Part shown: positions 1 through 53,464 of the stretch, piece by piece | How positions within the stretch are numbered: the first letter of the stretch is position 1 | How the letters are laid out: each line of letters begins with the position of its first letter | DNA from: Actinomycetota bacterium | GTDB taxonomy: Bacteria; Actinomycetota; Acidimicrobiia; Acidimicrobiales; JAFATL01 | Assembly: GCA_041166245.1 (NCBI GenBank) | Contig: JBEEFQ010000071.1 | Coordinates: 1-53,464, forward strand | Direction: 5' to 3' | DNA: 53,464 nucleotides | Program-made: the position numbers and the translations under genes | The notes under the pieces: generated by a model | Told to the model about the DNA's origin: nothing | Seen by the model: only the letters and a program-made list of their open reading frames with translations | Databases searched by the model: none

Positions 1-27
1 CGTAGCCCCGACATATTCGGGGCTACG
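1..27 (-). terminator. GC-rich stem-loop just downstream of msrB
   Basis: Perfect 10-bp inverted repeat CGTAGCCCCG / CGGGGCTACG with a 7-nt loop, about 25 nt past the msrB stop. The window edge hides any U-tract. Confidence 0.45.
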
Positions 28-51
28 CGCCAAAGAACGAGGTTCGGGGGG

Positions 52-456
52 TCAGGCGGGCTTGAAGTCGAGGGAGCAGGAGTTGATGCAGTAGCGCTGG
101 CCGCCGGCGCCGGGGCCGTCGGGGAAGACGTGGCCCAGATGGCCGCCGCAGGCCTTGCACGTCACCTCGGTGCGGACCATGCCGTGGCTGGTGTCGGTGT
201 GCAGCTCGACGTTCTCGGTGTTCATGGGGTCGGTGAAGCTGGGCCACCCCGTGCCCGACTCGAACTTGGTGCCGGAGCTGAACAGCTCGGCTCCGCAGCC
301 CGCACACACGTAAGTGCCGTCCGCCTTGTTGTCGACGTGTTCGCCGGTGAAGGGTCGCTCGGTGCCCTTCCTGCGCAACACCTCGTACTGCTCGGGCGTG
401 AGCTCGGCGCGCCATTCCTCGTCTGACTTCGTCACCTGGTCGGCCATGGGGCCCAA
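52..456 (-). CDS. msrB: peptide-methionine (R)-S-oxide reductase MsrB
   Basis: 134-aa ORF with SelR/MsrB hallmarks: two CxxC zinc pairs (CAGCG, CKACGGH), GWPSF, and the catalytic Cys in RYCINS. Confidence 0.95.
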
Positions 457-478
457 GGCTACGTTCGCCGACGGCGTA

Positions 479-730
479 TCAGTCGCGAAGGTGGTCGAGC
501 TGCTTGATGACCTCGGCGGGCAGGCCCCGCACCAGGTCGGTGAGCACGGCGCCCACGTGCAGCGCCTGTTCCTCGGCCTTGGCCAGGAGGGTCTCCCGCT
601 CGTCGGGATCGAAGTCCTCCCAGGCGTCGCGCAGCAGCCCGATGGACGCGGTGACGACGCTCATGGACGTGAGCAGCCCGTGGGCCATCACCGCCATGAG
701 GGTGTCGTCGAGGTCCACCTCGCTCGCCAT
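479..730 (-). CDS. hypothetical small helical acidic protein
   Basis: 83-aa ORF with strong GC3 codon bias, 22 nt upstream of msrB on the same strand. No family recognised and no clear SD. Confidence 0.5.
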
Positions 731-747
731 GCCGCAATGGTACGGCA

Positions 748-1605
748 GTGGGTAGCGTTCGACGCGTGCTCACGCGCATCGACCGGGTGGTCCTCGCCGT
801 GCCCGACCGCGGCCGGGTCGCCCAGGCGTGGGGTGACCTCCTTGGAGCCGAAGTCGACACCGAGGACAAGGTCGGCGGGTTGCGCGCGAGCCGCACCCGT
901 CTGCGGCTGGGCACGGGCAGAGTCGACCTCGTCGAGGCCGACGGCTCCGGAGCGGTGCAGGATGCGGTGAGCCGGCGGGGCGGCCATCTGTACGCGGCCG
1001 GCGCCGCCACGCCCGACCTGCAGGACGTGATCGTCGCCTTGCAGCAGCGCGGGGTCGACCACGTCGCCGAGGGCACCAACGTCGACGGCGAGGTCTGGGT
1101 GGACGCCGGGCACGGCCTGCGCATGGTCATCGACCTCGACAGCGCTCTCGATCCCGTCGGCCGCGTCGATGAGCTGTACGAGGTCACCAACCTCGTCGCC
1201 GACGCCGATGCGGCCGCTACGGCCTTCGCCGACCAGTTCGGCCTGCATCCCTCCGCCTTCGAGCCCATCGCATCGACCGAGTACGGCTACGCCGGCGCGC
1301 TGACGCTGTTCGACCCCGACCACCTGCACCGCATCGAGGTCATCCATCCCCACGACGGCACCAAGACCATGGGTCGTTACTACGCCAAGCACGGCGAGTC
1401 GCTGTACATGTGCTTCGCGGAGACGGGGGAGCTGCCGGCCATCACCGACACGCTTCGCGACCGGGACGCGCCCCACACCGCGGTCGGCGACCACACCACG
1501 TTCATCCATCCGCAGGCCCTCGGCGGCGCCATGGTCGGCCTCAGCCGTCGCACCTACGCGTGGACCTGGTCCGGCCATCCCGAGAGAGTGGAGCCCGTCG
1601 CATGA
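748..1605 (+). CDS. VOC (glyoxalase/bleomycin-resistance/dioxygenase) fold protein, two-domain
   Basis: Two VOC-like modules (RIDRVVLAVPDRGRVAQAWGDLLGAEV; LYEVTNLVADADAAATAFADQFGL). Start uncertain: GTG 748 or in-frame GTG 766. Confidence 0.7.
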   Translation: MGSVRRVLTRIDRVVLAVPDRGRVAQAWGDLLGAEVDTEDKVGGLRASRTRLRLGTGRVDLVEADGSGAVQDAVSRRGGHLYAAGAATPDLQDVIVALQQRGVDHVAEGTNVDGEVWVDAGHGLRMVIDLDSALDPVGRVDELYEVTNLVADADAAATAFADQFGLHPSAFEPIASTEYGYAGALTLFDPDHLHRIEVIHPHDGTKTMGRYYAKHGESLYMCFAETGELPAITDTLRDRDAPHTAVGDHTTFIHPQALGGAMVGLSRRTYAWTWSGHPERVEPVA

Positions 1606-2375
1606 GTGACGTCCTGCTGAGCGAGGACCGGGGCCGCATCCGGATCCTCACCTTCAACCGACCCCAGGCCAAGAACGCGTTCAACGACGACCTGTACGAC
1701 GCGGTCACCGAGGCGCTCCGCACCGCGGCCGACGACCCCGGCGTCGCGGTCGTCGTGCTCACCGGCGCCGAGGGCGCGTTCAGCGCCGGCCAGGACCTGT
1801 CGGAGATGACCAAGGCCCGCACGTCCGAAGAGGCGGAGACGAGCGGCTTCATGCCGTTCGTGGACACCATCCAGTCGTTCCCCAAGCCGCTGATCGCCGC
1901 GGTCAACGGCGTGGCCGTCGGCATCGGCGTGACCATGCTCTTGCACTGCGACCTGGTGTTCGTCGGCGAGCGGGCACGACTACGGGCGCCGTTCGCCAGC
2001 CTGGGCATCGTGGTGGAGGCGGGCAGCAGCGTGCTGTTCCCGCAGCGCATCGGCTGGCAGAACAGCGCCCACCTCCTCTTCACGAGCGCGTTCGTGAGCG
2101 CGGCCGAGGCGGTGCGGATGGGACTGGCGTGGCGCGAGTACTCCGACGAGCGGCTGCTGGTCGAGGTCCTCAACTACGCCGAGCAGATCGCGGCGATGCC
2201 GGTCGCGGCACTCGTCGAGAACAAGAAGCTCCTGCTCGAGTCGCGGGTGGCCGCCGTCGTCGAGGCCCGCCCCCGCGAGCAGGATGCATTGGCACGCACG
2301 GTCGGGAGCCCCGCCAACCTGGAGGCCATCAACGCCTTCATGGAAAAGCGCGCCCCCGACTTCACAAGTCTGTAG
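1602..2375 (+). CDS. enoyl-CoA hydratase/isomerase (crotonase) family protein
   Basis: Crotonase motifs (RILTFNRPQAKNAF, VVLTGAEGAFSAGQDL, PLIAAVNGVAVGIG). ATG 1602 overlaps the upstream TGA (ATGA). Confidence 0.9.
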   Translation: MSDVLLSEDRGRIRILTFNRPQAKNAFNDDLYDAVTEALRTAADDPGVAVVVLTGAEGAFSAGQDLSEMTKARTSEEAETSGFMPFVDTIQSFPKPLIAAVNGVAVGIGVTMLLHCDLVFVGERARLRAPFASLGIVVEAGSSVLFPQRIGWQNSAHLLFTSAFVSAAEAVRMGLAWREYSDERLLVEVLNYAEQIAAMPVAALVENKKLLLESRVAAVVEARPREQDALARTVGSPANLEAINAFMEKRAPDFTSL

Positions 2376-2385
2376 GACCTTCAAC

Positions 2386-3084
2386 GTGTGCGGTCGATAC
2401 GTCTCTTCGACGCCGGTGGGCGTGCTCGCCGAGCGCTTCGAGGTGGAGGACGTGCGGGCGCCCGACCTCGGCGCCCGGTTCAACGTGGCGCCGACCGACG
2501 AGGTCTACGCGGTGGCCGAGGGCAAGGACGGCACCCGTCGCCTCGGCACGTTCAAGTGGGGACTGGTGCCGTTCTGGGCCAAGGACCCCAAGGTCGGCAG
2601 CCGCATGATCAACGCGCGCGTCGAGACGCTGCAGTCGAAGTTCAAGCGCACCCTCGAGCGCCGGCGCTGCCTCATCCCCGCCGACGGCTTCTACGAATGG
2701 CAGGAGCGGCCCGCGGGCCAGAAGAACCAACCGTTCTTCATCCACCGCAGGGACGGCGAGCCCCTTGCCTTCGCCGGCCTGTGGGAGGTGTGGCACGACG
2801 ACGACGATCCGGACGCCGAGCCGCTGCGCACGTGCTCGATCATCACGACTGACGCCAACCAGGTCGTGGCGCGTACCCACGACCGCATGCCGGTGATGCT
2901 CGCCCCCGACGCTTGGAAGGCGTGGCTCGACGTCGACCAGCACGATCTCGACGTGATCCAAGGCCTGCTCGTCCCCGCCGCGCCCGCGGAGCTCGAGGTC
3001 TACCCCGTGTCGACCGACGTGAACAGCGTCAAGAACGACGGTGACCACCTCGTCGAACCCCTCGAGGGCCACGCGGCACGCTGA
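2386..3084 (+). CDS. SOS response-associated peptidase (SRAP/YedK/HMCES family)
   Basis: GTG at 2386 gives the family-defining N-terminus M-C-G-R (catalytic Cys2). Also FKWGLVPFWAKD, RCLIPADGFYEW and RMPVML motifs. Confidence 0.9.
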   Translation: MCGRYVSSTPVGVLAERFEVEDVRAPDLGARFNVAPTDEVYAVAEGKDGTRRLGTFKWGLVPFWAKDPKVGSRMINARVETLQSKFKRTLERRRCLIPADGFYEWQERPAGQKNQPFFIHRRDGEPLAFAGLWEVWHDDDDPDAEPLRTCSIITTDANQVVARTHDRMPVMLAPDAWKAWLDVDQHDLDVIQGLLVPAAPAELEVYPVSTDVNSVKNDGDHLVEPLEGHAAR

Positions 3085-3137
3085 CCCCTGGGCGTGCCAA
3101 ACCCGGTACTCTTCGTGACAGCGGAGGACAAGGGGGA

Positions 3138-3725
3138 ATGATGTCGACAGCCTGGAAGCCGGCCCCCGGCCAGGTTGCGTTGATCGAGCTGGCAGACGAT
3201 GCAGACCATTGCTTGACGGGCGTGGTGATGTCGGACAGCAATGGCACGGTGTCCATCGACCTGGGCGCGTCACCGACGGCGCCCGAGACGGAGACCGAGG
3301 TCGTCGCCAGCTTCTTCACGCCCGAGGCGCTTTACCGCGTCAAGGCGCACGCCGTTCCTCGCAAGGAGCAGAAGAAGGTCATCGACCTCACCGTCGATGA
3401 CGTCGAGCGCGTGCAGCGCCGCACCGCCCCACGCGCCCGCATCGAGCTGAAGGCCGCGCTCACCGCCTTCGAAGGCGACAGCGACTTTTCGTCGGTGGTG
3501 GGCAGCACCGTCGACATCGGCCCCGGCGGTTGCCGCGTCCGCACCGAGAAGCAGTTCCCCCCGGGCAACGACCCCACCGTCACCATCCAGCTCCCCGACG
3601 GCGACACGCTCGCGCTCCTGGCCCAGATCCTGCAGGTGCAGGCGGACGACGGGACCTTCGAGTACCGCCTCGCCTTCATGGACGTCCACGAAGACGAGGA
3701 GAAGAAGCTCGTCGCCCTGGGCTAG
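3138..3725 (+). CDS. PilZ domain protein (putative c-di-GMP receptor)
   Basis: RxxxR (RRTAPR) followed about 30 aa later by a D-x-x-x-G-G-type motif (VDIGPGGCRV), as in PilZ. SD-like AGGGGGA upstream. Confidence 0.75.
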   Translation: MMSTAWKPAPGQVALIELADDADHCLTGVVMSDSNGTVSIDLGASPTAPETETEVVASFFTPEALYRVKAHAVPRKEQKKVIDLTVDDVERVQRRTAPRARIELKAALTAFEGDSDFSSVVGSTVDIGPGGCRVRTEKQFPPGNDPTVTIQLPDGDTLALLAQILQVQADDGTFEYRLAFMDVHEDEEKKLVALG

Positions 3726-3729
3726 CCCC

Positions 3730-3778
3730 GTTCTCGAGGCAATACGTCGCGGAATCCGCCACGTATCGCCTCGAGAAC
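3730..3778 (+). terminator. long imperfect stem-loop after the PilZ gene
   Basis: 18-nt arms GTTCTCGAGGCAATACGT / ACGTATCGCCTCGAGAAC (17/18 complementary). They enclose a nested GCGG-AAT-CCGC mini-hairpin, 5 nt after the stop codon. Confidence 0.55.
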
Positions 3779-3810
3779 GCGTGCGGTCGACGTTGCCGTA
3801 GCGTCGGGGC

Positions 3811-4212
3811 GTGACCGATCTGACCGTCATGCTCTGCGACTACGCGGAGGCGGTGAACGGGAAGCTGTACATCTCCGGCGGAGGCTGGAGCGAGTTGCGC
3901 GGGAGCGGGCCGGCCGACCTGGCCTTGGCGGTGAAGATGGGCCTGCCGTGGACCGACGCCGACCGTCCCGTGCCGCTCGAGGCGTCGCTCCTCACCGAGG
4001 ACGGCCACGAGGTGGAGGCCGGTGGCGAGCCCGTGCGCTTCAGCGCCGAGGTGCAGGCGGCCCGGTCGCCCGACCTCCCGCCCGGGACGCCGCTGGACGT
4101 CGCTGTCGCCATCCGCTTCGGCAATCTGATGCTGACGCCGGGGGGCTACCGCTTCGAGGTGAGCCTCGACGGCGAGCTCTCAGCCACCGTGCCCTTCCGC
4201 GTCCGCGCCTGA
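3811..4212 (+). CDS. hypothetical protein
   Basis: 133-aa ORF with good GC3 bias, GTG start, 40 nt upstream of the dynamin-like pair. No family recognised by eye. Confidence 0.6.
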   Translation: MTDLTVMLCDYAEAVNGKLYISGGGWSELRGSGPADLALAVKMGLPWTDADRPVPLEASLLTEDGHEVEAGGEPVRFSAEVQAARSPDLPPGTPLDVAVAIRFGNLMLTPGGYRFEVSLDGELSATVPFRVRA

Positions 4213-4252
4213 CCCGCAAGCCGTCGGCGGCCTCCGGCGGTACCCTCCGCCC

Positions 4253-6055
4253 GTGCAGGACGCGCTGGCGCTCGTCGATCTGGTGGCCAAGGCTGCCTCT
4301 GCCTACCAGCGTCCCGACCTGGCCCGCCGCCTGGCAGCCACCCGCACTCGGCTGAGCGACCCCGCCGTTCACGTGCTGGTGGTGGGGGAGTTCAAGCAGG
4401 GAAAGAGCTCGCTCATCAACGCCCTCGTGGGCGCGCCCGTCTGCCCCGTCGACGACGACGTCGCCACCGCAGTGCCGACGGCAGTGCGCCACTCGGAGGT
4501 CCCCTACGCCCGCGTGCGCTACGAGAGCGAGACCGAAGGGGCCGAGGGCGACGTGGTGGAGATCGCGATCGAGGACGTGGCGAGCTACGTCACCGAGTCG
4601 GCCAACCCCGACAACCGCGAGAAGCTGCGCCTCGTCGAGGTCGGGCTGCCCCGCCGCGTGCTCGCCACAGGCGTGGTGCTCGTCGACACACCGGGGGTCG
4701 GCGGTCTGGGCTCGGCCCACGCGGCGACGACTCTGGCGGCGTTGCCCATGGCCGACGCGCTGCTGTTCGTGTCCGATGCGTCGCAGGAGTACAGCGGGCC
4801 TGAGCTCGACTTCTTGCGCCAGGCGCGGGAGCTGTGTCCCGAGGTGGCCTGCGTGCTGACCAAGACGGACTTCTACCCGTCGTGGCGCAAGGTCGCCGAG
4901 CTCAACCGGGGTCACCTCGACCGCGTCGGCGTCCGCGCTCCGATCCTCCCCGTGTCCTCCACCCTGCGGCACGACGCGTTGGACGCGGGCGACCAGGAGC
5001 TCAACCAGGAGTCGGGGTTCCCCGCCCTCGTCTCCCATCTGAGGGACGAGGTGGCGCGTCAGTCGTCGCTCGGCGTGGTCGGTGCGGCCGTCGCCGACAT
5101 GCGGTGGGCGGTGACGCAGCTGCGATCGCAGTTCGAAGGGGAGCTGGCCGCGCTCGCCGATCCGGCGCGCGCCCAGGCCGTGATGGTGCGGCTCGAGGAC
5201 GCCAAGGCCCAGGCCGAGCGGCTCCGCAGCCAGGCGTCGCGCTGGCAGCAGGTGCTGGTCGACGGCGTCGGCGACCTCACGAGCGACCTCGACCACGACC
5301 TCCGCGAGCGCATCCGCCAGGTCGTCAAAGAGGCGGAGAACGCCCTCGACATCAGCGACCCAGCCGAGACGTGGGACGAGTTCGAGCCGTGGCTCTACCG
5401 GCGCACCGCAGAGGACGTGGCCCATCACTACGCGCTCATGACCCGGCGAGGTCGTGAGCTGGCGGCCGAGGTGGCCGAGGTGTTCGCCCTCGACGGTCAG
5501 GAGATCAACCTGGTGGTGCAGACCGGCTCGCCGACCGACACCCTGGGTGGCTCGTCCACCCTGAGCGCGTTGGAGTTGAAGAGCGCGAGCGTCGTGACGC
5601 AGGCGTTGACGGTCATGCGCGGCACCTACGGCGGCGTGCTGATGTTCAGCATGATGCCGACGATGCTGCTCGGCCTGGCCCTACCCCTCGCGCCGATCGC
5701 CGCCATCGGCATGTTCCTCGGACGGCGCACGCTGAGCGACGAGCGGGAGCGCCACCTCGGCCAGCGCCAGGCCCAGGCCAAGACCGCGGTCCGCAAGTAC
5801 GTCGACGACGTCAGCTTCGCGGTGTCCAAGGAGTCACGCGACAACCTGCGCCTCGTGCACCGCCAGCTGCGCGACCACTTCACCAGCCAGGCCGAAGAGC
5901 TGCACCGGTCGGCGGCCGCCGCCCAGCTCGCGGCCCAGCAGGCGATGGCCGAGGACGGGGCCACCCAGGCCCGGCGCCAGCGCGACGTCGAAGCCGAGTT
6001 GCAGCGCCTGGCCGGCCTCTCCGCACGCGTGGAAGGGCTGGCTGGGTACCAATGA
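4253..6055 (+). CDS. dynamin-like GTPase (bacterial DLP, IniA-like) with membrane-paddle segment
   Basis: P-loop GEFKQGKSSLINAL, VLVDTPG switch, TKTD G4 motif, long coiled-coil stalk, and a hydrophobic hairpin VLMFSMMPTMLLGLALPLAPIAAIGMFLG. Confidence 0.85.
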   Translation: MQDALALVDLVAKAASAYQRPDLARRLAATRTRLSDPAVHVLVVGEFKQGKSSLINALVGAPVCPVDDDVATAVPTAVRHSEVPYARVRYESETEGAEGDVVEIAIEDVASYVTESANPDNREKLRLVEVGLPRRVLATGVVLVDTPGVGGLGSAHAATTLAALPMADALLFVSDASQEYSGPELDFLRQARELCPEVACVLTKTDFYPSWRKVAELNRGHLDRVGVRAPILPVSSTLRHDALDAGDQELNQESGFPALVSHLRDEVARQSSLGVVGAAVADMRWAVTQLRSQFEGELAALADPARAQAVMVRLEDAKAQAERLRSQASRWQQVLVDGVGDLTSDLDHDLRERIRQVVKEAENALDISDPAETWDEFEPWLYRRTAEDVAHHYALMTRRGRELAAEVAEVFALDGQEINLVVQTGSPTDTLGGSSTLSALELKSASVVTQALTVMRGTYGGVLMFSMMPTMLLGLALPLAPIAAIGMFLGRRTLSDERERHLGQRQAQAKTAVRKYVDDVSFAVSKESRDNLRLVHRQLRDHFTSQAEELHRSAAAAQLAAQQAMAEDGATQARRQRDVEAELQRLAGLSARVEGLAGYQ

Positions 6056-7521
6056 GCTTGCTCGGCGACGTCGAGGGGGTGCTGCAGACGGCGGCGACGG
6101 CCACCGCAGGTACGCCGCTCGCGGCCGAGGTGGCCGCCCTCGAGCGCCGACTGCACGAACCCCTGCGCCTGGCCCTGGCGGGACGGGTGAAGGCGGGCAA
6201 GTCCACGCTGGTGAACGCGCTCATCGGCGAGGAGCTGGCGCCGACGGACGCGGGCGAGTGCACACGCGTCGTCACCTGGTACGTCAACGGTCCGACCTAT
6301 CGGGTGACGCTCCAGCCGCGGAGCGGTGCGGGGCGCCAGGTGCGCTTCCACCGCGACCGTGGCGCCCTCGAGATCGACCTCGGATCGACGCCGCCCGAAG
6401 AGATCGAACGGCTCGTCGTGGAGTGGCCGTCCGGGTCACTGCGGTCGACGACGCTCGTTGACACGCCCGGCATCGCCAGCCTGTCCACCGACGTGTCGGA
6501 GCGAACTGTCCAGTTCCTCGCGCCCGGTGAGGACCAGGCCACCCCGGCCGACGCGGTGCTGTACCTGCTGCGCCATCTGCACACCACCGACCTGCGCTTC
6601 CTCGAGGCGTTCCACGACGACGAGGTGGCGCAGCCCACGCCGGTCAACACCATCGGTGTCCTCTCGCGGGCCGACGAGGTGGCGGCCGGCCGCCTCGACG
6701 CCATGGCCTCGGCGTCCCGCATCGCCGAGCGGTGGCGGGGCGACGCCAAGCTGCGGCGGCTGTGCCAGACGGTCGTGCCGGTGGCGGGCCTGCTGGCCCA
6801 GACTGGCCGCACGCTGCGCGAGGCCGAGTTCGACGCCCTGCGCCGGCTGGCGGGCGAGCCGGGCGAGACGACAGAGGCGATGCTGCGCTCGGCCGACCGC
6901 TTCCTCGCCGAGTGGGCGACGTGCCAGGTGACGGCGCCGGAGCGTCAGGTCCTGCTCGACCGGCTCGGCCTGTTCGGTGTTCGACTGTCGCTGGGGCTCA
7001 TACGCCAAGGGGGGAAGTCCACCGCGACCGACCTGGCGGCCGAGCTGCTGCATCGCAGCGGCCTGGACGAGCTGCGCAGCGCGCTGGCTGGCCAGTTCAC
7101 CGCCCGTCGGGACGTCCTCAAGGCCCGAGCGGTGCTGCTCGCCCTCGACGAGGTGATGGGCCGAGCCCCCGAGGGGCCCGGGGCGTCAGCCGTGGCCGGC
7201 CAGCTCGAGCGCATCGCGGCCGGGGCCCATGAGTTCGCCGAGCTCCGTCTCTTGAACGCGCTTCGGATCGGGGCGCTGGCCGTGAAGGACGCCGAGCTCG
7301 AGGACATGGAGCGGCTTCTCGGCGGGGCGGGCCCGAGCCTGGCGGCCCGGCTCGGGCTCGAGGCCGACGCCTCGCCCGACGCGGTGCGCCAGGCGCTGGA
7401 GGCGACCCTCACGCGGTGGCGGCGACGGGCCGAGAGCCCGCTGTCGACTCGGCCGGTCGGAGATGCGGCCCGCGTGCTCGTGCGTACGTGCGAGGGCCTG
7501 CTCGTCGCCACACCGGGCTAA
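6052..7521 (+). CDS. dynamin-like GTPase (bacterial DLP, IniC-like)
   Basis: P-loop AGRVKAGKSTLVNAL, LVDTPG, LSRAD (G4-like). The ATGA overlap with the upstream DLP indicates translational coupling. Confidence 0.85.
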   Translation: MSLLGDVEGVLQTAATATAGTPLAAEVAALERRLHEPLRLALAGRVKAGKSTLVNALIGEELAPTDAGECTRVVTWYVNGPTYRVTLQPRSGAGRQVRFHRDRGALEIDLGSTPPEEIERLVVEWPSGSLRSTTLVDTPGIASLSTDVSERTVQFLAPGEDQATPADAVLYLLRHLHTTDLRFLEAFHDDEVAQPTPVNTIGVLSRADEVAAGRLDAMASASRIAERWRGDAKLRRLCQTVVPVAGLLAQTGRTLREAEFDALRRLAGEPGETTEAMLRSADRFLAEWATCQVTAPERQVLLDRLGLFGVRLSLGLIRQGGKSTATDLAAELLHRSGLDELRSALAGQFTARRDVLKARAVLLALDEVMGRAPEGPGASAVAGQLERIAAGAHEFAELRLLNALRIGALAVKDAELEDMERLLGGAGPSLAARLGLEADASPDAVRQALEATLTRWRRRAESPLSTRPVGDAARVLVRTCEGLLVATPG

Positions 7522-7772
7522 AGGGATTTGAGGGACATATTCGTCCTTCACGCCCGCCGATCCGGTCGTTACGCTTACGAGCAAGGGGCGGAAATCAATC
7601 TGCAGAGACCGGGGGGCGATGTGGTCGATCTAGGCGCGATCCGACCTTCGCCGATCCCCTATGGGTCCCCTGCCGAAGGGGGGGTGTCCCCGATGTTGCG
7701 AGTGGGCGACCTCCGTACGGTCGAAATCAGCCCGAGAACACCTCTCGGGACCAGGATCAGGAGGGGACAGGG
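7522..7772 (+). promoter_or_regulatory. 251-nt lower-GC intergenic leader upstream of the IniB-like gene
   Basis: Longest non-coding gap in this gene block. Contains small perfect hairpins (CCCGAGA-ACACC-TCTCGGG at 7731-7749; CCCCT-GCCGA-AGGGG near 7667-7681) and the SD AGGAGGGG just before ATG 7773. Confidence 0.3.
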
Positions 7773-9989
7773 ATGAACTTCGTCGAGTACATCACCGAAC
7801 TACTGCGGGATGCGGGACGGCTCACGGGCTTCCTCGATTCCCCGAGGCAGGACATGGCCGCGCACGGCTTCGGCAACAAGTCGCTGGCCGACGCCCGAGA
7901 GGCGATGAGCCTGGCCCGGGTCGGAGCGGACGACGACAACGCGTTCCGCCGGCTCGACTCGGCCTTCGCCCGGTCGTTCGGCGCTTTCGCCGGCAGTGAT
8001 GCCGACGTCGCCAACATCAGCGACGGTTCGGCCAGCCTGCGCACCGGCGACGTCAACGTGCAGGGGGCCTCGGGTCCCAGCATCATCGAGCAGAGCCAGA
8101 ACATCGGCCGGGGCGGCATCAACACCGGTGACCAGGCCGCTCGCATCGACAACGACACCAACGTGCGGGCGAACACCGGTGGCAACACTGTGATCGGCAA
8201 CGCCTCCCGCAACACCAACATCGTCGACCAGGACGCAGCGGCCATCGGCGGCCGGGGCGGTCGCGGCGGCGCCGTCGCCAGCAACCAGGCCGACGTCTCC
8301 AACGTCAGCGACGGCACGGCCAGCCTGCGCACCGGCGACGTCAACGTCAGTGGCGCGTCCGGTCCGAATGTCATCGACCAGAGCTCCAACGTCGGTCGGG
8401 GCGGCATCAACACCGGTGACCAGACGGCCATCATCGACAACGACACCAACGTGAGCGCCAACACCGGTGGCAACACTGTGATCGGCAACGCCTCTCGCAA
8501 CACCAACATCGTCGACCAGGACGCGGTGGGCATCGGCGGCCGTGGCGGTCGCGGCGGCGCCGTCGCCAGCAACCAGGCCAACGTCTCCAACGTGAGCGAC
8601 GGCACGGCCACCCTGCGCACCGGCGACGTCAACGTCAGTGGCGCATCCGGTCCGAATGTCATCGACCAGAGCTCCAACGTGGGTCGGGGCGGCATCAACA
8701 CCGGTGACCAGACGGCCGTGATCGACAACGACACCAACGTGCGGGCCAACACCGGTGGCAACACCGTCATCGGCAACGCCTCCCGCAACACCAACATCGT
8801 CGACCAGGACGCGGTGGGCATCGGTGGCCGGGGCGGTCGGGGTGGCGCCATCGCCAGCAACCAGGCCGACGTCTCCAACGTGAGCGACGGCTCGGCCAGC
8901 CTGCGCACCGGCGACGTGAACGTCAGCGGTGCCTCCGGTCCGAACGTCATCGACCAGAGCTCCAATGTGGGCCGGGGCGGCATCAACACGGGCGACCAGA
9001 CGGCCCGCATCGACAACGACACCAACGTGCGTGCCAACACCGGCGGCAACACCGTGATCGGCAACGCCTCCCGGAACACCAACGTCGTCGACCAGGACGC
9101 GGTTTCCCTGGGCGGGCGGGCGGCACCCGCCGCCACGGCCGCGGCGGCGGTCTACGGAGTCGAAGGCGAGCTCGACGACGGCGGTCAGCCGACGGCCTAC
9201 TTCAACAAGATGGGCGACCAGGGTGCGATGGTCGACCCCGATGCCGACGTCCAGGACCACGGTCAGATGGAGGCCAACACCGGCGGCAACCCCTCGGGCC
9301 ACGCGACCGAGATGACGCCGGCGAACGCCCCGTTCGCGCCCGACGACAGCATCTCGGGCTCCCTGCCCGGCGCGGGGCAGACACCGCTGTGGGAACCCGG
9401 GATGGGAACGACGCCGACCCCGCCCGCAGATCCGTCACCGTCACCGAGCGGGCAGCCGTCGCCGTCACCGTCGCCGGTGGGCCAGCCCGACGACACCTTC
9501 CAGCACTCGCCGTTGAGCCCGGCGCCTGGGGGGCAGTCGATGATCGACAGCCACGTCGACGGCCTGCTGGCCCAGGTCGACGGGTACGTCGACGGGCTGG
9601 ACAACGACTACGGCGGCGGCGTGAACGCCCAGGTCCACATGGGCAACGCCATCGACGACCACGTCGACGTCCAACTGGCCCAAGCCGGCGTCGGCGACGA
9701 CGGCTACGGCACGGGGCACGTCGACGTGGGGTCCGACGCCGACATGGGTACGCCGCACGATTCGGCACCGTCGCCGGCGCCCTCGGCGTCCCCGTCGCCG
9801 ATGCCCGACCCGGATCCCGCGCCGTCGGCGTCACCGAATCCGTCGCCCATGCCCAGCCCGTCACCGGCCCCGGTGGACCCGGATGGGCTCGACGAATTCG
9901 ACTCGTTCGACAAGCGGAACGAGCACTCGTCGGCGGACGACCATGGCTCCGACCCCATGGACCACGACGACTTCGACGACATCGGCTGA
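7773..9989 (+). CDS. IniB N-terminal-domain protein with four 96-aa N/G/T/D/V-rich repeats and a Pro/Ser/Asp-rich acidic tail
   Basis: ATG 7773 is preceded by AGGAGGGG. The N-terminus MNFVEYITELLRDAGRLTGFLDSPRQDMAAHGF closely resembles the mycobacterial IniB N-terminus as I recall it. The track ORF start at 7416 is a spurious extension. Confidence 0.8.
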   Translation: MNFVEYITELLRDAGRLTGFLDSPRQDMAAHGFGNKSLADAREAMSLARVGADDDNAFRRLDSAFARSFGAFAGSDADVANISDGSASLRTGDVNVQGASGPSIIEQSQNIGRGGINTGDQAARIDNDTNVRANTGGNTVIGNASRNTNIVDQDAAAIGGRGGRGGAVASNQADVSNVSDGTASLRTGDVNVSGASGPNVIDQSSNVGRGGINTGDQTAIIDNDTNVSANTGGNTVIGNASRNTNIVDQDAVGIGGRGGRGGAVASNQANVSNVSDGTATLRTGDVNVSGASGPNVIDQSSNVGRGGINTGDQTAVIDNDTNVRANTGGNTVIGNASRNTNIVDQDAVGIGGRGGRGGAIASNQADVSNVSDGSASLRTGDVNVSGASGPNVIDQSSNVGRGGINTGDQTARIDNDTNVRANTGGNTVIGNASRNTNVVDQDAVSLGGRAAPAATAAAAVYGVEGELDDGGQPTAYFNKMGDQGAMVDPDADVQDHGQMEANTGGNPSGHATEMTPANAPFAPDDSISGSLPGAGQTPLWEPGMGTTPTPPADPSPSPSGQPSPSPSPVGQPDDTFQHSPLSPAPGGQSMIDSHVDGLLAQVDGYVDGLDNDYGGGVNAQVHMGNAIDDHVDVQLAQAGVGDDGYGTGHVDVGSDADMGTPHDSAPSPAPSASPSPMPDPDPAPSASPNPSPMPSPSPAPVDPDGLDEFDSFDKRNEHSSADDHGSDPMDHDDFDDIG
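8001..9110 (+). repeat. four in-frame tandem repeats of 288 bp inside the IniB-like CDS
   Basis: Unit starts at 8001, 8289, 8577 and 8865 (GCC-GAC/AAC-GTC...). Units differ at only a few percent of positions by eye. The last copy degenerates after about 240 bp. Confidence 0.9.
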
Positions 9990-10014
9990 CGCTGAGCGTT
10001 CGTGAAAGGAGGAA

Positions 10015-10041
10015 GCGGCCCCGGCACACTGCCGGGGCCGC
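10015..10041 (+). terminator. stem-loop after the IniB-like gene
   Basis: Perfect 11-bp stem GCGGCCCCGGC / GCCGGGGCCGC with the 5-nt loop ACACT, 26 nt after the stop. No U-tract, which is common in high-GC actinobacteria. Confidence 0.55.
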
Positions 10042-10117
10042 TCCGCGGTGGCAGGTCGGGGCCTCCTAGGGGGACATCCCCGATGGCGGGCCGTCGCTCT
10101 GACCGTACGGTGAACCC

Positions 10118-10588
10118 ATGAGCCGTTCGATCCTCGACGTGCTGGCGCAAGCGGTCGACGGCGACGCCGTCGACCTCGCCGATCACGCCCTCGGCGGCGT
10201 GGCCGGCACCGATGTCGCCTTCGCCCTCGAGCTGGGCTGGGCGTCACTGCCTCCCGATCTGGCCGCCCAGCTCACACCGCCGGTCGTCGCCGACCTCGAC
10301 GCGGGCCCGTCGGATGTCCTCGCCGCCGTGCTCGTGCACCCGCCCGAGCTGCCCGCCGACATCGTCGTCGACGAGCGGTGGGGGGCGGGCGGCGCCGAGG
10401 TGGAGCCGGCTCCCGTCGCCGACGATCTCGACTTCGAGGCCGATATCGCCGTCTCGTCGTGGGCCACCCACGACCTCGACGACCCCCTCGAGGCTCGGTC
10501 CGACGCCTCCGAGTCCATCGTCGCCCAAGACGACCACGACGACCTCGACGACGACCCCGACCCCTGGGACGACGACGCCCTGCTCTGA
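10118..10588 (+). CDS. hypothetical highly acidic protein
   Basis: 156-aa ORF with good GC3 bias, Asp/Glu/Pro/Ala-rich with a DDDPDPWDDDALL C-terminus. No family recognised. Confidence 0.5.
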   Translation: MSRSILDVLAQAVDGDAVDLADHALGGVAGTDVAFALELGWASLPPDLAAQLTPPVVADLDAGPSDVLAAVLVHPPELPADIVVDERWGAGGAEVEPAPVADDLDFEADIAVSSWATHDLDDPLEARSDASESIVAQDDHDDLDDDPDPWDDDALL

Positions 10589-10624
10589 GTCCGCAAACCC
10601 CAGCCGTCCTCGAGACGAGAGCTC

Positions 10625-12913
10625 TCAGGTCTCGCGGCGGAGGGCGGCGAGCATCTCGGCTCGGCTGGTGGCGCCGAGCTTCTGGCGGATGCGGGCCACG
10701 TGGTGCTCGACCGTCTTGGCCGAGATGTAGAGGCGGGCACCGATCTCCTTGTGGGTCAGGCCCTCCACGACGAGCGCGGCCACCGCCTGCTCGCGTTCGG
10801 AGAGGTCGCCGACCGCGGCATCGTCATCGACGGGGCCGTCGGCCGCCGCCAGCTCCCGGCCACACGCCAGCAGGGCGCGTGCCCGCTCGGCGTCTCCGGC
10901 CCGAAGTGCGGCGGCCCCGGCCAGGCTGGCGCCGTCCCAGCCCAGGCCCACCGCAGCCAGGCCGTGGGCCACACCGATGACGTCGTCCGCGTCGGCGGTG
11001 CCGGCGACGACTCCAGCCCAGGCCGCGGCCGCGTCGACGAGCACGACGAGCCGGGGGTGGGGGACGGGCCCGGCCGCCAACCCGTCCGCCATCGCCACCA
11101 CCCCGGCGGCGTCGCCGGCCGCCAATGCGTGCTGCAGACGCCACCAGCCCAGGTGCAGCGCCTGCAGCGGACCTGGTGCCGTGGTCAGGGGCACGGGCGG
11201 AACGATGCCCCGGCCGGGCATGCGGGCCACAGCCACTGCGATCTCGCCGCCGACCGCGACGCCGAGGTGGTCGGGGCCGACTGCAGCGAGGGCGTCGACC
11301 GCGGTGGTGGCTGCGGCCAGCAACCCGTTGGCGTCGGTGCCCCTTCGGGCGATGGCGGCCGCCACTGCCGCGCCGAGGGCGCGGTCCCGCGGCTGGGCCA
11401 GGCCGCCGATGCCGTCCAGCGCGTGGCGGGCGGCCGCGACCCGGCCCGCGGTCACCTCTACCAGCGCGCCGAGCAATCGCAGCCTGTGCTCGTGCAGCGG
11501 CCCGCCCGCTCCCGCGGCCAGGCCCCGCTCGACGAGACGCCGGGCCCGGTCCACGTCCACGAGCTGCAGGGCGACGGTGGCGGCGAGGGCGTGCGGCGTC
11601 TCGCCCGACAGCGGGCCGCCCCCGAGCTGTTCGAGCAGGGCGGCCGCCACCTCGAGCTCGGCCAGTCCTTCCGCCGGGTCGGGGCCCGTCACGGCGAGGG
11701 CGCCGGCCGCAGTGCGGTGGCTCATCTCCGCGTGCAGGGGCGGCGCTGCGCCCAGCGCGGTGGTCGCGCGCGCGTACGCGTCCTCGGCGGCGTCGCGGTC
11801 GCCGTTGAAGAGATGGGCGACGGCCGCCTCGTCCCATCGCTCCAGGCCCCGGGCCCACTCGGCCCACTGCCGCGGTAGGCCGGCCGCGGCCAGCACGGTG
11901 GCCGTTGCCGCTCCCGCGTCGGCGTCGCCGGGCGCGAGGTCGGCCCACCGGGCGGCGGCGAGCACGTCGCCGTTGCGGGTCGCCACCTCGGCTCGCAGCC
12001 CGGCGATCGACGCAGCTTCGGCACCGGCATCGACGGCGGCATCCAGCCAGACGGCCGCGGCGCGGGAGTCCGTCTCCCGGATGGCGCGCGCCGCGTCCAC
12101 GAGTGTCGTAACCGCTTCGGCGCCGACGGCTCCGGCCGCTTCGAGGTGGGGTGCGATCCGAACCGCGGGCGCGCCCGCGGCGGTCAGCACGTGTGCAGCG
12201 TCGGTGTGGGCCGCGACCCGCTCGGTCGCGCCGGCCAGCGACCGCACCGCGGCGGCGACCGCGGCCGGCAGGGTGCCGTCGGGAACCGCCAGCCCGGCCG
12301 CCACCAGGTCGTCAACGGCGGCTCCGTCCGGTGCGGGCAACCCGAGGGCCATGACGACCGCTGCCTGCCGGACCCCGGGTCCGAGCTGGTCCAGCTCGAC
12401 TCGCACCGCGTCGGCGTCGACGGGTGCGTCAGCCGGCGGCTCGAGCGCGACGACGGGCTGGGCGCGCGTGAGCACGCCGTCCAGCGCCGCCTGCTCGACT
12501 CCGAGCCTGCACGGCCGTCGGGCGAGGACGATCCCGCCCCCGAGTGACGGGGCCCGCTCGGCGAGGGCGGCCACGACGCGCGCCGAGAGCGGGTCGAGCC
12601 ATTGGCCGGCGTCGACGAGCAGCAGCCATGGCGCGGGCTCCAGTGCGGCCGCCAGCGCGCGCGCCAACGAGGGCGCGGAGCCGGTCAGGTCGGGGAGCAG
12701 CAGGTCGAGGACAGCACCGTCCTCGGACTGCTCCAAGCGCCGGCCCGCGACCGATGTGACGGTCGCGCCAGCGGCGGTCCACAGCCCTTCCAGCTTTGTC
12801 AGCACTGCCGACTTGCCCGAGCGACCCGGCCCCACGACGAGCGCGACCGGCGGACGGGGTCGCCCACCGCGCGGGATCAGGGCGTCAGGAAGGGGCGGCG
12901 CGTCATCCGCCAC
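10625..12913 (-). CDS. large ATP-binding LuxR-family (LAL/MalT-like) transcriptional regulator
   Basis: N-terminal P-loop VVGPGRSGKSAVL, a long Ala/Leu-rich helical repeat region, and a C-terminal LuxR HTH (LSEREQAVAALVVEGLTHKEIGARLYISAKTVEHHVARIRQKLG). Confidence 0.85.
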   Translation of the reverse strand: MADDAPPLPDALIPRGGRPRPPVALVVGPGRSGKSAVLTKLEGLWTAAGATVTSVAGRRLEQSEDGAVLDLLLPDLTGSAPSLARALAAALEPAPWLLLVDAGQWLDPLSARVVAALAERAPSLGGGIVLARRPCRLGVEQAALDGVLTRAQPVVALEPPADAPVDADAVRVELDQLGPGVRQAAVVMALGLPAPDGAAVDDLVAAGLAVPDGTLPAAVAAAVRSLAGATERVAAHTDAAHVLTAAGAPAVRIAPHLEAAGAVGAEAVTTLVDAARAIRETDSRAAAVWLDAAVDAGAEAASIAGLRAEVATRNGDVLAAARWADLAPGDADAGAATATVLAAAGLPRQWAEWARGLERWDEAAVAHLFNGDRDAAEDAYARATTALGAAPPLHAEMSHRTAAGALAVTGPDPAEGLAELEVAAALLEQLGGGPLSGETPHALAATVALQLVDVDRARRLVERGLAAGAGGPLHEHRLRLLGALVEVTAGRVAAARHALDGIGGLAQPRDRALGAAVAAAIARRGTDANGLLAAATTAVDALAAVGPDHLGVAVGGEIAVAVARMPGRGIVPPVPLTTAPGPLQALHLGWWRLQHALAAGDAAGVVAMADGLAAGPVPHPRLVVLVDAAAAWAGVVAGTADADDVIGVAHGLAAVGLGWDGASLAGAAALRAGDAERARALLACGRELAAADGPVDDDAAVGDLSEREQAVAALVVEGLTHKEIGARLYISAKTVEHHVARIRQKLGATSRAEMLAALRRET

Positions 12914-12917
12914 GGGC

Positions 12918-15437
12918 TCAGACGACAGCGAGGATCTGCAGCTCGGCGAAGCCGCCGCACGTCGGGTCCTCGTGTCCCGAGAAGTGAATGAGCATGCGGT
13001 TCCCCACGGCGTTGGGCTGGAAGGTGACGTCGGGGTCGGGTGTGCCGGGCAGCGCCGCGCTCTGTTCGAACACCAGCCGCTGTTGTGAGTCGTAGAGCTC
13101 GATGGTGACCTGCCCGAAGCCGAACCCGGTGCGGAAGTCGGGGCGGGCGTGGTTGCGGTTGGAGACGAGCTTGATCGACTGGATCATGGCCTCCGGTCCC
13201 TGCCACGCGAACGTGGAGTTGCCGTTCTCGGGCCCGGCTGAGAACCACGACGTGGCCGCGCTGCCGTCGATGGCCAGCCGGGCGGGGAACTCCCCACCGG
13301 GAAACACGGTCGACGCGTTCACGTTGCCCTGACGGGCGATGTCAGTGGCCTGCTTCGCCGCCGTGGTCGCGGGCACCGCGGTCGTGGTCGTCGCGCCCAC
13401 CACGCCCGGCAGCGAGGCGTCGACGTCCGGGCCCGCGTCGACACCTGCGGGCCGGCCGAACGGCGCACCGCTCTGGGTGTCGCGCAGGACGAACTGGGTC
13501 ACCGGCTGTTCGGCGCGCGTGACGACCTGCACGTCGGTCGGGCTGAAGCCCGTCCAGCGCGTGCCGACGTAGCGAGGAGACTCCCGCACCTCGATCGGCG
13601 CCAGCAGCGGGTTGCCGCACGCGCACTTCACGCGCGGCACGCCGAACTGGTCGAGCATGACTGCAGTGCCGGCCTGGATGACGGCCTGGAACGGGTCGGC
13701 GCGGCCGTTGCGGAAGCCGTGGTTGGTCACGCGGGTGTCGCGCAGCAGGACGACGGGAGTGAGCGACCGGATGTAGGCGGCGATGTCACCCGGCTGCACG
13801 TCCACCCCGCCGTCGCGCAGCGCGGCCCGCCACGACGACGCCTTGACCGCGTTCGTCGCGTCGGTCAGGAAGGTGATCAAGGCCTCGGCGTCACAGCTCT
13901 TGGCGTCGCGTGTGCCGCCGAAGAGGCCGGGCGTCGACCCACGACTGGTGGTGATGGCGCCGGAGTCGCCGCCGCTCGTAACAGGAGGAATTGCGACTGG
14001 AGCCACGGGCGTGGCGGCCTTGGCGACGGACGGGGTGAACGGCGCCGACCCTGTTGCGTCGGCCGACTCGAGGAAGATCTCCCCGGCGCCGGCCTTCTTG
14101 TCCCCGCCGAACACGGTTGCCGCCGCCGCGATCAACGCGATGGCCACGACCGCGGCCGCTCCAGACAGCCACTTGCGCCCCGGCTTGGCCTCGGTCGGGG
14201 GCCGGGCGGGGGGCGGCTTCCGTCCGCCCGGCGCGGCCGCAGGAGGCGGCGGCGGGGGCGGTGGGATGGGCCCGGGTGCGACCGGCAAGGGCTGGGTCGC
14301 ATCCGCGGGCGGCGCAGGCGGCGGGGGCGGCACCGTCGGGGCAGCTTCCGGTGTTCCCGCGGCTCGCGCCGCGGCCTCGGCGCCGTAGCGGGCGGCACCG
14401 AGGGCGACGGCGTGCTTGGGGTCGGCGTCGAGGGCGACGGGCCTTCCCAGCTCAGCCCCCAGCTGCTGGGCGACGATCGGGATGCGTGACGAGCCGCCGA
14501 CGAGGAGCACGGCCTTGACGCCGGCTGGCTCCACGCCCGCCGACCGCAGTGCTCGGCTCAGCGCCTGCACGGTTGGCGCGAGCGTCGGGGCGATCATGGC
14601 TTCGAACTCGGCGCGCGTCAGCCGCACCTCGGTCTGCACCGGCGGGAGGATCACGGGGATGGCGACGTCCGTGTCGGCCGAGAGTGCCTCCTTTGCATCG
14701 ATGCATTCCTCGCGCAACCGGTACACCGCGCTCAGCGCCGACGGGTCGTCGGGGTCGAGGGCTTCGAGCGCCTCCCGCACCGATCGGGCAACGTGGGTGT
14801 ACACGGCCTCGTCGAAGTCGATGCCGCCGAGGCGCTCGATGCCCTCCGGCTTGCCGAGCACCTCGAAGCCGTCCGCGGTCTTGCGCAACACGGCGGCGTC
14901 GAAGGTGCCGCCGCCGAGGTCGTAGACGGCGATGACGTCGCCCACGTCGACCCGCTCGTTGGCCGCATAGGAGATGGCAGCCGCTTCGGGCTCGGTGATG
15001 GTGGTGACCGGTATGTCGCCGAGGTCCGCCTGGGCCACGGCCTGGCCAAGCAGCTCCTGCTTGTACGGGCCCCAGTTGGCCGGGTAGCTGACGGTGACTC
15101 CGTCGGGCGGACCACCTTGGCGCTCGCGCACGGCGTCGACCACGAAGCGCAGGAGCTTGGCGGTCAACGCGTCGGCCGAGTACGGCGTTGAGCCGACCAC
15201 GATGGGCGTGGGGTCACCGAGCCGGCGCTTGAACTCGCGCACCACGCTGTCCGGTTCGAGCGACGCCCGCCGGGCTGCGGCCTCGCCCACGAGGCTCGTT
15301 CCGTCCTCTCGCAGGAACAGCACGGAGGGGATGGCGGCGGCGTGGGTCCCCAGCGTCACCACCTCGGCCCGGCCGTCGCGAACGATGGCCGCTGCCGTCC
15401 ACGTCGTGCCGAGATCCACCCCTACCCAGTAACCCAC
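12918..15437 (-). CDS. Hsp70-family ATPase domain protein with Pro-rich linker, single TM helix and extracytoplasmic C-terminal region ending in a discoidin (F5/8 type C)-like domain
   Basis: Motifs GVDLGTTWTAAA, VYDLGGGTFD and LLVGGSSRIP. Poly-Pro segment, then the TM helix AAAVVAIALIAAAATVF. The C-terminal LAIDGSAATSWFS...GFAELQI is discoidin-like. Start is GTG 15437 (preferred) or TTG 15485. Confidence 0.8.
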   Translation of the reverse strand: MGYWVGVDLGTTWTAAAIVRDGRAEVVTLGTHAAAIPSVLFLREDGTSLVGEAAARRASLEPDSVVREFKRRLGDPTPIVVGSTPYSADALTAKLLRFVVDAVRERQGGPPDGVTVSYPANWGPYKQELLGQAVAQADLGDIPVTTITEPEAAAISYAANERVDVGDVIAVYDLGGGTFDAAVLRKTADGFEVLGKPEGIERLGGIDFDEAVYTHVARSVREALEALDPDDPSALSAVYRLREECIDAKEALSADTDVAIPVILPPVQTEVRLTRAEFEAMIAPTLAPTVQALSRALRSAGVEPAGVKAVLLVGGSSRIPIVAQQLGAELGRPVALDADPKHAVALGAARYGAEAAARAAGTPEAAPTVPPPPPAPPADATQPLPVAPGPIPPPPPPPPAAAPGGRKPPPARPPTEAKPGRKWLSGAAAVVAIALIAAAATVFGGDKKAGAGEIFLESADATGSAPFTPSVAKAATPVAPVAIPPVTSGGDSGAITTSRGSTPGLFGGTRDAKSCDAEALITFLTDATNAVKASSWRAALRDGGVDVQPGDIAAYIRSLTPVVLLRDTRVTNHGFRNGRADPFQAVIQAGTAVMLDQFGVPRVKCACGNPLLAPIEVRESPRYVGTRWTGFSPTDVQVVTRAEQPVTQFVLRDTQSGAPFGRPAGVDAGPDVDASLPGVVGATTTTAVPATTAAKQATDIARQGNVNASTVFPGGEFPARLAIDGSAATSWFSAGPENGNSTFAWQGPEAMIQSIKLVSNRNHARPDFRTGFGFGQVTIELYDSQQRLVFEQSAALPGTPDPDVTFQPNAVGNRMLIHFSGHEDPTCGGFAELQILAVV

Positions 15438-15498
15438 GGGACGCGAGCGTAGGACGCGGGTGGGTAGCGTTGTCGGTGTCGGCAACGGGGGAGGGTCG

Positions 15499-17358
15499 TT
15501 GAGCTATCGGCTCGGCGTCGATTTGGGCACAACGTGGACCGCTGCGGCAGTGGCGCGCGGCGGGCGCGTCGAGATGGCGGCCCTCGGCAGCCGCGGCGCG
15601 GCGGTGCCGTCGGTCATCTTCGTGCGAGAGGACGAGACCATCCTTGTGGGCGAACCTGCCAGCCGACGGGGCCTGACCGAACCCGATCGGGTCGTGCGCG
15701 AGTTCAAGCGCCGCTTCGGCGACCCGACGCCGATCCTCGTGGGGGGCACGCCCTACGCGGCGGACGGGCTCATGGCCAAGATGCTGCGGTGGGTCGTCGA
15801 CACGGTCGCGGCACGAGAGGGAGGTCCGCCCGACGCCGTGGTGGTCACCCACCCGGCCAACTGGGGCCCCTACAAGCTCGACCTGCTGGCTCAGGCCGTT
15901 CGGCTGGCCGACGTCGGCGAGGCGGTGGTGATCTCCGAGCCCGAAGCGGCGGCCATCTCCTATGCAGGCAACGAGCGCATGCAGGTCGGTGAGACCATCG
16001 CCGTCTACGACCTCGGCGGCGGCACCTTCGACGCGGCCGTGTTGCGCAAGACGGCAGACGGCTTCGAGGTGCTGGGCCGCCCCGACGGCATCGAGCGCCT
16101 CGGCGGCATCGACTTCGACGAGGCGGTGTTCTCCCACGTAGCCCGCACCCTGGCCAGCAGCTTCGAGAGCCTCGATCCCGACGACCTGTCCGCCCGCAGC
16201 GCGGTGGCCCGGCTGCGCGATGACTGCATCGACGCCAAGGAGGCACTGTCCTCGGACACCGACGTGGTGATCCCAGTGATCCTGCCCGCGGTGCAGACCG
16301 AGGTGCGGTTGACGCGGTCGGAGTTCGAGGACCTGATCAGGCCCGCGCTGTCGCCGACGGCCGACGCGCTGTCGCGCGCCCTTGCGTCGGCTGGTGTCCT
16401 CATGGCCGACCTGCGCGCGATATTGCTCGTCGGGGGTTCCTCGCAGATCCCGCTGGTCGGCCAGCTCCTCGCCGAGCGCCTCGGCTGCCCGGTGGCCATC
16501 GACGCCCATCCCAAGCACACCGTCGCCATGGGCGCAGCCCGGGCTGGTCTCAGCGGCGCGGTCGCCGTGCCCGCCACACCGCTGCTGCCGCCTCCCCCGC
16601 CCCCCCCGCCCTCGGGACCCCCGCGTGCAGCACCTCCCGTTGCGTCGCCGTCAGCGTCGCCCCCGGCCGAGCCACCTCCGCCACCGCCGACAGCACCGCA
16701 GCCGCCACCACCGCCTCCGCCAGGCGCGTCCGCTCCACCTCCAGCCCCGACCGAACCGTCCGACACCCCCGAGCCGCCTCCCGTCGGTGCATCCACGGGG
16801 GATGATGACCGGCGGCGCAAGCGTCGGCGAGTGCTGAGGATCGTCGGCGTGGTGGTGCTCGTGTACCTGGTCCTCTCCGTCGCGGCCCGGGTGGTGGTCA
16901 GTGTGACTGACGGCAGCGGCGACGGCGGCGCCGCGTCGTCCCAGGCGTCGCTGGGGTTTGCGGCTCGGGAGTCCGACGCCGAGGTGCAACAGGCGATCGC
17001 CGCGGTTCTCGCCGCCGAGCAGGCCTACTACGAGGAGCACGGCGAGTACACGGAAGACCACGCCGAGGAAGACCCACAGAGCTCCGACGCGCCCGAGCGG
17101 CTGACGGGAGTCTCCGTCCCTGACGTGGCGACTGACTACGGCTTCTACCCCAGAGAGACCGGCGTGGTCATGTTCTGGATCGGTTACAAGAACGAGGGCA
17201 ATCAGATCGACGGCGCCTTGTACCTGGGCGTCCTGGCTGGGTCCGAGCGATGCTTCTATGCACGTGCGAACGGAGGGGAGGTCCTCACCGCCGTCAACCT
17301 CCTCTGTGACGACGCGACCGAGCTCGAATACTCCAAGGACGCGTGGGAGCTGCCGTGA
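15499..17358 (+). CDS. Hsp70-family ATPase domain protein with Pro-rich linker, single TM helix and extracytoplasmic C-terminal domain (divergent paralogue of 12918-15437)
   Basis: Shares the same Hsp70 NBD motifs, about 70% identical to the divergent neighbour by eye. TM helix VLRIVGVVVLVYLVLSVAARVVV. TTG 15499 is preceded by GGGGGAGGG; the longest-ORF start is GTG 15460. Confidence 0.8.
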   Translation: MSYRLGVDLGTTWTAAAVARGGRVEMAALGSRGAAVPSVIFVREDETILVGEPASRRGLTEPDRVVREFKRRFGDPTPILVGGTPYAADGLMAKMLRWVVDTVAAREGGPPDAVVVTHPANWGPYKLDLLAQAVRLADVGEAVVISEPEAAAISYAGNERMQVGETIAVYDLGGGTFDAAVLRKTADGFEVLGRPDGIERLGGIDFDEAVFSHVARTLASSFESLDPDDLSARSAVARLRDDCIDAKEALSSDTDVVIPVILPAVQTEVRLTRSEFEDLIRPALSPTADALSRALASAGVLMADLRAILLVGGSSQIPLVGQLLAERLGCPVAIDAHPKHTVAMGAARAGLSGAVAVPATPLLPPPPPPPPSGPPRAAPPVASPSASPPAEPPPPPPTAPQPPPPPPPGASAPPPAPTEPSDTPEPPPVGASTGDDDRRRKRRRVLRIVGVVVLVYLVLSVAARVVVSVTDGSGDGGAASSQASLGFAARESDAEVQQAIAAVLAAEQAYYEEHGEYTEDHAEEDPQSSDAPERLTGVSVPDVATDYGFYPRETGVVMFWIGYKNEGNQIDGALYLGVLAGSERCFYARANGGEVLTAVNLLCDDATELEYSKDAWELP

Positions 17359-17960
17359 GACGGCTGGCGATGGTCATGCTCTGCACCTTCGCCGCCTGCG
17401 GCGGCGGCTCGAGCGGCGACGGTGGTGGCGAGCAGTTCGGGACGCCCCCGACCGACGGGGCGCCGGCGGCGACGACGGCGTCAACGGCTCCGGCCGCGGC
17501 CGGTCGGCTCACGCCGGCGGCCGTGGAGGCATCCGCCACTGCCCCGCCGGGCACCGACGCACGGGGCGTGGTGGTCAGCTACGCGGCGACCAACCTCGTC
17601 GACGGCGATCCGTCGACGGCATGGCGGGTACCCGGCTCGGGCCAGGGTGTCGTGCTCACGCTGAAGTTCGCCAAGCCGGTCATCGTCACCCGCATCGGCA
17701 TCATCCCCGGCTACGCCAAGGTCGACCCGGCCGACGGCAGCAACCGCTTCTTCCAGAACCGCAGAGTGCACCGGGTCCGCTACGGGGCGGTGGGCATCAG
17801 CCGCGAGGCCAGCTTCGTCGACCAGCCCGAGCTACAGACGGTCGACGTGGTCTCGAAGCCGAGCACGTCGGTCACGGTGGAGATCCTCGAGTCGACGGCG
17901 CCAGGTGACCGGGACTTCACGGCGGTCTCCGAGATCGAAGTCAGCGGCTTGCCGGCGTGA
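17355..17960 (+). CDS. lipoprotein with discoidin (F5/8 type C)-like domain
   Basis: Lipobox LCTFAAC-GGG. ATNLVDGDPSTAWRV ... FTAVSEIEV resembles discoidin/NedA-type domains. GTG 17355 overlaps the upstream TGA (GTGA); the track start is 17343. Confidence 0.7.
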   Translation: MRRLAMVMLCTFAACGGGSSGDGGGEQFGTPPTDGAPAATTASTAPAAAGRLTPAAVEASATAPPGTDARGVVVSYAATNLVDGDPSTAWRVPGSGQGVVLTLKFAKPVIVTRIGIIPGYAKVDPADGSNRFFQNRRVHRVRYGAVGISREASFVDQPELQTVDVVSKPSTSVTVEILESTAPGDRDFTAVSEIEVSGLPA

Positions 17961-18610
17961 GGTCGTGGTTCGTCGCGATCGCGTGCATCCTCGGCGCGGC
18001 CGCGTGCAACGGATCGAGCGACGGCGCGACGACGGTGTCGACGACAACGGCCGTGACCGCCACGTCACCGAGCACATCCACAAGCACGACGACGCTGCCG
18101 ACGACCACGACGCCTTCGCCACCCCGCTACGCGTTTCCCATCTCGCCCGACCGCGGTGTGTCCTACGGCCGCACCCACGCCGGGTACAAGGCGACGGACG
18201 TGTTCGCTCCCTGCGGAGCCGCCTACGTGGCCGTCACCGACGGCCGCCTCGACGACGTGAACCGCGTCGACCGCTGGGACCCGAAGACCGACGACCCCGC
18301 GTTGCGAGGCGGGTTGTGGGTGAGCTTCGTGGGCACCGACGGGGTCAGGTACTACGGCAGCCACCTCTCGGCGATCACAGCGGGGCTCGAGACGGGTGGG
18401 CAGGTGACGGCGGGGCAGGAGGTCGGGCGGGTCGGCCGCACCGGGAACGCGGCGGACACGCCGTGCCACGTGCACTTCGGGCTGTCACCAGGAACGACTC
18501 CGGGCGCATGGGACGTGCGTCGCGGATTGGTGTGGCCCTGGCCGTATCTCGATTCGTGGCGGGAGGGTGGTCAGCGCTCACCCAGGGAAGAGGTTCTTAA
18601 CTCCGGTTAA
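17957..18610 (+). CDS. M23 family metallopeptidase lipoprotein
   Basis: Lipobox ILGAAAC, Thr/Ser/Pro linker, and LytM-type motifs HAGYKATD (HxxxD) and PCHVHFG (HxH). GTGA overlap with the upstream gene. Confidence 0.8.
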   Translation: MRSWFVAIACILGAAACNGSSDGATTVSTTTAVTATSPSTSTSTTTLPTTTTPSPPRYAFPISPDRGVSYGRTHAGYKATDVFAPCGAAYVAVTDGRLDDVNRVDRWDPKTDDPALRGGLWVSFVGTDGVRYYGSHLSAITAGLETGGQVTAGQEVGRVGRTGNAADTPCHVHFGLSPGTTPGAWDVRRGLVWPWPYLDSWREGGQRSPREEVLNSG

Positions 18611-18620
18611 CCTCCGACTC

Positions 18621-20015
18621 ATGGCCGGCATCACCGCGTACAACGCGTACATCCCCTTCTTCCGCCTGGAGCGCACCCGCATCGGTGAGGCCCTCGGGAG
18701 CCTGGGCGGGAAGGGCACCCGGGCGGTGGCGTCCTACGACGAAGACGCCACGTCGATGGCGGTGGAGGCGGCCCGGCCCATCGCAGGACAGGGCGGGTTC
18801 GACCAGCTCCTCTTCTCGACAGCAGCGCCGCCTTACCTCGACAAGACCAACGCCACCGCGGTGCACGCCGCCCTGGGGCTGCCCGAGGAGGTGGCGGCCT
18901 TCGACTTCGGCGGCGCGGTGCGGTCGGGCTCGGGCGCGATGCGCGCCGGTGTGCAGATGGGATCGACGCTCGTGGTCCTCTCCGACGTGCGGACGGGGTT
19001 GCCGGGCGGGGCGGACGAGCGGGACGGCGGCGACGGCGCGGTGGCGTTCCTGTTCGGCGACGAGAACGTGATCGCCGAGCGCATCGGTGGGGCGGCGGCC
19101 ACGGCCGAGTTCCTCGACCGGTGGCGGATCCCCGGAGACCCGGCCTCGCGCCAGTGGGAGGAGCGCTTCGGCGAGGTCGCCTACGTGCCCCTGGCTCAGG
19201 CCGCGCTCACGGACGCGCTGAAGAAGGCCGGGCTCACCGAGGTCGACCATCTCATCGTCACCGGGGTGCACCCGCGGGCCGCCCGCCGTCTGGGTGCGAC
19301 GGTCGACGACCTCTCGTCGGTCATCGGCAACACCGGCACCGCCCACCGCGGCATCGTGCTGGCCGACGTGCTCGACCGGGCCGAGCCCGGGCAGACCATC
19401 GCGGTGCTCACCCTTGCGGACGGCGCCGACTGCAGCATCCTGCGCACGACCGACGCCCTGGCGAGCTACCAGCGCAAGAGCACGGTGCGCGAGCAGATCG
19501 AGGCGGGGAACACCGGGCTCGACTACCCGACGTTCCTGACGTGGCGGGGCCAGCTGCACCGCGAGCCCCCGCGCCGGCCTGATCCCACCGCGCCGTCGGC
19601 GCCGCCGTCGTTCCGGCGCGAGCACTGGAAGTTCGGGTTCACAGGGTCGCGGTGCGAGAACTGCGGCACCCGTCATCTGCCGCCCGCGCGTGTGTGCGTG
19701 AAATGCCAGGCCACCGACCAGATGGCGCCCGAGCGCCTGGCCGACGTCCCCGGAACCATCGCCACCTTCACCATCGACAGGCTGGCGTTCTCGCTCAGCC
19801 CGCCCACCGTGGTGGCCGTCGTCGACTTCGACGGAGGCGGCCGGTTCCAGTGCGAGCTCACCGACGTCGATCCCGCCACGGTGAAGATCGGCAACCGGGT
19901 CGAGATGACGTTCCGCAAGATCTTCACCTCGGCGGGCGTGCACAATTACTTCTGGAAAGCACGCCCGCAAGGGCGGGCCAATGTGACAGAAAAGCCGAAC
20001 CAGGAGAACGTCTAA
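18621..20015 (+). CDS. HMG-CoA synthase-like (thiolase-fold) domain fused to a DUF35 OB-fold/zinc-ribbon domain
   Basis: The N-terminus MAGITAYNAYIPFFRL...ASYDEDATSMAVEAA is HMGCS-like. The C-terminus has the rubredoxin-like CENCG...CVKC plus an OB fold, typical of DUF35. Confidence 0.75.
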   Translation: MAGITAYNAYIPFFRLERTRIGEALGSLGGKGTRAVASYDEDATSMAVEAARPIAGQGGFDQLLFSTAAPPYLDKTNATAVHAALGLPEEVAAFDFGGAVRSGSGAMRAGVQMGSTLVVLSDVRTGLPGGADERDGGDGAVAFLFGDENVIAERIGGAAATAEFLDRWRIPGDPASRQWEERFGEVAYVPLAQAALTDALKKAGLTEVDHLIVTGVHPRAARRLGATVDDLSSVIGNTGTAHRGIVLADVLDRAEPGQTIAVLTLADGADCSILRTTDALASYQRKSTVREQIEAGNTGLDYPTFLTWRGQLHREPPRRPDPTAPSAPPSFRREHWKFGFTGSRCENCGTRHLPPARVCVKCQATDQMAPERLADVPGTIATFTIDRLAFSLSPPTVVAVVDFDGGGRFQCELTDVDPATVKIGNRVEMTFRKIFTSAGVHNYFWKARPQGRANVTEKPNQENV

Positions 20016-21220
20016 TGGCTTCGCATGGGATCCGTGACCGGGTGGCGATCGTCGGCATGGGGTGCACGCCCTTCGGCGAGCACTGGGACAAGAGTGTCGA
20101 CGATCTCCTCATCGACGCCGCGGGCGAGGCCACGGCCTCGGCCGGCGTGAAGATCGACGACATCGACGCCTTCTGGCTCGGCACCATGGCCTCGGGCGTG
20201 AGCGGGCTCACCCTGTCCCGCCCCCTCAAGATCGACTACAAGCCGGTGAGCCGGCTCGAGAACATGTGCGCGACGGGCTCCGAGTCGTTCCGCAACGCCT
20301 GTTACGCCGTCGCTTCCGGCGCCATCGACATGGCCATGGCCATTGGCGTGGAGAAGCTCAAGGACTCGGGCTTCTCCGGACTCACGATGGGCCCGCCGCC
20401 CAACGACGGCACGTCGGCGACGATGACGGCGCCCGCCATGTTCTCGCTGCTCGCTCCCGCGTACTCCCACAAGTACGGCGTGGACGAGAACGAGATGAAG
20501 GACGTGCTCACGCGCATCGCGTGGAAGAACCACTACAACGGGGCGCGCAACCCCCGGGCCCAGTTCCGCAAGGAGGTGGCCAAGGAGGTCATCTGCAACA
20601 GCCCGCTGATCGCGGGCCAGCTCGGAATCTTCGACTGCTCGGGCGTGTCGGACGGCTCGGCCGCCGCCATCCTCGTCCGGGCCGAGGACGCGCATCGCTA
20701 CTGCGAGAACCCGCTGTACGTGAAGGCCGTTTCCTTCGTCGCCGGTCCCGCGGCCGGGCCCATCTCGCCCGACTACGACTACACGACCTTCACCGAGGTC
20801 ACCCGCTCGGCCGAGGACGCCTACAAGCAGGCCGGCATCGACGACCCGCGCGCCGAGCTGGCCATGGCCGAGGTGCACGACTGCTTCACGCCCACCGAGC
20901 TCGTCCTCATGGAGGACCTCGGCTTCGCCGACCGGGGCACGGCGTGGAAAGAGGTGCTGGCCGGCACCTTCGACCTCGACGGTGAGCTGGCCGTCAATCC
21001 CGACGGCGGCCTCAAGTCCTTCGGGCACCCCATCGGCGCCAGCGGCCTCCGCATGCTGTTCGAGTGCTGGCTCCAGCTCCGCCAGGAGGCCCCGGCCGAC
21101 CGTCAGATCAAGTCGGTCACTGAGGGCGGGCGCAAGCTCGGCCTCACCCACAACCTGGGCGGCGCCCCCGGCGAGTGCGTCTCCTTCGTCAGCGTCGTCG
21201 GCAGCGAACCCAGCGCCTGA
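20015..21220 (+). CDS. thiolase (SCP-x / lipid-transfer-protein type acetyl-CoA acyltransferase)
   Basis: VAIVGMGCTPFG, nucleophile context LENMCATGSESF, GHPIGASG and NLGGAPGECV. AGGAGA SD and a TAATG stop/start overlap. Confidence 0.85.
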   Translation: MASHGIRDRVAIVGMGCTPFGEHWDKSVDDLLIDAAGEATASAGVKIDDIDAFWLGTMASGVSGLTLSRPLKIDYKPVSRLENMCATGSESFRNACYAVASGAIDMAMAIGVEKLKDSGFSGLTMGPPPNDGTSATMTAPAMFSLLAPAYSHKYGVDENEMKDVLTRIAWKNHYNGARNPRAQFRKEVAKEVICNSPLIAGQLGIFDCSGVSDGSAAAILVRAEDAHRYCENPLYVKAVSFVAGPAAGPISPDYDYTTFTEVTRSAEDAYKQAGIDDPRAELAMAEVHDCFTPTELVLMEDLGFADRGTAWKEVLAGTFDLDGELAVNPDGGLKSFGHPIGASGLRMLFECWLQLRQEAPADRQIKSVTEGGRKLGLTHNLGGAPGECVSFVSVVGSEPSA

Positions 21221-21235
21221 CCCGCCTACCCCCAC

Positions 21236-21287
21236 GCGAACTCGCCCGCTTTGTCGACACCACTGACGATAAAGCGGGCGAGTTCGC
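21236..21287. terminator. bidirectional stem-loop between convergent genes
   Basis: Perfect 17-bp arms GCGAACTCGCCCGCTTT / AAAGCGGGCGAGTTCGC with an 18-nt loop. Lies exactly between the thiolase stop (21220) and the IMPase-family stop (21288). Confidence 0.65.
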
Positions 21288-22043
21288 TCAGGCTTGGGAC
21301 AGAACGGACAGGGTCTCGGCGTGCAGCAGGCCGTTGGTCGCCACGCAGTGGCCGCCGGTAATCCGGGGGGCGCCGGCCATGTCGGTGAAGGTGCCGCCTG
21401 CTTCTTCGATGATGACGCCGAGGGGGGCGAGGTCCCACACGTAGCCGGGCTCGATGGCGATGTCGCACGCGCCCTCGGCCACGAGCACGACCGACCAGAA
21501 GTCGCCGAAGCCGCGTGTGCGCCAGCAGCGGCGTGACAGGGCTTCGTAGCCGGGGTTGAACATCACCTCGTCCCAGCCGCAGGAGAGCTGGGCGTCCTCC
21601 AGCTTGCTCACCTTGGAGACGTGGATCGGCTCGCCGCCGGTGACGAACGCACCCTGCCCACGAGCGGCCCACCAGCGCCGGCCCAGGGCAGGCGCGGAGA
21701 CCACGCCGACCTCGACGGTGCCGTCGCGCTCCACGGCGATGAGGGTTGCCCACACCGGGATGGACCGGACGTAGTTGTGGGTGCCGTCGATCGGGTCGAT
21801 GACCCAACGGGCCCCGCTGGTGCCCTCGATGGTGCCGTGCTCCTCGCCGAGGATGCCGTCGTCGGGGCGCACGTTCGTGAGGTGGTCGCGCAGGATCTGC
21901 TCGGCGTGGCGATCGGCCTCGCTCACGAACGTCATGTCCGGCTTGCTGTCGACGATCAGGTCGCGGCGGCGGAAGCTCTCCACCGTCACCACGTCGGCCA
22001 TGTCGGCCAGCTGCAGCGCGAGCTCGAGGTCGCCGAGGTTCAA
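21288..22043 (-). CDS. inositol monophosphatase family protein (possibly histidinol-phosphatase HisN type)
   Basis: IMPase motifs FVSEADRHAE, WVIDPIDGTHNY and WDLAPLGVIIEEAGG. TTG start at 22043 overlaps the dxs TGA stop. The 584-aa track ORF is an upstream artefact. Confidence 0.8.
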   Translation of the reverse strand: MNLGDLELALQLADMADVVTVESFRRRDLIVDSKPDMTFVSEADRHAEQILRDHLTNVRPDDGILGEEHGTIEGTSGARWVIDPIDGTHNYVRSIPVWATLIAVERDGTVEVGVVSAPALGRRWWAARGQGAFVTGGEPIHVSKVSKLEDAQLSCGWDEVMFNPGYEALSRRCWRTRGFGDFWSVVLVAEGACDIAIEPGYVWDLAPLGVIIEEAGGTFTDMAGAPRITGGHCVATNGLLHAETLSVLSQA

Positions 22044-23920
22044 GCGAGCGGGGCGCGCGAGCCGGACAGCGCGTCGAGCACCGTGCCGGCGATGCCGCCG
22101 CCGTCCAGCCCGAGGGCGGCGTGGATCTGGCCCGCTTCGCCGTGGGGGATGTACTCGACGGGCGTGCCCAGCACGACGACCGCCGGTGGCGTCCCGGGGA
22201 CGAGGCGACCCAGGGCGTCGGCGATGGCCGTGCCCGCCCCGCCGACCCGGATCCCGTCCTCGACGGTGACGACGAGCGCATGGCGGGCCGCGTCCTCGAG
22301 CATGGCGACGTCGAGGGGCTTGACCACCCGCACGTCCCACACCGTCGCGTGCACGCCCTCGGCGTCGAGCTTCTCGGCTGCCTCGAGCGCGGCCTCGACC
22401 ATCTTGCCGACGGCGAGGAGGCAGACGCCGTCGCCGTCGCGCAGCTTGCGGGCCGACAGACCCGAACCCACGTCGGTCGGGTCGACCTGCCGCGCTGCGC
22501 CGCGCGCATACCGGACGACGGCCGGGCCGTCGAGCTCGAGCGCGTCGTGCAGCATGACCTTGAGCTCCTGGGCCGACGACGGCGCGAGCACCGTCATGCC
22601 GGGGATGGCGAGCGACAGCGCCATGTCGAGCACGCCGTGATGGGAGGCGCCGTCGGGGCCAGTGATGCCCGCCCGGTCGAGGGCAAACACGACGGGCAGG
22701 CCGTGGAGCCCCACGTCGAGGTTGGCCTGGTCGAAGGCACGGCTGAAGAAGGTGGAGTAGACGGCGACGACGGGCCGCAGCCCGCCCATGGCCATGCCGG
22801 CGGCGGCGGTGACCGCGTGCTGCTCGGCGATGCCGACGTCGAAGAACCGGTCGGGAAAGCGCTCCTGGAACGGGATCAGGCCGGTGGGGCCGGGCATGGC
22901 CGCAGTGAGGGCGACGATCTGCGGATGGCGTTCGCCGAGCTCGAGCATCGCCGAAGAGAAGGCCTCCGTGTAGCCCTTGGGCGCGGCCCATCCGACGGGC
23001 GGCCCGGTGAGCGGGTCGAACACCGGCGCGTCGTGCAGGCACTTCTCGTCGTCGTCCTCGGCCGGCGGGTAGCCCCGCCCCTTCTGGGTGAGCAGGTGCA
23101 CCACGATGGGACCGTCGTGCTCGGCGGCATTGCGCAGCGCCGATTCGACACCGGCGATGTCATGGCCGTCGATGGGCCCGCTGTAGCGCACGCCGAGGCC
23201 CTCGAAGAAGGCGATGGGCTCGAGCACCTCGCGGAAGGCGGCCCTGATGCCCTTGATGCTCGATACCGCGATGGGGCCGAGCCCGGGAAGGTCCTTCAGC
23301 GCCGACTCGATCCGCCCCCGCACCGCCATGTACGACGGGTTGAGGCGCAGCCGGGCCACGCCCTCGGTGAGACGGGAGATGGTGGGCGCGTAGGAGCGGC
23401 CGTTGTCGTTGAGGATGATGACGGCGGGCCTGCCGCTGTGACCGAGGTTGTTGAGCGCCTCGAACGCCATGCCGCCCGTCATCGACCCGTCCCCGATGAC
23501 GGCAACGACCTTGCGGTCGGCGCCGCTGCTGTGGACGGCGGTGGCCAGGCCGTGGGCGTAGGAGAGGATCGTGGACGCGTGGCTGTTCTCCACCCAGTCG
23601 TGCTCGGACTCGCGCCGGCTCGGGTACCCCGACAGCCCGCCCGCCTGGCGCAGGGTGCCGAAGGCGTCGCGTCGCCCGGTGACGATCTTGTGCACGTAGG
23701 CCTGGTGGCCGGTGTCCCACAGCACGATGTCGCGCGGGGAGTCGAACACGCGGTGCACGGCGAGCGTCAGCTCGACCGCGCCCAGGTTCGAGCCAAGGTG
23801 ACCGCCCGTGACGGCGACAGCCCGCACGATGAAGTCACGGATCTCCGCGGCCAGCTCGTCGAGCTGCTCGTAGCTGAGCGAACGGAGGTCCGCGGGACTG
23901 GTGATCCGCTCCAGGAGCAT
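22040..23920 (-). CDS. dxs: 1-deoxy-D-xylulose-5-phosphate synthase
   Basis: MLLERITSPADLRSL N-terminus, GGHLGSNLG, TPP motif IGDGSMTGGMAFEALNN, transketolase-like pyrimidine and C-terminal domains. Confidence 0.95.
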   Translation of the reverse strand: MLLERITSPADLRSLSYEQLDELAAEIRDFIVRAVAVTGGHLGSNLGAVELTLAVHRVFDSPRDIVLWDTGHQAYVHKIVTGRRDAFGTLRQAGGLSGYPSRRESEHDWVENSHASTILSYAHGLATAVHSSGADRKVVAVIGDGSMTGGMAFEALNNLGHSGRPAVIILNDNGRSYAPTISRLTEGVARLRLNPSYMAVRGRIESALKDLPGLGPIAVSSIKGIRAAFREVLEPIAFFEGLGVRYSGPIDGHDIAGVESALRNAAEHDGPIVVHLLTQKGRGYPPAEDDDEKCLHDAPVFDPLTGPPVGWAAPKGYTEAFSSAMLELGERHPQIVALTAAMPGPTGLIPFQERFPDRFFDVGIAEQHAVTAAAGMAMGGLRPVVAVYSTFFSRAFDQANLDVGLHGLPVVFALDRAGITGPDGASHHGVLDMALSLAIPGMTVLAPSSAQELKVMLHDALELDGPAVVRYARGAARQVDPTDVGSGLSARKLRDGDGVCLLAVGKMVEAALEAAEKLDAEGVHATVWDVRVVKPLDVAMLEDAARHALVVTVEDGIRVGGAGTAIADALGRLVPGTPPAVVVLGTPVEYIPHGEAGQIHAALGLDGGGIAGTVLDALSGSRAPLA

Positions 23921-24048
23921 TGGAGCCACGCTACCGCCACCCACGGCGGGGTATGCAGTCGACCACACTGCCTGCTCCGCCCGGCGTGGCCAATGCCACA
24001 GCCGAGGCCGGGGTAGGGGTCGAGGGCGCCCGGGTACGGTGGGCTGAC

Positions 24049-24867
24049 GTGAGCGACAACGACGGCAACGGTGCGCTTCCGGCCAAGGAGGCGGGCCGCA
24101 AGGCGGTCGAGGGCTTCCGCCGAGGGATCGCCTCCAAGGTCGTGGGACTCCTGCGCCAGCGTGATCCCGAGCTGCTGTCGAGCCTCACCGAGGTCGGCGT
24201 CGTCAGCCGGGACTGGGTCGAGGGCGGCGAGGGCCCTGTGACCACCTCGGCGCCCATGGAGGTCATCGAGCGCCTGCTCGAGCGGTCGGTCGAACGCCGG
24301 CCGTCGCTGCTCGCCAATCTGGGACTCTCGGCCATCCAGGTGCTGTCGGCGCCGAGCGACGGCGACGACCAGCAGGGCACCGCCACCTGTCTCACCGTCG
24401 TGTTCACCGACCTCGAGGGCTTCACCCGCTTCACAGCCGAGAAGGGCGACGACGAAGCGAGCAAGCTGCTCACCCGCCACCACCGCACGGTGGGGCCTGT
24501 CGTGCGCAGTCGTGGTGGTCGGGTGGTCAAGCGCCTCGGCGACGGATTGCTACTCACGTTCCCGGAACCGGAGGCCGCCGTCCTCGCGTGCGTGGAGATG
24601 GTCGCGGCTCAGCCCGCGCCCCTGCGGCTGCGCGCCGGTGCCCATCGCGGTGACGTGGTCGTGACTCGCGACGACGTCATCGGTCACACCGTCAATGTGG
24701 CCGCTCGCGTCACTGAGTCGGCCAAGGGCGGCGAGATCCTCGTCACCACTGCGGTGCGCGACGCCGTCGAGGACGGCGTGCCTCAGGTGCGCTTCACCCG
24801 GCCGCGCACCAAGGCGTTCAAGGGCGTAGGGACGCAGGTGAGCGTGTGTCGCGTCCAACCCGTGTGA
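24049..24867 (+). CDS. class III adenylate/guanylate cyclase domain protein
   Basis: VVFTDLEGFTRF ... KRLGDGLLLTF ... GHTVNVAARV catalytic-domain motifs. The start is uncertain (GTG 24049 preferred; the ORF is open from 23920). Confidence 0.8.
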   Translation: MSDNDGNGALPAKEAGRKAVEGFRRGIASKVVGLLRQRDPELLSSLTEVGVVSRDWVEGGEGPVTTSAPMEVIERLLERSVERRPSLLANLGLSAIQVLSAPSDGDDQQGTATCLTVVFTDLEGFTRFTAEKGDDEASKLLTRHHRTVGPVVRSRGGRVVKRLGDGLLLTFPEPEAAVLACVEMVAAQPAPLRLRAGAHRGDVVVTRDDVIGHTVNVAARVTESAKGGEILVTTAVRDAVEDGVPQVRFTRPRTKAFKGVGTQVSVCRVQPV

Positions 24868-25558
24868 GGGCGCGCGCGATCAGGTAGCCGCAGCCGAGCA
24901 CGAGCGCCCCGCCGGCCGCGTCGAGCCAGAAGTGGTTGGCGGTCACGACGATGGCGAAGAGAGTCGTCACCGGGTACATCGCGATGAGTGCCTTGAGCCA
25001 CCGCCGCCCGGTCGTGGGGAAGAGCACCAACGCGCACCACGTCGACCAGCAGAAGTGCAGGCTGGGCATGGCCGCGTACTGGTTGGAGATCTTCTGCATG
25101 GTGCCGCTGTCGAAGGACCAGAGGCCGCCGATCTCCTTCAACGTGTCGACGAACCCGTAGCTGGCCGGCATCAGGCGGGGCGGCATGAGCGGGTAGAACG
25201 CGTAGCCGAACAGGGCGAGGGCGGTGGCGCAGGCCAGTGTGTTGCGCCAGAGCGGGTAGCGGTCGGGGTCGCGCCGGAAGAGCCAGACCAGGGCGAACAC
25301 GGTGACCGCGAAGTGGGCGGTGCCGTAGAAGACGTTCCACAACGAGATGAACCACTCGTGGGAGATGAACCAGTCCTGGATCGTCTCCTCGTGGTAGCTC
25401 CCGAGGGCCCGTTCCCATCCGACGATCTGCTTGGCGTGGCGGAACGCGACGTCCTTGGCGTCACCCGCGATGCCCCGGTTGCGAATCAGCGTGTAGACGC
25501 CGTAGAAGGCGAGCACGTAGATGACCTCGCGCCACCAACGCAGGCGGGACTGGGTCAA
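24818..25558 (-). CDS. PAP2-superfamily membrane protein (inositol-phosphorylceramide-synthase-like PAP2_C type)
   Basis: Multi-TM protein with MPSLHFCW and ANHFWLD (SxH / HxxxD) motifs. TTG 25558 overlaps the upstream TGA. The upstream part of the track ORF is Arg/Pro-rich junk. Confidence 0.75.
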   Translation of the reverse strand: MTQSRLRWWREVIYVLAFYGVYTLIRNRGIAGDAKDVAFRHAKQIVGWERALGSYHEETIQDWFISHEWFISLWNVFYGTAHFAVTVFALVWLFRRDPDRYPLWRNTLACATALALFGYAFYPLMPPRLMPASYGFVDTLKEIGGLWSFDSGTMQKISNQYAAMPSLHFCWSTWCALVLFPTTGRRWLKALIAMYPVTTLFAIVVTANHFWLDAAGGALVLGCGYLIARALTRVGRDTRSPASLRP

Positions 25559-26526
25559 GCCAGGATGCGCGACGGACGGGTACCGACGGCGAACGCCGGT
25601 GCGCCGAGCAGGCTCACGACGAGGTTGACGCCGTAGAAGAGCAGCCCGAGGGCGATGGCATCGGCGCTGGCCACGCCGAGGCTTCCGAGCAGCAGCACAA
25701 GCGCACCCTCGCGCGTCCCCAGCCCGCCGATGGTGACGGGGATCACCTGGATGATGGCGACGACGGGGAAGAAGGCAAGGACGGCGGTCCACCCGATGTC
25801 GATGCCCAGGGCCTGAGCCGCGAGGAAGGCGGCGAACATGACCGTCAGCTGGTAGGCGAAGCCCACCACCAGCACTTCGAGCGCGAGCGCGGGTCGGCGC
25901 CGGAAGCGGTCGAGGCCGAGGTGCACGGCGCCGGTGAAGCGGCGCCAGCCGTCGTTGGCGGTGAGGCGTCCGCCGAGGGCGGGATGGGCGGCGGCGATGA
26001 GCAGCAGCGCGAGGCCGGCGAGGGTGCCGAGGGCGATGAGGAGGCAGAGGCCCACCGCCTCGGGCGCCTCACGACGCAGGCCGGGGTTGGCGATCACCGC
26101 GCCGAGCGTCAGCACTGGGAGCACGAGCCAGCCGGTGAGGCGCTCGATGACCACGGACGCGAAGGTGCCGGGCGTCTCGCCGTTGGTGGCCGACAGGCGG
26201 GTGACACGCAGCACGTCGCCGCCCACGGTCGACGGCAGCACGTTCCCGACGAACAGGCTGGCCAGGTAGTGACGCAGCAGGGTGGGCAGCGGCGCCCGCA
26301 AGCCGACGGCCGCCAGCACCCGTTGCCAGCGCACGGCGGACAGGACGACACCGACGAAGGTCACGGCGACCGCGGCCACCAGCCACCAGAGGCGATGCAG
26401 TCGCACCACCGCGCCCAACTCCACGCGGGGCACGAGGATCGCGAGGATGATCGCGCTGGCAAGCAGCCGCAGCGCGCCGATCATCCGTGCTCGCCCTCTA
26501 CCTGCCAGCTCGCCCGACCCTTCCAC
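25555..26526 (-). CDS. flippase-like / lysylphosphatidylglycerol-synthase TM-region (UPF0104) family membrane protein
   Basis: About 8 TM helices, RWQRVL, NVLPSTVGGDVLRV and GGLGTREGAL motifs. The start is GTG 26526 or ATG 26484. Confidence 0.75.
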   Translation of the reverse strand: MEGSGELAGRGRARMIGALRLLASAIILAILVPRVELGAVVRLHRLWWLVAAVAVTFVGVVLSAVRWQRVLAAVGLRAPLPTLLRHYLASLFVGNVLPSTVGGDVLRVTRLSATNGETPGTFASVVIERLTGWLVLPVLTLGAVIANPGLRREAPEAVGLCLLIALGTLAGLALLLIAAAHPALGGRLTANDGWRRFTGAVHLGLDRFRRRPALALEVLVVGFAYQLTVMFAAFLAAQALGIDIGWTAVLAFFPVVAIIQVIPVTIGGLGTREGALVLLLGSLGVASADAIALGLLFYGVNLVVSLLGAPAFAVGTRPSRILA

Positions 26527-26567
26527 CGACTGCCCCTCCCGCGAAACCGCCCCCTAGGTTACCTGCC

Positions 26568-27149
26568 GTGCGTGTGCTGTTGATCACCGCGGCTCTCATG
26601 GCAATGCTGGGGGTGGCCTGTGGTTCTGAGGACGGCGCCGGGCCCCGCGGCAGCGCCGAGACCGTGGTCGGACGCGCCCCCGAGGTGACCGAGGCGGCAG
26701 GCCGGGCCAAGGTCGCGAGCTTCGCACCGAGCAGGCAGGCCGACGGCACCGTCGACCTGCGCACCGGAGCAGCCCGGGTGAAGGAGAAGGGTCCCGGGGC
26801 CGCCAACGCGTTCTTGAGCGATCCCGCGCTCGCCATCGACGTGGTGCGGGGCGCGGTTCGGATCGATACCTTCGGCGGGGTGGGGGTCCAGGGTGTGGGG
26901 ACGATGATGTACGAGATCGACGTGGACCCGGCCAAGGCGGTGGCCGCGGCACCGATCACGCGTCGCGACCGTCTCGCCGAGGTCCTGCCGGCCAAGTCGT
27001 TCTACGCCGACGTGTTCGTCGACACCCAGGGCCGCATCCGCCGGGTGCTGCTGCCCGTCGACCTCACCGTGCCCCGCCAGTACGGGGATTCCAAGATCAC
27101 CAACCAGGAGATGACGGTGGACTTCTACAGCTTCACCAACAGCCCATGA
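26568..27149 (+). CDS. hypothetical lipoprotein
   Basis: GTG 26568 gives VRVLLITAALMAMLGVAC-GS (lipobox). Good GC3 bias. The track start at 26487 is a Pro-rich extension. Confidence 0.6.
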   Translation: MRVLLITAALMAMLGVACGSEDGAGPRGSAETVVGRAPEVTEAAGRAKVASFAPSRQADGTVDLRTGAARVKEKGPGAANAFLSDPALAIDVVRGAVRIDTFGGVGVQGVGTMMYEIDVDPAKAVAAAPITRRDRLAEVLPAKSFYADVFVDTQGRIRRVLLPVDLTVPRQYGDSKITNQEMTVDFYSFTNSP

Positions 27150-28756
27150 ATGGTCACGGCGGCGAGCTGACCCTAGCCACGCTGGCGGGCTATGGCGTCC
27201 GTGAGATCTTCACCCTGTCGGGCGGGCACATCTTCCCGTTCCTCGACGCGTGCGTGAAGGCGGAGACGCGCATCTACGACGTGCGTCACGAGCAGACCGC
27301 GACCTTCGCAGCCGAGGGCATGGCCAAGCTCACGCGCCGGCCGGGCGTCGCCGTCCTCACCGCAGGCCCGGGAATCACCAACGGTGTGAGCGCGATGACG
27401 ACCGCTCACTTCAACGGCGCGCCGCTCGTCGTCCTCGGCGGCCGCGCCCCGCAGGCCCGATGGGGCGCGGGGTCGCTGCAGGAGCTCGACCACGTCCCCA
27501 TCGTCTCGTCCATCACCAAGCTGGCAGCGACGGTGACCGCGACGGCCGACATCCCCAAGCTGGTGAACGAGGCGGTCACGACCGCGCTCTCGTCCCACCG
27601 CGGCCCCGTCTTCCTCGACTTCCCCCTCGACGTGGTGTTCGCCAGCGCGGACGCCGACGTGCCGGCGGCCGTCGTGCCGCGTGGCGCCGACCCCGATCCC
27701 GACGAGGTGGCGCGCGCCGCCGCCCTCATCGCCGGCGCGGAGCGACCCGTGCTCTTCGCGGGCAGCGACGTGTGGTGGGACGGGGCGTGGGAGGCCCTGC
27801 GCCGCTGCGTCGAGGAGCTGCGTGTGCCGACGTTCGTCAACGGCCTGGGACGGGGCACCATCCCCGCCGACCACGAGCTCGTCTTTTCACGAACCCGCGG
27901 CACCATCAAGTCGGAGGCCGACGTGGTCGTCGTCGTCGGCACCCCGCTCGACTTCCGTCTGTCGTTCGGCTCCTTCGGCAGCGCGCAGGTGATCCATGTC
28001 TGCGACAGCCCCGAGAGCAGGGCGGCCCACGCCCAGGTGGCAGCCGCGCCGGCTGGCGACCTCACGACGATCCTCGACGCCTTCGCATCGTTCGCGGGTG
28101 ACCGCAAGGACCATGAGCCGTGGATCGCCAAGCTGCGCGACGAGGAGCAGGCCAAGCGGGCCGCCGAGCGGGCCGACCTGGACGCCGACACCGATCCCAT
28201 CCACCCGGCGCGGATCTACGGCGAGCTGAACCGCAGGCTCGACCGCGACGCGGTCGTCATCGGCGACGGCGGCGACTTCGTCTCCTACGCCGGCAAGTAC
28301 GTCGAGTCCTACCAGCCCGGGTGCTGGATGGATCCCGGCCCGTACGGGTGTCTCGGCACCGGCCTCGGCTACGCCATGGCCGCGCGCGCCGCCCACCCCG
28401 ACCGTCAGGTCGTGCTCCTCCTGGGTGACGGTGCCGTCGGCTTCAACGGCATGGACTTCGACTCCCTCGTGCGCCACGGCCTGCCCGTCGTCGCCGTCGT
28501 CGGCAACAACGGCATCTGGGGGCTCGAGAAGCACCCCATGCGCGCCATCTATGGCTACGACGTGGCCGCCGATCTGCAGCCCGGCTGCCGCTACGACGAC
28601 GTGGTCAAGGCCCTCGGCGGCGCGGGCGAGACCGTCGAGCACCCCGCCGACCTCGGCCCCGCCCTCGACCGCGCCTTCACCGCCGGCGTCCCCTACCTCG
28701 TCAACGTCCTGACCGACCCCGCCAACGCCTACCCCCGCTCCAGCAACCTCGCATAG
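27146..28756 (+). CDS. thiamine-pyrophosphate-dependent enzyme (acetolactate synthase / oxalyl-CoA decarboxylase-like family)
   Basis: N-terminal Pyr domain (VRHEQTATFAAEGMAK, TAGPGITN) and TPP-binding motif GDGAVGF...VVGNNGIWG. ATGA overlap with the upstream lipoprotein gene. Confidence 0.85.
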   Translation: MNGHGGELTLATLAGYGVREIFTLSGGHIFPFLDACVKAETRIYDVRHEQTATFAAEGMAKLTRRPGVAVLTAGPGITNGVSAMTTAHFNGAPLVVLGGRAPQARWGAGSLQELDHVPIVSSITKLAATVTATADIPKLVNEAVTTALSSHRGPVFLDFPLDVVFASADADVPAAVVPRGADPDPDEVARAAALIAGAERPVLFAGSDVWWDGAWEALRRCVEELRVPTFVNGLGRGTIPADHELVFSRTRGTIKSEADVVVVVGTPLDFRLSFGSFGSAQVIHVCDSPESRAAHAQVAAAPAGDLTTILDAFASFAGDRKDHEPWIAKLRDEEQAKRAAERADLDADTDPIHPARIYGELNRRLDRDAVVIGDGGDFVSYAGKYVESYQPGCWMDPGPYGCLGTGLGYAMAARAAHPDRQVVLLLGDGAVGFNGMDFDSLVRHGLPVVAVVGNNGIWGLEKHPMRAIYGYDVAADLQPGCRYDDVVKALGGAGETVEHPADLGPALDRAFTAGVPYLVNVLTDPANAYPRSSNLA

Positions 28757-28819
28757 ACGGGCAGGAGATCCGATATCCGTCTCGAAGTCTGATTCGGGTA
28801 GCGCACTGGGGGTGGGTGA

Positions 28820-29947
28820 GTGGCGTTGCAGGTTGGCGACGGGAGGGCTCGATCGGTGGTCGAGCCGACGCGCACGTCGGACCCTGCCCACGATGTGTTC
28901 GGCTCGCTCTATCAGGAGCATGCGTCCCGTGTCCGAGCACTTGTACGGCGCCGGATACGAGACAACGGGCTCGTCGAGGACATCGTGCAGGAAACGTTCG
29001 TTCGTGCCCACCGGGGCATCGCGCACTTCGACGATGACCGCTCACCGTGGCCATGGCTCGCGACAGTGGCGCGCAACCTCTGCATCGATGCTGCGCGGCA
29101 ACGGGCCCGGGTCAGAGAAGACCTCTGTGCCGAGCTTCCTCGGGCCGTCCTGGCTCGGTCGGATGCGCACTCCGACCCCCACGCCCGCCTCATGGATCGG
29201 AACCGGTTGCGCGGGCTGAAGGAGGCGATGTCGAGTCTCTCCGACAAGGAGCGGCGGGTGCTCCTGATGAGGGAGGTCGATGGGTTGTGCTACGACGACC
29301 TGGCCGAACTCGAGGGTCTGACGCTGGACGCGATCAAGTCGATGTTGAAGCGTGCCCGACGAACCGTACGCGCGTCATACGCCGCCCTGGCTGACTCGCG
29401 AGGCTTGGCGGGTATCGCCGGGCTGACGGCCAACGCCATGGCCCGTGCGCGCAACCGTCTGGGGCGTGTGCCCCACGCCGCCTCGGTGTGGAGCCGCGTC
29501 GGCTTGCCCCTCGAGGCCATGGCGTCAGCGGTTGCGGCCACGCTCATGGTGACGACGGCGGTCCTTGTCGGCCCCGGGGACGTGCACCCTGGTGGCGGAT
29601 CGATCGGCAACGCCACTCGTGTGGTGCGTCCAGGGGTCGAGCAGCGGTCGGTGGGCCCGACGGAATCGGCACCGCGCGGCGGCTCGAGGGCCACACCGAG
29701 CCCTGGCGGGTCCAAGGCGTCGCTCACCGCGGCCCGCGCCGCGGGGGCCGGGCCGATCGATGCTGGGGCCGACACCGCGTTTCGCCGTGGCGAGAACCTC
29801 ACGCTGAACGCCAAGGTCTTCGCCAAAACCCCCGCGAGGCGGGACCCGCTGGAGGGCGGCGGTTGGGCTGACATCGAATGCATGAAGAACGAAGTGCGAG
29901 AGACGGCGTGTGGCGCTGTCGATCTGATACCGGAACCCGGCGGCTGA
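28820..29947 (+). CDS. ECF-type sigma-70 factor with about 180-aa C-terminal extension containing a predicted TM segment
   Basis: Region 2 (DIVQETFVRAHRGIAHFD, WLATVARNLCIDAAR) and region 4 (LSDKERRVLLMREVDGLCYDDLAELEGLTLDAIKSMLKRARR). These are followed by the hydrophobic AMASAVAATLMVTTAVLVG and a Gly/Pro/Ala-rich tail. Confidence 0.8.
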   Translation: MALQVGDGRARSVVEPTRTSDPAHDVFGSLYQEHASRVRALVRRRIRDNGLVEDIVQETFVRAHRGIAHFDDDRSPWPWLATVARNLCIDAARQRARVREDLCAELPRAVLARSDAHSDPHARLMDRNRLRGLKEAMSSLSDKERRVLLMREVDGLCYDDLAELEGLTLDAIKSMLKRARRTVRASYAALADSRGLAGIAGLTANAMARARNRLGRVPHAASVWSRVGLPLEAMASAVAATLMVTTAVLVGPGDVHPGGGSIGNATRVVRPGVEQRSVGPTESAPRGGSRATPSPGGSKASLTAARAAGAGPIDAGADTAFRRGENLTLNAKVFAKTPARRDPLEGGGWADIECMKNEVRETACGAVDLIPEPGG

Positions 29948-29965
29948 AACCGAGGAGCCTCAGGC

Positions 29966-30289
29966 ATGGATGCTTTCGATCACAACCGCACGGGATGGTG
30001 GGTCCGCGCAGGTATCGGGTTGGCGGTTTCGGCCTGCGTCCTCCTCGTGTCGCTGGGCTTCTTCCCGGCGTCAGCGATCGCCCAGGCCTGCGCGGTGACG
30101 GGTGCGCCCGAGGCTGGATGTCCGGTGGAGTCGCCACCGGTCAGTCCGCCGCCGCAAACCAGAAACGATTGTTTTGGGGTCTACGTCGGCGGCGTGCGCT
30201 ACCAGAGCTGTCCGCCGCTGCCCATCGTCGTCTCGTTGCTGCCGACGGTGCTCGACGCGATAGACGATCTCATCCACAACCGATCCTGA
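29966..30289 (+). CDS. small secreted/membrane Cys-containing protein
   Basis: 107 aa, GAGGAG SD 8 nt upstream. Signal/anchor WWVRAGIGLAVSACVLLVSLGFFPASAIAQA followed by four Cys residues. No family recognised. Confidence 0.55.
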   Translation: MDAFDHNRTGWWVRAGIGLAVSACVLLVSLGFFPASAIAQACAVTGAPEAGCPVESPPVSPPPQTRNDCFGVYVGGVRYQSCPPLPIVVSLLPTVLDAIDDLIHNRS

Positions 30290-30355
30290 CTCCGAGCGTC
30301 GCGTAGAGGGGCCTCGCGCGGCTGACACTTTTTGGCCGGGCGGTCGTACTGACGG

Positions 30356-31342
30356 GTGATGCACGCGACGGTCCTCGACACCGAGATCAGCTGCCTCTCT
30401 TTCGCCGGCGTCAGCGTGTCGGTGGACGCGCCGCACGACGTGCTGGCGATGGTCCACAGGGAGTTCGGCCCGGCGCCGCCAGAGTCGTCGTTGGTAGCAG
30501 CCTGGCGTGTCGTCGTTCGCTACGAGCCGGACCCCGAGGCCTGTGCTCGCGGCGTCCTGCAAGCCGAGGAGCACCTCCTCATCGCCAACGACCTGGGTGC
30601 CAACCGGGTGCTCTGGGGTGGCCCGGGCGGAGCGGCTGTGCGTGTCTACGAGGGCGGGGTCGGGTTCTCCCAGAGCCGGGACGGATCCACCCTCGTCGTC
30701 GTCCGCGACCACGCCGCCGCGGTCTGGGTCGTTCGATCAGAGATCTGCGCAGCGGTCATGACCTCGCTGGCCGCAGCCTCGTGGACCGTGTTGCACGCCG
30801 GAGTGGTGGCTTCTGATTCGGGCCGTGGCGTCGTGATCGCTGGACCGAAGGGCGCCGGGAAGAGCACGACTTCGTTGTTGGCCTGGCACTTCGGGTACCG
30901 GTTGCTGACTGACGAGGCGTGCTTCTTCACGGAGCGGGACGTCCGCCGTGTGCACGGGCTGCACCGCCGACCCGCCGTGTCGGCGAGCACGGCCCGGGCC
31001 TACGGATTCGACGATCTGCGCCTGGGTCCTCAGCTGCTCGGAAAGCGCCTGGTCAACCTGGAGTGCGATCCGGTGGGTGACTGCTGGCTGGAGGCCGTCA
31101 TCTTCCCGCGCTTCGAGGAGGGTGGATCAGCAGCGTTCGACCTGATGTCCCCAGAAGCCTCCGACGACGCGCTGCAGACGGTGCTGACCAGTGCGCCCAG
31201 CGACGCGACCTCTGCCCTGGACGCCCTGATCGCTGCGGTGCCGTTCTACACCTGGCGATACGGCAGGGACCTACCTCAGAACGCAGAGGCGCTTCGAACC
31301 GAGCTCGGCGAGATCGTCGGTCCGCCGAAGGAGCCGCGCTGA
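30356..31342 (+). CDS. HPr-kinase-related (HprK C-terminal-like) P-loop kinase
   Basis: VLHAGVVASDSGRGVVIAGPKGAGKSTTSL: an HprK-like Walker A preceded by the H-[AG]-[SG] strand, as in RiPP-associated HprK-related kinases. Confidence 0.7.
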   Translation: MMHATVLDTEISCLSFAGVSVSVDAPHDVLAMVHREFGPAPPESSLVAAWRVVVRYEPDPEACARGVLQAEEHLLIANDLGANRVLWGGPGGAAVRVYEGGVGFSQSRDGSTLVVVRDHAAAVWVVRSEICAAVMTSLAAASWTVLHAGVVASDSGRGVVIAGPKGAGKSTTSLLAWHFGYRLLTDEACFFTERDVRRVHGLHRRPAVSASTARAYGFDDLRLGPQLLGKRLVNLECDPVGDCWLEAVIFPRFEEGGSAAFDLMSPEASDDALQTVLTSAPSDATSALDALIAAVPFYTWRYGRDLPQNAEALRTELGEIVGPPKEPR

Positions 31343-32073
31343 TGACGGCAACGGAGAACCTGTCGAGAGTCGAGCTGCCGGCCACCGAGTGGCTGCTCGG
31401 GCGGCTCGATGTTCCGGTCGTCGGATTGATCCATCACGGGTCCACTGCTCTCGGTCTGGGCAACGAGCGTTCCGACATCGACATCCTCGCGCTCAGCCAT
31501 GCCGCGGGTCGCCGGCCGCTCCAGGTCGTTGGGTGGGAGCGATCGGTCCATGTCGACTACCGCAGGCCCAGCGACCTTGATCCCGAGCAGTTGTCCGAGC
31601 TCCTGCTCTCGAGGATGTTCGACACCAACTCGATCGTGACTCGGATATCGACGGGCATCGTCGTCTTCGACACCGACGGCGTGGCCGCCGCGCTCGTCGG
31701 CCGGTTCCGCGACTGGCGCCTGCCTGAGCTGGTGGCCAAGAAGCTGGTGCTGGAGGTGCTCGGCTTTCTGAACGACGTCTCGGGGGCGTTGGGTGACGAC
31801 GAAACCGAGACAGCTGACGTCCTGCTGCGCCTAGTGGCCCACTCCCTGGCCAAGGCCGCGCTGATCGACGCCGGTGTCCACGTCGTGGCCCCGAAATGGC
31901 AGTACCGGCTCCTGGAGCGGCACGCCCCGGTGGCCGCACGTGGCTTCCTCGAAGTCGCCGGACTCGGCGCGGCGCCGTCGGCGCTGACCGCCAGGTACGC
32001 CGCGGCCCGGGCTTGGCTGCGAGAGATTCGTGACCGGTTCGCGCTGCGCGCCGCCACGGGGGACCTGGCGTGA
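31342..32073 (+). CDS. Pol-beta-superfamily nucleotidyltransferase domain protein
   Basis: hG[GS]-x10-DhDh signature HHGSTALGLGNERSDIDIL followed by a helical domain. The start ATG overlaps the upstream TGA by 1 nt. Confidence 0.7.
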   Translation: MTATENLSRVELPATEWLLGRLDVPVVGLIHHGSTALGLGNERSDIDILALSHAAGRRPLQVVGWERSVHVDYRRPSDLDPEQLSELLLSRMFDTNSIVTRISTGIVVFDTDGVAAALVGRFRDWRLPELVAKKLVLEVLGFLNDVSGALGDDETETADVLLRLVAHSLAKAALIDAGVHVVAPKWQYRLLERHAPVAARGFLEVAGLGAAPSALTARYAAARAWLREIRDRFALRAATGDLA

Positions 32074-33281
32074 ACCGGCTCCTCGTCAGGCGCCCCCAGA
32101 TCCTCGGAGTGAGGTCCGATGACGCTTTCCTTGTCTTTGACCCCCGGACAGGTGCGGCCATGCGGGCACCCGCGGAGCTGTCGGACCATTGGTCGGAGCT
32201 CGCCGCGGGCATCGACCCTGCGCTGCTGCCCGAAGCGGCGACGACATCGCTGTTGCGCCGGGGCGTTGTCCGGCTCGTAGAACAGCGCGGCGACCTGTCG
32301 CGGCCGGACCGCGGAGCGGCGCCGCCATTCCGCCGCTCGGCCCAGCCGAGGGTCGAGCTCGACTGTCCCGAGTCCGACCAGCTGCTCCTCCGGGGCCTGC
32401 TGGGGCACGACCACGCCGGTCCCGGACCTGCCCTCAGGATCGAGCTTCGTCGGCGACCGTGTCGTGTCCTGCCACAGGGCTTTGCGCGAGTCGGTGTCGG
32501 GCGGGACTTCGAGGTGTTCGAGCAGGACGCCGCCATGTTGCTCCGGGGCTCGGGCTGGACCGCCGGACTCGAGATCGGCGCGGATGGGGCCAGGTTGCGC
32601 GCTACGTACGAGGACGCGCTCGAGACTGTCCTCGAACCGCTCGTGAAGCTGACCGACGACGCGCTGGCGTGGCTCTACGAGCACCACCGGTTGGGAGTGA
32701 CGCTCCACGCGTCGGGCATCGCTCTCGGGACGGCAGGCGTGGCCCTGTGCGGCGACTCGGGGATGGGGAAGACCTCTCTCGCGGGAGCTCTCGTGCGATC
32801 GAGCGCCGCCTGCTGCTCGCTCGGCGACGACCTCGTGATCGTCACCACTGCGAACGCGGCAGCGCCGATGATGCGGCGGGCACCCTCGGCGCGGTTCACG
32901 CGCAACGGCACTGGTCCGCGGCGCCTCGAGCCGACCGCAGCCTTTTCGGGTCGCGTCGAGCTGCGCATGGTCTGCCTGCTGTCGAGGGTCTCCTCACTGC
33001 GAGTCGACGTGAGCGAGGTTCCCGCGCAGGCAGCGTGGGCGACCCTCATGCGTTCGCGGGCCGCCAGTCGGCGGTACGTCGCCACCGCGGTCCGGCGCCG
33101 GGATCGTGCGCTCGACGAGTGGGTCGCGACCGAGCTGTTGCGCCTCTGCCAAGACGTCGAGACGGCGACCGTCGTGATCGGGGAGGACCAAGTCGGCCGC
33201 GCCGCCCAAGCGGTCCTGGCGCGGGTCGCGCCCCCCGAATCCCGTAGGGAAGCACAACGTCCATCACCGGAAGGGAGGTGA
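32070..33281 (+). CDS. HprK-related P-loop kinase with N-terminal PqqD/RRE-like segment
   Basis: TLHASGIALGTAGVALCGDSGMGKTSLAGAL (HprK-like Walker A). N-terminal AFLVFDPRTGAAMRAPAELSDHWSEL...LLRRGVV resembles PqqD-type peptide-binding domains. GTGA overlap with the upstream gene. Confidence 0.65.
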   Translation: MNRLLVRRPQILGVRSDDAFLVFDPRTGAAMRAPAELSDHWSELAAGIDPALLPEAATTSLLRRGVVRLVEQRGDLSRPDRGAAPPFRRSAQPRVELDCPESDQLLLRGLLGHDHAGPGPALRIELRRRPCRVLPQGFARVGVGRDFEVFEQDAAMLLRGSGWTAGLEIGADGARLRATYEDALETVLEPLVKLTDDALAWLYEHHRLGVTLHASGIALGTAGVALCGDSGMGKTSLAGALVRSSAACCSLGDDLVIVTTANAAAPMMRRAPSARFTRNGTGPRRLEPTAAFSGRVELRMVCLLSRVSSLRVDVSEVPAQAAWATLMRSRAASRRYVATAVRRRDRALDEWVATELLRLCQDVETATVVIGEDQVGRAAQAVLARVAPPESRREAQRPSPEGR

Positions 33282-33286
33282 AGCGC

Positions 33287-33412
33287 ATGACCACGTCCGA
33301 TCGTTCCGAGCCGGGCCGGGAGATCCCGGCATGGGAGCTCGTGGACCTTGACGAGCGGCAGCTCCCGCAGCTGCTCAACGCCATCAAGGCCTGGATAGCC
33401 AGCATCAGCTAG
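33287..33412 (+). CDS. small ORF 1 (41 aa), candidate precursor peptide MTTSDRSEPGREIPAWELVDLDERQLPQLLNAIKAWIASIS
   Basis: ATG sits 5 nt after the kinase stop, with SD GGAAGGGAGG upstream. Paralogous to sORF2 and sORF3. Not in the ORF track because it is shorter than 60 aa. Confidence 0.65.
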   Translation: MTTSDRSEPGREIPAWELVDLDERQLPQLLNAIKAWIASIS

Positions 33413-33437
33413 CCCACTCACGAAGAAAGGAAGCGAC

Positions 33438-33572
33438 ATGGAGCAGGCGAGCTGTCGCACCGATGGGTGCATCGACTCGATGGCGACGTGGGACCTGGTC
33501 GATCTCGACGAACGGCAGTCCCCGATCGCGAAGCTGATCTTCGACGCCGTCCTCGAGTGGGTCATCAGCTGA
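33438..33572 (+). CDS. small ORF 2 (44 aa), candidate precursor peptide MEQASCRTDGCIDSMATWDLVDLDERQSPIAKLIFDAVLEWVIS
   Basis: ATG preceded by GAAAGGAAG. Shares W-x-L-V-D-L-D-E-R-Q and a C-terminal W-V-I-S. The last 15 nt (TGGGTCATCAGCTGA) are identical to sORF3. Confidence 0.65.
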   Translation: MEQASCRTDGCIDSMATWDLVDLDERQSPIAKLIFDAVLEWVIS

Positions 33573-33700
33573 GAAGCGGGCCACCGGTTCCAAGGACCGC
33601 AGCAGAACAGCACGACGGGAGCATCGGATCGGTCGCCCCGTTTCGAATTGCTCGACGGGCTGTCCCAAGAAGCTCATCAAACAACTGACTGGGAGGTCAC

Positions 33701-33814
33701 GTGAAGCCCATCAACTGCAGCGAGTCGGCCTGGAGGCTCGACGACCTGGACGAACGCCAAGCGGCGATCTGGAAGGAGATCGGCATCGCCGTCCTGGCGT
33801 GGGTCATCAGCTGA
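33701..33814 (+). CDS. small ORF 3 (37 aa), candidate precursor peptide MKPINCSESAWRLDDLDERQAAIWKEIGIAVLAWVIS
   Basis: GTG preceded by GGGAGG at 4-nt spacing. Has the same conserved core and the same C-terminal WVIS-stop as sORF2. Confidence 0.6.
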   Translation: MKPINCSESAWRLDDLDERQAAIWKEIGIAVLAWVIS

Positions 33815-33870
33815 CTCGGATCCTGGGGAGGGGCGTCGGCGGCGCCCCCTACCCGACACAGGGAGACCAC

Positions 33871-35085
33871 ATGACTTCCTCTATGACAACCGACCCCCCT
33901 GCTGGTGCCGCTGTGGTGCGGCACGAGCCGGGCGCAGCCGTTGGAGACGTGAAGGTCGATGGGCGGCCCGTCCTGGGCTTCGTCGGCCGCGAACGCTTCG
34001 TCCTGCTGACCGAGCAGCAGCAACGAGTGTGGAGCCTGATCCCGGCCCACGGCTGTTCGACCGCCGAGTTGCAGGAGCATTACGAGGCGGCTTCGGACGA
34101 CGCGGGCGACTGGATCCCCCGTTTCCTGAGCGAGCTCCGGAGCCGGGGCTTTCTCGCAACGCCGGATGGGCCGACCGAGGAGGTTCGAGGCGAGCCGGCC
34201 GTGATGGTGAGTGCGCAGCCGAGCCGGCTCCTGGCTGACGTATCGATTCGCCTGCCCGGCAGGCTCCGCGAGGCGCTGGAGCTGGTCGGTCGATCGGCCG
34301 CGTTGAGCCGTGGTGCGCTTGCGGCCCAGGCGGCCCTGGTGGTCGTCGCGGTCGTGGTGCACGGACGGGACGTTCTGCGAGGCCCCGGCACGGCCATGGC
34401 AGGGTTGGACCTCGTCCACGTCGTGGCGGTCTACGGACTGTTTGTCTTGACGGCGGTCGTGCACGAGCTGGGCCACGCCTTGGCGATGGCGCGTTATACC
34501 GACGCCCCGCGTCGAGGCGGCCTGATGGTGCGGTACGTGCTCTTCGTCGGCTTCTACGTGCGAACCACGGGCGCGTGGGCGCTGCCTCGGCGACAGCGCG
34601 TCATCGTTGGCCTCGCCGGACCGTGGCTCAACTTCGTATGTGGAGCGCTCCTGTTCTTCTCCGGCCATGCCGTCCAGGGCGACGAGGGGGCAACCCTCGT
34701 CGCGGCCGGGTCCCTCAGCGTGCTGGTGGGCGCGCTCAACCTCTTTCCGTTCTTCTTGAAAACGGACGGCTACTACGTCCTCAACGACCTGCTCGAGACG
34801 TCCAACTGGAGGCGCCGTGGTTCCAGCATTGCGCTCGCGATCGTCCGGCGCTCCCGCCCCATCGGCTCGTTGAGCCTCCGCGACCGCATCATCGTCTGGG
34901 CCTTTGTGCTGCAGGCCGGCTTCTGGCTGTTTCTGTTGCACCGGGTGAGCCATGGCCTCTCGCGGCTGACGGGGTTGTCGCCGGTCGCCGTCGTCCTTGT
35001 GTTGGTCGGTGTTCCTCGCCTGGGTCCACTCGGTCGCTACGTTCGAGCTCGGCTTGCGGTCCGGCGCCAGGGAAGGCCGACATGA
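33871..35085 (+). CDS. M50 (site-2-protease-like) membrane zinc metallopeptidase with N-terminal PqqD/RRE-like domain
   Basis: HELGHA in a TM helix plus NLFPFFLKTDGYYV (the NxxPxxxxDG motif of the S2P family). The N-terminal FVLLTEQQQRVWSLIPAHGCSTAELQEHY...FLSELRSRGFL is PqqD-like. ATG 33871 follows GGGAGA. Confidence 0.75.
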   Translation: MTSSMTTDPPAGAAVVRHEPGAAVGDVKVDGRPVLGFVGRERFVLLTEQQQRVWSLIPAHGCSTAELQEHYEAASDDAGDWIPRFLSELRSRGFLATPDGPTEEVRGEPAVMVSAQPSRLLADVSIRLPGRLREALELVGRSAALSRGALAAQAALVVVAVVVHGRDVLRGPGTAMAGLDLVHVVAVYGLFVLTAVVHELGHALAMARYTDAPRRGGLMVRYVLFVGFYVRTTGAWALPRRQRVIVGLAGPWLNFVCGALLFFSGHAVQGDEGATLVAAGSLSVLVGALNLFPFFLKTDGYYVLNDLLETSNWRRRGSSIALAIVRRSRPIGSLSLRDRIIVWAFVLQAGFWLFLLHRVSHGLSRLTGLSPVAVVLVLVGVPRLGPLGRYVRARLAVRRQGRPT

Positions 35086-36635
35086 CCCGTCGGGTCATCG
35101 CCGTTGCCGCCCTCATCGCCGCCTTCCTCGCTGGAGTGCCGATCACGTTCACGGCTGCGGCCGCTGCAGCGGCGGGTCCCCCCGTCCTCGCTGTCATCAG
35201 CACCGGTCTGGACGTCGGTCACGAGCAGTTCGCCTACGGCGGGCCGTTGGACACGACTGACCAGATCGTCGCATGGTGGGACTTCACAGCCACGGTCGCG
35301 CCTTTGCACGAGCCGGACGTCGGACAGATCTGGGACTCCGCGGTGCCGGACCCGTATGACACCGTCGGTGAAGGGACCGCGGCGACATCGCTCGCGGCCG
35401 GCGCGGGCCGGTACGGCGACGCTACGCCGGCGTTGGCGCCCGGCGGTCAGGTGGCGGTGGCCCGGGTGTGTCAGGAGACGGTGTGCGACGGCAAGCTGTC
35501 CGTCGCGATCCGATGGGCGGTCGACACCGTCCAGGCGGACGTCGTGTTGGTGACGCCGGGCTACAGCACGCCTTTCCCGGCGGAGCTCAACTACGTGGAC
35601 GAGGCCGTGCGCTATGCCCGGGAGCATGACGTGCTGGTCGTGGCCGGCCAGAGCTTGGGCTCCCGAGCGACGCCTGCCGAAGGCTCCGTCGGCGCGACGA
35701 ACTCGTTGGTGAACGCGTCGTCGGCGCTGCTTGTCGGGGCCGCGGACGATGCTGCGTGGTCGAGCGGTCGAGAGCTCGTGGTCCCGGCCGGATTGTCGGC
35801 TGCATCGACATCGTGCGCGGCTTGTTACGCGCCGGCGGCCGGACGGACGTACAACCCGCTGGCCGGCGGTTCCTCCGTGCCTGGGTACGTGGCGGGCATG
35901 GCCCTGCAAGCCCGTGCCGAAGCCCAGGCCGCCGGTAGGCCGGCCGACGCTGACCGCATCGAGACGCTTTTGAAATGGAGCGCACGCGACACTGACGCCA
36001 GCCCGGCGACCGAGGGCTACGGCATCCTCGACCGCCCTGCGTTCGACGACGACGTCGTGCCGCACGCGAGGGGAGGAACCCTTCCTGGTCGCCCGGCCCC
36101 CGATGTCAACGCCATATACGTCGAGCGGGTCGCTGGTCCGGCCCACGACGCGTGGACCGAGACGCTGGACGAGGAAGGGCTCAAGCTCCTTGTCCCGACC
36201 CCCCAGCCTGCGGGTTCGGGTGCTGGTCGCATCGCACCTGGCTCGGTGCCCGGGCGGACGGAGGTGGAGTCATACGCCGTGGCCCTGCAGCCGGGTGACG
36301 TCTTTGCGGTCGCCCTCTCCTTGGCCGCCGCCAGCGAGCCCGTGCCCGGCACCAACGACGTCGACCTCTTCGTCTTCGCTGGACGAGGTCCCACCTTCAC
36401 CGGCAGAGACATCCTCGCCAAGTCCGCGAACGGGCCCGGGGCGGACGAACACGTCGAGTACCGGGCCGTGGCCGCCGGGTGGGTGACGGTCGCGGTCGTG
36501 GGCTCGGTCGTGACAGGTGACCAGGACGTGGTTCTGGCCGGGCGGTCCTGGCCGGCGCCGAGCCTGCTCAGCTCCGCACCCGTCCAGATGCAGCTGCAGC
36601 TCAGCGACGAGCGATTCTACGTGGGCACTTCCTGA
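35082..36635 (+). CDS. secreted subtilisin (S8)-like protein with degenerate catalytic motifs and C-terminal PPC (pre-peptidase C-terminal)-like domain
   Basis: Signal peptide MTRRVIAVAALIAAFLAGVPITFTAAAAAAAG. S8-like blocks are AVISTGLDVGH, GEGTAATSLAAG and GGSSVPGYVAGMAL. The C-terminal DVDLFVF...GWVTVAVVG is PPC-like. ATGA overlap with the M50 gene. Confidence 0.7.
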   Translation: MTRRVIAVAALIAAFLAGVPITFTAAAAAAAGPPVLAVISTGLDVGHEQFAYGGPLDTTDQIVAWWDFTATVAPLHEPDVGQIWDSAVPDPYDTVGEGTAATSLAAGAGRYGDATPALAPGGQVAVARVCQETVCDGKLSVAIRWAVDTVQADVVLVTPGYSTPFPAELNYVDEAVRYAREHDVLVVAGQSLGSRATPAEGSVGATNSLVNASSALLVGAADDAAWSSGRELVVPAGLSAASTSCAACYAPAAGRTYNPLAGGSSVPGYVAGMALQARAEAQAAGRPADADRIETLLKWSARDTDASPATEGYGILDRPAFDDDVVPHARGGTLPGRPAPDVNAIYVERVAGPAHDAWTETLDEEGLKLLVPTPQPAGSGAGRIAPGSVPGRTEVESYAVALQPGDVFAVALSLAAASEPVPGTNDVDLFVFAGRGPTFTGRDILAKSANGPGADEHVEYRAVAAGWVTVAVVGSVVTGDQDVVLAGRSWPAPSLLSSAPVQMQLQLSDERFYVGTS

Positions 36636-36796
36636 GGGCGTGGGCAAGCGGGGTCATGAGCGAGTCTTCGTCCAACCTCTCCCAAAGCCGGCCAAATCGC
36701 CCGTAAGGAGCGGGGTTTCCTCGCCGTTAACTCACAGCTAGCGGCAGGAACTGGTGCCCAGACCGGAGAAAAGCCACTCCGAGGGACAAGGCGGGC

Positions 36797-38572
36797 GTGT
36801 TCGATGCCATCCCATGGCGCGGACGGGAAGGATGGGCAGTGACGTTGGAGCGACGGCGGGGGGGACGGAAATGGGTCCCGCTCGTTTCGGTGGCGGTGGC
36901 GTACGTGATGATCGCCACGCTGCTGCCCAACCCGCTGCGGATCCCGACCGACGAGGCGACCGCCACGGCGGAGTTCGCGCCCGTCGTCGGCAAGCGGACG
37001 AACCAGTCGGGCGGGAGTCTCTCCGAGACGGGCTTCGCCTCGAGCGAGGGGCTGGGCTCCGGCGGCGACGGACTCGGTGAGTTCGGCCTCGGCCTCGACA
37101 ACCCGCTGGCCCAGCTGCCCAGCCCTGTCAGCCGGCCCCGCCAGAAGACGTGTTACGGCGATCCCCCGCGCCAGGCAGAGGATCCGCTGTCCCCGCCATG
37201 TGTGGCGTTCTTCGAGGGTGACAACGGGGGCGCCACCTACCCGGGCGTCACCGGCGACAAGGTCACCGCGGTGATGTACGACGGCCTGTCGGACATCCCC
37301 GACGGCGAGGACATGTGCAAGCCCTACAGCGACGAGGACAGCCTCTCCACGCGCACGCTGAAGGCGATGCAGAACTACTTCCAGAAGCGCTACCAGACCT
37401 ACGGGCGTCGCGTCTGCATCGTCAAGCAGGCCGACTCGGGAGTCGAGGACGTCAATCGCAAGGGTGACGCCATCAAGACGGTGCAGGAGTACAACCCGTT
37501 CGCGGTCATGTCCTTCGCCGAGCCCAACGACGACGAGTACCTGAAGCAGATCTCGAAGCAGGGCGTCACCAGCTTCGGTCTGAACTTCTTCCAGCCCCAG
37601 TCGTACTACGAGCAGAACTCGCCCCTGGCCTTCTCCTTCTTCGACACGCGGGAGGAGCACGCGGAGATCACCGCTGCCTACATCTGCGAGAAGCTCATCA
37701 AGAACAAGGTCACCCACACCGACGACCCGACTCTCCGCGGCCAGACCCGCCGGGTCGGGCTCATCTACAACACTGGCGCGGAGTCGGCCGGCGGCGAGGA
37801 TATGGCCCCGGAGATCAAGCGGCGGGCCAAGCAGAAGTGCGGGTTCGAGTTCGCAGCCGAGTTCAAGTACCCCTACGACGCGACGACCTCCGGCGGCGCC
37901 GGCAACTCCCAGGCCATCGCCGACATGCGCAACAAGAACATCAACACCGTGTTCATGATGAGCTACGCCGACGCCATCCTCCTGGCCCAGCAGACGGCCA
38001 GCAACTCCGCCTACTTCCCCGAGTGGTTCGTCAACTCCACGTCGGTGCTCGACGTCGGCCCGGTGGCCCGCGTCTTCTCCGACCCCAGGCAGAAGACCTT
38101 CGGCGTGTCGCTCCGGTGGCGTACGCCGGGCATCAGGGAGACGTTCTGGTACCAGGCGTACCAGAGCGAGCAGCCCAACACGCTGGCCGAGGCCCGTTGG
38201 GGATTCAGCTGGTACTACCTGCTGCTCAACCTCTTCACCGCGGTGCAGGCCGCCGGGCCCAAGCTCACCCCGGACGCCATCGCCCGAGGCATGTTCACGT
38301 TCAAGACCGACCAGCTGGACAATCCCTACGTGCCGAGCGGGGAGTACGGCGAGCCCGCCGACTACGCGTTCGTGAGCTCGTACATGGAGTTCTTCTGGGA
38401 CCCGCGGGGAACGCCGCCGGACGGCAATCCCAGCGAAGGGTGCGTTCGCGTCACCAACGAAGGTCGCCGCTTCAGACCGGGCGGCGTCGGCAGTGACGAG
38501 AGCGGCTTGTTCAACCCGGCATCACCTTGTACCGCTGACATCCGCCTGCTCCAAGACGGAGTGGGCGCTTAA
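36797..38572 (+). CDS. membrane-anchored extracytoplasmic protein, possibly a type-I periplasmic-binding-protein (LivJ-like) fold
   Basis: N-terminal anchor KWVPLVSVAVAYVMIATLL. The about 500-aa ectodomain has alternating beta-alpha character. The start is GTG 36797 or GTG 36839 (after GGGAAGGA). The family call is tentative. Confidence 0.6.
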   Translation: MFDAIPWRGREGWAVTLERRRGGRKWVPLVSVAVAYVMIATLLPNPLRIPTDEATATAEFAPVVGKRTNQSGGSLSETGFASSEGLGSGGDGLGEFGLGLDNPLAQLPSPVSRPRQKTCYGDPPRQAEDPLSPPCVAFFEGDNGGATYPGVTGDKVTAVMYDGLSDIPDGEDMCKPYSDEDSLSTRTLKAMQNYFQKRYQTYGRRVCIVKQADSGVEDVNRKGDAIKTVQEYNPFAVMSFAEPNDDEYLKQISKQGVTSFGLNFFQPQSYYEQNSPLAFSFFDTREEHAEITAAYICEKLIKNKVTHTDDPTLRGQTRRVGLIYNTGAESAGGEDMAPEIKRRAKQKCGFEFAAEFKYPYDATTSGGAGNSQAIADMRNKNINTVFMMSYADAILLAQQTASNSAYFPEWFVNSTSVLDVGPVARVFSDPRQKTFGVSLRWRTPGIRETFWYQAYQSEQPNTLAEARWGFSWYYLLLNLFTAVQAAGPKLTPDAIARGMFTFKTDQLDNPYVPSGEYGEPADYAFVSSYMEFFWDPRGTPPDGNPSEGCVRVTNEGRRFRPGGVGSDESGLFNPASPCTADIRLLQDGVGA

Positions 38573-38586
38573 GCCCCGGAGGAATC

Positions 38587-39633
38587 GTGGCCACTCCTAC
38601 CAACAACCGTCTCAGGTCCAGAGGCCCGCGGCCGCCGCGCCGGGGGCCGAGCGGTATCGACCCGACCGAGTTCAGCCGCAACTTCGAAGCGGTCGTGAGC
38701 AACGTGATGGAGGTGATCCAGGGCAAGGAGGACGTCGTGCGCCTTGCCCTGGTGGCCATGCTGGCCGAGGGCCATGTGCTCTTCGAGGACGTGCCTGGCA
38801 CCGGCAAGACGGTCATGGCCCGGGCCCTGGCCCAGTCGATGAATGCCATCGCCCAGCGCATCCAGTGCACGCCCGACATGCTCCCCGGTGACATCACCGG
38901 TTCGTCGATCTACGACGCGAGCAAGGGCGAGTTCACCTACATGCCAGGGCCGGTGTTCGCCAATGTGCTCCTGTCCGACGAGATCAACCGAGCCACGCCG
39001 AAGACGCAGTCGGCCCTGCTCGAGGCCATGGCCGAGCGCAAGGTGACCGTGGACGGGACGACTCGTCTGCTGCCGCGCCCGTTCCTCGTGCTCGCCACCC
39101 AGAACCCGGTGGAGCAGGCGGGCACGTTCCCGCTTCCTGAAGCCCAGCTCGACCGCTTCCTGTTCAAGCTCTCGGTGGGCTACCCCGACCGCGACGCGGA
39201 GCAGCGGATCATGCTGAGCAACTCCCGCCAGCTCGCCATCGAGGACCTCGGCTCCGTGGTCGACACGCCGGTGATCTCGCAGATGATCGAGTTCGCGACC
39301 GACATCGAGGTCTCCGAGGCCGTCGGCTACTACATCGTCGACCTGGCCCAGGCGACGCGTGCCGACACCGCCCTCATCCTCGGTGCCTCGCCGCGGGCGC
39401 CCATCGCCCTGCTGCGCGCCGCCCGCGTGCTGGCTGCGAGTGACGGGCGCAACGACGTGTACCCCGACGACGTGCGTCACGTCCTCAAGCCGGTGATGGC
39501 CCACCGCCTGATCCTGGCGCCGGACGCCGTGCTGCGGGGCGAGACGGTGGACGCCGTCCTCGACCGCGTGCTCGGCCGCGTCAAGGCGCCGCTCATGGCC
39601 GACGTCACCGGCAAGTCACCCGCGGCCCGCTGA
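38587..39633 (+). CDS. MoxR-family AAA+ ATPase
   Basis: Walker A DVPGTGKTVMARAL, Walker B LLSDEINR, ATQNPVEQAGTFPLPEAQLDRF. GGAGGA SD. Confidence 0.92.
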   Translation: MATPTNNRLRSRGPRPPRRGPSGIDPTEFSRNFEAVVSNVMEVIQGKEDVVRLALVAMLAEGHVLFEDVPGTGKTVMARALAQSMNAIAQRIQCTPDMLPGDITGSSIYDASKGEFTYMPGPVFANVLLSDEINRATPKTQSALLEAMAERKVTVDGTTRLLPRPFLVLATQNPVEQAGTFPLPEAQLDRFLFKLSVGYPDRDAEQRIMLSNSRQLAIEDLGSVVDTPVISQMIEFATDIEVSEAVGYYIVDLAQATRADTALILGASPRAPIALLRAARVLAASDGRNDVYPDDVRHVLKPVMAHRLILAPDAVLRGETVDAVLDRVLGRVKAPLMADVTGKSPAAR

Positions 39634-39643
39634 ACCTCCACTG

Positions 39644-40930
39644 ATGCGCCGCCGTCTCCTCGAGCTCTCAGACCGGTTGCGGGCCAACCTGGCCCTGCGC
39701 CGGATCTCGTCCGTCATCCGGACGCTCGAGCGGCGTGCGGGCATCACCCGCACGGGCGAGGTCGGCATCGTGCTGGCGGTGCTGCTCTGGTTGATGGCGC
39801 GCGTGTTCGCCGGCGTCACGCTCTACCTCGTCGCCTACGGCGCGCTGCTGCTCATCGTCGTGTCGTGGCTCACCGTGCGCCGTCGCCTTCCGCTGGAAGG
39901 GGGGCGCACCGAGCTGCGGGCGCGCGCCCGAGTGGGCGAGGTGCTGACGGTCGGGCTGGAGCTCCGGGCCCGCCGCCGTCTGTCGACCATCGTCTTGGAG
40001 GAGGCGTTGCCGGAGAAGCTCGGGGATCCCGTGCGCCTGCCGATCGCCAGCATCGCGGGCGGTGAGGAGGTCACCCACGAGTACCGGTTGGCCTGCACGC
40101 GGCGCGGCGCCTACACGGTCGGTCCGCTCGTGGCGCGCTGGGGTGATCCGTTCGGGGTCTGCCAGCGGGAGATGGTGCTGGCCGAGCCCTTCGAGGTGCT
40201 GGTGCACCCGGCAATCGAGAACGTCAGCGACCGCCCGCTGACCCGGCAGTTCGAGGACCCGCCCATCCGCCCGCCCGTCTCGAAGCCCTGGCCTTCTGGG
40301 CTCGAGTTCTACGGCATGCGCGAGTACGTGCGGGGCGACGACCTGCGCCGCATCGTCTGGCGGGCGACGGCTCGCACCGGCAAGGTGATGGTGCGCGAGG
40401 CCGAACAGGGGATCACCGACCGCATCACCATCCTGGTCGACTCCGACCGCACGTACCACGGTCGGGAGACACCCTCAGAATCGTTCGAGGCCGCCATCAG
40501 GGCGGCGGCGTCGCTCGGCGTCAAGCATCTGGGCGAGGGCTACAGCGTCACGGTCGAGGCCAACGCGGGCCCGGTCACGCGGGCGCTGCGCGGCGCAGGC
40601 TCGCAGATCCGCATGCTCGACGCGCTCGCTCGGCTCGACATGGACCGTGAGCCGTTGACGTCGAACATCATGCGCCGCGTCTCCGACCCCCGGTCGGACG
40701 CCCACAACATCCTCATCACCCCCCGGCTCAAGCCGGCCGACGCCGCCCAGCTGCGCATGTTGTTGAACCGTGGCCTGTCGGTCCTCGTGATCGCCCTCAT
40801 GTGGGACGACGAGGCGAGCGAGACGCTGAACACGGCGGCCGCGCTGGGGTGCCAGGTCGTGGAGCTCCGGCCGGGCCAGAGCATCGCCGCCGCCATGTCG
40901 ATCGAAGTCGGAGCGGGACAGCGACTGTGA
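39644..40930 (+). CDS. DUF58 domain protein (vWA-like MoxR partner)
   Basis: Two N-terminal TM helices and the DUF58 signature YGMREYVRGDDLRRIVWRATARTGKVMVRE. Confidence 0.88.
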   Translation: MRRRLLELSDRLRANLALRRISSVIRTLERRAGITRTGEVGIVLAVLLWLMARVFAGVTLYLVAYGALLLIVVSWLTVRRRLPLEGGRTELRARARVGEVLTVGLELRARRRLSTIVLEEALPEKLGDPVRLPIASIAGGEEVTHEYRLACTRRGAYTVGPLVARWGDPFGVCQREMVLAEPFEVLVHPAIENVSDRPLTRQFEDPPIRPPVSKPWPSGLEFYGMREYVRGDDLRRIVWRATARTGKVMVREAEQGITDRITILVDSDRTYHGRETPSESFEAAIRAAASLGVKHLGEGYSVTVEANAGPVTRALRGAGSQIRMLDALARLDMDREPLTSNIMRRVSDPRSDAHNILITPRLKPADAAQLRMLLNRGLSVLVIALMWDDEASETLNTAAALGCQVVELRPGQSIAAAMSIEVGAGQRL

Positions 40931-40937
40931 GCCACCG

Positions 40938-43184
40938 GTGACGGCCACGCTCGATCCCACGACCGAAGAGGTCGTTGCCCCGCCTCGCGGGGTCGGCCCC
41001 GGTTCGGCGGGCGCGCCACCGCGAGGCACAACGGATGACGAAGACCTCGAGGAGATCGGGCCGGTCCTGCGGCCTGCCATCGCCGCCGCCCTGACCTCAG
41101 CGGCCGCGGGTGTGCTCGCGGGCGGCATGTTCGTCGGCGTCGCGCCGCGCGTGTGGGCCATCCTCGGCGCGGTCGTGGGCGTCGCCGCCGCGTGCTGGTT
41201 GGCCCGGCGGCGCGACATCACGCCGGTCAACCAGCTGGTCGCCGCGGGCATGGTGCTGGGTGCCGGCATCGTGGCCCTCGCCGTCTTCGACACGGGCAGC
41301 GTCGGCAGCCTGCCGAAGCTGGTCGGCGAGGCCGTCGCCAGCGGGAAGCTGCGCCAGCCCCCGGCCCCGTTCGAGCCGGGGTGGCGGCCGCTCATCGTCT
41401 GGGTGCTGGGCGCGGTGGGCTTCGGCGCGGCGTGGGTCGGCGTGGCCCTCCGCAAGCCAGGCCCGGCCATGCTCGTGCCCCTGCCCTTGGTGGCCTTCGC
41501 GGCAACGGGCCAGCCGGACTACGCGGCCGTGGCCAGCGGCGTGGTGGTGTTCGTGCTGTTCGCGGCCGCTCTGGCGGTGGTGTTCCGCGCCGACGGCGGC
41601 GACGGCGAGAAGATGCCGGTCAGCTTCGAGCTCAAGCGTGCGTTCCGGGCCGCGCCGCTGGCCGTCATCCTCATCGTGGGGCTCGTCGCCCTGAGCCAGA
41701 CCGACTTCTTGTTCCCGAAGCCGCTCTACGACCCGGCCGAGCAGGCGCAGAAGCCCAAGACAACGCCGCTGTCCGAGGTCGAGGACCGCATCCTGTTCAC
41801 CGTCGTCTCCAAGAACTACACGGGACCGTGGCGGCTGGGTGGCCTCGATGTCTACGACGGCAAGCAGTGGTTGCTGCCGCCCTTCGCAGAATCACGCCTT
41901 CTCGACCTCCCGCGCGACGGCATCATCGACAAGTCCCTGCCGCCGGGCGTGAAGACGTCGTTCACCGTCGAAGGCCTCGAAGGCACGGTGCTCCCGCTGC
42001 CGAACCGGACGCTGGGCCTGGTGTTCGTCGGACCCAAGCTGGTGGTCGACCCACGCACCGCCACCGTCAGGGTGTCGGCCGGACAGGTTCGGCGCTCGTT
42101 CAAGTACGACGTGGCCGCGGCCGCCCTTCCCACCATCGACCAGCTGCAGACCGCGTCGGTGACGCAGGACCCCAAGCTGCTCGAGTTCACCGACGCACCG
42201 CCGGTACCGGAGGCGGTCCGCAAGCTCTTCGCCGAGACGCCGGCGACGACCCCATGGGAGCGGCTCGACTTCGCGCGCAAGCGCCTCCTGGAGACGGTCA
42301 CGGCCGAGGGCGCTGGTCTTCCGTCTGAGGTCCCGCCCTCGAAGATCACGGACCTGCTCGAGGGATCGAAGAAGGGAACACCGTTCGAGATCGTGGCCGC
42401 CCAGGCCCTCATGGCCCGCTGGCTCGGTATCCCGTCGCGCATCGGGTTCGGCTTCGACGGCGGCGACCGCAAAGGCGACGTGCTGGAGGTCAGGCCGCTG
42501 CATGGCTCGTCGTGGCTCGAGGTGCACTTCGAGGGGCAGGGCTGGTTCCCCATCACCGGCGCGCCGAAGAAGGCCAAGCAGTCGCTCTCCAACAAGGACC
42601 CGCAGCGCCAGCAGGAGATCGTCCCGAGCGACGAGATCGGCGTGCTGGTCTTCGTGCCCCTGCGCACCGATCCGCCGAGCGTTCTGCGCGACGCGCTGCA
42701 GCGCTATGTCCTCATGGGCGTCATCGCCGTGCTGCTCGTCCTCCTGACGTACGCGCTCTGGCCGCTGCTGACCAAGGCGCGCCTGCGATCGAAGCGGCGA
42801 CGGTGGGCTGCGGATCATGGCCCACGAGCGCGTATCGCCAACGCCTACGCCGAGTTCCGGGACGCAGCGACCGACCTCGGTGTCGGTCATCCCGAGGACA
42901 CGCCGATGCGGTTCCTCAACCGTGTGGCCGAGGACGACGAGCACACCGAGCTGGCGTGGCTGGTGACCCGCACGATCTGGGGCGACATGCGGGAGAGCGC
43001 GGGCGAGGACGAGGTCCTCGTCGCCGAGGAGCTGAGCCGCAGCCTGCGGGCCCGTCTGGCCCGGGCCCAACCGGTGACGATCCGCATCCTCGCCGCGGTG
43101 TCGCGCCTGTCGCTGCGCTCGCCGTTCGCGCCCGAGTTGATCCGGGCCGCCCGAAGTCGAGGAGACCGCCGTGCCGCTGCATGA
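40938..43184 (+). CDS. transglutaminase-like domain membrane protein (TgpA-like)
   Basis: About 6 N-terminal TM helices, an extracytoplasmic region with a transglutaminase-core-like block (FEIVAAQALMARWLGIPSRIGFGF...HGSSWLEVHFEGQGWFP), and a C-terminal TM plus cytoplasmic tail. Confidence 0.8.
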   Translation: MTATLDPTTEEVVAPPRGVGPGSAGAPPRGTTDDEDLEEIGPVLRPAIAAALTSAAAGVLAGGMFVGVAPRVWAILGAVVGVAAACWLARRRDITPVNQLVAAGMVLGAGIVALAVFDTGSVGSLPKLVGEAVASGKLRQPPAPFEPGWRPLIVWVLGAVGFGAAWVGVALRKPGPAMLVPLPLVAFAATGQPDYAAVASGVVVFVLFAAALAVVFRADGGDGEKMPVSFELKRAFRAAPLAVILIVGLVALSQTDFLFPKPLYDPAEQAQKPKTTPLSEVEDRILFTVVSKNYTGPWRLGGLDVYDGKQWLLPPFAESRLLDLPRDGIIDKSLPPGVKTSFTVEGLEGTVLPLPNRTLGLVFVGPKLVVDPRTATVRVSAGQVRRSFKYDVAAAALPTIDQLQTASVTQDPKLLEFTDAPPVPEAVRKLFAETPATTPWERLDFARKRLLETVTAEGAGLPSEVPPSKITDLLEGSKKGTPFEIVAAQALMARWLGIPSRIGFGFDGGDRKGDVLEVRPLHGSSWLEVHFEGQGWFPITGAPKKAKQSLSNKDPQRQQEIVPSDEIGVLVFVPLRTDPPSVLRDALQRYVLMGVIAVLLVLLTYALWPLLTKARLRSKRRRWAADHGPRARIANAYAEFRDAATDLGVGHPEDTPMRFLNRVAEDDEHTELAWLVTRTIWGDMRESAGEDEVLVAEELSRSLRARLARAQPVTIRILAAVSRLSLRSPFAPELIRAARSRGDRRAAA

Positions 43185-44133
43185 CCGCCGCCGATCGGTG
43201 GTCGTGGCCGCCGTCCTCGTGGCTGCCGCGTCGCTCTCCGCGTGCGCCAAGCCCGAGAAGCCGGGCGTGGCGCTGAAGGAGGTCGGCGTCGACCTCGTCT
43301 ACGGCAAGAAGGTCGACGTCCAGCCGGGAGCAACGCAGGGTGGCGTCGTCGGTGGTGACGCCGTCGCCCCGGTGGGTGTCACCCCGGCCGAGACCGGGCT
43401 GGAGCCGACGCTGAGCCCTCGCTCGTCGGGCCGTCCCGGCGCGACGGCTGGCGCACCCGCGGCGGCGGCCGCCACAGGTCCGTGTCCCGACCCGGCTGAC
43501 GACGCCAGCGCGGGAGACCCCGCACCCCCGCGCATCGAGCGGCCGCCCGCCAACGGCGACTACTGGACGCGGTTCTCCGTGCCCGGAGGCGAGGCCCGCA
43601 CCGGCTACCGCAGGATCGACGCGGGGCGCGTCGCGCAGAACGGGACCTTCGAGTACAAGATCACCGAGCCCTTCAACGGCCAGAGTTACGCCTTCCGGGT
43701 GGACCCGAAGGACGGGATGTTCCTGACCCAGATCATCCTCGTGCGCAACGGCTCACCGGTCACCGTCCAGCCCCAGGTGCCGCTCGAGGTCGTGAACTTC
43801 CCGATCCTCGCCGGGGACCGCACAGGCGGCGAGGGGAACGTCGACTCGGTGAGCACCGACCCGTCACAGCGGACGTTGTTCGTCTATCACGGCAAGCCGC
43901 AGGGCAAGGAAGTGATCGCGGCGTGCAACCGGCTCGTCGAGACGTGGAAGTTCGCGTGGGACCTCGAGGTCACCATCGATGGCGCGACCCACCACGAGGT
44001 CGGCACCGTCAACCTCATGACGCAGTACGGGGGTTGGGCGGCGCGGTCCGAGCTGGAGGTCAGCGGCGCCTTCCGGCAGGCCAAGGAGACCATCAGCGCG
44101 TTGCGCCTCACACCCGGGAGAGTGCAGCAATGA
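43171..44133 (+). CDS. hypothetical lipoprotein
   Basis: GAGGAG SD 6 nt before GTG 43171. Lipobox AAASLSAC-AK. Overlaps the upstream gene by 14 nt. Confidence 0.65.
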   Translation: MPLHDRRRSVVVAAVLVAAASLSACAKPEKPGVALKEVGVDLVYGKKVDVQPGATQGGVVGGDAVAPVGVTPAETGLEPTLSPRSSGRPGATAGAPAAAAATGPCPDPADDASAGDPAPPRIERPPANGDYWTRFSVPGGEARTGYRRIDAGRVAQNGTFEYKITEPFNGQSYAFRVDPKDGMFLTQIILVRNGSPVTVQPQVPLEVVNFPILAGDRTGGEGNVDSVSTDPSQRTLFVYHGKPQGKEVIAACNRLVETWKFAWDLEVTIDGATHHEVGTVNLMTQYGGWAARSELEVSGAFRQAKETISALRLTPGRVQQ

Positions 44134-46286
44134 ACGCCACCGCCGAGCGTCGACGCGACCTCATTGGGGGCGCCGTCGCCACCGTTCTCGTGCTCGGGGC
44201 CGTGTTCCTCATGCCACGCGGGCTGGCGATCGGGGCCGTGTTCATCAACGGGCTGCTGGCCGGCCTGCTGTACGCCATCACGGCCGTCGGCATGATCCTG
44301 ATCTACCGCAGCTCCCGGGTGATCAACTTCGCCCAGATCTCCCTCGGCGGCGTCGGGTCCACCACCGCCTATTACCTCAACACGCGGTATGACGTCCCGT
44401 TCTTCCTCGCCGTGGCCGCGGGAATCGTCGTCGCCCCGGTGCTCGGTGGCCTGATCGACCTGCTGATCATGCAGCGGTTCACCAAGTCGCCCCGCCTCGT
44501 GGCCACCGTCGCCACCCTCGGGCTCGTGCCCCTGCTGGGCGAGCTCATCCGCCGGGTCATCGACTTCCTCGAGAAGGAGGATCTCGAGGGCCGCCAGAAT
44601 CTGCCGTTCAACTTCCCGTTCAAGGGCAGCAAGCTCGACATCAACGGCTTCGTGTTCGACGTGCGGCACCTGACGGTGCTGGTGCTGTGCAGTGTCGCCC
44701 TGATCGGACTGGCCGCGTTCCTGCGGCGCAGTCGACTCGGCATCGCCGTCCGAGGCGCGTCGGAGAACGCCGACCGGGCCGCGCTCCTCGGCGTGCCCGT
44801 GATGCTCGTCTCGGTCACCGTCTGGGCCATCGCCGCCACGCTCTCGACCATCGCGGCGACGACCGGCGGGGCCATCGGGCTGGTCGACCAACGGTCGATC
44901 TCGGTGGAGGCGCTCATGCCCGCCCTGGCCGCGGCCGTGCTGGCCCGCATGGTGAGCATGCCGTTGGCCGTGTTGGCCGGGCTCCTGATCGGCGTCCTCG
45001 ACCGCGGGCTGAGCTGGTCCTACGGCCAGAACCCCTACATCCAGCTCGTGCTCTTCGCGGTCATCATCGTGGGCCTCCTGCTGCAGCGAAAGCTCGTCAC
45101 GGGCGGCGAACAGGACGGCGCCAACACGTTCAGGGCGGCGCGCGAGGCCCGGCCCGTTCCGGCCGAGTTGCTGGCGATCTCCGGCGTGCGCCGGGCCCGA
45201 CAGGCGATGGTGGCGCTGACGGTGATCGCGGCCCTCGGGGTCCCGTGGCTCCTCGACGCTGGGCAGGTCAACCTCTCGTCGTTCACCGCCATCCTGGCCA
45301 TCATGACGGTCTCGCTGGTGATCCTCACCGGGTGGGCGGGACAGATCAGCCTCGGCCACTTCGCCATCGTGGCCGCCACCGGGTTCATCGGCGGGATCGC
45401 CACGACGACATGGGGTCTGTCGTTCTGGTTGGCCCTCCCGCTCGGGGCCGTCGCAGGGGCGCTCATCGCGTTCCTCATCGGTCTTCCTGCGCTGCGGGTC
45501 AAGGGCTTGTTCCTCGCTGTCTCCACGTTCGCCCTCTCCGTCGCCACCCCGCTGGTGCTCTTCGATGAGGATCTGCTCGGCCGTTACGCGCCGACCACTG
45601 TGGACCGGCCCAAGCTGCTGTTCATCGACTTCCAGCGCAGCGAGCGGGCGTACTACTACCTCACGCTCGCGTTCCTCGTCATGACCCTGCTCGTGGCTCA
45701 GGGGCTGCGCCGCAGCCGTACTGGCCGTGTGCTCATCGCCCTGCGCGACAACGAGTCCGGCACCCAGTCGTTCGGTGTCGACGTCATGCGGGCCCGCATC
45801 ACCGCCTTCATGATCTCAGGATTCTTCGCTGGCCTCGCCGGCGTGCTGTACGTCCACCACCAGTTCGGCGCGGTCGCCACGTCGTTCGAGCCGGAGCGCA
45901 GCGTGAACCTGTTCGTCGGCGTCGTGGTCGGCGGCATGGCGTCGCTCTCGGGCGGCGTGCTGGCGGCCATCTACTTCGGGGTGCTCATCGGGTATTTGCT
46001 GCCGCGCAACCTCGTCGGCCTGGCTCAGTCCATCAGCGTCATCGGGGTGCTCATCCTGTTCCCGGGTGGGCTCACCCAACTGCTGTACGGCGCGCGCGAT
46101 GCAGTGTTGCGCATCGTGGCGCTGCGCAACCGCGTGGTCGTCCCCAGCCTCTTCGGCGAGAGTGAGGTCGCGGACTGGGACGATCGCCGGGCACCCCTGG
46201 CTCCCACCGGCAGGGGCGGCCTGGCCACCCTCAGGCCCGGCCAGAAGTACAGACTCCCGTCGCGTTTGTGGGGGAGGCCGGTGTGA
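44130..46286 (+). CDS. fused LivH/LivM-type branched-chain-amino-acid-family ABC permease
   Basis: The N-terminal half is LivH-like (GLLYAITAVGMILIYRSSRVINFAQ). The C-terminal half is LivM-like (LTGWAGQISLGHFAIVA, GLPALRVKGLFLAVSTFAL). ATGA overlap with the upstream gene. Confidence 0.85.
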   Translation: MNATAERRRDLIGGAVATVLVLGAVFLMPRGLAIGAVFINGLLAGLLYAITAVGMILIYRSSRVINFAQISLGGVGSTTAYYLNTRYDVPFFLAVAAGIVVAPVLGGLIDLLIMQRFTKSPRLVATVATLGLVPLLGELIRRVIDFLEKEDLEGRQNLPFNFPFKGSKLDINGFVFDVRHLTVLVLCSVALIGLAAFLRRSRLGIAVRGASENADRAALLGVPVMLVSVTVWAIAATLSTIAATTGGAIGLVDQRSISVEALMPALAAAVLARMVSMPLAVLAGLLIGVLDRGLSWSYGQNPYIQLVLFAVIIVGLLLQRKLVTGGEQDGANTFRAAREARPVPAELLAISGVRRARQAMVALTVIAALGVPWLLDAGQVNLSSFTAILAIMTVSLVILTGWAGQISLGHFAIVAATGFIGGIATTTWGLSFWLALPLGAVAGALIAFLIGLPALRVKGLFLAVSTFALSVATPLVLFDEDLLGRYAPTTVDRPKLLFIDFQRSERAYYYLTLAFLVMTLLVAQGLRRSRTGRVLIALRDNESGTQSFGVDVMRARITAFMISGFFAGLAGVLYVHHQFGAVATSFEPERSVNLFVGVVVGGMASLSGGVLAAIYFGVLIGYLLPRNLVGLAQSISVIGVLILFPGGLTQLLYGARDAVLRIVALRNRVVVPSLFGESEVADWDDRRAPLAPTGRGGLATLRPGQKYRLPSRLWGRPV

Positions 46287-49234
46287 TCGAGATCACTCCC
46301 GACGTGACGCCTGAGGCCTCGTCTGTCCGCCGCTTCACCAAGAACCTCGACCTGCGAGGACTCGGCAAGTACGGCGCGGTGCCCATCCTCGTGCTGACCC
46401 TGTTCGCGGTCACCGACAACTTCGGCAACGCAGCCAGCAGCCTGCTGCTCAACGACGTGCAGCGCGAGTTCAAGATCAACCTGTCGTACCTGGTGCGCAT
46501 CAGCATCAACGTCGGTGCCGTCGCCGCGGTGCTGGCGGTGTTCTTCGGCTACATGGCCGACCGCTCCAATCGGGTGCGGCTGCTCGGCGTCGGCGTGGCG
46601 CTGACCGGCGTTTCCTACGTCCTCACCGCCGCCAGCCAGAGCAAAGGTCAATACGTCGGCGCCCAGCTGTTCAGCGCCCTGACCGTGATCCTCACCCCGG
46701 TGCTCTTCTCGCTCTTGGCCGACTGGTATCCACTCGAGCGACGAGGCCGCGTCTTCTCCTTCTACTTCATGGGCCAGGCCATCGGCGATCTGATCGCGCC
46801 GATCGCGGTCGGAGCCGCTGGGCTGAGCTTCGGATGGCGGGCACCCATGCTCTTCATGGTGGCGATCCCGACGCTGCTGCTGGTGCCCTTCACGTTGCTC
46901 CTGCGGAACCCGATCCGGGGCTACTGGGAGCGCATCGCGTCAACCGCCAACGAGGAGACGGCACTGAAGGAGGACGCCCCGCCGTCGCCCGGCGAGGCGT
47001 TCCGGACCTACTGGAGCACCCGCACATTGCGCCGCCTCTCCTACGCGCAGCCCTTCGCCCGCACGCGGTCGGCCCAGGGCGCGGCCTTGCTCCTCTTCTA
47101 CATCGTCGTGCACGGCCTCGACTCGTTCCGGCTCGGGATGCTCACGTCCCTCTACGCGGCGTTCTCCATCGTCGGCCTCTACGTCGGCGGTCGCATGGTC
47201 GACCGCTTCGCCCAGGTCAGCCCGGGCAAGATGATGATGCTCTCCGGCATCGGCAGCCTGATCAACGCCCTCTCGGTGCTCGTGATCGTCTTCGCTCCAC
47301 AGCTCTGGATGGTCGTCTTCTTCAACTGCGTTCTCGGCCTCGTGCTGGCGATCCCCGACGCCGCCGAGCAGGCCGTGGTGTCCTCCGTCATCCCACCCCG
47401 GGTGCGGGGCCTCGGGCTGTCGGCCTTCGGGCTGTGGGGCATCGGCGGGCTCTTCCTCATCCTCGCCACCCAGGCCGTCTCGGGCGACGTTGGCATCCGC
47501 GGCGCCGTCCTCTGCTTCGTGCCCATGCAGGCCATCGCCGCCATCATCCGCATGAGCGCGGCGTCATTCGTCGAGTTCGACCTGCGGGCGGCGCGTGCGA
47601 AGGCGATGGCGACCGCCGACTGGGCCGAGGCCAAGCGGCAGGGGCGGGACAAGCTGCTCGTGTGCCGCGACGTCGACGTGTACTACGGCAGCGTCCAGGT
47701 GCTGTTCGGTGTCGACTTCGAGGCCGAGGAGGGCGAGATCGTCGCCCTGCTCGGCACCAACGGCGCCGGCAAGTCGACGCTGCTGCGGGCCATCTCCGGC
47801 GTCACCGAGGCCACCAACGGCGCCATCCTCTTCGACGGCGACGACGTCACCCACATCCCCCCGCACGAGATCGCGGGCAAGGGTGTGGCCCAGACCCCCG
47901 GTGGGCGGGGCGTGTTCCCCGGGCTGACGGTGCGGGAGAACCTCGAGCTGGCCGGGTGGCTGCACCACGACATCGAGGACCGCCTCGAGGAGGTCTTCGG
48001 CCACTTCCCCGTGCTGCGCGAGCGACTCGACGAGACAGCGGGCAACCTCTCTGGCGGCCAGCAGCAGATGCTGACCCTGGCCCAGGCCTTCCTCACTCAG
48101 CCCAAGCTGCTCATGATCGACGAGCTGTCCCTGGGGCTGGCGCCCGCGGTCGTCGCCCAGCTGCTGGACATGCTGCGCGTCATCCACGCCGGTGGCACCA
48201 CGATCATCCTCGTGGAGCAGTCGGTCAACGTCGCCCTCTCCATCGCTCAGCGGGCCGTGTTCATGGAGAAGGGTGAGGTGCGCTTCACCGGGCCGACCGA
48301 GGAGCTCCTGGACCGCCCCGACATCCTGCGCTCGGTGTTCCTCAAAGGGGCTTCGGGCGGCGGGAGCGGCCGCGGCCGCGCCGTCGCGCCGCTGACGGCC
48401 AGCGCCGAGCGGGAGCGGGCCCGGCTCGCGGAGAGCGCCATCGTGCTCGAGGCGGTCGACCTCTCGAAGCGCTTCGGCGGGGTGTTGGCCGTCGACGACG
48501 TGAGCCTCGAGCTGCGCGAAGGCGAGGTGCTGGGCCTCATCGGGCCCAACGGCGCAGGGAAGTCGACGGTGCTCGGGCTCCTCTCCGGCTTCATCACCGC
48601 CGACGCCGGTCGCGTCGTGTTCGAGGGCCAGGACGTGTCCGACCTGAGCCCCGACGAGCGGGCCCGTCAGGGCCTGGTCCGCCGGTTCCAGGACGCGCTG
48701 CTGTTCCCGTCGCTCACCGTTTCCGAGACCCTGGCCGTGGCCCTCGAGCGCAGCATCGAGGTGCGCAGCCCCATCGCTCAGGCACTGCGGCTCCCGTCGG
48801 CGCGCATCTCCGAAGCCAAGGTGCTCCGGCGAGTCGAGACGCTGGTCGAACTGTTCGAGCTCGGCGGGTTCCGGGACAAGTTCGTCGGCGAGCTGTCCAC
48901 CGGCACGCGCCGCGTGCTCGACCTGGCGTGTGTCCTCGCCGTCGAGCCGCGCGTGCTGCTGCTCGACGAGCCGTCGTCCGGCCTGGCCCAGCGGGAGACC
49001 GAGGCCATGGGGCCGCTGATCCGACGCATCCGCTACGAGACGGGCGCGAGCATCGCCATCGTCGAGCACGACATGCCGCTCATCGCGTCGGTGTCCGACG
49101 AGCTGCTGGCCATGGACCTCGGACGGACGGTGCTGCGGGGCACGCCGGACGAGGTGTTGAACGACGAGCGGGTCGTCGCGTCGTACTTGGGAAGTTCAGG
49201 AGAGGCCATCGCCCGATCAGGAAGGGTCCGATGA
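46283..49234 (+). CDS. MFS-like 12-TM domain fused to two Liv-type ABC ATPase domains (LivF-like then LivG-like)
   Basis: About 440 aa of MFS-like TM helices (YMADRSNRVRLLGVG, ERRGRVFSFYFMGQAIG). NBD1 has GTNGAGKSTLL / LSGGQQQ / LLMIDE. NBD2 has GPNGAGKSTVL / LSTGTRR / LLLDEP. GTG 46283 makes a GTGA overlap; the track start is 46268. Confidence 0.85.
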   Translation: MIEITPDVTPEASSVRRFTKNLDLRGLGKYGAVPILVLTLFAVTDNFGNAASSLLLNDVQREFKINLSYLVRISINVGAVAAVLAVFFGYMADRSNRVRLLGVGVALTGVSYVLTAASQSKGQYVGAQLFSALTVILTPVLFSLLADWYPLERRGRVFSFYFMGQAIGDLIAPIAVGAAGLSFGWRAPMLFMVAIPTLLLVPFTLLLRNPIRGYWERIASTANEETALKEDAPPSPGEAFRTYWSTRTLRRLSYAQPFARTRSAQGAALLLFYIVVHGLDSFRLGMLTSLYAAFSIVGLYVGGRMVDRFAQVSPGKMMMLSGIGSLINALSVLVIVFAPQLWMVVFFNCVLGLVLAIPDAAEQAVVSSVIPPRVRGLGLSAFGLWGIGGLFLILATQAVSGDVGIRGAVLCFVPMQAIAAIIRMSAASFVEFDLRAARAKAMATADWAEAKRQGRDKLLVCRDVDVYYGSVQVLFGVDFEAEEGEIVALLGTNGAGKSTLLRAISGVTEATNGAILFDGDDVTHIPPHEIAGKGVAQTPGGRGVFPGLTVRENLELAGWLHHDIEDRLEEVFGHFPVLRERLDETAGNLSGGQQQMLTLAQAFLTQPKLLMIDELSLGLAPAVVAQLLDMLRVIHAGGTTIILVEQSVNVALSIAQRAVFMEKGEVRFTGPTEELLDRPDILRSVFLKGASGGGSGRGRAVAPLTASAERERARLAESAIVLEAVDLSKRFGGVLAVDDVSLELREGEVLGLIGPNGAGKSTVLGLLSGFITADAGRVVFEGQDVSDLSPDERARQGLVRRFQDALLFPSLTVSETLAVALERSIEVRSPIAQALRLPSARISEAKVLRRVETLVELFELGGFRDKFVGELSTGTRRVLDLACVLAVEPRVLLLDEPSSGLAQRETEAMGPLIRRIRYETGASIAIVEHDMPLIASVSDELLAMDLGRTVLRGTPDEVLNDERVVASYLGSSGEAIARSGRVR

Positions 49235-49725
49235 GACGAGCGTTGGTATTGCTGCTGGCGGCCGTTGCCCTGGTGGGCGCGGGCTGCAGTGAGGACAAGA
49301 AGGTGGGCAGCGACGAGCTGCTCCAATTCAACGAGTCGGCGACGACAACCGCGCCCGCGGCCGGTGCCGGCGGCCCGACAACCAGTGCGGTCGCGACGAC
49401 GGTCAAGGTGCAGGCAACGGCGCCGCCGACGACGAAGGCCAGCACGGCCCGCGCCGCGACGCCGGCAAGCACGGACTTCCAGCTGTCCATCACCGCCAAC
49501 GGCTTCGATCCCGACAACTTCGCGGTGAAGGTCGGGCAGCGGGTGGTCTTCACCAACAAGGACTCGGGCCGGGCCCACTCGTGGGTGGCGAACGACGGCA
49601 CGTGGGACTCCGGGCCGCTCCAGCCCGGGGAGCAGTTCGTCTACGTGGCCAACAAGCCGGGCGTGTTCGACTTCAAGGACGAAGAGGTGCCGTTCCTCAT
49701 CGGGCGCATGGAGGTGCGGGCGTGA
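49231..49725 (+). CDS. lipoprotein with cupredoxin-like domain
   Basis: Lipobox LVGAGC-SE, a Thr/Ala/Pro linker, then FDPDNFAVKVGQRVVFTNKDSGRAHSWV...PGVFDF (cupredoxin-like strands). ATGA overlap. Confidence 0.65.
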   Translation: MRRALVLLLAAVALVGAGCSEDKKVGSDELLQFNESATTTAPAAGAGGPTTSAVATTVKVQATAPPTTKASTARAATPASTDFQLSITANGFDPDNFAVKVGQRVVFTNKDSGRAHSWVANDGTWDSGPLQPGEQFVYVANKPGVFDFKDEEVPFLIGRMEVRA

Positions 49726-50261
49726 GGCCATGGCGTCGCGCCGTCCTGGCCGCCGCCGCCCTGGCCCTGCTCGTCGGCGCCTCCGGGTGCGGGAAGGAGG
49801 GGGGCGGCGGTGTGGACTTCGACGCGGCGACGCTGAACGTGCCGGCCGACCTCGGAGGGCTCTCCGTCCTGCTCGAGCCGAAGGCGACCGAGAAGCTCAA
49901 GACGTCGAACAAGTCCCAGTCCTACGTCGCCGACGGCGCGGTCTTCGCCCTCCGGCGTGGTGACGAGCTGAAGGCCGTGCTCCAGGTCGCCCTGTTCACG
50001 GCTGACGCCCGTCCCGACGACGACGAGTTCCGCCGCACCATCGTCAACCAGATCGGCGGCTTCAGCGGCCAGCCGACCAAGGTGGCCGGCGTCCCCGTGT
50101 ACGCGACGGAGCTCAACGAGCAGATCTTCTACGTGTGGTTCCGGGACCGGTTCTTCGAAACGCTCTCGGTCCGCAAGTCCGAGGCCTTCGCACCCGCGGC
50201 GGAGCGAGTCGACGTCAAGGCCCTCCTGCAGGAGGCCGTTTCCCTGAAGCCGGAGATCTAA
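49722..50261 (+). CDS. hypothetical lipoprotein
   Basis: GTG 49722 (GTGA overlap) gives VRPWRRAVLAAAALALLVGASGC-GK (lipobox). Good GC3 bias. Confidence 0.6.
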   Translation: MRPWRRAVLAAAALALLVGASGCGKEGGGGVDFDAATLNVPADLGGLSVLLEPKATEKLKTSNKSQSYVADGAVFALRRGDELKAVLQVALFTADARPDDDEFRRTIVNQIGGFSGQPTKVAGVPVYATELNEQIFYVWFRDRFFETLSVRKSEAFAPAAERVDVKALLQEAVSLKPEI

Positions 50262-50263
50262 CG

Positions 50264-51247
50264 ATGCGCCGCCGTTCCGTCATCATCTTCGTGGCTCTGC
50301 TGGCCACCGGCGCGGCCCTGGCCGGCGCGGTGGGGCCGGCCGGCGCCGCCAACCCGTCGCGCATCGAGCTGAAGCCCGACGAGAACGACAAGGCGCCCGG
50401 CCCCAAGGGGACGACCAAGACCACCGGCGGTCCCATGATCGGCCCTGGCGCGGCCGGGGGCGCAGCCCTGGGCGAGGACGCCGCCACCGCGACCTGTGCG
50501 AAGGAGGCCTCGACCCCGGCCTGCGACGTGACGACGGTCTTGTTCGCACCCAGCAACCTGCCGGCCGGTCGCAGCTTCTGGGACGAGCGCTCCGGCACGC
50601 TGCGGGTGCGCATCGACTGGCAGGACGCGTCGGGCAGCGCCGACCTCGACATGTACGTGTTCCGCAAGGCCTACCCGGGGGAGGTGGACGAGGAGGGCGC
50701 GCCGGTCGAGGGTGACGTGTTCGTCATCAGCAGCGCCAAGGACAACACCGAGCTGGGCCAGCCCGGGCCGGCCAAGTGGGAGGAGCTGAACGTCCCCGAG
50801 CCGGTGCCCAACGAGTACTACGTGTACGTCGTCTCCTTCAATGGCCAGGTCCCGCAGTTCACCGGTGTGGTCGAGCTGACCACCGGCGTGGTGCGCACCT
50901 TCGACCGGACGGCCATCACGGCCAGGACCCGAACGCCGACCAAGTCGGCCGACGGCAGCCCGGCCGCCAGCCCGCTCGGAGGCGCCAGCGAGCGCGACTT
51001 CATCACCGTCACGCCGACCGGGGTGGTCATCCGCACCGACATCGGCCGTGACGCGGCCCAGGCCAACCCCGATTCCATCTTCATCGGCAAGGCGGAGTCG
51101 CTCCGGCTGCGAGGGGCGAGCACCCGCCGGGCGCCCGAGCCGGACACGACGGTGTCCACCATCCTGGCCGTCGTGATCGCGTTGCTGCTCGTCGGCGGTG
51201 CCACCTTCTTCGGACTGCGCCGCTACCGGCGCCAGGCGACGGTATGA
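50264..51247 (+). CDS. secreted protein with PPC-like domain and C-terminal TM anchor
   Basis: Signal peptide MRRRSVIIFVALLATGAALAGAVGPAGA. DLDMYVF...EYYVYVVSF is PPC-like. C-terminal VSTILAVVIALLLVGGATFFGLRRYRRQ. Confidence 0.65.
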   Translation: MRRRSVIIFVALLATGAALAGAVGPAGAANPSRIELKPDENDKAPGPKGTTKTTGGPMIGPGAAGGAALGEDAATATCAKEASTPACDVTTVLFAPSNLPAGRSFWDERSGTLRVRIDWQDASGSADLDMYVFRKAYPGEVDEEGAPVEGDVFVISSAKDNTELGQPGPAKWEELNVPEPVPNEYYVYVVSFNGQVPQFTGVVELTTGVVRTFDRTAITARTRTPTKSADGSPAASPLGGASERDFITVTPTGVVIRTDIGRDAAQANPDSIFIGKAESLRLRGASTRRAPEPDTTVSTILAVVIALLLVGGATFFGLRRYRRQATV

Positions 51248-51735
51248 GGCGCCTCCTCGCCGTCGCCGCCGTCCTCGCAGTTGTTGTGGGGCTCTCGGGT
51301 TGCTCGTACCTGCGCCAAGACGATGAGCAGTTCGTCCTCGACATCACCATCGAGCAGATCGGCAACAAGGTGATCTTCTCGCCGTCGAAGTTCGTGGTGA
51401 ACCACCACTACGGCCGCGTCAACCTGCTCAACAACACGAGCCAGCGGCGGGGCTTCGCCATCGACGACCTGGCCGAGTACCAGGACGTGGCAAGGCGGAA
51501 GGTGAAGACCTTCGAGCTCTACGAGATGAAGAAAGGCCGGACCTACGTCTTCTACGAGTCGACGACCGAGGGCGGGGCCAAGGGCAGTATCAAGTTCGAC
51601 CCCGACGCCGAGCAGCGCCAGCGCGCCCTCGACCCGCCCCACCGACCGGGGCCGATACCGGCGGGGCCGGCTGGCGCGGAGGGTCCACCGGCAGGCGCGA
51701 ACTTGCCCGCGACGACGACCACGTCGACGCCCTGA
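51244..51735 (+). CDS. hypothetical lipoprotein (cupredoxin-like core, Pro-rich tail)
   Basis: ATGA overlap. Lipobox VVGLSGC-SY. The FSPSKFVVNHHYGRVNLLNN...GRTYVFY strand pattern is cupredoxin-like. Confidence 0.6.
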   Translation: MRRLLAVAAVLAVVVGLSGCSYLRQDDEQFVLDITIEQIGNKVIFSPSKFVVNHHYGRVNLLNNTSQRRGFAIDDLAEYQDVARRKVKTFELYEMKKGRTYVFYESTTEGGAKGSIKFDPDAEQRQRALDPPHRPGPIPAGPAGAEGPPAGANLPATTTTSTP

Positions 51736-51743
51736 GTCCTTCG

Positions 51744-52673
51744 TTGGATCTGCTCGACGAGGCGATTCAGGACCTTCGGGAGCCCCGCTTCGGCGTTGCG
51801 ATCGCGATGGTGCGCGACGGGGAGGTCGAGGTGCGTCTGTCCGAGGGCGCCGACGCCCTGTCGTCGCGATCGCGATTCGAGATCGGGTCCGTCACCAAGC
51901 CCCTCACCGCGTTGCTGCTCGCGGTGCTGGCCGAGGACGGCGTGGTTGCGCTCGAAACAACGGTGGGCGACGTCCTGGGCCCCGGTCCCAACGGCGCGGT
52001 CACGCTGGAACAGCTGGCGATTCATACGTCGGGCCTGCCTCGGCTGCCGCCCAATCTGATGGTCAACGCGTCGCTGACGCCGGACAACCCGTACTCGACG
52101 TACGGGTCCGAGGACCTGTGTGAGGCGGTGGGTCAGGAGGCGTATGGGTCGCCCGGCTCGGTGGCGTACTCGAACTTCGGTTTGATGTTGCTCGGACACC
52201 TGCTCGCCGTCGCTGCGGGCGAGCCCTTCGCGCCGCTGCTGACCCAGCGCGTGCTCGAGCCGCTGGGCATGTCCGGTGCGACGGTCGACGGCGGGGAGGA
52301 CGCCGACCGCCTGCCGGGGTACGCCGGCAACCAGCCCGTTCCTCATTGGGACCAGCCGCTGCCTGGCGCGGGCGGCGTCGAGGCCAGCATCGACGACATG
52401 GTCGCGTTCGTGCGCGCCCAGCTCGAACCCGACCGCACGCTGATCGGCGCGGCTATCCGGTCGACGCACGCGCTGCGGGCCGAGGACGCGGGCGGGACCG
52501 TGAGCCTGGGCTGGCACTGGCGAGGACCGGCGGCCTGGCACAACGGCGGCACCGGCGGGTTCTCGTCGTTCGCCGGCTTCCGCCCCGACACCGCCACCGC
52601 TGTCGTCATCCTCGCCAACCGCGCGCCCGAACCGCCGCCCGACCGCATCGGGTTCCGCCTCCTCGACGTCTGA
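51744..52673 (+). CDS. serine hydrolase, beta-lactamase (class C / PBP4-like) family
   Basis: SxxK nucleophile motif FEIGSVTKPLTALLL, YSNFG (YxN) and a late GGTGGF block. TTG start. Confidence 0.8.
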   Translation: MDLLDEAIQDLREPRFGVAIAMVRDGEVEVRLSEGADALSSRSRFEIGSVTKPLTALLLAVLAEDGVVALETTVGDVLGPGPNGAVTLEQLAIHTSGLPRLPPNLMVNASLTPDNPYSTYGSEDLCEAVGQEAYGSPGSVAYSNFGLMLLGHLLAVAAGEPFAPLLTQRVLEPLGMSGATVDGGEDADRLPGYAGNQPVPHWDQPLPGAGGVEASIDDMVAFVRAQLEPDRTLIGAAIRSTHALRAEDAGGTVSLGWHWRGPAAWHNGGTGGFSSFAGFRPDTATAVVILANRAPEPPPDRIGFRLLDV

Positions 52674-52674
52674 G

Positions 52675-53088
52675 CTAACGAGCCTTCTCGAGGAAGGGCT
52701 CGACCTTCACCACGGCGCGGTGGAGCTTGCCCGCAGCAACCAGTCCGGACTCGTCCGACACCGATGCGGTGAAGATGAGGCGGCGGCCCTCGACCTTCTC
52801 GAGGGTGACCTCGGCCTTCACGGTGGAACCGATGGCGATGGGGGCGACATGGCTGAGCTCGACCCTCGTGCCGACGGTGGTCTCGCCCGGCTCGAGGTGG
52901 CCGGCCACTGCCTTGACGGTCGCTTCTTCCATGAGGGCGAGGATCCTCGGGGTCCCCAGGACGTCGACGTCACCCGAGCACAGGGTGCGGGCGGTGTCGG
53001 CCTCCGCGACCTCGAGTTCGAGCTCTGCGCACAGGCCGGGGTCCAGGGGCACCTCGGTACGATGCCAGCGTGCCTGCCGCCCCGCCAA
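52675..53088 (-). CDS. hotdog-fold thioesterase family protein
   Basis: About 125-137 aa with VLGTPRILALMEEA...GTRVELSHVAPIAIGSTV...FTASVSDESGLVAAG, typical of FlK/PaaI-like hotdog proteins. An alternative GTG start at 53052 avoids overlap with the divergent gene. Confidence 0.7.
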   Translation of the reverse strand: MAGRQARWHRTEVPLDPGLCAELELEVAEADTARTLCSGDVDVLGTPRILALMEEATVKAVAGHLEPGETTVGTRVELSHVAPIAIGSTVKAEVTLEKVEGRRLIFTASVSDESGLVAAGKLHRAVVKVEPFLEKAR

Positions 53089-53132
53089 CCCCGCCGGTGG
53101 CTGCTGGGCGCCATCCCCATCTGGCCACGCCT

Positions 53133-53464
53133 GTGCCGGCGGGCCGGGTGCGGGTCGACATGCACCTGCACACCATGTGGTCAGGCGACGCCACGACGAC
53201 GCCCGAGGAGCTGGCCACGGCCGTGGCCGAGTCGCAGATCGACGTCCTGTGCATCACCGACCACGGCACGACCAACGGTGCGGTCGAGCTGGCCGACCGG
53301 CTCGGGTGCCGGGTGGTGGTCGGCCAAGAGGTGCGCACCGGGGTGGGCGAGATCATCGGGCTGTTCCTCACCGAGCGGGTGCCGTCGGGCCAGCGGCCCG
53401 AGGAGGTGTGCACGGCGATCACCGCCCCGGGCGGGGGCGTGTACAACCCGCAACCCTTCGATAC
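53133..53464 (+). CDS. PHP-domain metal-dependent phosphoesterase (5' fragment, runs off the window)
   Basis: The frame gives ...VRVDMHLHTMWSGDATTTPEELA...LCITDHGT..., the PHP N-terminal H-x-H motif. Absent from the ORF track because there is no in-window stop. The start is uncertain (GTG at 53070, 53097, 53133 or 53148). Confidence 0.7.
   Translation, partial: MPAGRVRVDMHLHTMWSGDATTTPEELATAVAESQIDVLCITDHGTTNGAVELADRLGCRVVVGQEVRTGVGEIIGLFLTERVPSGQRPEEVCTAITAPGGGVYNPQPFD

Follow-up and report, generated by a model that had tools for sequence, protein, structure and literature searches.

In the iniBAC/IniR system of M. tuberculosis and M. marinum (Rv0339c-Rv0343), two genes with an IniB-type N-domain, Rv0340 (IniB*) and IniB, precede the hairpin-bearing dynamin-like GTPase (DLP) IniA and its partner IniC, with a P-loop/helical/LuxR regulator encoded beside the cluster. 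IniR binds directly upstream of iniBAC and activates the operon, and a dnaK-like gene adjoins iniR in M. smegmatis (PMC5760070). Membrane fission is performed by IniA, and residues R488 and K489 of the M. smegmatis protein are required for lipid binding (PMC6715688); vesicle release requires both IniA and IniC, with IniB as vesicle cargo (PMC10240201), and IniB has been located in the cell-wall fraction (PMC7350357). In our survey, iniBAC-like clusters were widespread in Actinomycetota: iniB(1-3)-iniA-iniC-iniR clusters are common beyond mycobacteria, and Pseudonocardia (L021, L067, L068), Acidimicrobiia (L002, L006, L009, L011), and other groups keep the canonical order, [Hsp70<] B(1-3)> A> C> [IniR<].

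Here we describe a locus in a 53,464-nt stretch of DNA (the window) from an uncultured actinobacterium of high GC content, probably one of the Acidimicrobiia, with MAGs of that class as its nearest relatives (Table 1). On balance, the locus appears to be a cell-envelope stress module of iniBAC/IniR type, complete but in rearranged order, and a true relative of the mycobacterial system. With mycobacterial iniBAC the locus has in common the hairpin-bearing IniA and its IniC-type partner, two genes with an IniB N-domain, an adjacent P-loop/helical/LuxR regulator, and Hsp70-like genes as the counterpart of the dnaK-like neighbour. It differs in gene order (A-C-B-B* versus B*-B-A-C), in the regulator (convergent and downstream versus divergent and upstream), in DLP genes that lie outside a motif-bearing promoter, and in IniB N-domain and IniR scores far under the curated cut-offs. 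Canonical non-mycobacterial clusters share with the window five gene families and a promoter motif before the IniB-type genes; in both, the IniB-family proteins are strongly acidic and have acidic tails. All sequence features described in a preceding sequence-only reading were present where that reading had placed them. It had also set the locus outside the usual mycobacterial context; the host is indeed not a Mycobacterium, but the context is not unusual in itself, because such clusters are so widespread.

Table 1. Features of the ini locus and its neighbours (positions in the window)
Feature	Position	Strand	Basis
PilZ-domain protein, 195 aa	3138-3725	+	Pfam PilZ E 8e-13
DUF6941 protein, 133 aa	3811-4212	+	Pfam DUF6941 E 3e-15
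DLP1, IniA orthologue, 600 aa	4253-6055	+	PDB 6j72 match, Pfam Dynamin_N
Hydrophobic hairpin codons (IniA residues 461-491), then basic GRR	5633-5725	+	Kyte-Doolittle, alignment
DLP2, IniC-type dynamin-like GTPase, 489 aa	6052-7521	+	Dynamin_N, homologues
iniB-type promoter/operator motif, copy 1	7687-7721	+	Exact bipartite match, PWM 25.5 bits
IniB-family chimera, 738 aa	7773-9989	+	IniB-type N-domain, four repeats, acidic tail
IniB-type N-domain, residues 1-75	7773-7997	+	HMM matches
Four 96-aa beta-rich repeats, residues 77-460	8001-9152	+	Repeat analysis, AF2 model
GC-rich hairpin, perfect 12 bp, 3-nt loop	10015-10041	+	Fold of 9985-10064
iniB-type promoter motif, copy 2	10077-10111	+	Exact match, PWM 19.7 bits
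Acidic 156-aa protein, putative IniB-family paralogue	10118-10588	+	Subfamily HMM, tail, promoter
Distant IniR homologue, 762 aa	10625-12913	-	NCBIfam NF038181, Walker A, Pfam GerE
Hsp70-like ATPase with C-terminal DUF6777, 855 aa	12918-15485	-	Pfam HSP70, DUF6777
Second Hsp70-like ATPase, 632 aa	15460-17358	+	Pfam HSP70, MreB_Mbl; NCBIfam DnaK/HscA partial

The two GTPase genes form the translationally coupled pair that had been proposed: they overlap in ATGA (ATG at 6052, TGA at 6053-6055), and both products match Pfam Dynamin_N (85.1 bits for DLP1, 43.8 bits for DLP2). DLP1 matches M. smegmatis IniA over its full length (residues 6-582 against 6-581 of PDB 6j72; E 6e-120, 405 bits), and its GTPase motifs are visible in the sequence (G1 GEFKQGKS, G3 DTPG, G4 TKTD). 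A membrane hairpin had been expected in one protein only, as in IniA, and this was borne out: DLP1 has a hydrophobic segment of ~30 residues (Kyte-Doolittle 19-residue maximum 2.19), versus none in DLP2 (maximum 1.28). In the alignment with M. smegmatis IniA, this segment falls on the predicted TM region and lipid-interacting loop of that protein, and GRR replaces GRK, the motif that contains R488/K489. DLP2 represents the conserved partner encoded after iniA, matching the second DLP of canonical iniB-iniA-iniC loci at E 1e-146 to 1e-184; among its more than 5000 homologues, one that is 61% identical carries the source name IniC. Thus, neither protein falls into an unrelated dynamin clade. The dynamin systems of Campylobacter (DLP1/2), Nostoc (BDLP), and B. 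subtilis (DynA) share the GTPase domain and the paired-gene logic, but the likeness is limited to that domain (32-42 bits; 32-34 bits for the window DLP1 against Nostoc BDLP and Campylobacter DLP), and they have no IniB or IniR partners.

The 738-aa gene begins 251 nt past the DLP2 stop codon, with a GGAGG ribosome-binding site and the same start in two related contigs. Its N-terminus had been equated with that of IniB, and the match is significant, although the domain is divergent: residues 4-48 match positions 3-47 of the 49-position NCBIfam model NF038175 (IniB_NTERM). The whole protein scores 23.4 bits (E 4e-5) and the isolated domain 28.4 bits (E 1e-6), in each case under the curated cut-off of 40 bits. 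The same model is matched by 37 of 40 IniB-family N-domains. With an independent HMM, trained on 131 IniB N-domains from other loci and on no sequence of the window's clade, this N-domain outscored every other window ORF (27.0 bits, E 2e-7). An alternative that we regard as improbable is that the domain is an NHLP/Nif11-like leader, the IniB-type proteins being leader-plus-cargo precursors, possibly cleaved, that a dedicated transporter exports independently of the DLPs. Seven of the 40 family N-domains do match TIGR04509 ("NHLP-related RiPP peptide"; best E 3e-5), one matches an NHLP-clan model, and the domain is a short helical module ahead of highly variable bodies. However, the window N-domain matches no NHLP model at E <= 0.01, neither a RiPP maturase nor a peptidase-containing ABC exporter was found among the window ORFs, the family's bodies run to hundreds of residues, unlike RiPP cores, and the genes to which the family is strictly linked are iniA, iniC, and iniR rather than transporter genes.

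Behind this IniB-type domain, the body has been exchanged. The repeat DNA (288-nt unit, 3.8 copies, 91% identical, 8001-9103) encodes 96-aa repeats in frame and free of indels, which AlphaFold2 (AF2) models as all-beta (pLDDT 75-90 across residues 75-470), followed by a Pro/Ser-rich, strongly acidic tail that ends in DHDDFDDIG. By comparison, IniB bodies are Gly/Ala-rich in mycobacteria and D/G/N/S/T-rich and of low complexity in canonical non-mycobacterial clusters, the latter with no detectable relation to the window repeat. As the sequence-only reading had held, a different module has replaced the usual body: the repeat occurs in no other IniB-family ORF of 163 loci and is confined to the window's small clade. 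Its homologues (E 1e-101 to 1e-20) are Actinomycetota signal-peptide/LPXTG wall proteins (P0002-P0043) with ~96-aa repeats and the shared motifs N-x-S-D-G-x-A-x-x-x-T-G-D and A-N-T-G-G-N-x-A-x-G-N-x-S-x-N, a family that is unnamed and has no Pfam or NCBIfam model. These carry an N-terminal signal peptide/TM segment and a C-terminal LPxTG where the window protein has its IniB N-domain and acidic tail. In this clade, the IniB body thus appears to have given way to a repeat type that belongs to wall proteins, Sec-exported and sortase-anchored, from the same bacterial class. Since such wall proteins are by far its best database relatives, the 738-aa gene might instead encode a repeat protein of ordinary surface or adhesin type, located beside a DLP pair by chance, its IniB likeness fortuitous and without a tie to IniA/IniC. 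The sub-threshold IniB_NTERM score agrees with this, as does a whole-library search with the N-domain alone that returned only itself. We nevertheless give this reading very little credence: two independent HMMs without window sequences rank this N-terminus top of the window ORFs, the protein is devoid of the signal peptide and LPXTG signal present in all repeat homologues, an IniB-family-specific promoter motif precedes the gene, and its position after iniC is kept in two other contigs.

The 251-nt spacer before the IniB-type chimera had been described as a leader; the length is right, but it is not simply a leader, as it holds a conserved promoter-like motif of the form TCCCCGATG-N17-CCGTACGGT, with a -10-like TACGGT at 7716-7721, 52 nt ahead of the start codon. 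Only two exact bipartite matches exist in the window, one before each IniB-type gene, and they are identical over the 18 specified bases. With a PWM built from 65 sites in other loci, they ranked first and second (25.5 and 19.7 bits) over 106,810 window positions, the third reaching 4.4. In copy 2, TACGGT ends 6 nt ahead of ATG 10118, so a leaderless mRNA is implied for the 156-aa gene. The motif core lies <=220 nt upstream of 89 of 134 IniB-family genes of other loci, typically at ~85-135 nt, and the motif precedes iniA in 62 of the 88 other loci with enough upstream sequence; this promoter-like motif marks IniB-family genes across Actinomycetota. We found no published IniR motif with which to compare it. 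Canonical loci place one to three IniB-type genes ahead of iniA-iniC, and the DLPs therefore stand behind the motif, unlike in the window, where none was found upstream of iniA-iniC in 6.4 kb and no promoter of the pair could be identified. Just 3' of the chimera's stop codon is a terminator-like hairpin without a U-tract; lacking a T run, it goes unreported by a consensus terminator scan.

The small protein encoded next is highly acidic, as had been noted (39 D+E versus 3 K+R), and is probably a second IniB-family paralogue in degenerate form, with Rv0340 as its mycobacterial analogue. A subfamily HMM made from nine short IniB paralogue N-termini of other loci scored it second among all window ORFs (16.6 bits, E 6e-4; best of 1000 shuffles, 11.2), and it has an acidic tail of the family type and the family promoter motif; its N-domain shows an 11-residue deletion in the alignment, and the broader 131-sequence HMM did not detect it. 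The convergent IniR-like gene encodes a P-loop NTPase N-terminus (Walker A GPGRSGKS), an Ala-rich helical middle, and a LuxR/GerE HTH. Residues 178-759 align to positions 203-822 of the 827-position NCBIfam model NF038181 (E 3.6e-30, 105 bits, against a curated cut-off of 750 bits), and the N-terminal 177 residues do not align to it. The two Hsp70-like genes beyond it are divergent to each other; an Hsp70-like gene, conserved across Actinomycetota, adjoins the ini cluster in most surveyed loci. On the other side, a PilZ gene is syntenic only in the window's small clade, and a DUF6941 gene 40 nt upstream of iniA may be where the transcription unit of iniA-iniC opens. The order PilZ-DUF6941-iniA-iniC recurs in L082 and the P0044 contig, and DUF6941-iniA adjacency is absent from the other surveyed loci.

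The DLP-DLP-IniB-like order that had been read from the sequence is both real and rare. Among 133 other loci with an iniA/iniC pair, IniB-type genes lie immediately upstream in 68, and an IniB-type gene lies downstream on the same strand in two. These two, L082 and L083, are the closest relatives of the window and come from other samples: L082 keeps both the A-C-B order and the repeat body, its orthologue (10172-12229) sharing the N-terminus and an acidic tail and carrying six repeats, and L083 keeps the order and the IniB-like N-terminus. L082, the closest relative, has no promoter motif, IniR gene, or acidic-protein gene; the arrangement therefore works without these in at least one lineage. 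Those same losses could also mean that the locus is a decaying remnant that since its rearrangement has been losing regulator, acidic paralogue, and DLP coupling, leaving the repeat gene as a fast-evolving by-product with no conserved role. The IniR score (105 bits versus 278-431 in canonical loci), the deletion in the acidic protein's N-domain, and the change in repeat number from four to six would fit such decay. We consider it unlikely, however, because every ORF is intact with coding-type GC3 (0.86-0.93), the motif copies agree exactly, the repeats stay in frame, and IniA, IniC, and the repeat-protein N-terminus are conserved across three or four samples.

If the locus is a rearranged stress module, the IniR-like protein would sense a cytoplasmic signal of envelope damage and activate both motif-bearing promoters through a GGGGA-NN-TCCCC element that overlaps the -35 region (predicted binding), in a layout of TCCCCGATG, a 17-nt spacer, and a TAnnnT -10. 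Induction would yield the IniB chimera with its repeats, together with the small acidic paralogue. Anchored in the cytoplasmic membrane by hairpin and basic loop, IniA would pair with IniC, and the two would remodel or pinch the membrane with GTP, by analogy with mycobacterial IniA and IniC. Because the DLP genes lie upstream of the iniB-type promoter and have no motif of their own, their expression would be uncoupled from the inducible promoter, and they are probably transcribed together with the DUF6941 gene. As the IniB-like and IniR-like proteins are both divergent in sequence, their function may have changed. The ~50-residue N-domain and the acidic tail would be the constant parts of the IniB family, with bodies free to vary, and the N-domain could be what couples these proteins to the DLP/Hsp70 machinery or to their route towards the envelope. 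No signal peptide, TM segment, or LPXTG motif was found in the chimera, and an envelope location can thus only be inferred; the origin of its repeats in Sec-exported, sortase-anchored wall proteins nonetheless suggests that it may act at the envelope or on vesicles.

Genes were mapped in the window, where G+C content is about 70%, as open reading frames with coding-type GC3 combined with domain searches, and those at and around the locus are listed in the table. The first of the two dynamin-like proteins (DLP1) matches the solved structure of M. smegmatis IniA (PDB 6j72) over its full length (E 6.4e-120, 405 bits, residues 6-582 aligned to 6-581), and the Nostoc BDLP and Campylobacter DLP reach only 32-34 bits against it. 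GTPase motifs are evident in DLP1 (GEFKQGKS, DTPG, and TKTD), and a hydrophobic stretch at residues 461-491 is followed by GRR, which aligns to the GRK of M. smegmatis IniA containing R488/K489, two residues required for lipid binding (PMC6715688). Among genomes, it is most similar to proteins of Acidimicrobiia MAGs (53% identity at most), and next to those of Pseudonocardia.

Genes at and around the ini-type locus, with the basis for each call
Feature	Position	Strand	Basis
PilZ	3138-3725	+	GC3 + domain search
DUF6941	3811-4212	+	GC3 + domain search
DLP1 (IniA orthologue)	4253-6055	+	GC3 + domain search
DLP2 (IniC-type partner)	6052-7521	+	GC3 + domain search
738-aa repeat protein	7773-9989	+	GC3 + domain search
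156-aa acidic protein	10118-10588	+	GC3 + domain search
762-aa LuxR-type protein	10625-12913	-	GC3 + domain search
Hsp70-like with DUF6777	12918-15485	-	GC3 + domain search
Second Hsp70-like gene	15460-17358	+	GC3 + domain search

The start codon of DLP2 overlaps the DLP1 stop as ATGA, its product carries a Dynamin_N domain (43.8 bits), and no hydrophobic segment was found in it. Its homologues number in the thousands at 488-495 aa, one of them (61% identical) being labelled IniC by its source, and the gene following iniA in canonical comparison loci (L006, L021, L067, and L068) matches it at E 1e-146 to 1e-184. In these loci IniB and IniR reach the curated models or come near them, and DLP2 is orthologous to their second DLP. 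A Foldseek search with the AF2 model of DLP2, in which the GTPase domain was poorly predicted, gave no significant match. The sequence-only reading, which had taken DLP1 as IniA-like with a membrane hairpin and DLP2 as IniC-like without one, is supported on both counts. By analogy with work on mycobacterial IniA and IniC (PMC6715688; PMC10240201), the pair would carry out GTP-dependent membrane fission.

Gene order was compared in 80 genomic loci that have IniA and 80 metagenomic ones that have IniC, to which three contigs carrying the closest IniC relatives were added. The usual arrangement, found in Pseudonocardia, Acidimicrobiia, Arthrobacter, Georgenia, and others, is one to three IniB-type genes followed by iniA and iniC, with an optional Hsp70-like gene before them and an optional IniR gene after them, both on the opposite strand. 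An iniBAC-like locus outside mycobacteria, which had been singled out from the sequence, is indeed present here but is ordinary in itself, given clusters in all these groups; the literature search returned no ini genes in Acidimicrobiia. The order of the genes is another matter: IniB-type genes lie just upstream in 68 of the 133 other loci with an iniA/iniC pair and downstream on the opposite strand in four, and the same-strand downstream position that had been noted in the window recurs in only two, L082 and L083, whose IniC proteins are the nearest relatives of the one in the window (73-76% identity). A clear orthologue of the repeat protein is encoded in L082 (10172-12229; beginning MNFVEYFVNLF, with six repeats and an acidic tail ending in DDDDGF), and L083 ends after 68 residues that match the repeat protein; the next relative (65% identity) has the DLP pair only. 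L082, the closest full relative, has both the A-C-B order and the repeat body; neither the promoter motif nor the acidic paralogue nor IniR is present in it, and its Hsp70-DUF6777 gene comes directly after. Because the order recurs in both L082 and L083 and the body in L082, and the repeat is absent from other IniB-family ORFs, neither the rearrangement nor the exchange of the body is an assembly artefact; both are real and confined to a small clade.

The gene that adjoins iniC encodes a 738-aa protein whose N-terminus, as proposed from the sequence, is of the IniB type: NCBIfam NF038175 (IniB_NTERM) matches the whole protein at E 4e-5 (23.4 bits, model positions 3-47 of 49) and the isolated N-domain at E 1e-6 (28.4 bits), although both scores fall short of the curated cut-off of 40 bits. 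To avoid circularity, further HMMs were made from N-domains adjoining iniA in other loci with the window clade left out, and to a model of 131 such domains no ORF of the window except this one gave a significant match (27.0 bits, E 2e-7); its N-terminus retains the near-invariant P24 and G32 of the family. A search of 1.8 billion sequences with the 74-residue N-domain returned only the 738-aa protein itself, the library being too large for so short and divergent a domain to score significantly, and a word-indexed profile search with three clade N-termini gave 24 candidates and retrieved only the L083 fragment.

Behind this N-domain, the body consists of four 96-aa units, for which AF2 predicts an all-beta fold (pLDDT 75-90). 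Foldseek found no significant match for the repeat protein in the PDB (best E 0.64), and the prevalence of beta-solenoid proteins in that non-significant list carries no evidential weight. Relatives of the repeat body are Actinomycetota proteins of 600-1280 aa (E down to 1e-101), none of which has an IniB N-terminus; those that are complete mostly combine an N-terminal signal peptide or TM segment with a C-terminal LPxTG sorting signal, and an NCBIfam search with the LPXTG homologues matched no family. Unlike such sortase-anchored surface proteins, the 738-aa protein has neither a signal peptide nor an LPxTG motif, hydrophobic segment, and basic tail, and its C-terminal region is instead rich in Pro and Ser and highly acidic (net charge -60). 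One could ask whether the repeat is merely a regularised form of the usual IniB body; this was rejected, because no further copies were found in the window and a repeat-unit HMM (276 units) found the module absent from the other IniB-family ORFs of the surveyed loci. The replacement of the usual body by a different repeat module, which had also been suspected, is thereby borne out, and whereas M. tuberculosis IniB (Rv0341) has a Gly/Ala-rich body and comes first in its operon, the protein studied here has four beta-rich repeats with an acidic Pro/Ser tail and comes after iniC. A structured leader or riboswitch before the gene was likewise rejected, as its 251-nt leader has no Rfam match, folds in no unusual way (z -0.32), and shares no conserved block with the L082 and L083 spacers except the RBS and start codon.

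Comparison of the intergenic regions of the window brought out a bipartite motif, TCCCCGATG-N17-CCGTACGGT, which is common to the spacers before both IniB-type genes; the 53-kb window holds just these two copies of it, both on the + strand (7687-7721 and 10077-10111). Of the IniB-family genes that the fetched loci contain, 89 of 134 are preceded by the core with its 17-nt spacer and C-TA-nn-T, typically some 85-135 nt upstream; the frequency of the 9-mer predicts about 7 such genes. When a PWM was derived from other loci (65 distinct sites), the two window sites ranked first (before the 738-aa gene) and second among 106,810 positions, with 25.5 and 19.7 bits, the third scoring 4.4 against a background mean of -71 (sd 14.8). 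In Acidimicrobiia the core is the right-hand half of an inverted repeat (GGGGA-NN-TCCCC), as it is in the second copy of the window (GGGGA-CA-TCCCC); the first copy is an imperfect version (GGGGG-TG-TCCCC). TACGGT agrees with TAnnnT, the -10 pattern of actinobacteria. If the motif is a promoter, the transcript of the repeat gene would have a 5' UTR of about 45 nt and that of the acidic gene would be leaderless; a perfect 12-bp GC hairpin (10015-10041) lies between the two units. Consensus sigma-70 and terminator scans, which are unsuited to this organism, found nothing relevant.

The motif is upstream of iniA in 62 of the 88 other loci with enough sequence, at a median distance of 1.2 kb, that is, one IniB gene. 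None was found upstream of iniA in the window, in 6.4 kb, and L082 and L083 are both without it. A third exact TCCCCGATG at 23490-23498, within the span of dxs (itself on the opposite strand), was taken as chance, having no -10 partner and a PWM score not among the top. Opposite-strand IniB-type genes downstream of iniC were seen in Acidimicrobiales or metagenomic loci (L018, 11383-12513(-); L019, 3705-4841(-); L024, 11295-11966(-); and L123), a placement that may be an independent rearrangement; in L018 and L019 the TCCCCGATG core is just 42 nt upstream of the gene.

A regulator adjoins the ini genes in convergent orientation. For this 762-aa LuxR-type protein, the best NCBIfam match is NF038181 (IniR; E 3.6e-30), which leads the next one by 20 orders of magnitude; residues 178-759 of the protein align to 203-822 of the 827 model positions. 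At 105 bits the protein does not reach the equivalog cut-off of 750, its counterparts in canonical loci scoring 278-431 bits, and clear Pseudonocardia IniR homologues themselves reach only 390-431. The protein carries a Walker A motif near its N-terminus (GPGRSGKS, about residues 28-35) and, towards its C-terminus, a GerE HTH (residues 704-754), and so shares the three-part architecture of IniR, that is, an N-terminal P-loop ATPase, a helical sensor region, and a C-terminal LuxR HTH (PMC5760070). With this gene the locus has the iniBAC/IniR parts list, which upholds the earlier interpretation. In ChIP-seq, IniR binds directly upstream of iniBAC (PMC5760070), and the literature search found no published IniR motif. 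The motif itself, the fact that it lies over the -35 region, and its joint occurrence with IniR genes lead us to infer a candidate IniR binding site, through which the IniR-like protein would activate the two motif-bearing promoters; for a putative activation by this protein in response to trehalose or envelope stress, the motif is a candidate operator. The conserved motif thus offers a concrete IniR site candidate that can be tested in mycobacteria.

Several neighbouring genes deserve mention. A Hsp70-like ATPase, often with DUF6777, is conserved beside iniB/iniA/iniC/iniR clusters across Actinomycetota (most of L002-L163); the window has two such genes, arranged divergently (12918-17358), and a dnaK-like gene adjoins iniR in M. 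smegmatis (Boot et al., PMC5760070). Directly before iniA, and only in the window clade (L082 and the related P0044 contig), stand genes for PilZ, a c-di-GMP receptor domain, and DUF6941 (3138-4212). As c-di-GMP regulates mycobacterial iniBAC via HpoR (PMC13413693), a c-di-GMP link at this locus is conceivable. Between the PilZ and DUF6941 genes, a very stable long hairpin at 3732-3777 (-54.9 kcal/mol for the 91-nt region, z -5.9) could be a terminator or operator; the corresponding L082 spacer is too short for it. Farther away, 38587-43184 holds a MoxR AAA ATPase, DUF58, and transglutaminase-like (TgpA) cluster, and 43923-49234 holds two unusually long transporter ORFs, one of 787 aa whose C-terminal half contains a branched-chain permease domain and one of 988 aa with an MFS domain and two ABC ATPase domains. 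AT skew is markedly negative (-0.14 to -0.22) at 30000-36000 and 44000-48000, and no ORF passed the GC3 filter in about 28.8-31.3 kb and 32.1-36.8 kb.

The 156-aa acidic protein was compared with a nine-sequence HMM of short IniB paralogue N-termini from other loci and scored 16.6 bits (E 6e-4), which of the ORFs in the window only the 738-aa protein exceeds (best of 1000 shuffles, 11.2). In-register segments appear in the alignment (SILDVL, LADHALGGV..TDVAFALEL, and SLPPDLAAQL), an 11-residue deletion removes the conserved F..DP of the N-domain, and the broad 131-sequence HMM did not detect the protein. It is probably a degenerate IniB paralogue, analogous to Rv0340 (IniB*). Among 40 sampled N-domains of the family, 37 match IniB_NTERM and 22 the Rv0340 family; net charge is negative in 129 of the 131 IniB-family members of the surveyed loci (mean -0.16 per residue), and D/E residues average 3.9 in the last 15 positions, against 1.36 in neighbouring genes, the two window IniB-type proteins having 6 and 8. 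IniB belongs to an operon that drugs induce in the tuberculosis bacillus, of which it is the least understood part, and one paper calls it specific to pathogenic mycobacteria (PMC7350357). From the loci compared here, IniB-type proteins are a phylum-wide modular family in which the N-domain and acidic tail are constant and the body is freely variable.

Two readings of the N-domain may be considered, a leader peptide as a rival lead and a targeting role. Weak matches of seven of the 40 N-domains to TIGR04509 ('NHLP-related RiPP peptide'), and of one to an NHLP-clan model, hint that it may belong with leader-peptide-like helical domains and could act as an NHLP-type leader peptide; yet the N-domain of the 738-aa protein matches no NHLP model at E <= 0.01, neither a maturase nor a peptidase-ABC exporter was found among the window ORFs, and the literature search returned no IniB-NHLP link. 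A targeting role starts from the reports of IniB, which is without an export signal, in the cell-wall fraction (PMC7350357) and as vesicle cargo (PMC10240201); together with these, the body swap may weakly favour a destination at the envelope or in vesicles, to which the N-domain would direct the protein. That the N-domain, perhaps with the acidic tail, is a portable tag sending unrelated bodies to the envelope or to extracellular vesicles, independently of Sec and dependent on IniA/IniC, is in our judgement improbable. Were it true, the window would be a natural domain-swap experiment, in which a repeat module lost its signal peptide and sortase signal and gained an IniB N-domain, an acidic tail, and an IniR-type promoter.

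The iniBAC/IniR system is known, and what merits specialist attention in this variant is the order of its genes, its chimeric IniB, and the promoter. Two consequences are the most distinctive: the DLP genes would be uncoupled from the motif-bearing promoter, and a wall-protein module has taken the place of the IniB body. Regulation of the DLP pair would then be separable from that of the IniB genes, and the body can give way to such a module; together these points lend weak support to a role of IniB at the envelope or in vesicles.

Follow-up and report, generated by a model that had tools for sequence, protein, structure and literature searches.

Closest described systems

Daptides, represented by the mpa cluster of Microbacterium paraoxydans (Ren et al. 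2023, PMC10036551; also Dommaraju et al. 2025, preprint), come from Actinomycetota, as does the locus presented here. [quoted passage not shown] The class enzymes are MpaB (DUF-RRE), MpaC (alcohol dehydrogenase/oxidative decarboxylase), MpaD (aminotransferase) and MpaM (methyltransferase).

Linear polyphosphorylated peptides (LPPs; Popov et al., Nat Commun 2026, PMC13381572) are cyclase-free RiPPs from Bacillota only. Their primary modification is made by an HprK-like kinase, LppK, which phosphorylates Ser3 of the core, and the NTP transferase that stands alongside, LppN, had no detectable activity (PMC13381572). A kinase can thus itself be the class-defining enzyme. LPP clusters have 1–3 precursors of 35–200 aa, with the leader YxxPxVLxHQxIxFETxxS and RRE-dependent recognition.

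In the phosphorylated lasso peptides paeninodin and pseudomycoidin, the kinases PadeK and PsmK (poly)phosphorylate the side chain of the C-terminal Ser of the precursor, and the nucleotidyltransferase-family protein PsmN is needed for the hexose on the phosphate of pseudomycoidin (PMC6993621). These systems have a YxxP-type leader, a macrolactam synthetase (C) and a B2 cysteine peptidase. Two paralogous HprK-like kinases, as at the present locus, are named in the HPr-rel-A system of NCBIfam (TIGR04352, kinase A; TIGR04355, kinase B). A PqqD-family protein and a nucleotidyltransferase are further components of that system. A literature search returned no paper describing it.

The locus of this work is an undescribed hybrid of known parts, which joins daptide-like precursors and protease to the kinase/nucleotidyltransferase pair of phosphorylated lasso and linear peptides. 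The initial annotation had proposed a RiPP-like system matching no known RiPP class. The locus does behave as a RiPP-type peptide maturation operon, and no paper describing its gene set was found in the literature search, but the daptide and LPP precedents had been overlooked. We propose that the operon probably makes short linear peptides whose C-terminal Ser is phosphorylated by the kinases and whose leader is removed by the M50 protease.

Operon organization and homologous loci

In the window, which is the whole stretch of 53,464 nucleotides that was analysed, the operon at positions 30356–36635 of the forward strand is real and very rare. ORF and codon-position analysis showed eight co-directional, tightly coupled and coding-like ORFs (Table 1); the eight frames and their junctions at 31342, 32070, 33287 and 35082 are exactly those of the initial annotation. 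Genes A and B have one base in common (cTGATGa), B and C overlap by GTGA, the ATG of p1 follows C after 5 nt, and the end of G and the start of H overlap by ATGA. Not given before are the gaps between p1 and p2 (25 nt) and between p2 and p3 (128 nt). The gap between p3 and G is 56 nt if the ATG at 33871 is the start of G, for which a GTG at 33799 and, in the JGI metagenome annotation, position 33913 are alternatives.

GC3 is 0.82–0.92 in all eight frames (p1 0.88, p2 0.89, p3 0.92) against 0.56–0.64 in non-coding frames. Shine-Dalgarno-like GGAGG/AAGGA sequences lie 5–9 nt upstream of every sORF, and p1, p2 and p3 were all called by both the JGI and the NCBI gene callers (MEY2475595.1, MEY2475596.1 and MEY2475597.1, respectively).

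Table 1. Features of the operon and its upstream neighbours. The slash in a precursor marks the inferred leader/core boundary.
Feature	Positions	Strand	Length (aa)	Description	Profile, basis or sequence
ECF sigma factor	28820–29947	+		Long C-terminal extension; possible regulator, membership uncertain	Sigma70_r2, r4 matches
Single-TM protein	29966–30289	+	107	Directly 5' of kinase A; possible regulator, membership uncertain	JGI call, coding-like GC3
A	30356–31342	+	328	HprK-like P-loop kinase	HprK_rel_A, Hpr_kinase_C
B	31342–32073	+	243	Nucleotidyltransferase, Pol-beta fold	NTP_transf_2
C	32070–33281	+		N-terminal beta3-alpha domain (possible RRE) and HprK-like kinase	HprK_rel_B, AF2/Foldseek
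p1	33287–33412	+	41	Precursor	MTTSDRSEPGREIPAWELVDLDERQLP / QLLNAIKAWIASIS
p2	33438–33572	+	44	Precursor	...SMATWDLVDLDERQSP / IAKLIFDAVLEWVIS
p3	33701–33814	+	37	Precursor, GTG start	MKPINCSESAWRLDDLDERQAA / IWKEIGIAVLAWVIS
G	33871–35085	+	404	RRE-fused M50 intramembrane metalloprotease, predicted leader peptidase	Peptidase_M50, daptide_HExxH
H	35082–36635	+	517	Subtilase-like protein, secreted or membrane-anchored, C-terminal PPC-like region	Peptidase_S8, mycosin, PPC

Searches of 5.8 and 1.84 billion proteins returned only two other loci, L006 and L131, both on short metagenomic contigs; the locus is close to a singleton. The gene order A-B-C-peptide is kept in both. Conservation of the sORFs in homologous loci was a test set beforehand, and a conserved small ORF stands directly after the second kinase in both. 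An M50 homologue after the peptide was found in one of the two, L131, where the peptide gene is followed by an N-terminus homologous to that of G (pairwise tblastn, E 2.8e-6). The co-occurrence statistics are thin, because there are only three loci and two of them are on cut-off contigs.

Kinases and nucleotidyltransferase

Searches with the Hpr_kinase_C, NTP_transf_2, Peptidase_M50, Peptidase_S8, PPC and NCBIfam profiles, with curated cut-offs as the yardstick, recovered each domain call of the initial annotation, most of them with weak scores; the kinase, nucleotidyltransferase and S8 family matches of the locus all lie below the curated cut-offs. Kinase A contains the motifs LHAG (nt 30791–30802), Walker A GPKGAGKS (30842–30865) and LTDE (30905–30916), and kinase C contains LHAS (32703–32714), GDSGMGKT (32751–32774) and LGDD (32820–32831), so that the catalytic set of His, P-loop and DD or DE is intact in both. 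Hpr_kinase_C matched A at E 0.002 and C at E 0.009. The best HPr-rel-A model was HprK_rel_A (TIGR04352) for kinase A (E 2.7e-10) and HprK_rel_B (TIGR04355) for kinase C (E 1.1e-4); as the scores are 39.8 and 21.5 bits, respectively, and each cut-off is 200, the two proteins are not equivalogs of the models. Nor are they bona fide HprK, a family for which they reach 17–18 bits where the cut-off is 240, and ptsH is absent from their surroundings.

The nearest relatives of kinase A are kinases of lasso-type tailoring operons: it is 31–35% identical to two kinases (P0003 and P0004) of NTP_transf_5-PqqD-B2-kinase operons, and 35% identical to the product of the first gene of L006. Kinase C, whose start is placed at 32160 by JGI and NCBI, is composed of a beta3-alpha domain (aa 1–65), a disordered linker and the HprK-like kinase. 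Its family profile had HprK/P 1ko7 as the top PDB match (E 3.9e-5), the top Foldseek ranks of its AF2 model (pLDDT 71) were HprK/P and PEPCK, and the His, P-loop and DD are kept in C, P0006 and P0007.

The best PDB structure matches of the N-terminal domain of kinase C (model pLDDT 69) were RREs, namely those of TbiB1 (E 0.06, TM 0.53), TigE, PbtF and LynD/TruD, while hhalign against PqqD gave no significant match, and one of the two kinase C homologues, that of L131, is without the domain. The PqqD/RRE-like segments annotated earlier in the enzymes stand with moderate support in the M50 protein (see below); in kinase C, where sequence comparison does not detect one, an RRE is only suggested by the predicted structure.

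Conservation within the system is highest for ORF B, which has 47% identity to its L006 homologue. Its match to NTP_transf_2 (E 8.7e-4) falls below the cut-off, with 20.1 bits versus 21, and its catalytic residues GS/DxD/[DE] are intact in hGS (31432–31443), SDIDIL (31471–31488) and HVDY (31549–31560), the last providing the third carboxylate; the pattern GS...DxD...HV[DE] does not vary among the three loci. In a comparison with the NTP_transf_5 (PF14907) enzyme of a lasso-type operon no similarity was detectable, and B is not of the PF14907 type that pseudomycoidin-like and LPP clusters use.

Precursor peptides

The peptides p1, p2 and p3 are paralogues, and p1 has homologues in the peptides of L006 and L131. 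None of the three window peptides matched an NCBIfam or Pfam model. All five precursors share the acidic leader W-x-[LV]-x-[DE]-L-x-[DE]-R-[QE]-x-[PA], which as DNA occurs three times in the window against 0.00 expected from 100 shuffles. The genes p2 and p3 have 73% nucleotide identity over 89 nt, and of the six codons at which they differ synonymously, five fall within this motif. A strain variant of p3 (P0045) was found in another sample.

Across the five precursors the core is hydrophobic and 12–18 aa long. The predicted cores of p1–p3 have 14–15 residues, are hydrophobic or amphipathic and all end in Ser. The C-terminal residue, Ser in four of the five and Thr in one, is the only hydroxyl conserved throughout, and the predicted cores of p2 and p3 contain no other Ser or Thr.

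Short hydrophobic peptides might also be membrane toxins, with the nucleotidyltransferase and kinases as effectors of a toxin-antitoxin or anti-phage defence system, and B does match the MntA-antitoxin nucleotidyltransferase model faintly (E 0.025). We regard this as extremely improbable: PADLOC gave a single, negligible match of 12.8 bits, hallmarks of RiPPs are present in the acidic, conserved leader, the RRE and an M50 protein of the leader-peptidase type, and the three peptides are tandem paralogues with variable cores.

Several tandem short precursors, an acidic motif just before the core, and a branched-aliphatic-rich core ending in a hydroxyl residue are likewise found in daptides. Between E-L-E-x-M-E-A-P of daptides and D-L-D-E-R-Q-x-P of the locus, four positions correspond: an acidic residue, Leu, another acidic residue and the Pro at the end. 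Daptide cores are longer, however, and their C-terminal Thr is invariant. The leaders of LPPs and of lasso peptides are unlike that of the locus.

Protease G and subtilase-like protein H

ORF G encodes, like the leader peptidase gene of daptides, a protein in which an RRE is fused to an M50 intramembrane metalloprotease. A PqqD-like domain (approximately aa 28–96) is accompanied by about six TM segments, and the catalytic motifs HExxH (HELGH, aa 198, nt 34462) and NxxPxxxxDG (NLFPFFLKTDG, aa 290, nt 34738) are intact. The Peptidase_M50 match (E 5.7e-9, 36.1 bits) is above its cut-off. Among NCBIfam models, daptide_HExxH matched best (E 4.8e-27; 95 bits, with the family cut-off at 300), and the YydH/LiaK RiPP protease model came next (E 4.2e-10). 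The PqqD profile itself matched at E 0.09, and hhalign of aa 28–96 against the PqqD alignment covered the whole domain at E 0.002; an RRE in G is moderately supported by these comparisons.

ORF H has a hydrophobic N-terminus (aa 1–39) and matched Peptidase_S8 (E 5.9e-4, 19.7 bits versus a cut-off of 21.8), mycosin (E 1.5e-7, 30.9 bits versus 278.75) and PPC (E 0.013); no PDB sequence matched. In weak alignments with subtilisin, Ser occupies the D32 position (LAVISTGLD), the N155 position is probably Gln (VVAGQS), and the Ser of GTSxA is kept as GGSS. The His64 position may be Glu (GEGT), judged by inspection of the sequence alone. H is thus unlikely to be a canonical serine protease: its catalytic Asp and His are probably absent, which makes the earlier count of two peptidase-like genes doubtful. 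Its ATGA overlap with the M50 gene is the only basis for its membership of the system, and comparison of H is limited to the window, as the L006 and L131 contigs end before its position.

An ECF sigma factor and a single-TM protein are encoded directly upstream on the same strand, classical site-2 proteases are M50 enzymes, and H has an export signal. These features would suit regulated intramembrane proteolysis, with the sigma factor held by the 107-aa membrane protein, H and G as site-1 and site-2 proteases, and the kinases, nucleotidyltransferase and peptides as signalling accessories. Such a function is improbable in view of the best matches of G, which are RiPP leader peptidases, of its PqqD-like N-terminus in the place of a PDZ domain, and of the probable absence of the catalytic Asp and His in H. 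In addition, the ECF sigma arrangement is not shared by L006, where a divergent GerE regulator takes the place of the sigma factor/single-TM pair, and the M50 gene of L131 directly follows the peptide gene.

Comparison with known classes

Pfam searches of the locus genes and 30 flanking ORFs, which are nearly all other ORFs of coding composition in the window, gave no match to a cyclase of the Asn_synthase type, a B2 peptidase, or a radical SAM, YcaO or Lan enzyme, and no Fe-ADH, aminotransferase or methyltransferase is present among the scanned ORFs. The absence of a lasso cyclase or other class core enzyme, noted at first for the locus, thus extends to the scanned window ORFs. There is no evident exporter or immunity gene.

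The locus could be a fragment of a paeninodin-type lasso or daptide cluster with core enzymes elsewhere in the genome, as its kinase and nucleotidyltransferase genes are typical of lasso tailoring (PMC6993621), its peptides and protease resemble those of daptides (PMC10036551), and the 59.8-kb source contig extends about 6 kb beyond the window. Besides the absence of core enzymes among the scanned ORFs, several observations make this very improbable: the leaders are without the lasso YxxP...T(-2) signature, no Asp/Glu is consistently placed at core positions 7–9, the last residue is Ser, not the invariant daptide Thr, in four of the five precursors, and the same minimal gene order occurs in two independent loci.

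Where daptide clusters have MpaB, MpaC, MpaD and MpaM, the locus has two HprK-like kinases and a nucleotidyltransferase. With LPPs it shares both enzyme types, a comparable precursor number and, in the proposed scheme, RRE-dependent recognition, and its proposed product would also be linear; it differs from them by the RRE-M50 fusion peptidase, the second kinase, the lack of an evident exporter and the small NTP_transf_2-like B. From phosphorylated lasso peptides, with which it shares the kinase and nucleotidyltransferase, it differs by the family of the latter and by its presumably linear product.

Proposed maturation pathway

Under the proposed scheme, the leader would be recognized by the N-terminal PqqD-like RRE of G, and possibly by the N-terminal beta3-alpha domain of kinase C as well. 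Kinases A and C would then use ATP to place phosphate, perhaps repeatedly, on the hydroxyl group in the side chain of the C-terminal Ser, or of Thr in one homologue. The requirement for two kinases is unexplained by this scheme.

The two paralogous kinases, as in the kinase A/B models of HPr-rel-A, hint at a two-step or heteromeric reaction, and may point to a RiPP operon with other chemistry. The kinases and nucleotidyltransferase would then act on the C-terminal carboxylate (as acyl-phosphate/acyl-adenylate), on an internal residue or on a leader Ser/Thr, or one "kinase" would be a non-catalytic scaffold and the nucleotidyltransferase would AMPylate the peptide directly. LPP kinases do target Ser3 and not the C-terminus (PMC13381572), daptide enzymes modify the C-terminal residue but at its carboxylate and backbone (PMC10036551), and B is of a different family from PsmN and LppN, as far as the comparison with the lasso-type PF14907 enzyme goes. 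We nevertheless hold other chemistry to be rather unlikely, given that HprK-family enzymes of known substrate phosphorylate Ser hydroxyls, that the C-terminal position offers the only conserved hydroxyl, and that both kinases retain the full catalytic motif set.

Following phosphorylation of the C-terminal Ser, B could extend the phosphate with a nucleotide- or sugar-derived group, in analogy to PsmN-dependent hexosylation, or alternatively nucleotidylate the peptide directly. G would cut after the x-[PA] that closes the leader motif, a site suggested by daptide MpaP, which cuts after ELExMEAP (the motifs match at four of eight positions), with release of the product at the membrane coupled to this cut. 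For H, co-translated with the protease, candidate roles are binding, immunity or secondary trimming. The products would be linear helical peptides of 14–15 residues with an anionic (phospho) modified C-terminal tail, in contrast to the cationic tail (Dmp) of daptides.

Organization of the operon

Eight genes encoding two HprK-like kinases (A and C), a nucleotidyltransferase (B), three precursor-like peptides (p1–p3), an M50 protease (G) and a subtilase-like protein (H) quite probably constitute a RiPP-type maturation operon. The junctions reported for these genes in the initial annotation, TGATG, GTGA, a 5-nt gap and ATGA, were all confirmed. A scan for promoters and terminators within the operon found nothing exceeding chance, which fits a single transcript.

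Coordinates of the genes of the operon and of other features in the window.
Feature	Position	Strand	Size	Remarks
Dynamin-like GTPase gene	4253-6055			tandem with the following gene
Dynamin-like GTPase gene	6052-7521			tandem with the preceding gene
Two Hsp70-like genes	12918-17358			divergent; one with DUF6777
ECF sigma factor	28820-29947		375 aa	upstream; sigma domains at residues 24-184 only
Single-TM ORF	29966-30289		107 aa	after the ECF sigma gene; one hydrophobic segment, several Cys
Kinase A	30356-31342	+	328 aa
Nucleotidyltransferase B	31342-32073	+	243 aa
Kinase C	32070-33281	+	403 aa
Precursor p1	33287-33412	+	41 aa
Precursor p2	33438-33572	+	44 aa
Precursor p3	33701-33814	+	37 aa
Protease G	33871-35085	+	404 aa
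Subtilase-like protein H	35082-36635	+	517 aa
MoxR AAA+/DUF58/TgpA transglutaminase operon	38587-43184			downstream of the cluster
ORF with MFS_1 and double ABC_tran matches	46268-49234		988 aa	adjoins a branched-chain amino-acid permease gene

The GC content of the window is ~70%, and composition analysis gave GC3 values of 0.82–0.92 across all eight frames. A Shine-Dalgarno-like sequence lies 5′ of each of the three small ORFs, which are annotated by JGI and NCBI alike (MEY2475595-97, ‘MAG: Actinomycetota bacterium’). Searched as DNA, their leader motif gave three occurrences in the window where 0.00 were expected. Of the six synonymous codon differences between p2 and p3, five fall inside this motif, a concentration that indicates selection at the protein level.

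The large genes of the cluster (30356-36635) have a GC3 of 0.82–0.85, compared with 0.90–0.93 in the flanks (27146-28756 and 36797-43184), a mild hint that the operon was horizontally acquired.

Kinases and nucleotidyltransferase

The HprK/P catalytic set is intact in both kinases: the LHA-His element, the P-loop G-x-x-G-x-G-K-[ST], and DD in C or DE in A. Both match Hpr_kinase_C weakly, and all kinase scores are far under the curated cut-offs. A matches HprK_rel_A (TIGR04352) at E 2.7e-10 and 39.8 bits, and C matches HprK_rel_B (TIGR04355) at E 1.1e-4 and 21.5 bits; since both cut-offs are 200 and the alignment is confined to the P-loop region, A and C are not considered equivalogs of the HPr-rel-A system. 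Paired ‘kinase A / kinase B’ relatives of HprK are named by NCBI models and, to our knowledge, have been characterised by nobody. The initial annotation had singled out a bona fide HPr kinase/phosphorylase next to ptsH-type genes as one finding that would overturn its reading. Such an identity is rejected, because the two kinases score 18.2 and 17.0 bits with the hpr-ser equivalog model TIGR00679, whose cut-off is 240, and no PTS genes occur in the window. At the level of fold, the first PDB match of the C-family profile is the HprK/P structure 1ko7 (E 3.9e-5), and a structure search with the AF2 model of C (pLDDT 71) retrieved HprK/P and PEP carboxykinase folds.

Residues 1 to ~65 of C are modelled as three strands plus helices. 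When this domain was modelled alone (pLDDT 69), its best PDB matches in Foldseek were RREs, namely TbiB1 (E 0.06, TM 0.53), TigE, PbtF, LynD/TruD and a lasso B1, all with non-significant E-values; Pfam and hhalign against PqqD detected no RRE in C. The N-terminal domain of C is thus a possible RRE, going by its model. The earlier description of PqqD/RRE-like segments in the enzymes is supported for protease G, in which residues 28-96 align over the whole PqqD domain (hhalign E 0.002; Pfam E 0.09), while for C it comes down to a sub-significant structural ranking of a moderate-confidence model. Among aligned distant relatives of kinase C, one protein is in addition a match for the lasso PqqD chaperone model (E 3.4e-6), and another three are matches for the SynChlorMet cassette protein ScmC. 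Several peptide-modification contexts thus contain HprK-like kinases, at times fused to an RRE.

B carries the Pol-beta signature hGS-x9-SDxD and a third carboxylate in HV[DE], both conserved in all homologues. At sequence level it is unrelated to the PF14907 enzymes that lasso-type clusters encode, and a PDB search with the nucleotidyltransferase profile was uninformative (HalB at E 0.075).

Protease G and subtilase-like protein H

G belongs to the M50 intramembrane metalloproteases and has some six TM segments; its HELGH and NLFPFFLKTDG motifs both lie within such segments. Its best NCBIfam match is daptide_HExxH (E 4.8e-27), and the next curated family is the YydH/LiaK epipeptide protease. 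The daptide_HExxH score, 95 bits, falls short of the cut-off (300), and G appears from its sequence to be a relative and not an equivalog.

H has an export-type N-terminus. It scores 19.7 bits with Pfam Peptidase_S8, under the cut-off of 21.8, and matches mycosin at E 1.5e-7; a PDB sequence search with H returned no match even at E 10. A weak BLASTP alignment with subtilisin places Ser at the position of catalytic D32, and a home-made subtilisin HMM, also aligning weakly, keeps the catalytic Ser (GGSS) and places Gln at oxyanion N155. The Glu at the position of catalytic His64 (GEGT) was placed by reading the sequence by eye alone. Judged from these residues, H is probably not a canonical protease.

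Precursor peptides

Peptides p1–p3 share the leader W-x-L-x-D-L-D-E-R-Q, followed by x-[PA] and then by a hydrophobic or amphipathic stretch ending in -IS. The leaders are acidic (net charge -2 to -5), and the predicted cores have net charges of +1, -1 and 0. Across five precursors, these three and one from each of two homologous loci, the last residue is the sole conserved hydroxyl; it is Ser in four of them and Thr in the peptide of locus L006 only. In p2 and p3 this Ser is also the lone Ser/Thr of the predicted core.

A variant of p3 (P0045, MKPINTNESAWRLDDLDERQAALWKEIGIAVLAWVIS) was found on a 504-bp ENA contig from a third sample. Compared with p3 it has two changes in the leader and one, I to L, in the core, so a related strain exists elsewhere.

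Related loci

When 5.8 billion proteins were searched by word index, C and G retrieved nothing but the locus itself, and A retrieved in addition two distant kinases, which sit in lasso-type NTP_transf_5-PqqD-B2-kinase operons. With C as query, a filter-only HMMER scan covering 1.84 billion representatives gave 31 matches, among which P0006 and P0007 were the only two close and informative relatives; little could be learned from the gene neighbourhoods of P0008, P0010 and P0013. P0006 and P0007 both belong to loci with a gene order identical to that of the operon.

The first, L006 (Logan SRR14005099, 4.3 kb), encodes a divergent GerE regulator, homologues of A (35% identity), B (47%) and C (32%, full length) and a 45-aa peptide, after which the contig ends. 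The second, L131 (JGI 3300060355, 2.2 kb), encodes a partial A homologue, a B homologue, a C homologue without the N-terminal domain, a 34-aa peptide and, up to the contig end, the start of a G homologue (pairwise tblastn E 2.8e-6). With the leader written before the predicted core, the L006 peptide consists of MNTQTNEEVVEEVEVWDLIELDDRQLP and QLLTWLKEKALELKSLFT, and that of L131 of MDSVEPTEDSWKVVDLADRETP and ALLHAIISWLLS. Co-occurrence of the small ORFs with the kinases, which the initial annotation had named as a check, is therefore observed: in both loci a member of the peptide family accompanies the kinases and the nucleotidyltransferase.

A search of metagenome and genome collections with the nucleotidyltransferase alignment gave no related loci. 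A loose DNA pattern of the leader motif gave no real occurrence among the at least 120 matches listed for contigs of GTDB genomes, and a tighter one gave four matches in metagenome contigs, none of them real. The locus is almost unique: three loci, all metagenomic, were found in several billion proteins, a rarity so extreme that mining methods relying on co-occurrence would miss them.

Two metagenomic operons, L001 (3119-5999) and L002 (2661-5448), have the order NTP_transf_5, PqqD, Transglut_core3 (B2) and HprK-like kinase, and a cyclase is absent among their called genes. Either these are lasso clusters of which part is missing, or they may represent a different kinase-tailored system that has no cyclase.

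Comparison with known RiPP classes

Among the genes of the locus and 30 flanking ORFs there is no lasso cyclase, B2 peptidase, radical SAM, YcaO or Lan enzyme, in agreement with the initial annotation, and no Fe-ADH (PF00465), aminotransferase (PF00202) or methyltransferase. For the cyclase and B2, the absence refers to the 53-kb window, ~6 kb of the 59.8-kb source contig lying outside it.

Daptides have several tandem precursors with the leader ELExMEAP and an aliphatic helical core, whose invariant C-terminal Thr is the modification site, and their leader is removed by the RRE-M50 peptidase MpaP (PMC10036551). The D-L-D-E-R-Q-x-P of our peptides agrees with E-L-E-x-M-E-A-P in the two acidic residues, the Leu between them and the Pro, but the full motif W-x-L-x-D-L-D-E-R-Q-x-P resembles the daptide leader without equalling it, and in place of the invariant Thr a terminal Ser is found in p1–p3 and in the peptide of L131. 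MpaB (DUF-RRE), the oxidative-decarboxylating dehydrogenase MpaC, the aminotransferase and the N-methyltransferase are lacking here, the protease being the only daptide model matched. A true daptide cluster is rejected on three grounds: the locus genes and the 30 flanking ORFs lack MpaB/C/D/M, p1–p3 have Ser as their last residue, and the score of the protease is under its cut-off.

The linear polyphosphorylated peptides (LPPs) described in Bacillota in 2026 are cyclase-free; their clusters pair a kinase with an NTP transferase and use a discrete RRE together with a leader peptidase of signal-peptidase type (PMC13381572). The locus is like them in the absence of an Asn_synthase-type cyclase from the window and in its two HprK-like kinases, which, with intact catalytic motifs, are the predicted primary modifiers. 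[quoted passage not shown] Membership of the LPPs is rejected for want of the signal peptidase I, discrete RRE and MsbA exporter, and for the different leader.

In lasso peptide clusters, the HprK-like PadeK and PsmK (poly)phosphorylate the C-terminal Ser of the precursors, and PsmN, of the nucleotidyltransferase family, is needed for hexose addition to the phosphate (PMC6993621). Our peptides have a conserved C-terminal Ser/Thr. The Asn-synthetase-like macrolactam synthetase (C) and the transglutaminase-like leader peptidase B2 of paeninodin-type clusters are both absent from the 53-kb window, so a lasso cluster is also rejected. TgpA, the sole transglutaminase-like protein in the window, is part of a MoxR-DUF58-TgpA operon 4 kb downstream and is not to be taken for a B2 peptidase.

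The statement of the initial annotation that the locus matches no known RiPP class stands as far as membership of the daptides, LPPs and lasso peptides goes, and needs tempering in that every module has a precedent. In its predicted working the locus is closest to an LPP or phospho-lasso tailoring module joined to a chassis of daptide type. No description of this gene combination was found in the literature; a triculamin preprint was irrelevant to the locus.

Proposed pathway and significance

In the proposed pathway, the leader would be captured by the RRE of G, and perhaps also by that of C; A and C would phosphorylate the C-terminal Ser/Thr; B would then add a further group, or act on the peptide directly; and G would cut after x-[PA]. 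The products would be linear, anionic-tailed peptides of 14–15 residues (12–18 in the two related loci). Observed are the gene set, synteny, motif conservation and intact catalytic residues; the substrate relationship, modified site, chemistry, order of steps and cleavage site are predicted. We regard the pathway as a whole as somewhat probable and are less confident of the exact chemistry.

Tentatively, the locus might be the first known representative of a RiPP family of actinobacteria that is so far undescribed. In this family a daptide-type chassis, consisting of the leader motif, a helical core with a C-terminal hydroxyl residue and the RRE-M50 peptidase, would have been re-wired from Thr-to-diamine chemistry to paired HprK-like kinases and a nucleotidyltransferase of a new family. 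These enzymes would equip the C-terminal Ser/Thr with a phospho-linked group, perhaps a nucleotidyl or glycosyl one. By the naming habits of the RiPP field it could earn a family name; it is a recombination and not a new principle, and its basis is three metagenomic loci.

If this proposal is true, the products are short linear helical peptides opposite in charge to daptides, and unrelated chemistries can share the RRE-M50 chassis. One precursor/protease chassis would then serve two unrelated chemistries at the C-terminus, giving daptides their cationic diamine and the present peptides an anionic phospho-tail, and kinase-defined linear RiPPs, so far only LPPs in Bacillota, would extend to Actinomycetota with a different leader peptidase. 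The prediction would also offer small leader-guided enzymes for C-terminal Ser/Thr modification, of use in peptide engineering, and a first functional handle on the paired HprK relatives, with a new use of such pairs.

Surroundings of the operon

The ECF sigma factor encoded upstream has an uncharacterised C-terminal extension of ~190 aa, and the 107-aa ORF that follows may encode either an anti-sigma factor or a protein for immunity. PADLOC found no defence-system signature, and a toxin-antitoxin or defence module was rejected partly on that basis. Downstream, the operon is followed by a solute-binding-protein-like gene, recognised by reading the sequence, and then by the MoxR-DUF58-TgpA operon. 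Farther along the window, the 988-aa ORF is either an unusual fusion or a longest-ORF artefact.

Follow-up and report, generated by a model that had tools for sequence, protein, structure and literature searches.

A family of candidate precursor peptides encoded beside two HprK-like kinases, a nucleotidyltransferase and an M50 protease in an Actinomycetota genome

A 53,464-nucleotide stretch of an Actinomycetota genome, referred to here as the window, contains three small open reading frames (sORF1 to sORF3) that are real genes under purifying selection and syntenic with a set of enzyme genes. Their products are probably the substrate (precursor) peptides, paralogous to one another, of a small biosynthetic operon, which would consist of kinase-1, a Pol-beta nucleotidyltransferase, kinase-2 with its RRE-like N-terminus, the candidate precursors A1–A3, an RRE-M50 protease and an S8-like protein (Table 1). 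An earlier note on this DNA had proposed three + strand ORFs of 41, 44 and 37 aa, and we recovered all of them at the same positions. It had also described them as missing from the ORF track; this is true of the track given to its reader, but the NCBI record of the MAG annotates the three as hypothetical proteins.

Table 1. Features of the candidate operon and its surroundings (positions in the window).
Feature	Position	Strand	Description	Peptide	Basis or NCBI locus
ECF-type sigma factor	28820-29947	+	375 aa, long C-terminal extension		Sigma70_r2 7e-19, r4_2 2e-11
Kinase-1	30356-31342	+	HprK-like P-loop protein, 328 aa		HprK_rel_A, Hpr_kinase_C
Nucleotidyltransferase	31342-32073	+	Pol-beta-type, 243 aa		NTP_transf_2
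Kinase-2	32070-33281	+	HprK/PEPCK-fold, 403 aa, PqqD/RRE-like N-terminal domain of ~75 aa		AF2/Foldseek
sORF1 (candidate precursor A1)	33287-33412	+	41 aa, ATG start	MTTSDRSEPGREIPAWELVDLDERQLPQLLNAIKAWIASIS	NCBI QOG87_910
sORF2 (candidate precursor A2)	33438-33572	+	44 aa, ATG start	MEQASCRTDGCIDSMATWDLVDLDERQSPIAKLIFDAVLEWVIS	NCBI QOG87_911
Spacer sORF2/sORF3	33573-33700	+	Non-coding		
sORF3 (candidate precursor A3)	33701-33814	+	37 aa, GTG start	MKPINCSESAWRLDDLDERQAAIWKEIGIAVLAWVIS	NCBI QOG87_912
M50 protease	33871-35085	+	Site-2-type intramembrane metalloprotease, 404 aa, candidate leader peptidase		Pfam/NCBIfam
S8-like protein	35082-36635	+	Secreted, subtilase-like, 517 aa		Peptidase_S8, PPC

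The purine-rich SD sites described in the note are present 5' of all three sORFs: GGAAGGGAGG ends 9 nt before ATG 33287, GAAAGGAAG ends 4 nt before ATG 33438 and GGGAGG ends 4 nt before GTG 33701. For sORF1 an alternative upstream GTG at 33278 would give a 44 aa product. All three peptides carry the motif W-x-L-x-D-L-D-E-R-Q, and both the alignment of the note, with its DLDERQ block, and the identical 15 nt end of sORF2 and sORF3 (TGGGTCATCAGCTGA) were reproduced. The C-terminal halves form hydrophobic or amphipathic helices (GRAVY 0.2-1.6). Conservation does not extend to the N-terminal cysteines, which the note listed as a further shared feature: residue 6 of sORF3, a Cys in the window, is Thr in a closely related contig (L122), and the peptides of sORF1 and of two distant metagenomic loci (L001 and L123) contain no Cys at all.

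Several measures show that the + frame is the coding frame. GC3 is 0.88-0.95 in the sORFs and 0.82-0.94 in genes of the genome, whose GC content is 70%. Comparison of the paralogs within the motif gave pS values near saturation (0.80-0.88) and pN values of only 0.08-0.19, and third-position-biased variation with conserved amino acids is seen in the + frame only. A degenerate DNA pattern for W-x-L-x-D-L-D-E-R-Q matches exactly three times in 53 kb, each time within an sORF, and found no match in shuffled sequence (n=100) even with 2 mismatches allowed. The contig L122, 93% identical to the window, gives a second view at shorter distance. Its sORFs are 94.7-97.6% identical to ours with no indels (97.6% for sORF2). 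The spacer separating sORF2 from sORF3 reaches 84.9% identity and has 5 indel columns (Fisher p = 7e-4 for sORFs against spacer), which cluster towards its 5' end; the 5' ~50 nt of this spacer are variable and the 3' ~80 nt, as far as the sORF3 SD, conserved. Relative to the neighbouring spacer (p = 7e-4) and to the M50 N-terminus (p = 8e-5), substitutions in the sORFs accumulate about 4-fold more slowly. The sORF3 variant of L122 (P0037) differs by C6T, S7N and I23L, together with 2 synonymous changes.

The known loci number three (window, L001 and L123), plus L122 as one close variant. L001 encodes kinase-1, nucleotidyltransferase and kinase-2 (35%, 47% and 29% identity), followed by MNTQTNEEVVEEVEVWDLIELDDRQLPQLLTWLKEKALELKSLFT; L123 encodes nucleotidyltransferase and kinase-2, followed by MDSVEPTEDSWKVVDLADRETPALLHAIISWLLS and, right after it, the start of an RRE-M50-like ORF. 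In both, a homologous sORF sits directly 3' of the orthologous kinase/nucleotidyltransferase operon. Enzyme identity to these distant loci is only 29-47%, yet the peptide motif is kept, and peptide-level conservation persists between loci whose DNA is highly diverged. The family motif reads W-x-(L/V)-x-(D/E)-L-x-(D/E)-R-(Q/E), with both Trp, the Leu and the Arg invariant, and sORF1 is the window peptide closest to those of L001 and L123 (W-x-L-x-D-L-D-E-R-Q-L-P-Q-L-L). Members are 34-45 aa long, and an SD is present in 5/5. Their C-terminal 27 residues are conserved across loci, while the N-terminal parts are unrelated in both sequence and length. The last residue is Ser in four of the five distinct peptides and Thr in the fifth, against a background S+T frequency of 0.11. 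This arrangement of sORFs and enzymes is what would be expected of precursor or substrate peptides co-evolving with their modifying enzymes. Generic features of the precursors of RiPPs (ribosomally made, modified peptides) are also found here, namely short co-oriented ORFs beside tailoring enzymes, retained synteny, and a conserved motif accompanied by variable regions. The precursor-peptide reading of the earlier note is therefore supported by conservation of the + frame, by the substitution rates relative to L122 and by sORF/enzyme synteny in L001 and L123, and from this context we infer, with good support, that A1–A3 are candidate RiPP precursors.

The enzyme types of the operon are established at the level of fold or motif, all family matches being below curated cut-offs. 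Kinase-1 matches NCBIfam HprK_rel_A (2.7e-10) and Pfam Hpr_kinase_C (0.002) and has the motif residues His-Lys-Asp-Glu (LHAG...GPKGAGKST...LLTDE); its ortholog in L001 is 35% identical (E = 9e-25). The nucleotidyltransferase, whose start overlaps the kinase-1 stop, matches Pfam NTP_transf_2 at 8.7e-4 and contains G-S-x10-D-I-D. No other enzyme of the module is as well conserved: it shows 47% identity to L001 (E = 6e-42) and has a further ortholog in L123. It gave no match to the PF14907-type lasso-associated family at the thresholds used, and a single-sequence AF2 model was unusable (pLDDT 42). Kinase-2 was modelled by AF2 with pLDDT 71 and pTM 0.72, and its top Foldseek matches were PEPCK (1e-4) and HprK/P (3e-3 to 1e-2). 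Residues H213, K234, D253 and D254 are conserved across 31 homologs; His-Lys-Asp-Asp is the motif of lasso-tailoring kinases (PMC9266682).

The M50 protein has HELGH and N-L-F-P-x4-D-G and matches Pfam Peptidase_M50 at 5.7e-9. Its best NCBIfam match is the daptide protease model NF041824 (daptide_HExxH, 4.8e-27), at 95 bits against a 300-bit cut-off and over the membrane domain only, and it also matches the YydH/LiaK epipeptide protease model (4e-10). The start of the S8-like protein overlaps the M50 stop (ATGA). This protein has a signal-peptide-like N-terminus, and its Pfam matches are Peptidase_S8 (5.9e-4, below cut-off) together with PPC (0.013). At the position of the catalytic Asp a weak alignment places I-S-T-G against I-D-S-G of subtilisin, and the protein may be catalytically degenerate. 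The earlier note had spoken of RRE-containing enzymes, and for kinase-2 and M50 such domains are suggested by weak PqqD-like N-termini. The kinase-2 N-terminus aligns to lasso PqqD with E = 6.6e-4 at 27% probability (hhalign) and is modelled by AF2 as strand-strand-strand-helix-helix at low confidence (pLDDT 50-68); the M50 N-terminus matches PqqD at E = 0.039, below cut-off. Kinase-2 of L123, on the other hand, lacks the N-terminal PqqD-like domain altogether.

On these grounds a pathway can be proposed. The acidic W-x-L-x-(D/E)-L-x-(D/E)-R-(Q/E)-x-P segment would serve as the recognition sequence, bound by the PqqD-like domains of kinase-2 and the protease. Kinase-1, kinase-2 or both would place a phosphate, or perhaps several in turn, on a hydroxyl residue of the peptide, and by analogy with lasso-tailoring kinases the most likely target would be the invariant C-terminal Ser/Thr after the second conserved Trp. 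The nucleotidyltransferase might then add a nucleotidyl or sugar-phosphate-type group to the phosphate or hydroxyl. M50 would cut off the N-terminal part, probably just after R-Q-x-P if daptides are a guide. What remains would be a linear helix of 12-18 residues, hydrophobic or amphipathic, whose C-terminus is bulky and anionic. Modification site, chemistry, cleavage site and bioactivity are all putative. As a tentative proposal, which we consider possible but hold with limited confidence, the cluster may be the founding example of an undescribed RiPP class of soil Actinomycetota, in which a phosphate-linked group (polyphospho-, nucleotidyl- or glycosyl-phospho-) would be assembled by two divergent HprK-like kinases together with a Pol-beta nucleotidyltransferase. 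It would sit at the C-terminal Ser/Thr of short, linear and helical peptides, which a daptide-type RRE-M50 would then release.

The same peptides could be read the other way round, with the hypervariable, hydrophilic and Ser/Thr-rich N-terminal 10-17 residues as the modified core and W...W-x-x-S as a C-terminal follower, as in bottromycin; the latter segment may then be a membrane-targeting helix cleaved off by M50. Site-2 proteases cleave inside hydrophobic helices, in line with such a role, and the contrast between fully divergent N-termini and 27 conserved C-terminal residues could point to an N-terminal core. Two of the three amino-acid changes between window and L122 are N-terminal (C6T, S7N), and every N-terminal part has several Ser/Thr. 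However, no N-terminal position is conserved as Ser/Thr, and the N-terminal ends of leaders are commonly unconstrained. The known systems point in both directions. The phosphorylated Ser of the linear polyphosphorylated peptides (LPPs) of Bacillota is core residue 3 and not C-terminal (Popov et al., Nat Commun 2026, PMC13381572). In contrast, the daptide protease, an RRE-site-2-protease fusion, removes an N-terminal leader with an acidic motif before a hydrophobic core, and the order of elements is the same here (PMC10028931); the invariant terminal Ser/Thr is also the kind of site that the related lasso kinases prefer (PMC9266682). We consider an N-terminal core unlikely and retain the C-terminal one.

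It is more doubtful still that the sORF products, though genuine small proteins, are no precursors but act as regulators or adaptors of the kinases and nucleotidyltransferase or as unmodified membrane-active peptides, with M50 and the S8-like protein belonging to ECF sigma/anti-sigma signalling. Site-2 proteases classically activate ECF sigma factors, and directly upstream lie a small membrane protein and an ECF sigma factor, the latter carrying a transmembrane extension and also matched by NCBIfam sigma70-ECF. With this neighbour, and looking at the window by itself, M50 may have a part in cleaving an anti-sigma factor. The helical character of the peptide C-terminal halves and the weakness of all enzyme matches would also agree with such a role. 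Yet M50 matches RiPP-maturation models (daptide, YydH/LiaK) and not RseP/RasP-type proteases, sORF-M50 adjacency recurs in L123, and multi-copy paralogs directly 3' of kinases related only to RiPP-tailoring enzymes favour a precursor role. L001, moreover, has a GerE/LuxR regulator in place of the ECF sigma factor; the sigma factor is therefore not a conserved part of the system, and what links it to the pathway is its position. It is a possible regulator of the cluster, of uncertain membership. No dedicated exporter was found adjoining the operon.

The remaining reading, that the sORFs are untranslated and owe their conservation to an RNA element or to the long antisense ORFs open across the region (33405-33680 and 33677-33859), is effectively refuted by the sequence comparisons, since amino acids are conserved with third-position variation in the + frame only and across highly diverged DNA, the antisense ORFs have GC3 of just 0.62 and 0.59 and lose their frame relationship in L122 through net frameshifting indels between the two, and the spacer 33573-33700 has neither an Rfam match nor a significant RNA fold (z = 0.17). 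To the earlier note the antisense ORFs had looked spurious, and nothing that it had named as speaking against its own reading turned up. A transcription attenuator or terminator between the sORFs was likewise rejected, no such site being found there.

The system is extremely rare. Besides the window protein (P0004), only two members of the kinase-2 family were found (P0006 and P0007), making three representatives among 1.84 billion protein clusters, and because of this rarity generic mining would miss the cluster. P0006 shows a faint Pfam match to PF27840 ('ScmC'). The next-nearest, remote relatives of kinase-2 are found in lasso clusters (L124, the P0009 contig and L125); among other matches L126 is unrelated, and the contigs of P0015 and P0008 are too short for context. 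In word-indexed homology searches, neither the peptide profile nor kinase-2 nor M50 found any protein beyond those of the window itself. Alignment searches yielded no matches for the peptides in genome contigs, for the peptides or the nucleotidyltransferase in metagenome contigs, or, by tblastn, for the nucleotidyltransferase in plasmids. Sequences in the PDB offered nothing meaningful for either kinase-2 or the nucleotidyltransferase. The degenerate motif pattern gave at least 120 matches in genome contigs, and the in-frame ones among the matches listed were chance occurrences inside larger ORFs.

Lasso cyclase, signal peptidase I and the daptide enzymes are all absent from the window, so that its candidate product is not a lasso peptide, an LPP or a daptide, although it resembles each of them in part. 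LPPs demonstrate that HprK and NTP-transferase modules work on linear peptides too (PMC13381572). Shared with them are a linear RiPP without a macrolactam synthetase, a conserved HprK-like kinase and uncharacterised NTP transferase, 1-3 precursor genes per cluster and a conserved recognition motif, which in LPPs is read by an RRE. The predicted tailoring pair of the LPP type is present as two HprK-like proteins (by fold and motif) and a Pol-beta nucleotidyltransferase motif, G-S-x10-D-x-D. The window departs from LPP clusters in having a pair of divergent HprK-like kinases and an RRE-M50 protease, in lacking both an SpI and a discrete RRE gene, in its motif W-x-L-x-D-L-D-E-R-Q, in its much shorter peptides (34-45 aa) and in its Actinomycetota host. 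No signal-peptidase family match corresponding to the SpI-like (SipW-type) peptidase LppS was found among the ORFs at 26-41 kb or elsewhere in the window, where the proteases are of the M50 and S8-like kinds. The LPP leader motif YxxPxVLxHQxIxFETxxS (PMC13381572) occurs in 0/5 peptides, none of which has any Tyr-x-x-Pro. LPP membership was rejected on the missing SpI and the different leader.

In lasso clusters, the still linear precursor receives one or several phosphates on its C-terminal Ser from HprK-like kinases, and the NTP transferase PsmN adds a hexose onto that phosphate (PMC6993621; PMC9266682). The window resembles the paeninodin/pseudomycoidin type (PadeK, ThcoK, PsmK; PsmN) in its His-Lys-Asp-Asp kinase and its NTP transferase, and the conserved C-terminal Ser of phosphorylated lasso precursors has its counterpart in window peptides ending in Ser; with such a kinase beside a Ser-ending precursor, phosphorylation is predicted. 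Unlike phosphorylated lasso precursors, these peptides lack the YxxPxL...T leader and an obvious ring-forming architecture, and one family member ends in Thr. Neither a lasso cyclase (Asn_synthase, PF00733) nor a B2 peptidase was found in any ORF of the 53-kb window, a negative that applies to the window only, L001 and L123 being too short to judge. The one transglutaminase in the window is TgpA, within a MoxR-DUF58-TgpA operon. A lasso peptide was rejected for want of a cyclase.

Daptide precursors are multi-copy; their acidic leader motif (ELExMEAP) precedes a hydrophobic helix, and the site of modification is a hydroxy residue that invariably forms the C-terminus. MpaC is strictly Thr-specific and does not accept Ser (Ren et al. 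2023, PMC10028931). The window shares the multi-copy short precursors, an acidic motif with a Pro end, the hydrophobic helix and the C-terminal hydroxy residue, and the best NCBIfam match of its M50 is the daptide protease model, at 95 bits against a 300-bit cut-off. It differs in a Ser C-terminus in 4/5 peptides, in a leader motif unlike ELExMEAP, and in the absence of MpaB, MpaC, MpaD and MpaM (DUF-RRE, Fe-ADH-type decarboxylase, aminotransferase, methyltransferase); no Fe-ADH, aminotransferase or methyltransferase was found in or near the operon. Assignment as a daptide was rejected on the wrong terminal residue and the missing Mpa enzymes.

If our reading is correct, both the precursor family and the architecture of the cluster are new among ribosomal peptide natural products, and they come with a compact ~6 kb kinase/nucleotidyltransferase module for C-terminal peptide modification. 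Actinomycetota would then join the hosts in which peptides are (poly)phosphorylated and their phosphates decorated. On the more tentative view of an undescribed RiPP class, the system would be the first HprK-type peptide phosphorylation system beyond the lasso and LPP contexts and an anionic counterpart of the daptides with their cationic terminus. Its practical interest lies in an operon that can be tested directly and brings three natural substrates with it. The main reading joins the HprK-type phosphorylation of linear peptides known from LPPs (2026) with the C-terminal tailoring and RRE-M50 leader removal known from daptides (2023).

Three + strand small ORFs (sORF1-3), proposed in the earlier note, are present between the stop of the 403-aa kinase-2 gene (33281) and the start of the M50 protease gene (33871), each with the purine-rich Shine-Dalgarno sequence that had been described, 4-9 nt upstream. 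In the aligned peptides the W-x-L-x-D-L-D-E-R-Q block, a second Trp and the terminal Ser are invariant. The core is unique to these sites: its degenerate DNA pattern matches only the three sORFs in 53 kb (GC content 70%), and 100 shuffles gave no match with two mismatches permitted. N-terminal Cys, put forward as a shared trait, is not a conserved feature of the peptides. The ORFs had also been described as missing from the ORF track; they are real, and the NCBI record (two window proteins named 'MAG: Actinomycetota bacterium', locus tags QOG87_909-912) has all three as hypothetical proteins.

Features of the window discussed in the text
Feature	Position	Strand	Remarks
Tandem bacterial dynamin-like GTPase genes	4253-7521	+	Dynamin_N; DUF6941 and PilZ-domain genes before them
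Two divergently oriented Hsp70/MreB-like ATPase genes	12918-17960		one with DUF6777 fusion
ECF sigma factor	28820-29947	+	~185-aa C-terminal extension with hydrophobic segment
Small membrane or secreted protein	29966-30289		107 aa, Cys-containing; right before kinase-1
Kinase-1	30356-31342	+	HprK_rel_A 2.7e-10, under curated cut-off
Pol-beta nucleotidyltransferase	31342-32073	+	G-S-x10-D-I-D motif; NTP_transf_2 9e-4, under curated cut-off
Kinase-2	32070-33281	+	family matches under curated cut-offs
sORF1	33287-33412	+	41 aa
Antisense ORF	33405-33680	-	GC3 0.62
sORF2	33438-33572	+	44 aa
Spacer	33573-33700
Antisense ORF	33677-33859	-	GC3 0.59
sORF3	33701-33814	+	37 aa, GTG start
M50 protease	33871-35085	+	HELGH, NxxPxxxxDG motifs
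S8/subtilase-like secreted protein	35082-36635	+	ATG overlaps M50 stop (ATGA); Pfam match under cut-off
591-aa protein	36797-38572	+	hydrophobic N-terminal segment
MoxR-DUF58-TgpA (transglutaminase) operon	38587-43184

The + frame of the sORFs has GC1/2/3 values of about 0.6/0.43/0.9, a profile that matches the GC3 of this genome's genes (0.82-0.94) and is a signature of real genes; the antisense ORFs, earlier suspected to be spurious, fall below that range. Amino-acid conservation follows the + rather than the antisense frame, with pS of 0.80-0.88 and pN of 0.08-0.19 between the paralogs in the 11-codon motif region. L122, a 504-bp forest-soil contig 93% identical to the window, was reached through P0037, a naturally occurring sORF3 variant. 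Identity is 97.6% over the partial sORF2 and 94.7% over sORF3, with no indel columns, against 84.9% (five indel columns) in the spacer and 82.5% (one) in the M50 N-terminus. Substitutions are fewer in the sORFs than in the spacer (Fisher p = 7e-4) or the M50 N-terminus (p = 8e-5), and the indels alter the frame relation between the two antisense ORFs. Composition, pS/pN and the L122 comparison together show that the sORFs are genes under purifying selection and the antisense ORFs shadows. Against L122 the spacer itself is bipartite: roughly its 5' 50 nt are full of substitutions and indels, and the remaining ~80 nt, as far as the sORF3 Shine-Dalgarno, are about 94% conserved. The pattern might reflect a promoter or processing site inside the operon that serves sORF3-M50, but the spacer showed neither a sigma-70-like promoter nor a terminator or stable fold.

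Word-indexed protein searches returned self matches only, and four collection scans gave no relative, for one of them among the matches listed. When kinase-2 was run exhaustively by HMMER against 1.84 billion cluster representatives, two real relatives turned up beyond the window's own protein (P0004), namely P0006 (E = 9e-18) and P0007 (E = 8e-11), along with a tail of generic HprK-like proteins; with a family HMM these three members score >380 bits and all else <51 bits. In both metagenomic loci a motif peptide follows the orthologous enzymes. L001, encoding P0006, carries a LuxR-type regulator and then orthologs of kinase-1, the nucleotidyltransferase and kinase-2 (35%, 47% and 29% identity), followed 65 nt downstream by a 45-aa sORF with a strong Shine-Dalgarno, MNTQTNEEVVEEVEVWDLIELDDRQLPQLLTWLKEKALELKSLFT. 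The regulator, a divergently oriented LuxR/GerE protein, stands where the window has its ECF sigma factor. L123, encoding P0007, comprises the end of kinase-1, the nucleotidyltransferase, a shorter kinase-2, directly after it the sORF MDSVEPTEDSWKVVDLADRETPALLHAIISWLLS, and the beginning of an ORF similar to the window's M50 N-terminus. Four positions never vary among the five distinct peptides, namely both Trp, one Leu and the Arg, and the last residue is Ser in four and Thr in one (background S+T frequency 0.11). Since the motif is more conserved than the adjoining enzymes, it behaves as a recognition sequence.

The genes for kinase-1, the nucleotidyltransferase and kinase-2 have overlapping stops and starts. 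An AF2 model of kinase-2 (31 sequences; pLDDT 71, pTM 0.72) matches PEPCK and HprK/P structures, and the protein retains His213, Lys234, Asp253 and Asp254, which form the His-Lys-Asp-Asp tetrad that lasso-tailoring kinases cannot do without (PMC9266682); kinase-1 has His-Lys-Asp-Glu. Its N-terminus (~75 aa) is modelled at low confidence with a strand-strand-strand-helix-helix topology and aligns weakly with a lasso PqqD (E = 6.6e-4, probability 27%). P0007 (272 aa; L123 1081-1899), whose gene start overlaps the nucleotidyltransferase stop, is without the ~110-aa N-terminal PqqD-like domain of the window and L001 proteins, which suggests that this domain is not universally required or that recognition falls to the M50 N-terminal domain. 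Remote kinase-2 relatives that can be placed in context lie in lasso clusters: that on the P0009 contig is beside Asn_synthase and PqqD genes, and in L125 (6071-11106) the kinase has Asn_synthase genes on one side and a PqqD gene on the other. In L124 (208-1885) the kinase and a methyltransferase-like ORF come after a tandem pair of precursor-like ORFs that share the motif (Y/N)HAP(S/L)LVEYGSVR and do not have Ser as their C-terminal residue.

The M50 protein best matches the NCBIfam daptide leader protease (4.8e-27) and YydH/LiaK epipeptide protease, and its N-terminus has a weak PqqD-like match (E = 0.039). The S8-like gene is translationally coupled to it; the catalytic Asp position appears as I-S-T-G rather than I-D-S/T-G, and the sequence has no evident His motif of the HGT type. 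The gene may encode a pseudo-protease, or else a protease that has diverged strongly. The 591-aa protein between this gene and the MoxR-DUF58-TgpA operon has no Pfam or NCBIfam match. Further upstream, the Hsp70/MreB-like ATPases, followed by a protein with a NADase_transloc (F5/8 type C-like) domain, form an unusual non-chaperone Hsp70 pairing.

Paeninodin-type HprK-like kinases phosphorylate the side chain of a conserved C-terminal Ser, often repeatedly, on a linear precursor and in a leader-dependent manner (PMC9266682; PMC6993621), and the NTP transferase PsmN then puts a hexose on that phosphate (PMC6993621). Such a kinase-transferase pair defines the linear polyphosphorylated peptides (LPP; PMC13381572), and in daptides an RRE-site-2-protease fusion takes the leader off multi-copy precursors (PMC10028931). 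By analogy, W-x-L-x-D-L-D-E-R-Q-x-P would be read by RRE-like domains, the terminal Ser/Thr phosphorylated by kinase-1 and/or kinase-2 and the product decorated by the nucleotidyltransferase, with M50 cutting shortly past R-Q-x-P. The predicted outcome is hydrophobic/amphipathic peptides of 12-18 residues (GRAVY 0.2-1.6) with a bulky, anionic C-terminus. Of this picture the data show that the genes are real, selected and syntenic and what folds and motifs the enzymes have; that the peptides are the substrates, where and how they are modified and cleaved, and what activity results are inferred. The main rival keeps the pathway and swaps the roles, a hypervariable N-terminal core preceding a conserved C-terminal follower; the N-terminal 10-17 residues are indeed unrelated among the five peptides, the terminal Ser/Thr suits the paeninodin-like chemistry, and we regard the swap as unlikely. 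Quite improbable is that the sORFs are non-RiPP small proteins tied to ECF signalling; an ECF sigma factor is encoded nearby, and the motif peptides follow the tailoring-type kinases in L001 and L123 as well. That they are non-coding is scarcely credible given the selection on the + frame, and the region matches no Rfam family and has neither a significant RNA fold nor a terminator.

Our preferred reading, C-terminal tailoring of a leader-bearing precursor, makes this a candidate new RiPP family assembled from known enzyme types. We found no description in the literature of the kinase-nucleotidyltransferase-kinase-sORF-M50 architecture. Bioinformatically predicted RiPP families are many and the chemistry here is putative; the system is exceptionally rare, the finding solid and directly testable. 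The whole window encodes no Asn-synthase-type lasso cyclase, B2 peptidase, signal peptidase I (SpI) or daptide Mpa-type enzyme. Unlike LPP, the system has neither SpI nor a YxxP leader, and unlike lasso peptides no cyclase, so both memberships were ruled out; daptides were rejected because the peptides end in Ser and their Mpa enzymes are missing. In its workings it would couple a protease of the daptide type to a tailoring module such as those of LPP or paeninodin.

Follow-up and report, generated by a model that had tools for sequence, protein, structure and literature searches.

The analyzed window, a stretch of 53,464 nucleotides from an uncultured Actinomycetota bacterium, contains a putative RiPP-type gene cluster. 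In an operon-like row, its forward strand (+) encodes an ECF sigma factor, an HprK-like P-loop protein (K1), a nucleotidyltransferase of the Pol-beta type, a second HprK-like protein (K2), three short peptides, a daptide-like M50 protease and an S8-like protein, with the module from K1 to the protease measuring about 4.7 kb. The ECF-type sigma factor (28820..29947) matched the models Sigma70_r2 (7e-19), r4_2 (2e-11) and TIGR02937 (5e-24), carries a long C-terminal extension that spans the membrane and is likely to be the regulator of the cluster. It is followed by a predicted membrane protein of 107 amino acids (29966..30289), which is called as a gene in L001 and L002 and for which a Pfam search yielded no match. 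No exporter is evident within the cluster. Since neither a lasso cyclase (Asn_synthase) nor a B2-type protease gene is found within 10 kb on either side, the linear non-lasso scaffold proposed in an earlier, sequence-only reading of this DNA appears reasonable. The TgpA transglutaminase encoded at 40938-43184 is part of a MoxR-DUF58-TgpA unit.

The three short open reading frames exactly fill the span 33287-33814, from the start of sORF1 to the stop of sORF3. sORF1 (33287..33412; 41 aa; MTTSDRSEPGREIPAWELVDLDERQLPQLLNAIKAWIASIS; stop TAG), sORF2 (33438..33572; 44 aa; MEQASCRTDGCIDSMATWDLVDLDERQSPIAKLIFDAVLEWVIS; stop TGA) and sORF3 (33701..33814; 37 aa; GTG start; MKPINCSESAWRLDDLDERQAAIWKEIGIAVLAWVIS; stop TGA) end in AWIASIS, EWVIS and AWVIS, respectively, the last codon before the stop being AGC (Ser) in each case. 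These translations bear out the peptide ends WIASIS, WVIS and WVIS that had been read from the sequence previously. All three peptides share the invariant 10-residue leader motif W-x-L-x-D-L-D-E-R-Q, beginning with W-E-L-V-D-L, W-D-L-V-D-L and W-R-L-D-D-L, respectively. The back-translated motif matched three times in the window, compared to 0.00 matches expected from shuffles. Every sORF is preceded at a distance of 5-8 nt by a Shine-Dalgarno sequence (GGGAGG or AAGGAAG), shows a GC3 of 0.88-0.92 and was also called by independent gene callers in the JGI and Logan copies of the locus. Based on these features, together with the occurrence of homologous peptides at the same position in two further loci, the sORFs look like real genes. 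They are best understood as putative paralogous precursors composed of an acidic leader and a hydrophobic to amphipathic core of 16-17 residues (mean hydrophobicity 0.41-0.64 on the Eisenberg scale, for an assumed leader-core boundary), and their sequences support the view that they are convincing RiPP-type precursors.

The order K1, nucleotidyltransferase, K2 and peptide was found in only two other loci, L003 and L116, which lie on independent metagenome contigs; this count of three loci refers to about 15 billion predicted proteins searched and includes two loci on truncated contigs. Likewise, word-indexed searches with K2, a peptide profile and a nucleotidyltransferase profile matched the window's own organism, L003 and L116 only, with identical copies of the former being present in JGI 3300044739 and in Logan SRR24887413 and SRR24887408. 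When the collections were scanned with a back-translation of the leader motif (TGGNNNCTNNNNGANCTNGAYGANCGNCAR), 49 matches were obtained in genome_contigs and 62 in metagenome_contigs, all of them chance matches inside larger open reading frames; as this pattern is too strict and would miss the L116 peptide, whose leader motif reads W-K-V-V-D-L-A-D-R-E, such scans are no proof of the absence of the family. Both kinases are kept in all three loci, K1 of L116 being a 130-residue C-terminal end at the contig edge. The ECF sigma factor is not kept in L003, which has a GerE regulator upstream instead. In L116, the peptide is followed by a gene start resembling the M50 protease. A GC-rich hairpin of 8 bp (33830..33848), which in the window separates the third precursor gene from that of the protease, has counterparts in both L003 (z -3.4) and L116 (z -3.3).

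With its His-Lys-Asp-Asp motif intact, K2 (32070..33281) additionally has an N-terminal domain of some 90 amino acids. Its profile matched the HPr kinase 1ko7 (3.9e-5), and Foldseek searches with its AF2 model (pTM 0.72) retrieved PEPCK (1e-4) and HprK/P (3e-3), which supports the predicted assignment of K2 as a P-loop enzyme of the HprK/PEPCK fold. The residues H213, K234, D253 and D254 are conserved in an alignment of 31 related sequences and the P-loop is kept. In lasso-peptide kinases, this His-Lys-Asp-Asp motif is essential (review PMC9266682). Distant relatives of K2 adjoin lasso cyclases of the Asn-synthase type, and at one of these loci the lasso precursor is Ser-terminated, whereas the precursors of L117, a kinase-linked locus of the lasso type, lack a terminal Ser. 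The N-terminal domain of K2 may be RRE-like: in the AF2 model it shows a beta-beta-beta-alpha-alpha topology at low pLDDT. A profile search with this domain revealed no PqqD match, its comparison with the N-terminal domain of the M50 protease by hhalign was not significant and the K2 orthologue of L116 does not contain it.

K1 (30356..31342) was recognized by matches to TIGR04352 (HprK_rel_A; 2.7e-10) and Hpr_kinase_C (0.002), both under the respective cut-offs, as well as to the HprK structures 1jb1 and 2qmh (0.0075), and its orthologue in L003 shares 30% identity (1e-24). According to a motif alignment, its catalytic positions read His-Lys-Asp-Glu, with Glu at the place where the second catalytic Asp is expected. 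As for membership in HPr kinase/phosphorylase proper, the enzyme of carbon catabolite control, the HprK/P equivalog model TIGR00679 gave 17-18 bits compared to a cut-off of 240 bits; the alignment covered the P-loop region over no more than about 60 residues, and a full-length match including the N-terminal domain was not obtained. A faint precomputed "ScmC" Pfam match on P0002 could not be reproduced, and a literature search for this name yielded unrelated acronyms only.

The nucleotidyltransferase (31342..32073) carries the G-S...D-x-D signature of the Pol-beta superfamily (HGSxALGxxNxxSDxD), with G33, S34, D45 and D47 being invariant, and its possible kinship with PsmN and LppN extends to this superfamily signature. 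PF01909 (8.7e-4), its only family match and a weak one, is matched by the nucleotidyltransferases of all three loci. With 47% and 38% identity, compared to 29-32% for the kinases, it shows the highest conservation among the module's enzymes. Two kinases and a nucleotidyltransferase, as noted in the sequence-only reading, are thus present alongside the peptides, and curated models recognize K1, K2 and the nucleotidyltransferase weakly, all matches lying below the curated cut-offs.

The strongest clue to the architecture of the cluster is the daptide-like protease (33871..35085), an M50/site-2-type intramembrane metalloprotease that is extended at its N-terminus by about 125 amino acids. It matched NF041824 (daptide_HExxH) with 4.8e-27 and 95 bits, compared to a cut-off of 300 bits, YydH/LiaK with 4e-10 and PF02163 with 5.7e-9, and contains the motifs HELGH (HExxH) and NLFPFFLKTDG (NxxPxxxxxDG). 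Judged from its sequence, it is the probable leader peptidase of the cluster. Its N-terminal extension may represent an RRE and shows weak PqqD matches (PF05402, 0.078; TIGR04353, 0.15); a single-sequence AF2 prediction of the protease had a pLDDT of 46 and was unusable, so that the model could not show such a domain. Translationally coupled to the protease gene is the gene of a secreted S8-like protein (35082..36635), which matched PF00082 (5.9e-4), mycosin (1.5e-7) and PPC (0.013), with no match in a phmmer search against the PDB. An alignment with subtilisin Carlsberg revealed an apparently degenerate triad, in which the catalytic Asp and His seem to be absent.

With the orthologous peptides ending in SWLLS (L116) and KSLFT (L003), the last residue is Ser in four of the five peptides and Thr in the fifth. 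In L003, which derives from SRR14005099, this Thr is encoded by ACC. No other position holds Ser or Thr in all five putative cores, and in the core of sORF3 the terminal Ser is the one Ser/Thr present. Ser or Thr directly follows the R-Q/R-E end of the leader motif in sORF2 and the L116 peptide, whereas this position is occupied by Leu in sORF1, Ala in sORF3 and Leu in the L003 peptide; no Ser/Thr near the putative leader-core junction is conserved among the five peptides, and the Ser/Thr positions of the leaders cannot be aligned between them. Among the six-frame open reading frames of the window, 13% end in Ser and 20% in Ser or Thr, which gives p ~0.008 for three independent loci that are all Ser/Thr-terminated, the paralogues not being counted as independent. 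The conserved feature hence appears to be a C-terminal hydroxy amino acid and not strictly Ser.

The proposal that the C-terminal Ser is phosphorylated is therefore plausible and partly supported. The motif and fold of K2 and the position of the terminal residue as the sole common hydroxyl speak for it, whereas a strict conservation of Ser was not observed: of the two orthologues, against which the persistence of the C-terminal Ser had been suggested as a check, L116 retains Ser and L003 has Thr. Not supported is the idea that two kinases could mean two sites, for example within the SIS of sORF1, since both kinases occur in all loci, yet the C-terminal parts of sORF2 and sORF3 contain one Ser each.

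Three groups of known systems resemble parts of the cluster. In paeninodin-type systems, the kinases PadeK, ThcoK and PsmK phosphorylate the last residue of lasso precursors, and for pseudomycoidin the nucleotidyltransferase-dependent step requires prior phosphorylation; the sequence-only reading, which had described a C-terminal Ser phosphorylated by an HprK-related kinase and a phosphate further decorated by a nucleotidyltransferase-family enzyme, agrees with the literature in this respect. With these systems (PadeK, ThcoK, SyanK, PsmK; PsmN) the cluster shares a His-Lys-Asp-Asp HprK-related kinase, namely K2, which would be expected to act on the linear precursor, a gene of the nucleotidyltransferase superfamily in the same operon and the lasso contexts of the distant K2 relatives. 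All lasso-kinase substrates covered in a review end in a conserved Ser (PMC9266682), as do the three peptides of the window and the one of L116, whereas the L003 peptide ends in Thr. Unlike the paeninodin-type systems, the cluster contains two kinases and not one, a predicted M50 intramembrane protease as leader peptidase and no macrolactam synthetase, B2 protease or discrete B1/RRE; its leaders do not have the Pro at +3 of the motif [Y/W]xxPx[LVIAF], and its host belongs to the Actinomycetota.

The LPPs of Bacillota (LppA/K/B/S/D/N; Popov et al., Nat Commun 2026, PMC13381572) set a precedent for linear peptides whose tailoring involves both an HprK-like kinase and an NTP-transferase, the concept at the heart of the sequence-only reading. 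Judged by gene content, the cluster encodes predicted linear ribosomal peptides along with enzymes of these two types. LPPs are, however, reported as restricted to Bacillota (PMC13381572), and their SipW-like signal peptidase I, discrete RRE and MsbA-type exporter are found neither in the cluster nor in its 10-kb flanks. Their leader motif YxxPxVLxHQxIxFETxxS is absent from the cluster as well, and they have long, variable cores within precursors of 35-200 aa, in contrast to the 16-17 residues given above. The residue that LppK phosphorylates is the Ser3 of the core, which lies near the cleavage site and not at the C-terminus; the enzyme rejects Thr, and the deletion of LppN leaves phosphorylation unchanged (PMC13381572).

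Daptides (MpaA1-3, MpaB/C/D/M) derive from several short, helical precursors whose last residue is invariant and is the very residue that becomes modified (Ren et al., Nat Commun 2023, PMC10036551). Similar to these systems, the cluster encodes several short precursors, whose leaders carry a conserved acidic motif and whose cores are hydrophobic and helix-prone; they end in an invariant hydroxy amino acid, the suspected modification site. Directly after the precursors follows an M50-type protease with an N-terminal extension, which may be comparable to the RRE-fused site-2 protease MpaP, and the daptide protease is its closest curated model. In contrast to daptides, for which Thr is strictly required and Ser is rejected by MpaC (PMC10036551), the peptides of the window and L116 end in Ser, and L003 alone has Thr. 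The leader motif differs too, and MpaB, alcohol dehydrogenase, aminotransferase and methyltransferase are absent from the cluster and its 10-kb flanks. K1 and K2 were also considered as scaffolds similar to MpaB, a DUF protein with a C-terminal RRE (PMC10036551), and this assignment was dropped, the protease being the only protein to match any daptide model. By gene content and motifs, the cluster falls outside the LPPs, the paeninodin-type systems and the daptides, and is best called a daptide-like chassis with a predicted paeninodin-like tailoring set.

Taken together, the cluster probably produces linear peptides with a phosphate-based decoration on the last residue. We hold with moderate confidence that it is a RiPP cluster with C-terminal tailoring by kinase and nucleotidyltransferase and leader removal by the M50 protease, an account in which gene content and homology are observed and the chemical steps are inferred. 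The enzymes would bind the leader, possibly via RRE-like N-terminal domains of K2 and the protease. K2, together with or followed by K1, would then use ATP to place at least one phosphate on the side-chain hydroxyl of the terminal residue. Analogous to PsmN, the nucleotidyltransferase would attach a group derived from a nucleotide or a sugar to this phosphate. Finally, at the membrane, the daptide-like protease would cleave at the motif or close to it and thereby remove the leader. What results would be a short, linear and helical peptide whose decorated C-terminus is anionic, and hence, given the kinase and nucleotidyltransferase tailoring set, a charge-reversed counterpart of a daptide, whose C-terminus is cationic. 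Against this account we counted the Thr-ended L003 peptide, as LppK refuses Thr, the modification of the only characterized linear system, the LPPs, at Ser3, the L117 precursors not ending in Ser, the sub-cut-off model matches, the weak or negative RRE assignments, the lack of an evident exporter and the small number of loci, as well as the conserved terminal Ser of the reviewed lasso-kinase substrates.

The more specific proposition of an undescribed Actinomycetota RiPP family, with a nucleotide or sugar linked via phosphodiester or pyrophosphate to a C-terminal Ser/Thr, a module of two kinases and a nucleotidyltransferase and a daptide-type protease, is tentative. Few routes lead to phosphorylated natural products of ribosomal origin, and HprK-like kinases are among them, their known targets so far being lasso peptides (C-terminal Ser) and, since 2026, the LPPs of Bacillota (Ser3). 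If true, the prediction would extend this chemistry to Actinomycetota, to a daptide-type chassis of leader and protease and, in a linear peptide, back to the C-terminus, and would add a second kinase and a divergent nucleotidyltransferase to it. The family, if real, would be the first case of a non-lasso ribosomal peptide that carries a C-terminal O-phospho(nucleotidyl/glycosyl) modification, and an anionic mirror image of daptides. As the peptides are short enough for synthesis, the prediction is directly testable; the extreme rarity of the cluster limits its ecological importance and at the same time offers a clean case for the discovery of enzymes.

Alternatively, the kinases might act elsewhere, either on a Ser/Thr at the leader-core junction as in LPPs or within the leader, the terminal Ser/Thr being kept for helix capping or for recognition by protease, exporter or target. 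The core Ser3 targeted by LppK, the Ser/Thr right after the motif in sORF2 and the L116 peptide, and the kinase-linked L117 precursors would fit such a scenario, as would the terminal Thr of L003, which agrees poorly with Ser-specific relatives. However, the five peptides share no other Ser/Thr position: Leu, Ala and Leu follow the motif in sORF1, sORF3 and the L003 peptide, the sORF3 core offers no further hydroxyl residue and the leader positions cannot be aligned. We consider this alternative unlikely. Still less probable is that the nucleotidyltransferase is the primary modifier and directly nucleotidylylates the terminal hydroxyl, with one or both HprK-like proteins serving as scaffolds, phosphorylases or donors of a phosphorylated co-substrate. 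The Pol-beta superfamily includes enzymes that nucleotidylylate hydroxyl groups of their substrates directly, HprK/P itself is bifunctional, and both the superior conservation of the nucleotidyltransferase and the exchange of the second catalytic Asp for Glu in K1 are in line with this possibility. It conflicts with the complete His-Lys-Asp-Asp motif and P-loop of K2, with the order of events in pseudomycoidin and with the unaffected phosphorylation upon deletion of LppN.

The ECF sigma factor, whose extension spans the membrane, has as neighbors the small membrane protein, the site-2-type M50 protease and the secreted S8-like protein. This might also imply that there is no natural-product pathway at all, and that the M50 and S8-like proteins carry out regulated intramembrane proteolysis for control of the sigma factor, with the sORFs being regulatory or incidental. 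This appears very improbable, since the best matches of the M50 protease are RiPP leader peptidases (daptide, YydH/LiaK) and the S8-like protein seems to lack catalytic residues. Furthermore, the module of kinase, nucleotidyltransferase, kinase and peptide is accompanied in L003 by the GerE regulator and not by a sigma factor, the neighborhood of peptide and M50 protease is seen again in L116, and sORFs with a leader-like motif are conserved even though the enzymes of the different loci are no more than about 30% identical.

Three small ORFs lie on the forward strand of 33287-33814, namely the candidate precursor genes sORF1 (33287-33412; MTTSDRSEPGREIPAWELVDLDERQLPQLLNAIKAWIASIS), sORF2 (33438-33572; MEQASCRTDGCIDSMATWDLVDLDERQSPIAKLIFDAVLEWVIS) and sORF3 (33701-33814, GTG start; MKPINCSESAWRLDDLDERQAAIWKEIGIAVLAWVIS), each preceded at 5-8 nt by a strong Shine-Dalgarno sequence and with GC3 values of 0.88-0.92. 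Gene calls for all three are present in independent assemblies (JGI and Logan) of the same organism, an Actinomycetota MAG for which NCBI labels the cluster proteins QOG87_908, 909, 910 and 912 hypothetical proteins. Judging from their sequences the three are paralogues, as the block W-x-L-x-D-L-D-E-R-Q is invariant at an overall identity of 38-41%. The back-translated pattern of this block matched three times in the window versus 0.00 expected, and a relaxed protein regex found no fourth copy there. The last 15 nt (TGGGTCATCAGCTGA) are identical between sORF2 and sORF3 (33557-33572 and 33799-33814) and the rest of the cores differs, which indicates either a strong constraint on WVIS-stop or local gene conversion.

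The surrounding gene row is co-directional and densely packed. On the forward strand it comprises genes for a predicted ECF sigma factor (28820-29947), a membrane protein of 107 aa (29966-30289), the HprK-like protein K1 (30356-31342), a Pol-beta-type nucleotidyltransferase (31342-32073), the second HprK-like protein K2 (32070-33281), the three peptides, an M50 intramembrane metalloprotease (33871-35085) and, translationally coupled to the latter by an ATGA overlap, an S8-like protein (35082-36635). The flanking genes are of housekeeping type (DXP synthase, TPP enzyme, MoxR-DUF58-TgpA, Liv-type transporter), and their GC3 of 0.90-0.93 exceeds that of the cluster genes (28820-36635; 0.80-0.85), a base composition consistent with horizontal acquisition of the cluster. 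Neither an Asn-synthase-like lasso cyclase nor a lasso B2 protease was found within 10 kb of the cluster. The sigma factor, the putative cluster regulator, is extended at its C-terminus by approximately 180 residues including a hydrophobic segment, and the Cys/Pro-rich 107-aa protein encoded directly after it, which is without a family match, may be an anti-sigma-like partner.

Matches of K1 and K2 to curated models were weak, confined to the surroundings of the P-loop and all below the cut-offs (K1 to TIGR04352 HprK_rel_A, 2.7e-10; K2 to TIGR04355, 1e-4, and to Pfam Hpr_kinase_C, 0.009). A profile built from K2 together with its two orthologues retrieved the HPr kinase structure 1ko7 (3.9e-5; aligned stretch LHaaaVevdG.tVaLlGdSGmGKS...vaDD). 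The AlphaFold2 model of K2, based on 31 relatives, reached a pTM of 0.72 and a pLDDT of 84-95 over most of the catalytic domain, and a Foldseek search with it yielded ATP-dependent PEP carboxykinases (1e-4) and HprK/P structures (3e-3 to 1e-2), two groups that are structural relatives. The His-Lys-Asp-Asp set of K2 (H213, K234, D253, D254) is invariant or nearly so across the 31-sequence alignment; the corresponding residues in K1 and its L003 orthologue are His-Lys-Asp-Glu. In lasso-peptide kinases, His-Lys-Asp-Asp was found to be essential by mutagenesis (reviewed in PMC9266682). The N-terminal domain of K2 (approximately 90 residues) was modeled with low confidence as beta-beta-beta-alpha-alpha; it yielded no PqqD match and is absent from the L116 orthologue.

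An exhaustive HMMER search with K2 against 1.84 billion representatives revealed a single full-length relative, P0002 (32% identity, 9e-18), and a shorter one, P0003 (8e-11), the remaining hits being generic (at least 1e-5). P0002 is encoded on a 4.3-kb Logan contig (L003) in the order K1-nucleotidyltransferase-K2-peptide, the peptide being MNTQTNEEVVEEVEVWDLIELDDRQLPQLLTWLKEKALELKSLFT; a hairpin comes next, after which the contig stops. P0003 is encoded on a 2.2-kb JGI contig (L116) in the order K1 fragment-nucleotidyltransferase-K2-peptide; here, a hairpin lies downstream of the peptide, MDSVEPTEDSWKVVDLADRETPALLHAIISWLLS, and then a gene begins whose product is similar to the M50 protein at its N-terminus. 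Identities to the window proteins were 38-47% for the nucleotidyltransferase, 29-32% for K2, and 30% for the full-length K1 of L003 or 22% for the C-terminal K1 fragment of L116. Peptide and nucleotidyltransferase profile searches of 5.8 billion proteins returned only these three loci, and DNA leader-motif scans of genome and metagenome collections, with a motif too strict for L116-like variants, gave only chance matches; this locus type is thus very rare. In all three loci, a GC-rich stem-loop separates the last precursor gene from the protease gene (window 33830-33848, with a perfect 8-bp stem; L003 4295-4315; L116 approximately 2067-2107), with z-scores of -3.3 to -3.4 in L003 and L116 and a weaker one overall in the window. 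It could act as an attenuator or stabiliser fixing the precursor-to-enzyme ratio. In L003, a GerE-type regulator gene takes the place of the ECF sigma factor and 107-aa protein genes.

The sequence-only reading had all three window peptides ending in Ser, and indeed each ends in the Ser codon AGC with a stop immediately after. Its expectation of a C-terminal Ser in orthologues was borne out for L116 and not for L003, the only Thr-terminated member; overall, its interpretation is partly supported. The L003 Thr codon ACC (4280-4288) is one transversion from the AGC of the other four peptides and, as L003 is one short Logan contig, may reflect a sequencing or assembly error. With a core assumed to start directly after the R-Q/R-E motif, only one position, the last, carries Ser/Thr in all five cores; in sORF3 it is the sole hydroxyl residue of the core. 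With a 20% background of terminal Ser/Thr among six-frame ORFs of the window, three independent loci correspond to p ~0.008, which is suggestive, not strong. The further proposal that two kinases mean two sites, such as the SIS of sORF1, fails, since sORF2 and sORF3 have a single terminal Ser although both kinases are kept (whole in L003; in L116 the contig edge leaves only the C-terminal end of K1); other C-terminal Ser positions do not align.

The weaker K2 relatives P0005 and P0024 adjoin Asn-synthase genes and hence stand in a lasso context, P0024 beside a textbook lasso precursor with a terminal Ser. Among these lasso-type loci, L118 has a Ser-terminated precursor (YATPHIEDLGNVASLTQ/GTVGKGTDQGLGKNDGKGS at its end; 3520-3738, reverse strand) and a kinase adjoining an Asn-synthase-like cyclase. 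Such kinases do not always have a Ser-terminated precursor next to them: the two YxxP/HAP-type precursors upstream of the L117 kinase (208-638, forward strand) end in Ala and Arg.

The nucleotidyltransferase matched PF01909 only weakly (~1e-3); its Pol-beta-superfamily signature HGSxALGxxNxxSDxD is invariant in all three orthologues. The M50 protein contains the motifs HELGH and NLFPFFLKTDG, and its top curated match was the daptide leader peptidase NF041824 (4.8e-27; 95 bits against a 300-bit cut-off), followed by the YydH/LiaK epipeptide protease (4e-10). Two models gave weak PqqD matches at one place in its 125-residue N-terminal extension (PF05402, 0.078; TIGR04353, 0.15), a putative RRE; the quality of the single-sequence AF2 model did not suffice to decide the matter. 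The secreted S8-like protein apparently has Ser for Asp32 (VLAVISTGLD), Glu for His64 (VGEGTAAT) and Gln for the oxyanion Asn155 (VVAGQSLG), with the Ser221 position retained (GGSSVPGYVAG). Its catalytic residues thus seem to be lost, and it may be a pseudo-protease or binding protein; given these apparent replacements, a role as working leader peptidase was discounted.

PadeK, ThcoK and SyanK are kinases of linear lasso precursors and target their C-terminal Ser (PMC9266682); PsmK likewise phosphorylates this residue, with hexose addition onto the phosphate requiring PsmN of the NTP-transferase family, in agreement with the account given in the sequence-only reading. An HprK-like kinase with a nucleotidyltransferase on a linear scaffold is no longer new in itself, because the linear polyphosphorylated peptides (LPPs) of Bacillota, defined in 2026, combine LppK and the NTP-transferase LppN with a discrete RRE, a SipW-like peptidase and an MsbA exporter (PMC13381572). 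The window locus differs from LPPs in peptidase, RRE, exporter, leader motif and predicted site, and from paeninodin-type lassos in lacking their cyclase, B2 protein and leader motif. Daptides have the nearest layout, although the terminal Thr and the MpaB/C/D/M enzymes (PMC10036551) are missing here; the window cluster resembles a daptide cluster in which paeninodin-type tailoring enzymes replace the amine-forming ones.

Based on gene content and synteny, K2 fold and motif, protease kinship and the pattern of peptide conservation, we give somewhat better than an even chance to a pathway in which K2, guided by the leader, would phosphorylate the C-terminal Ser/Thr hydroxyl, with K1 priming, extending or partnering it, followed by elaboration of this phosphate by the nucleotidyltransferase and leader removal by the M50 protease. 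Three rival readings are less likely. A different phosphorylation site has a precedent in the polyphosphorylated core Ser3 of LPPs (PMC13381572) and is to be weighed against the hydroxyl pattern of the five cores. Chemistry beginning with the nucleotidyltransferase would agree with its higher identity across the loci than that of the kinases; the PsmK/PsmN order, phosphate before hexose, speaks for the kinase-first pathway. A sigma-factor proteolysis module would account for an intramembrane protease in one row with an ECF sigma factor gene, and the kinship of this protease to a daptide leader peptidase favors leader removal. The predicted pathway is readily testable. Elsewhere in the window (4253-6055; 12918-17358), and unrelated to the peptides, there are a gene for a dynamin-family GTPase and two Hsp70-like genes in divergent orientation, one of the latter being a fusion with DUF6777.
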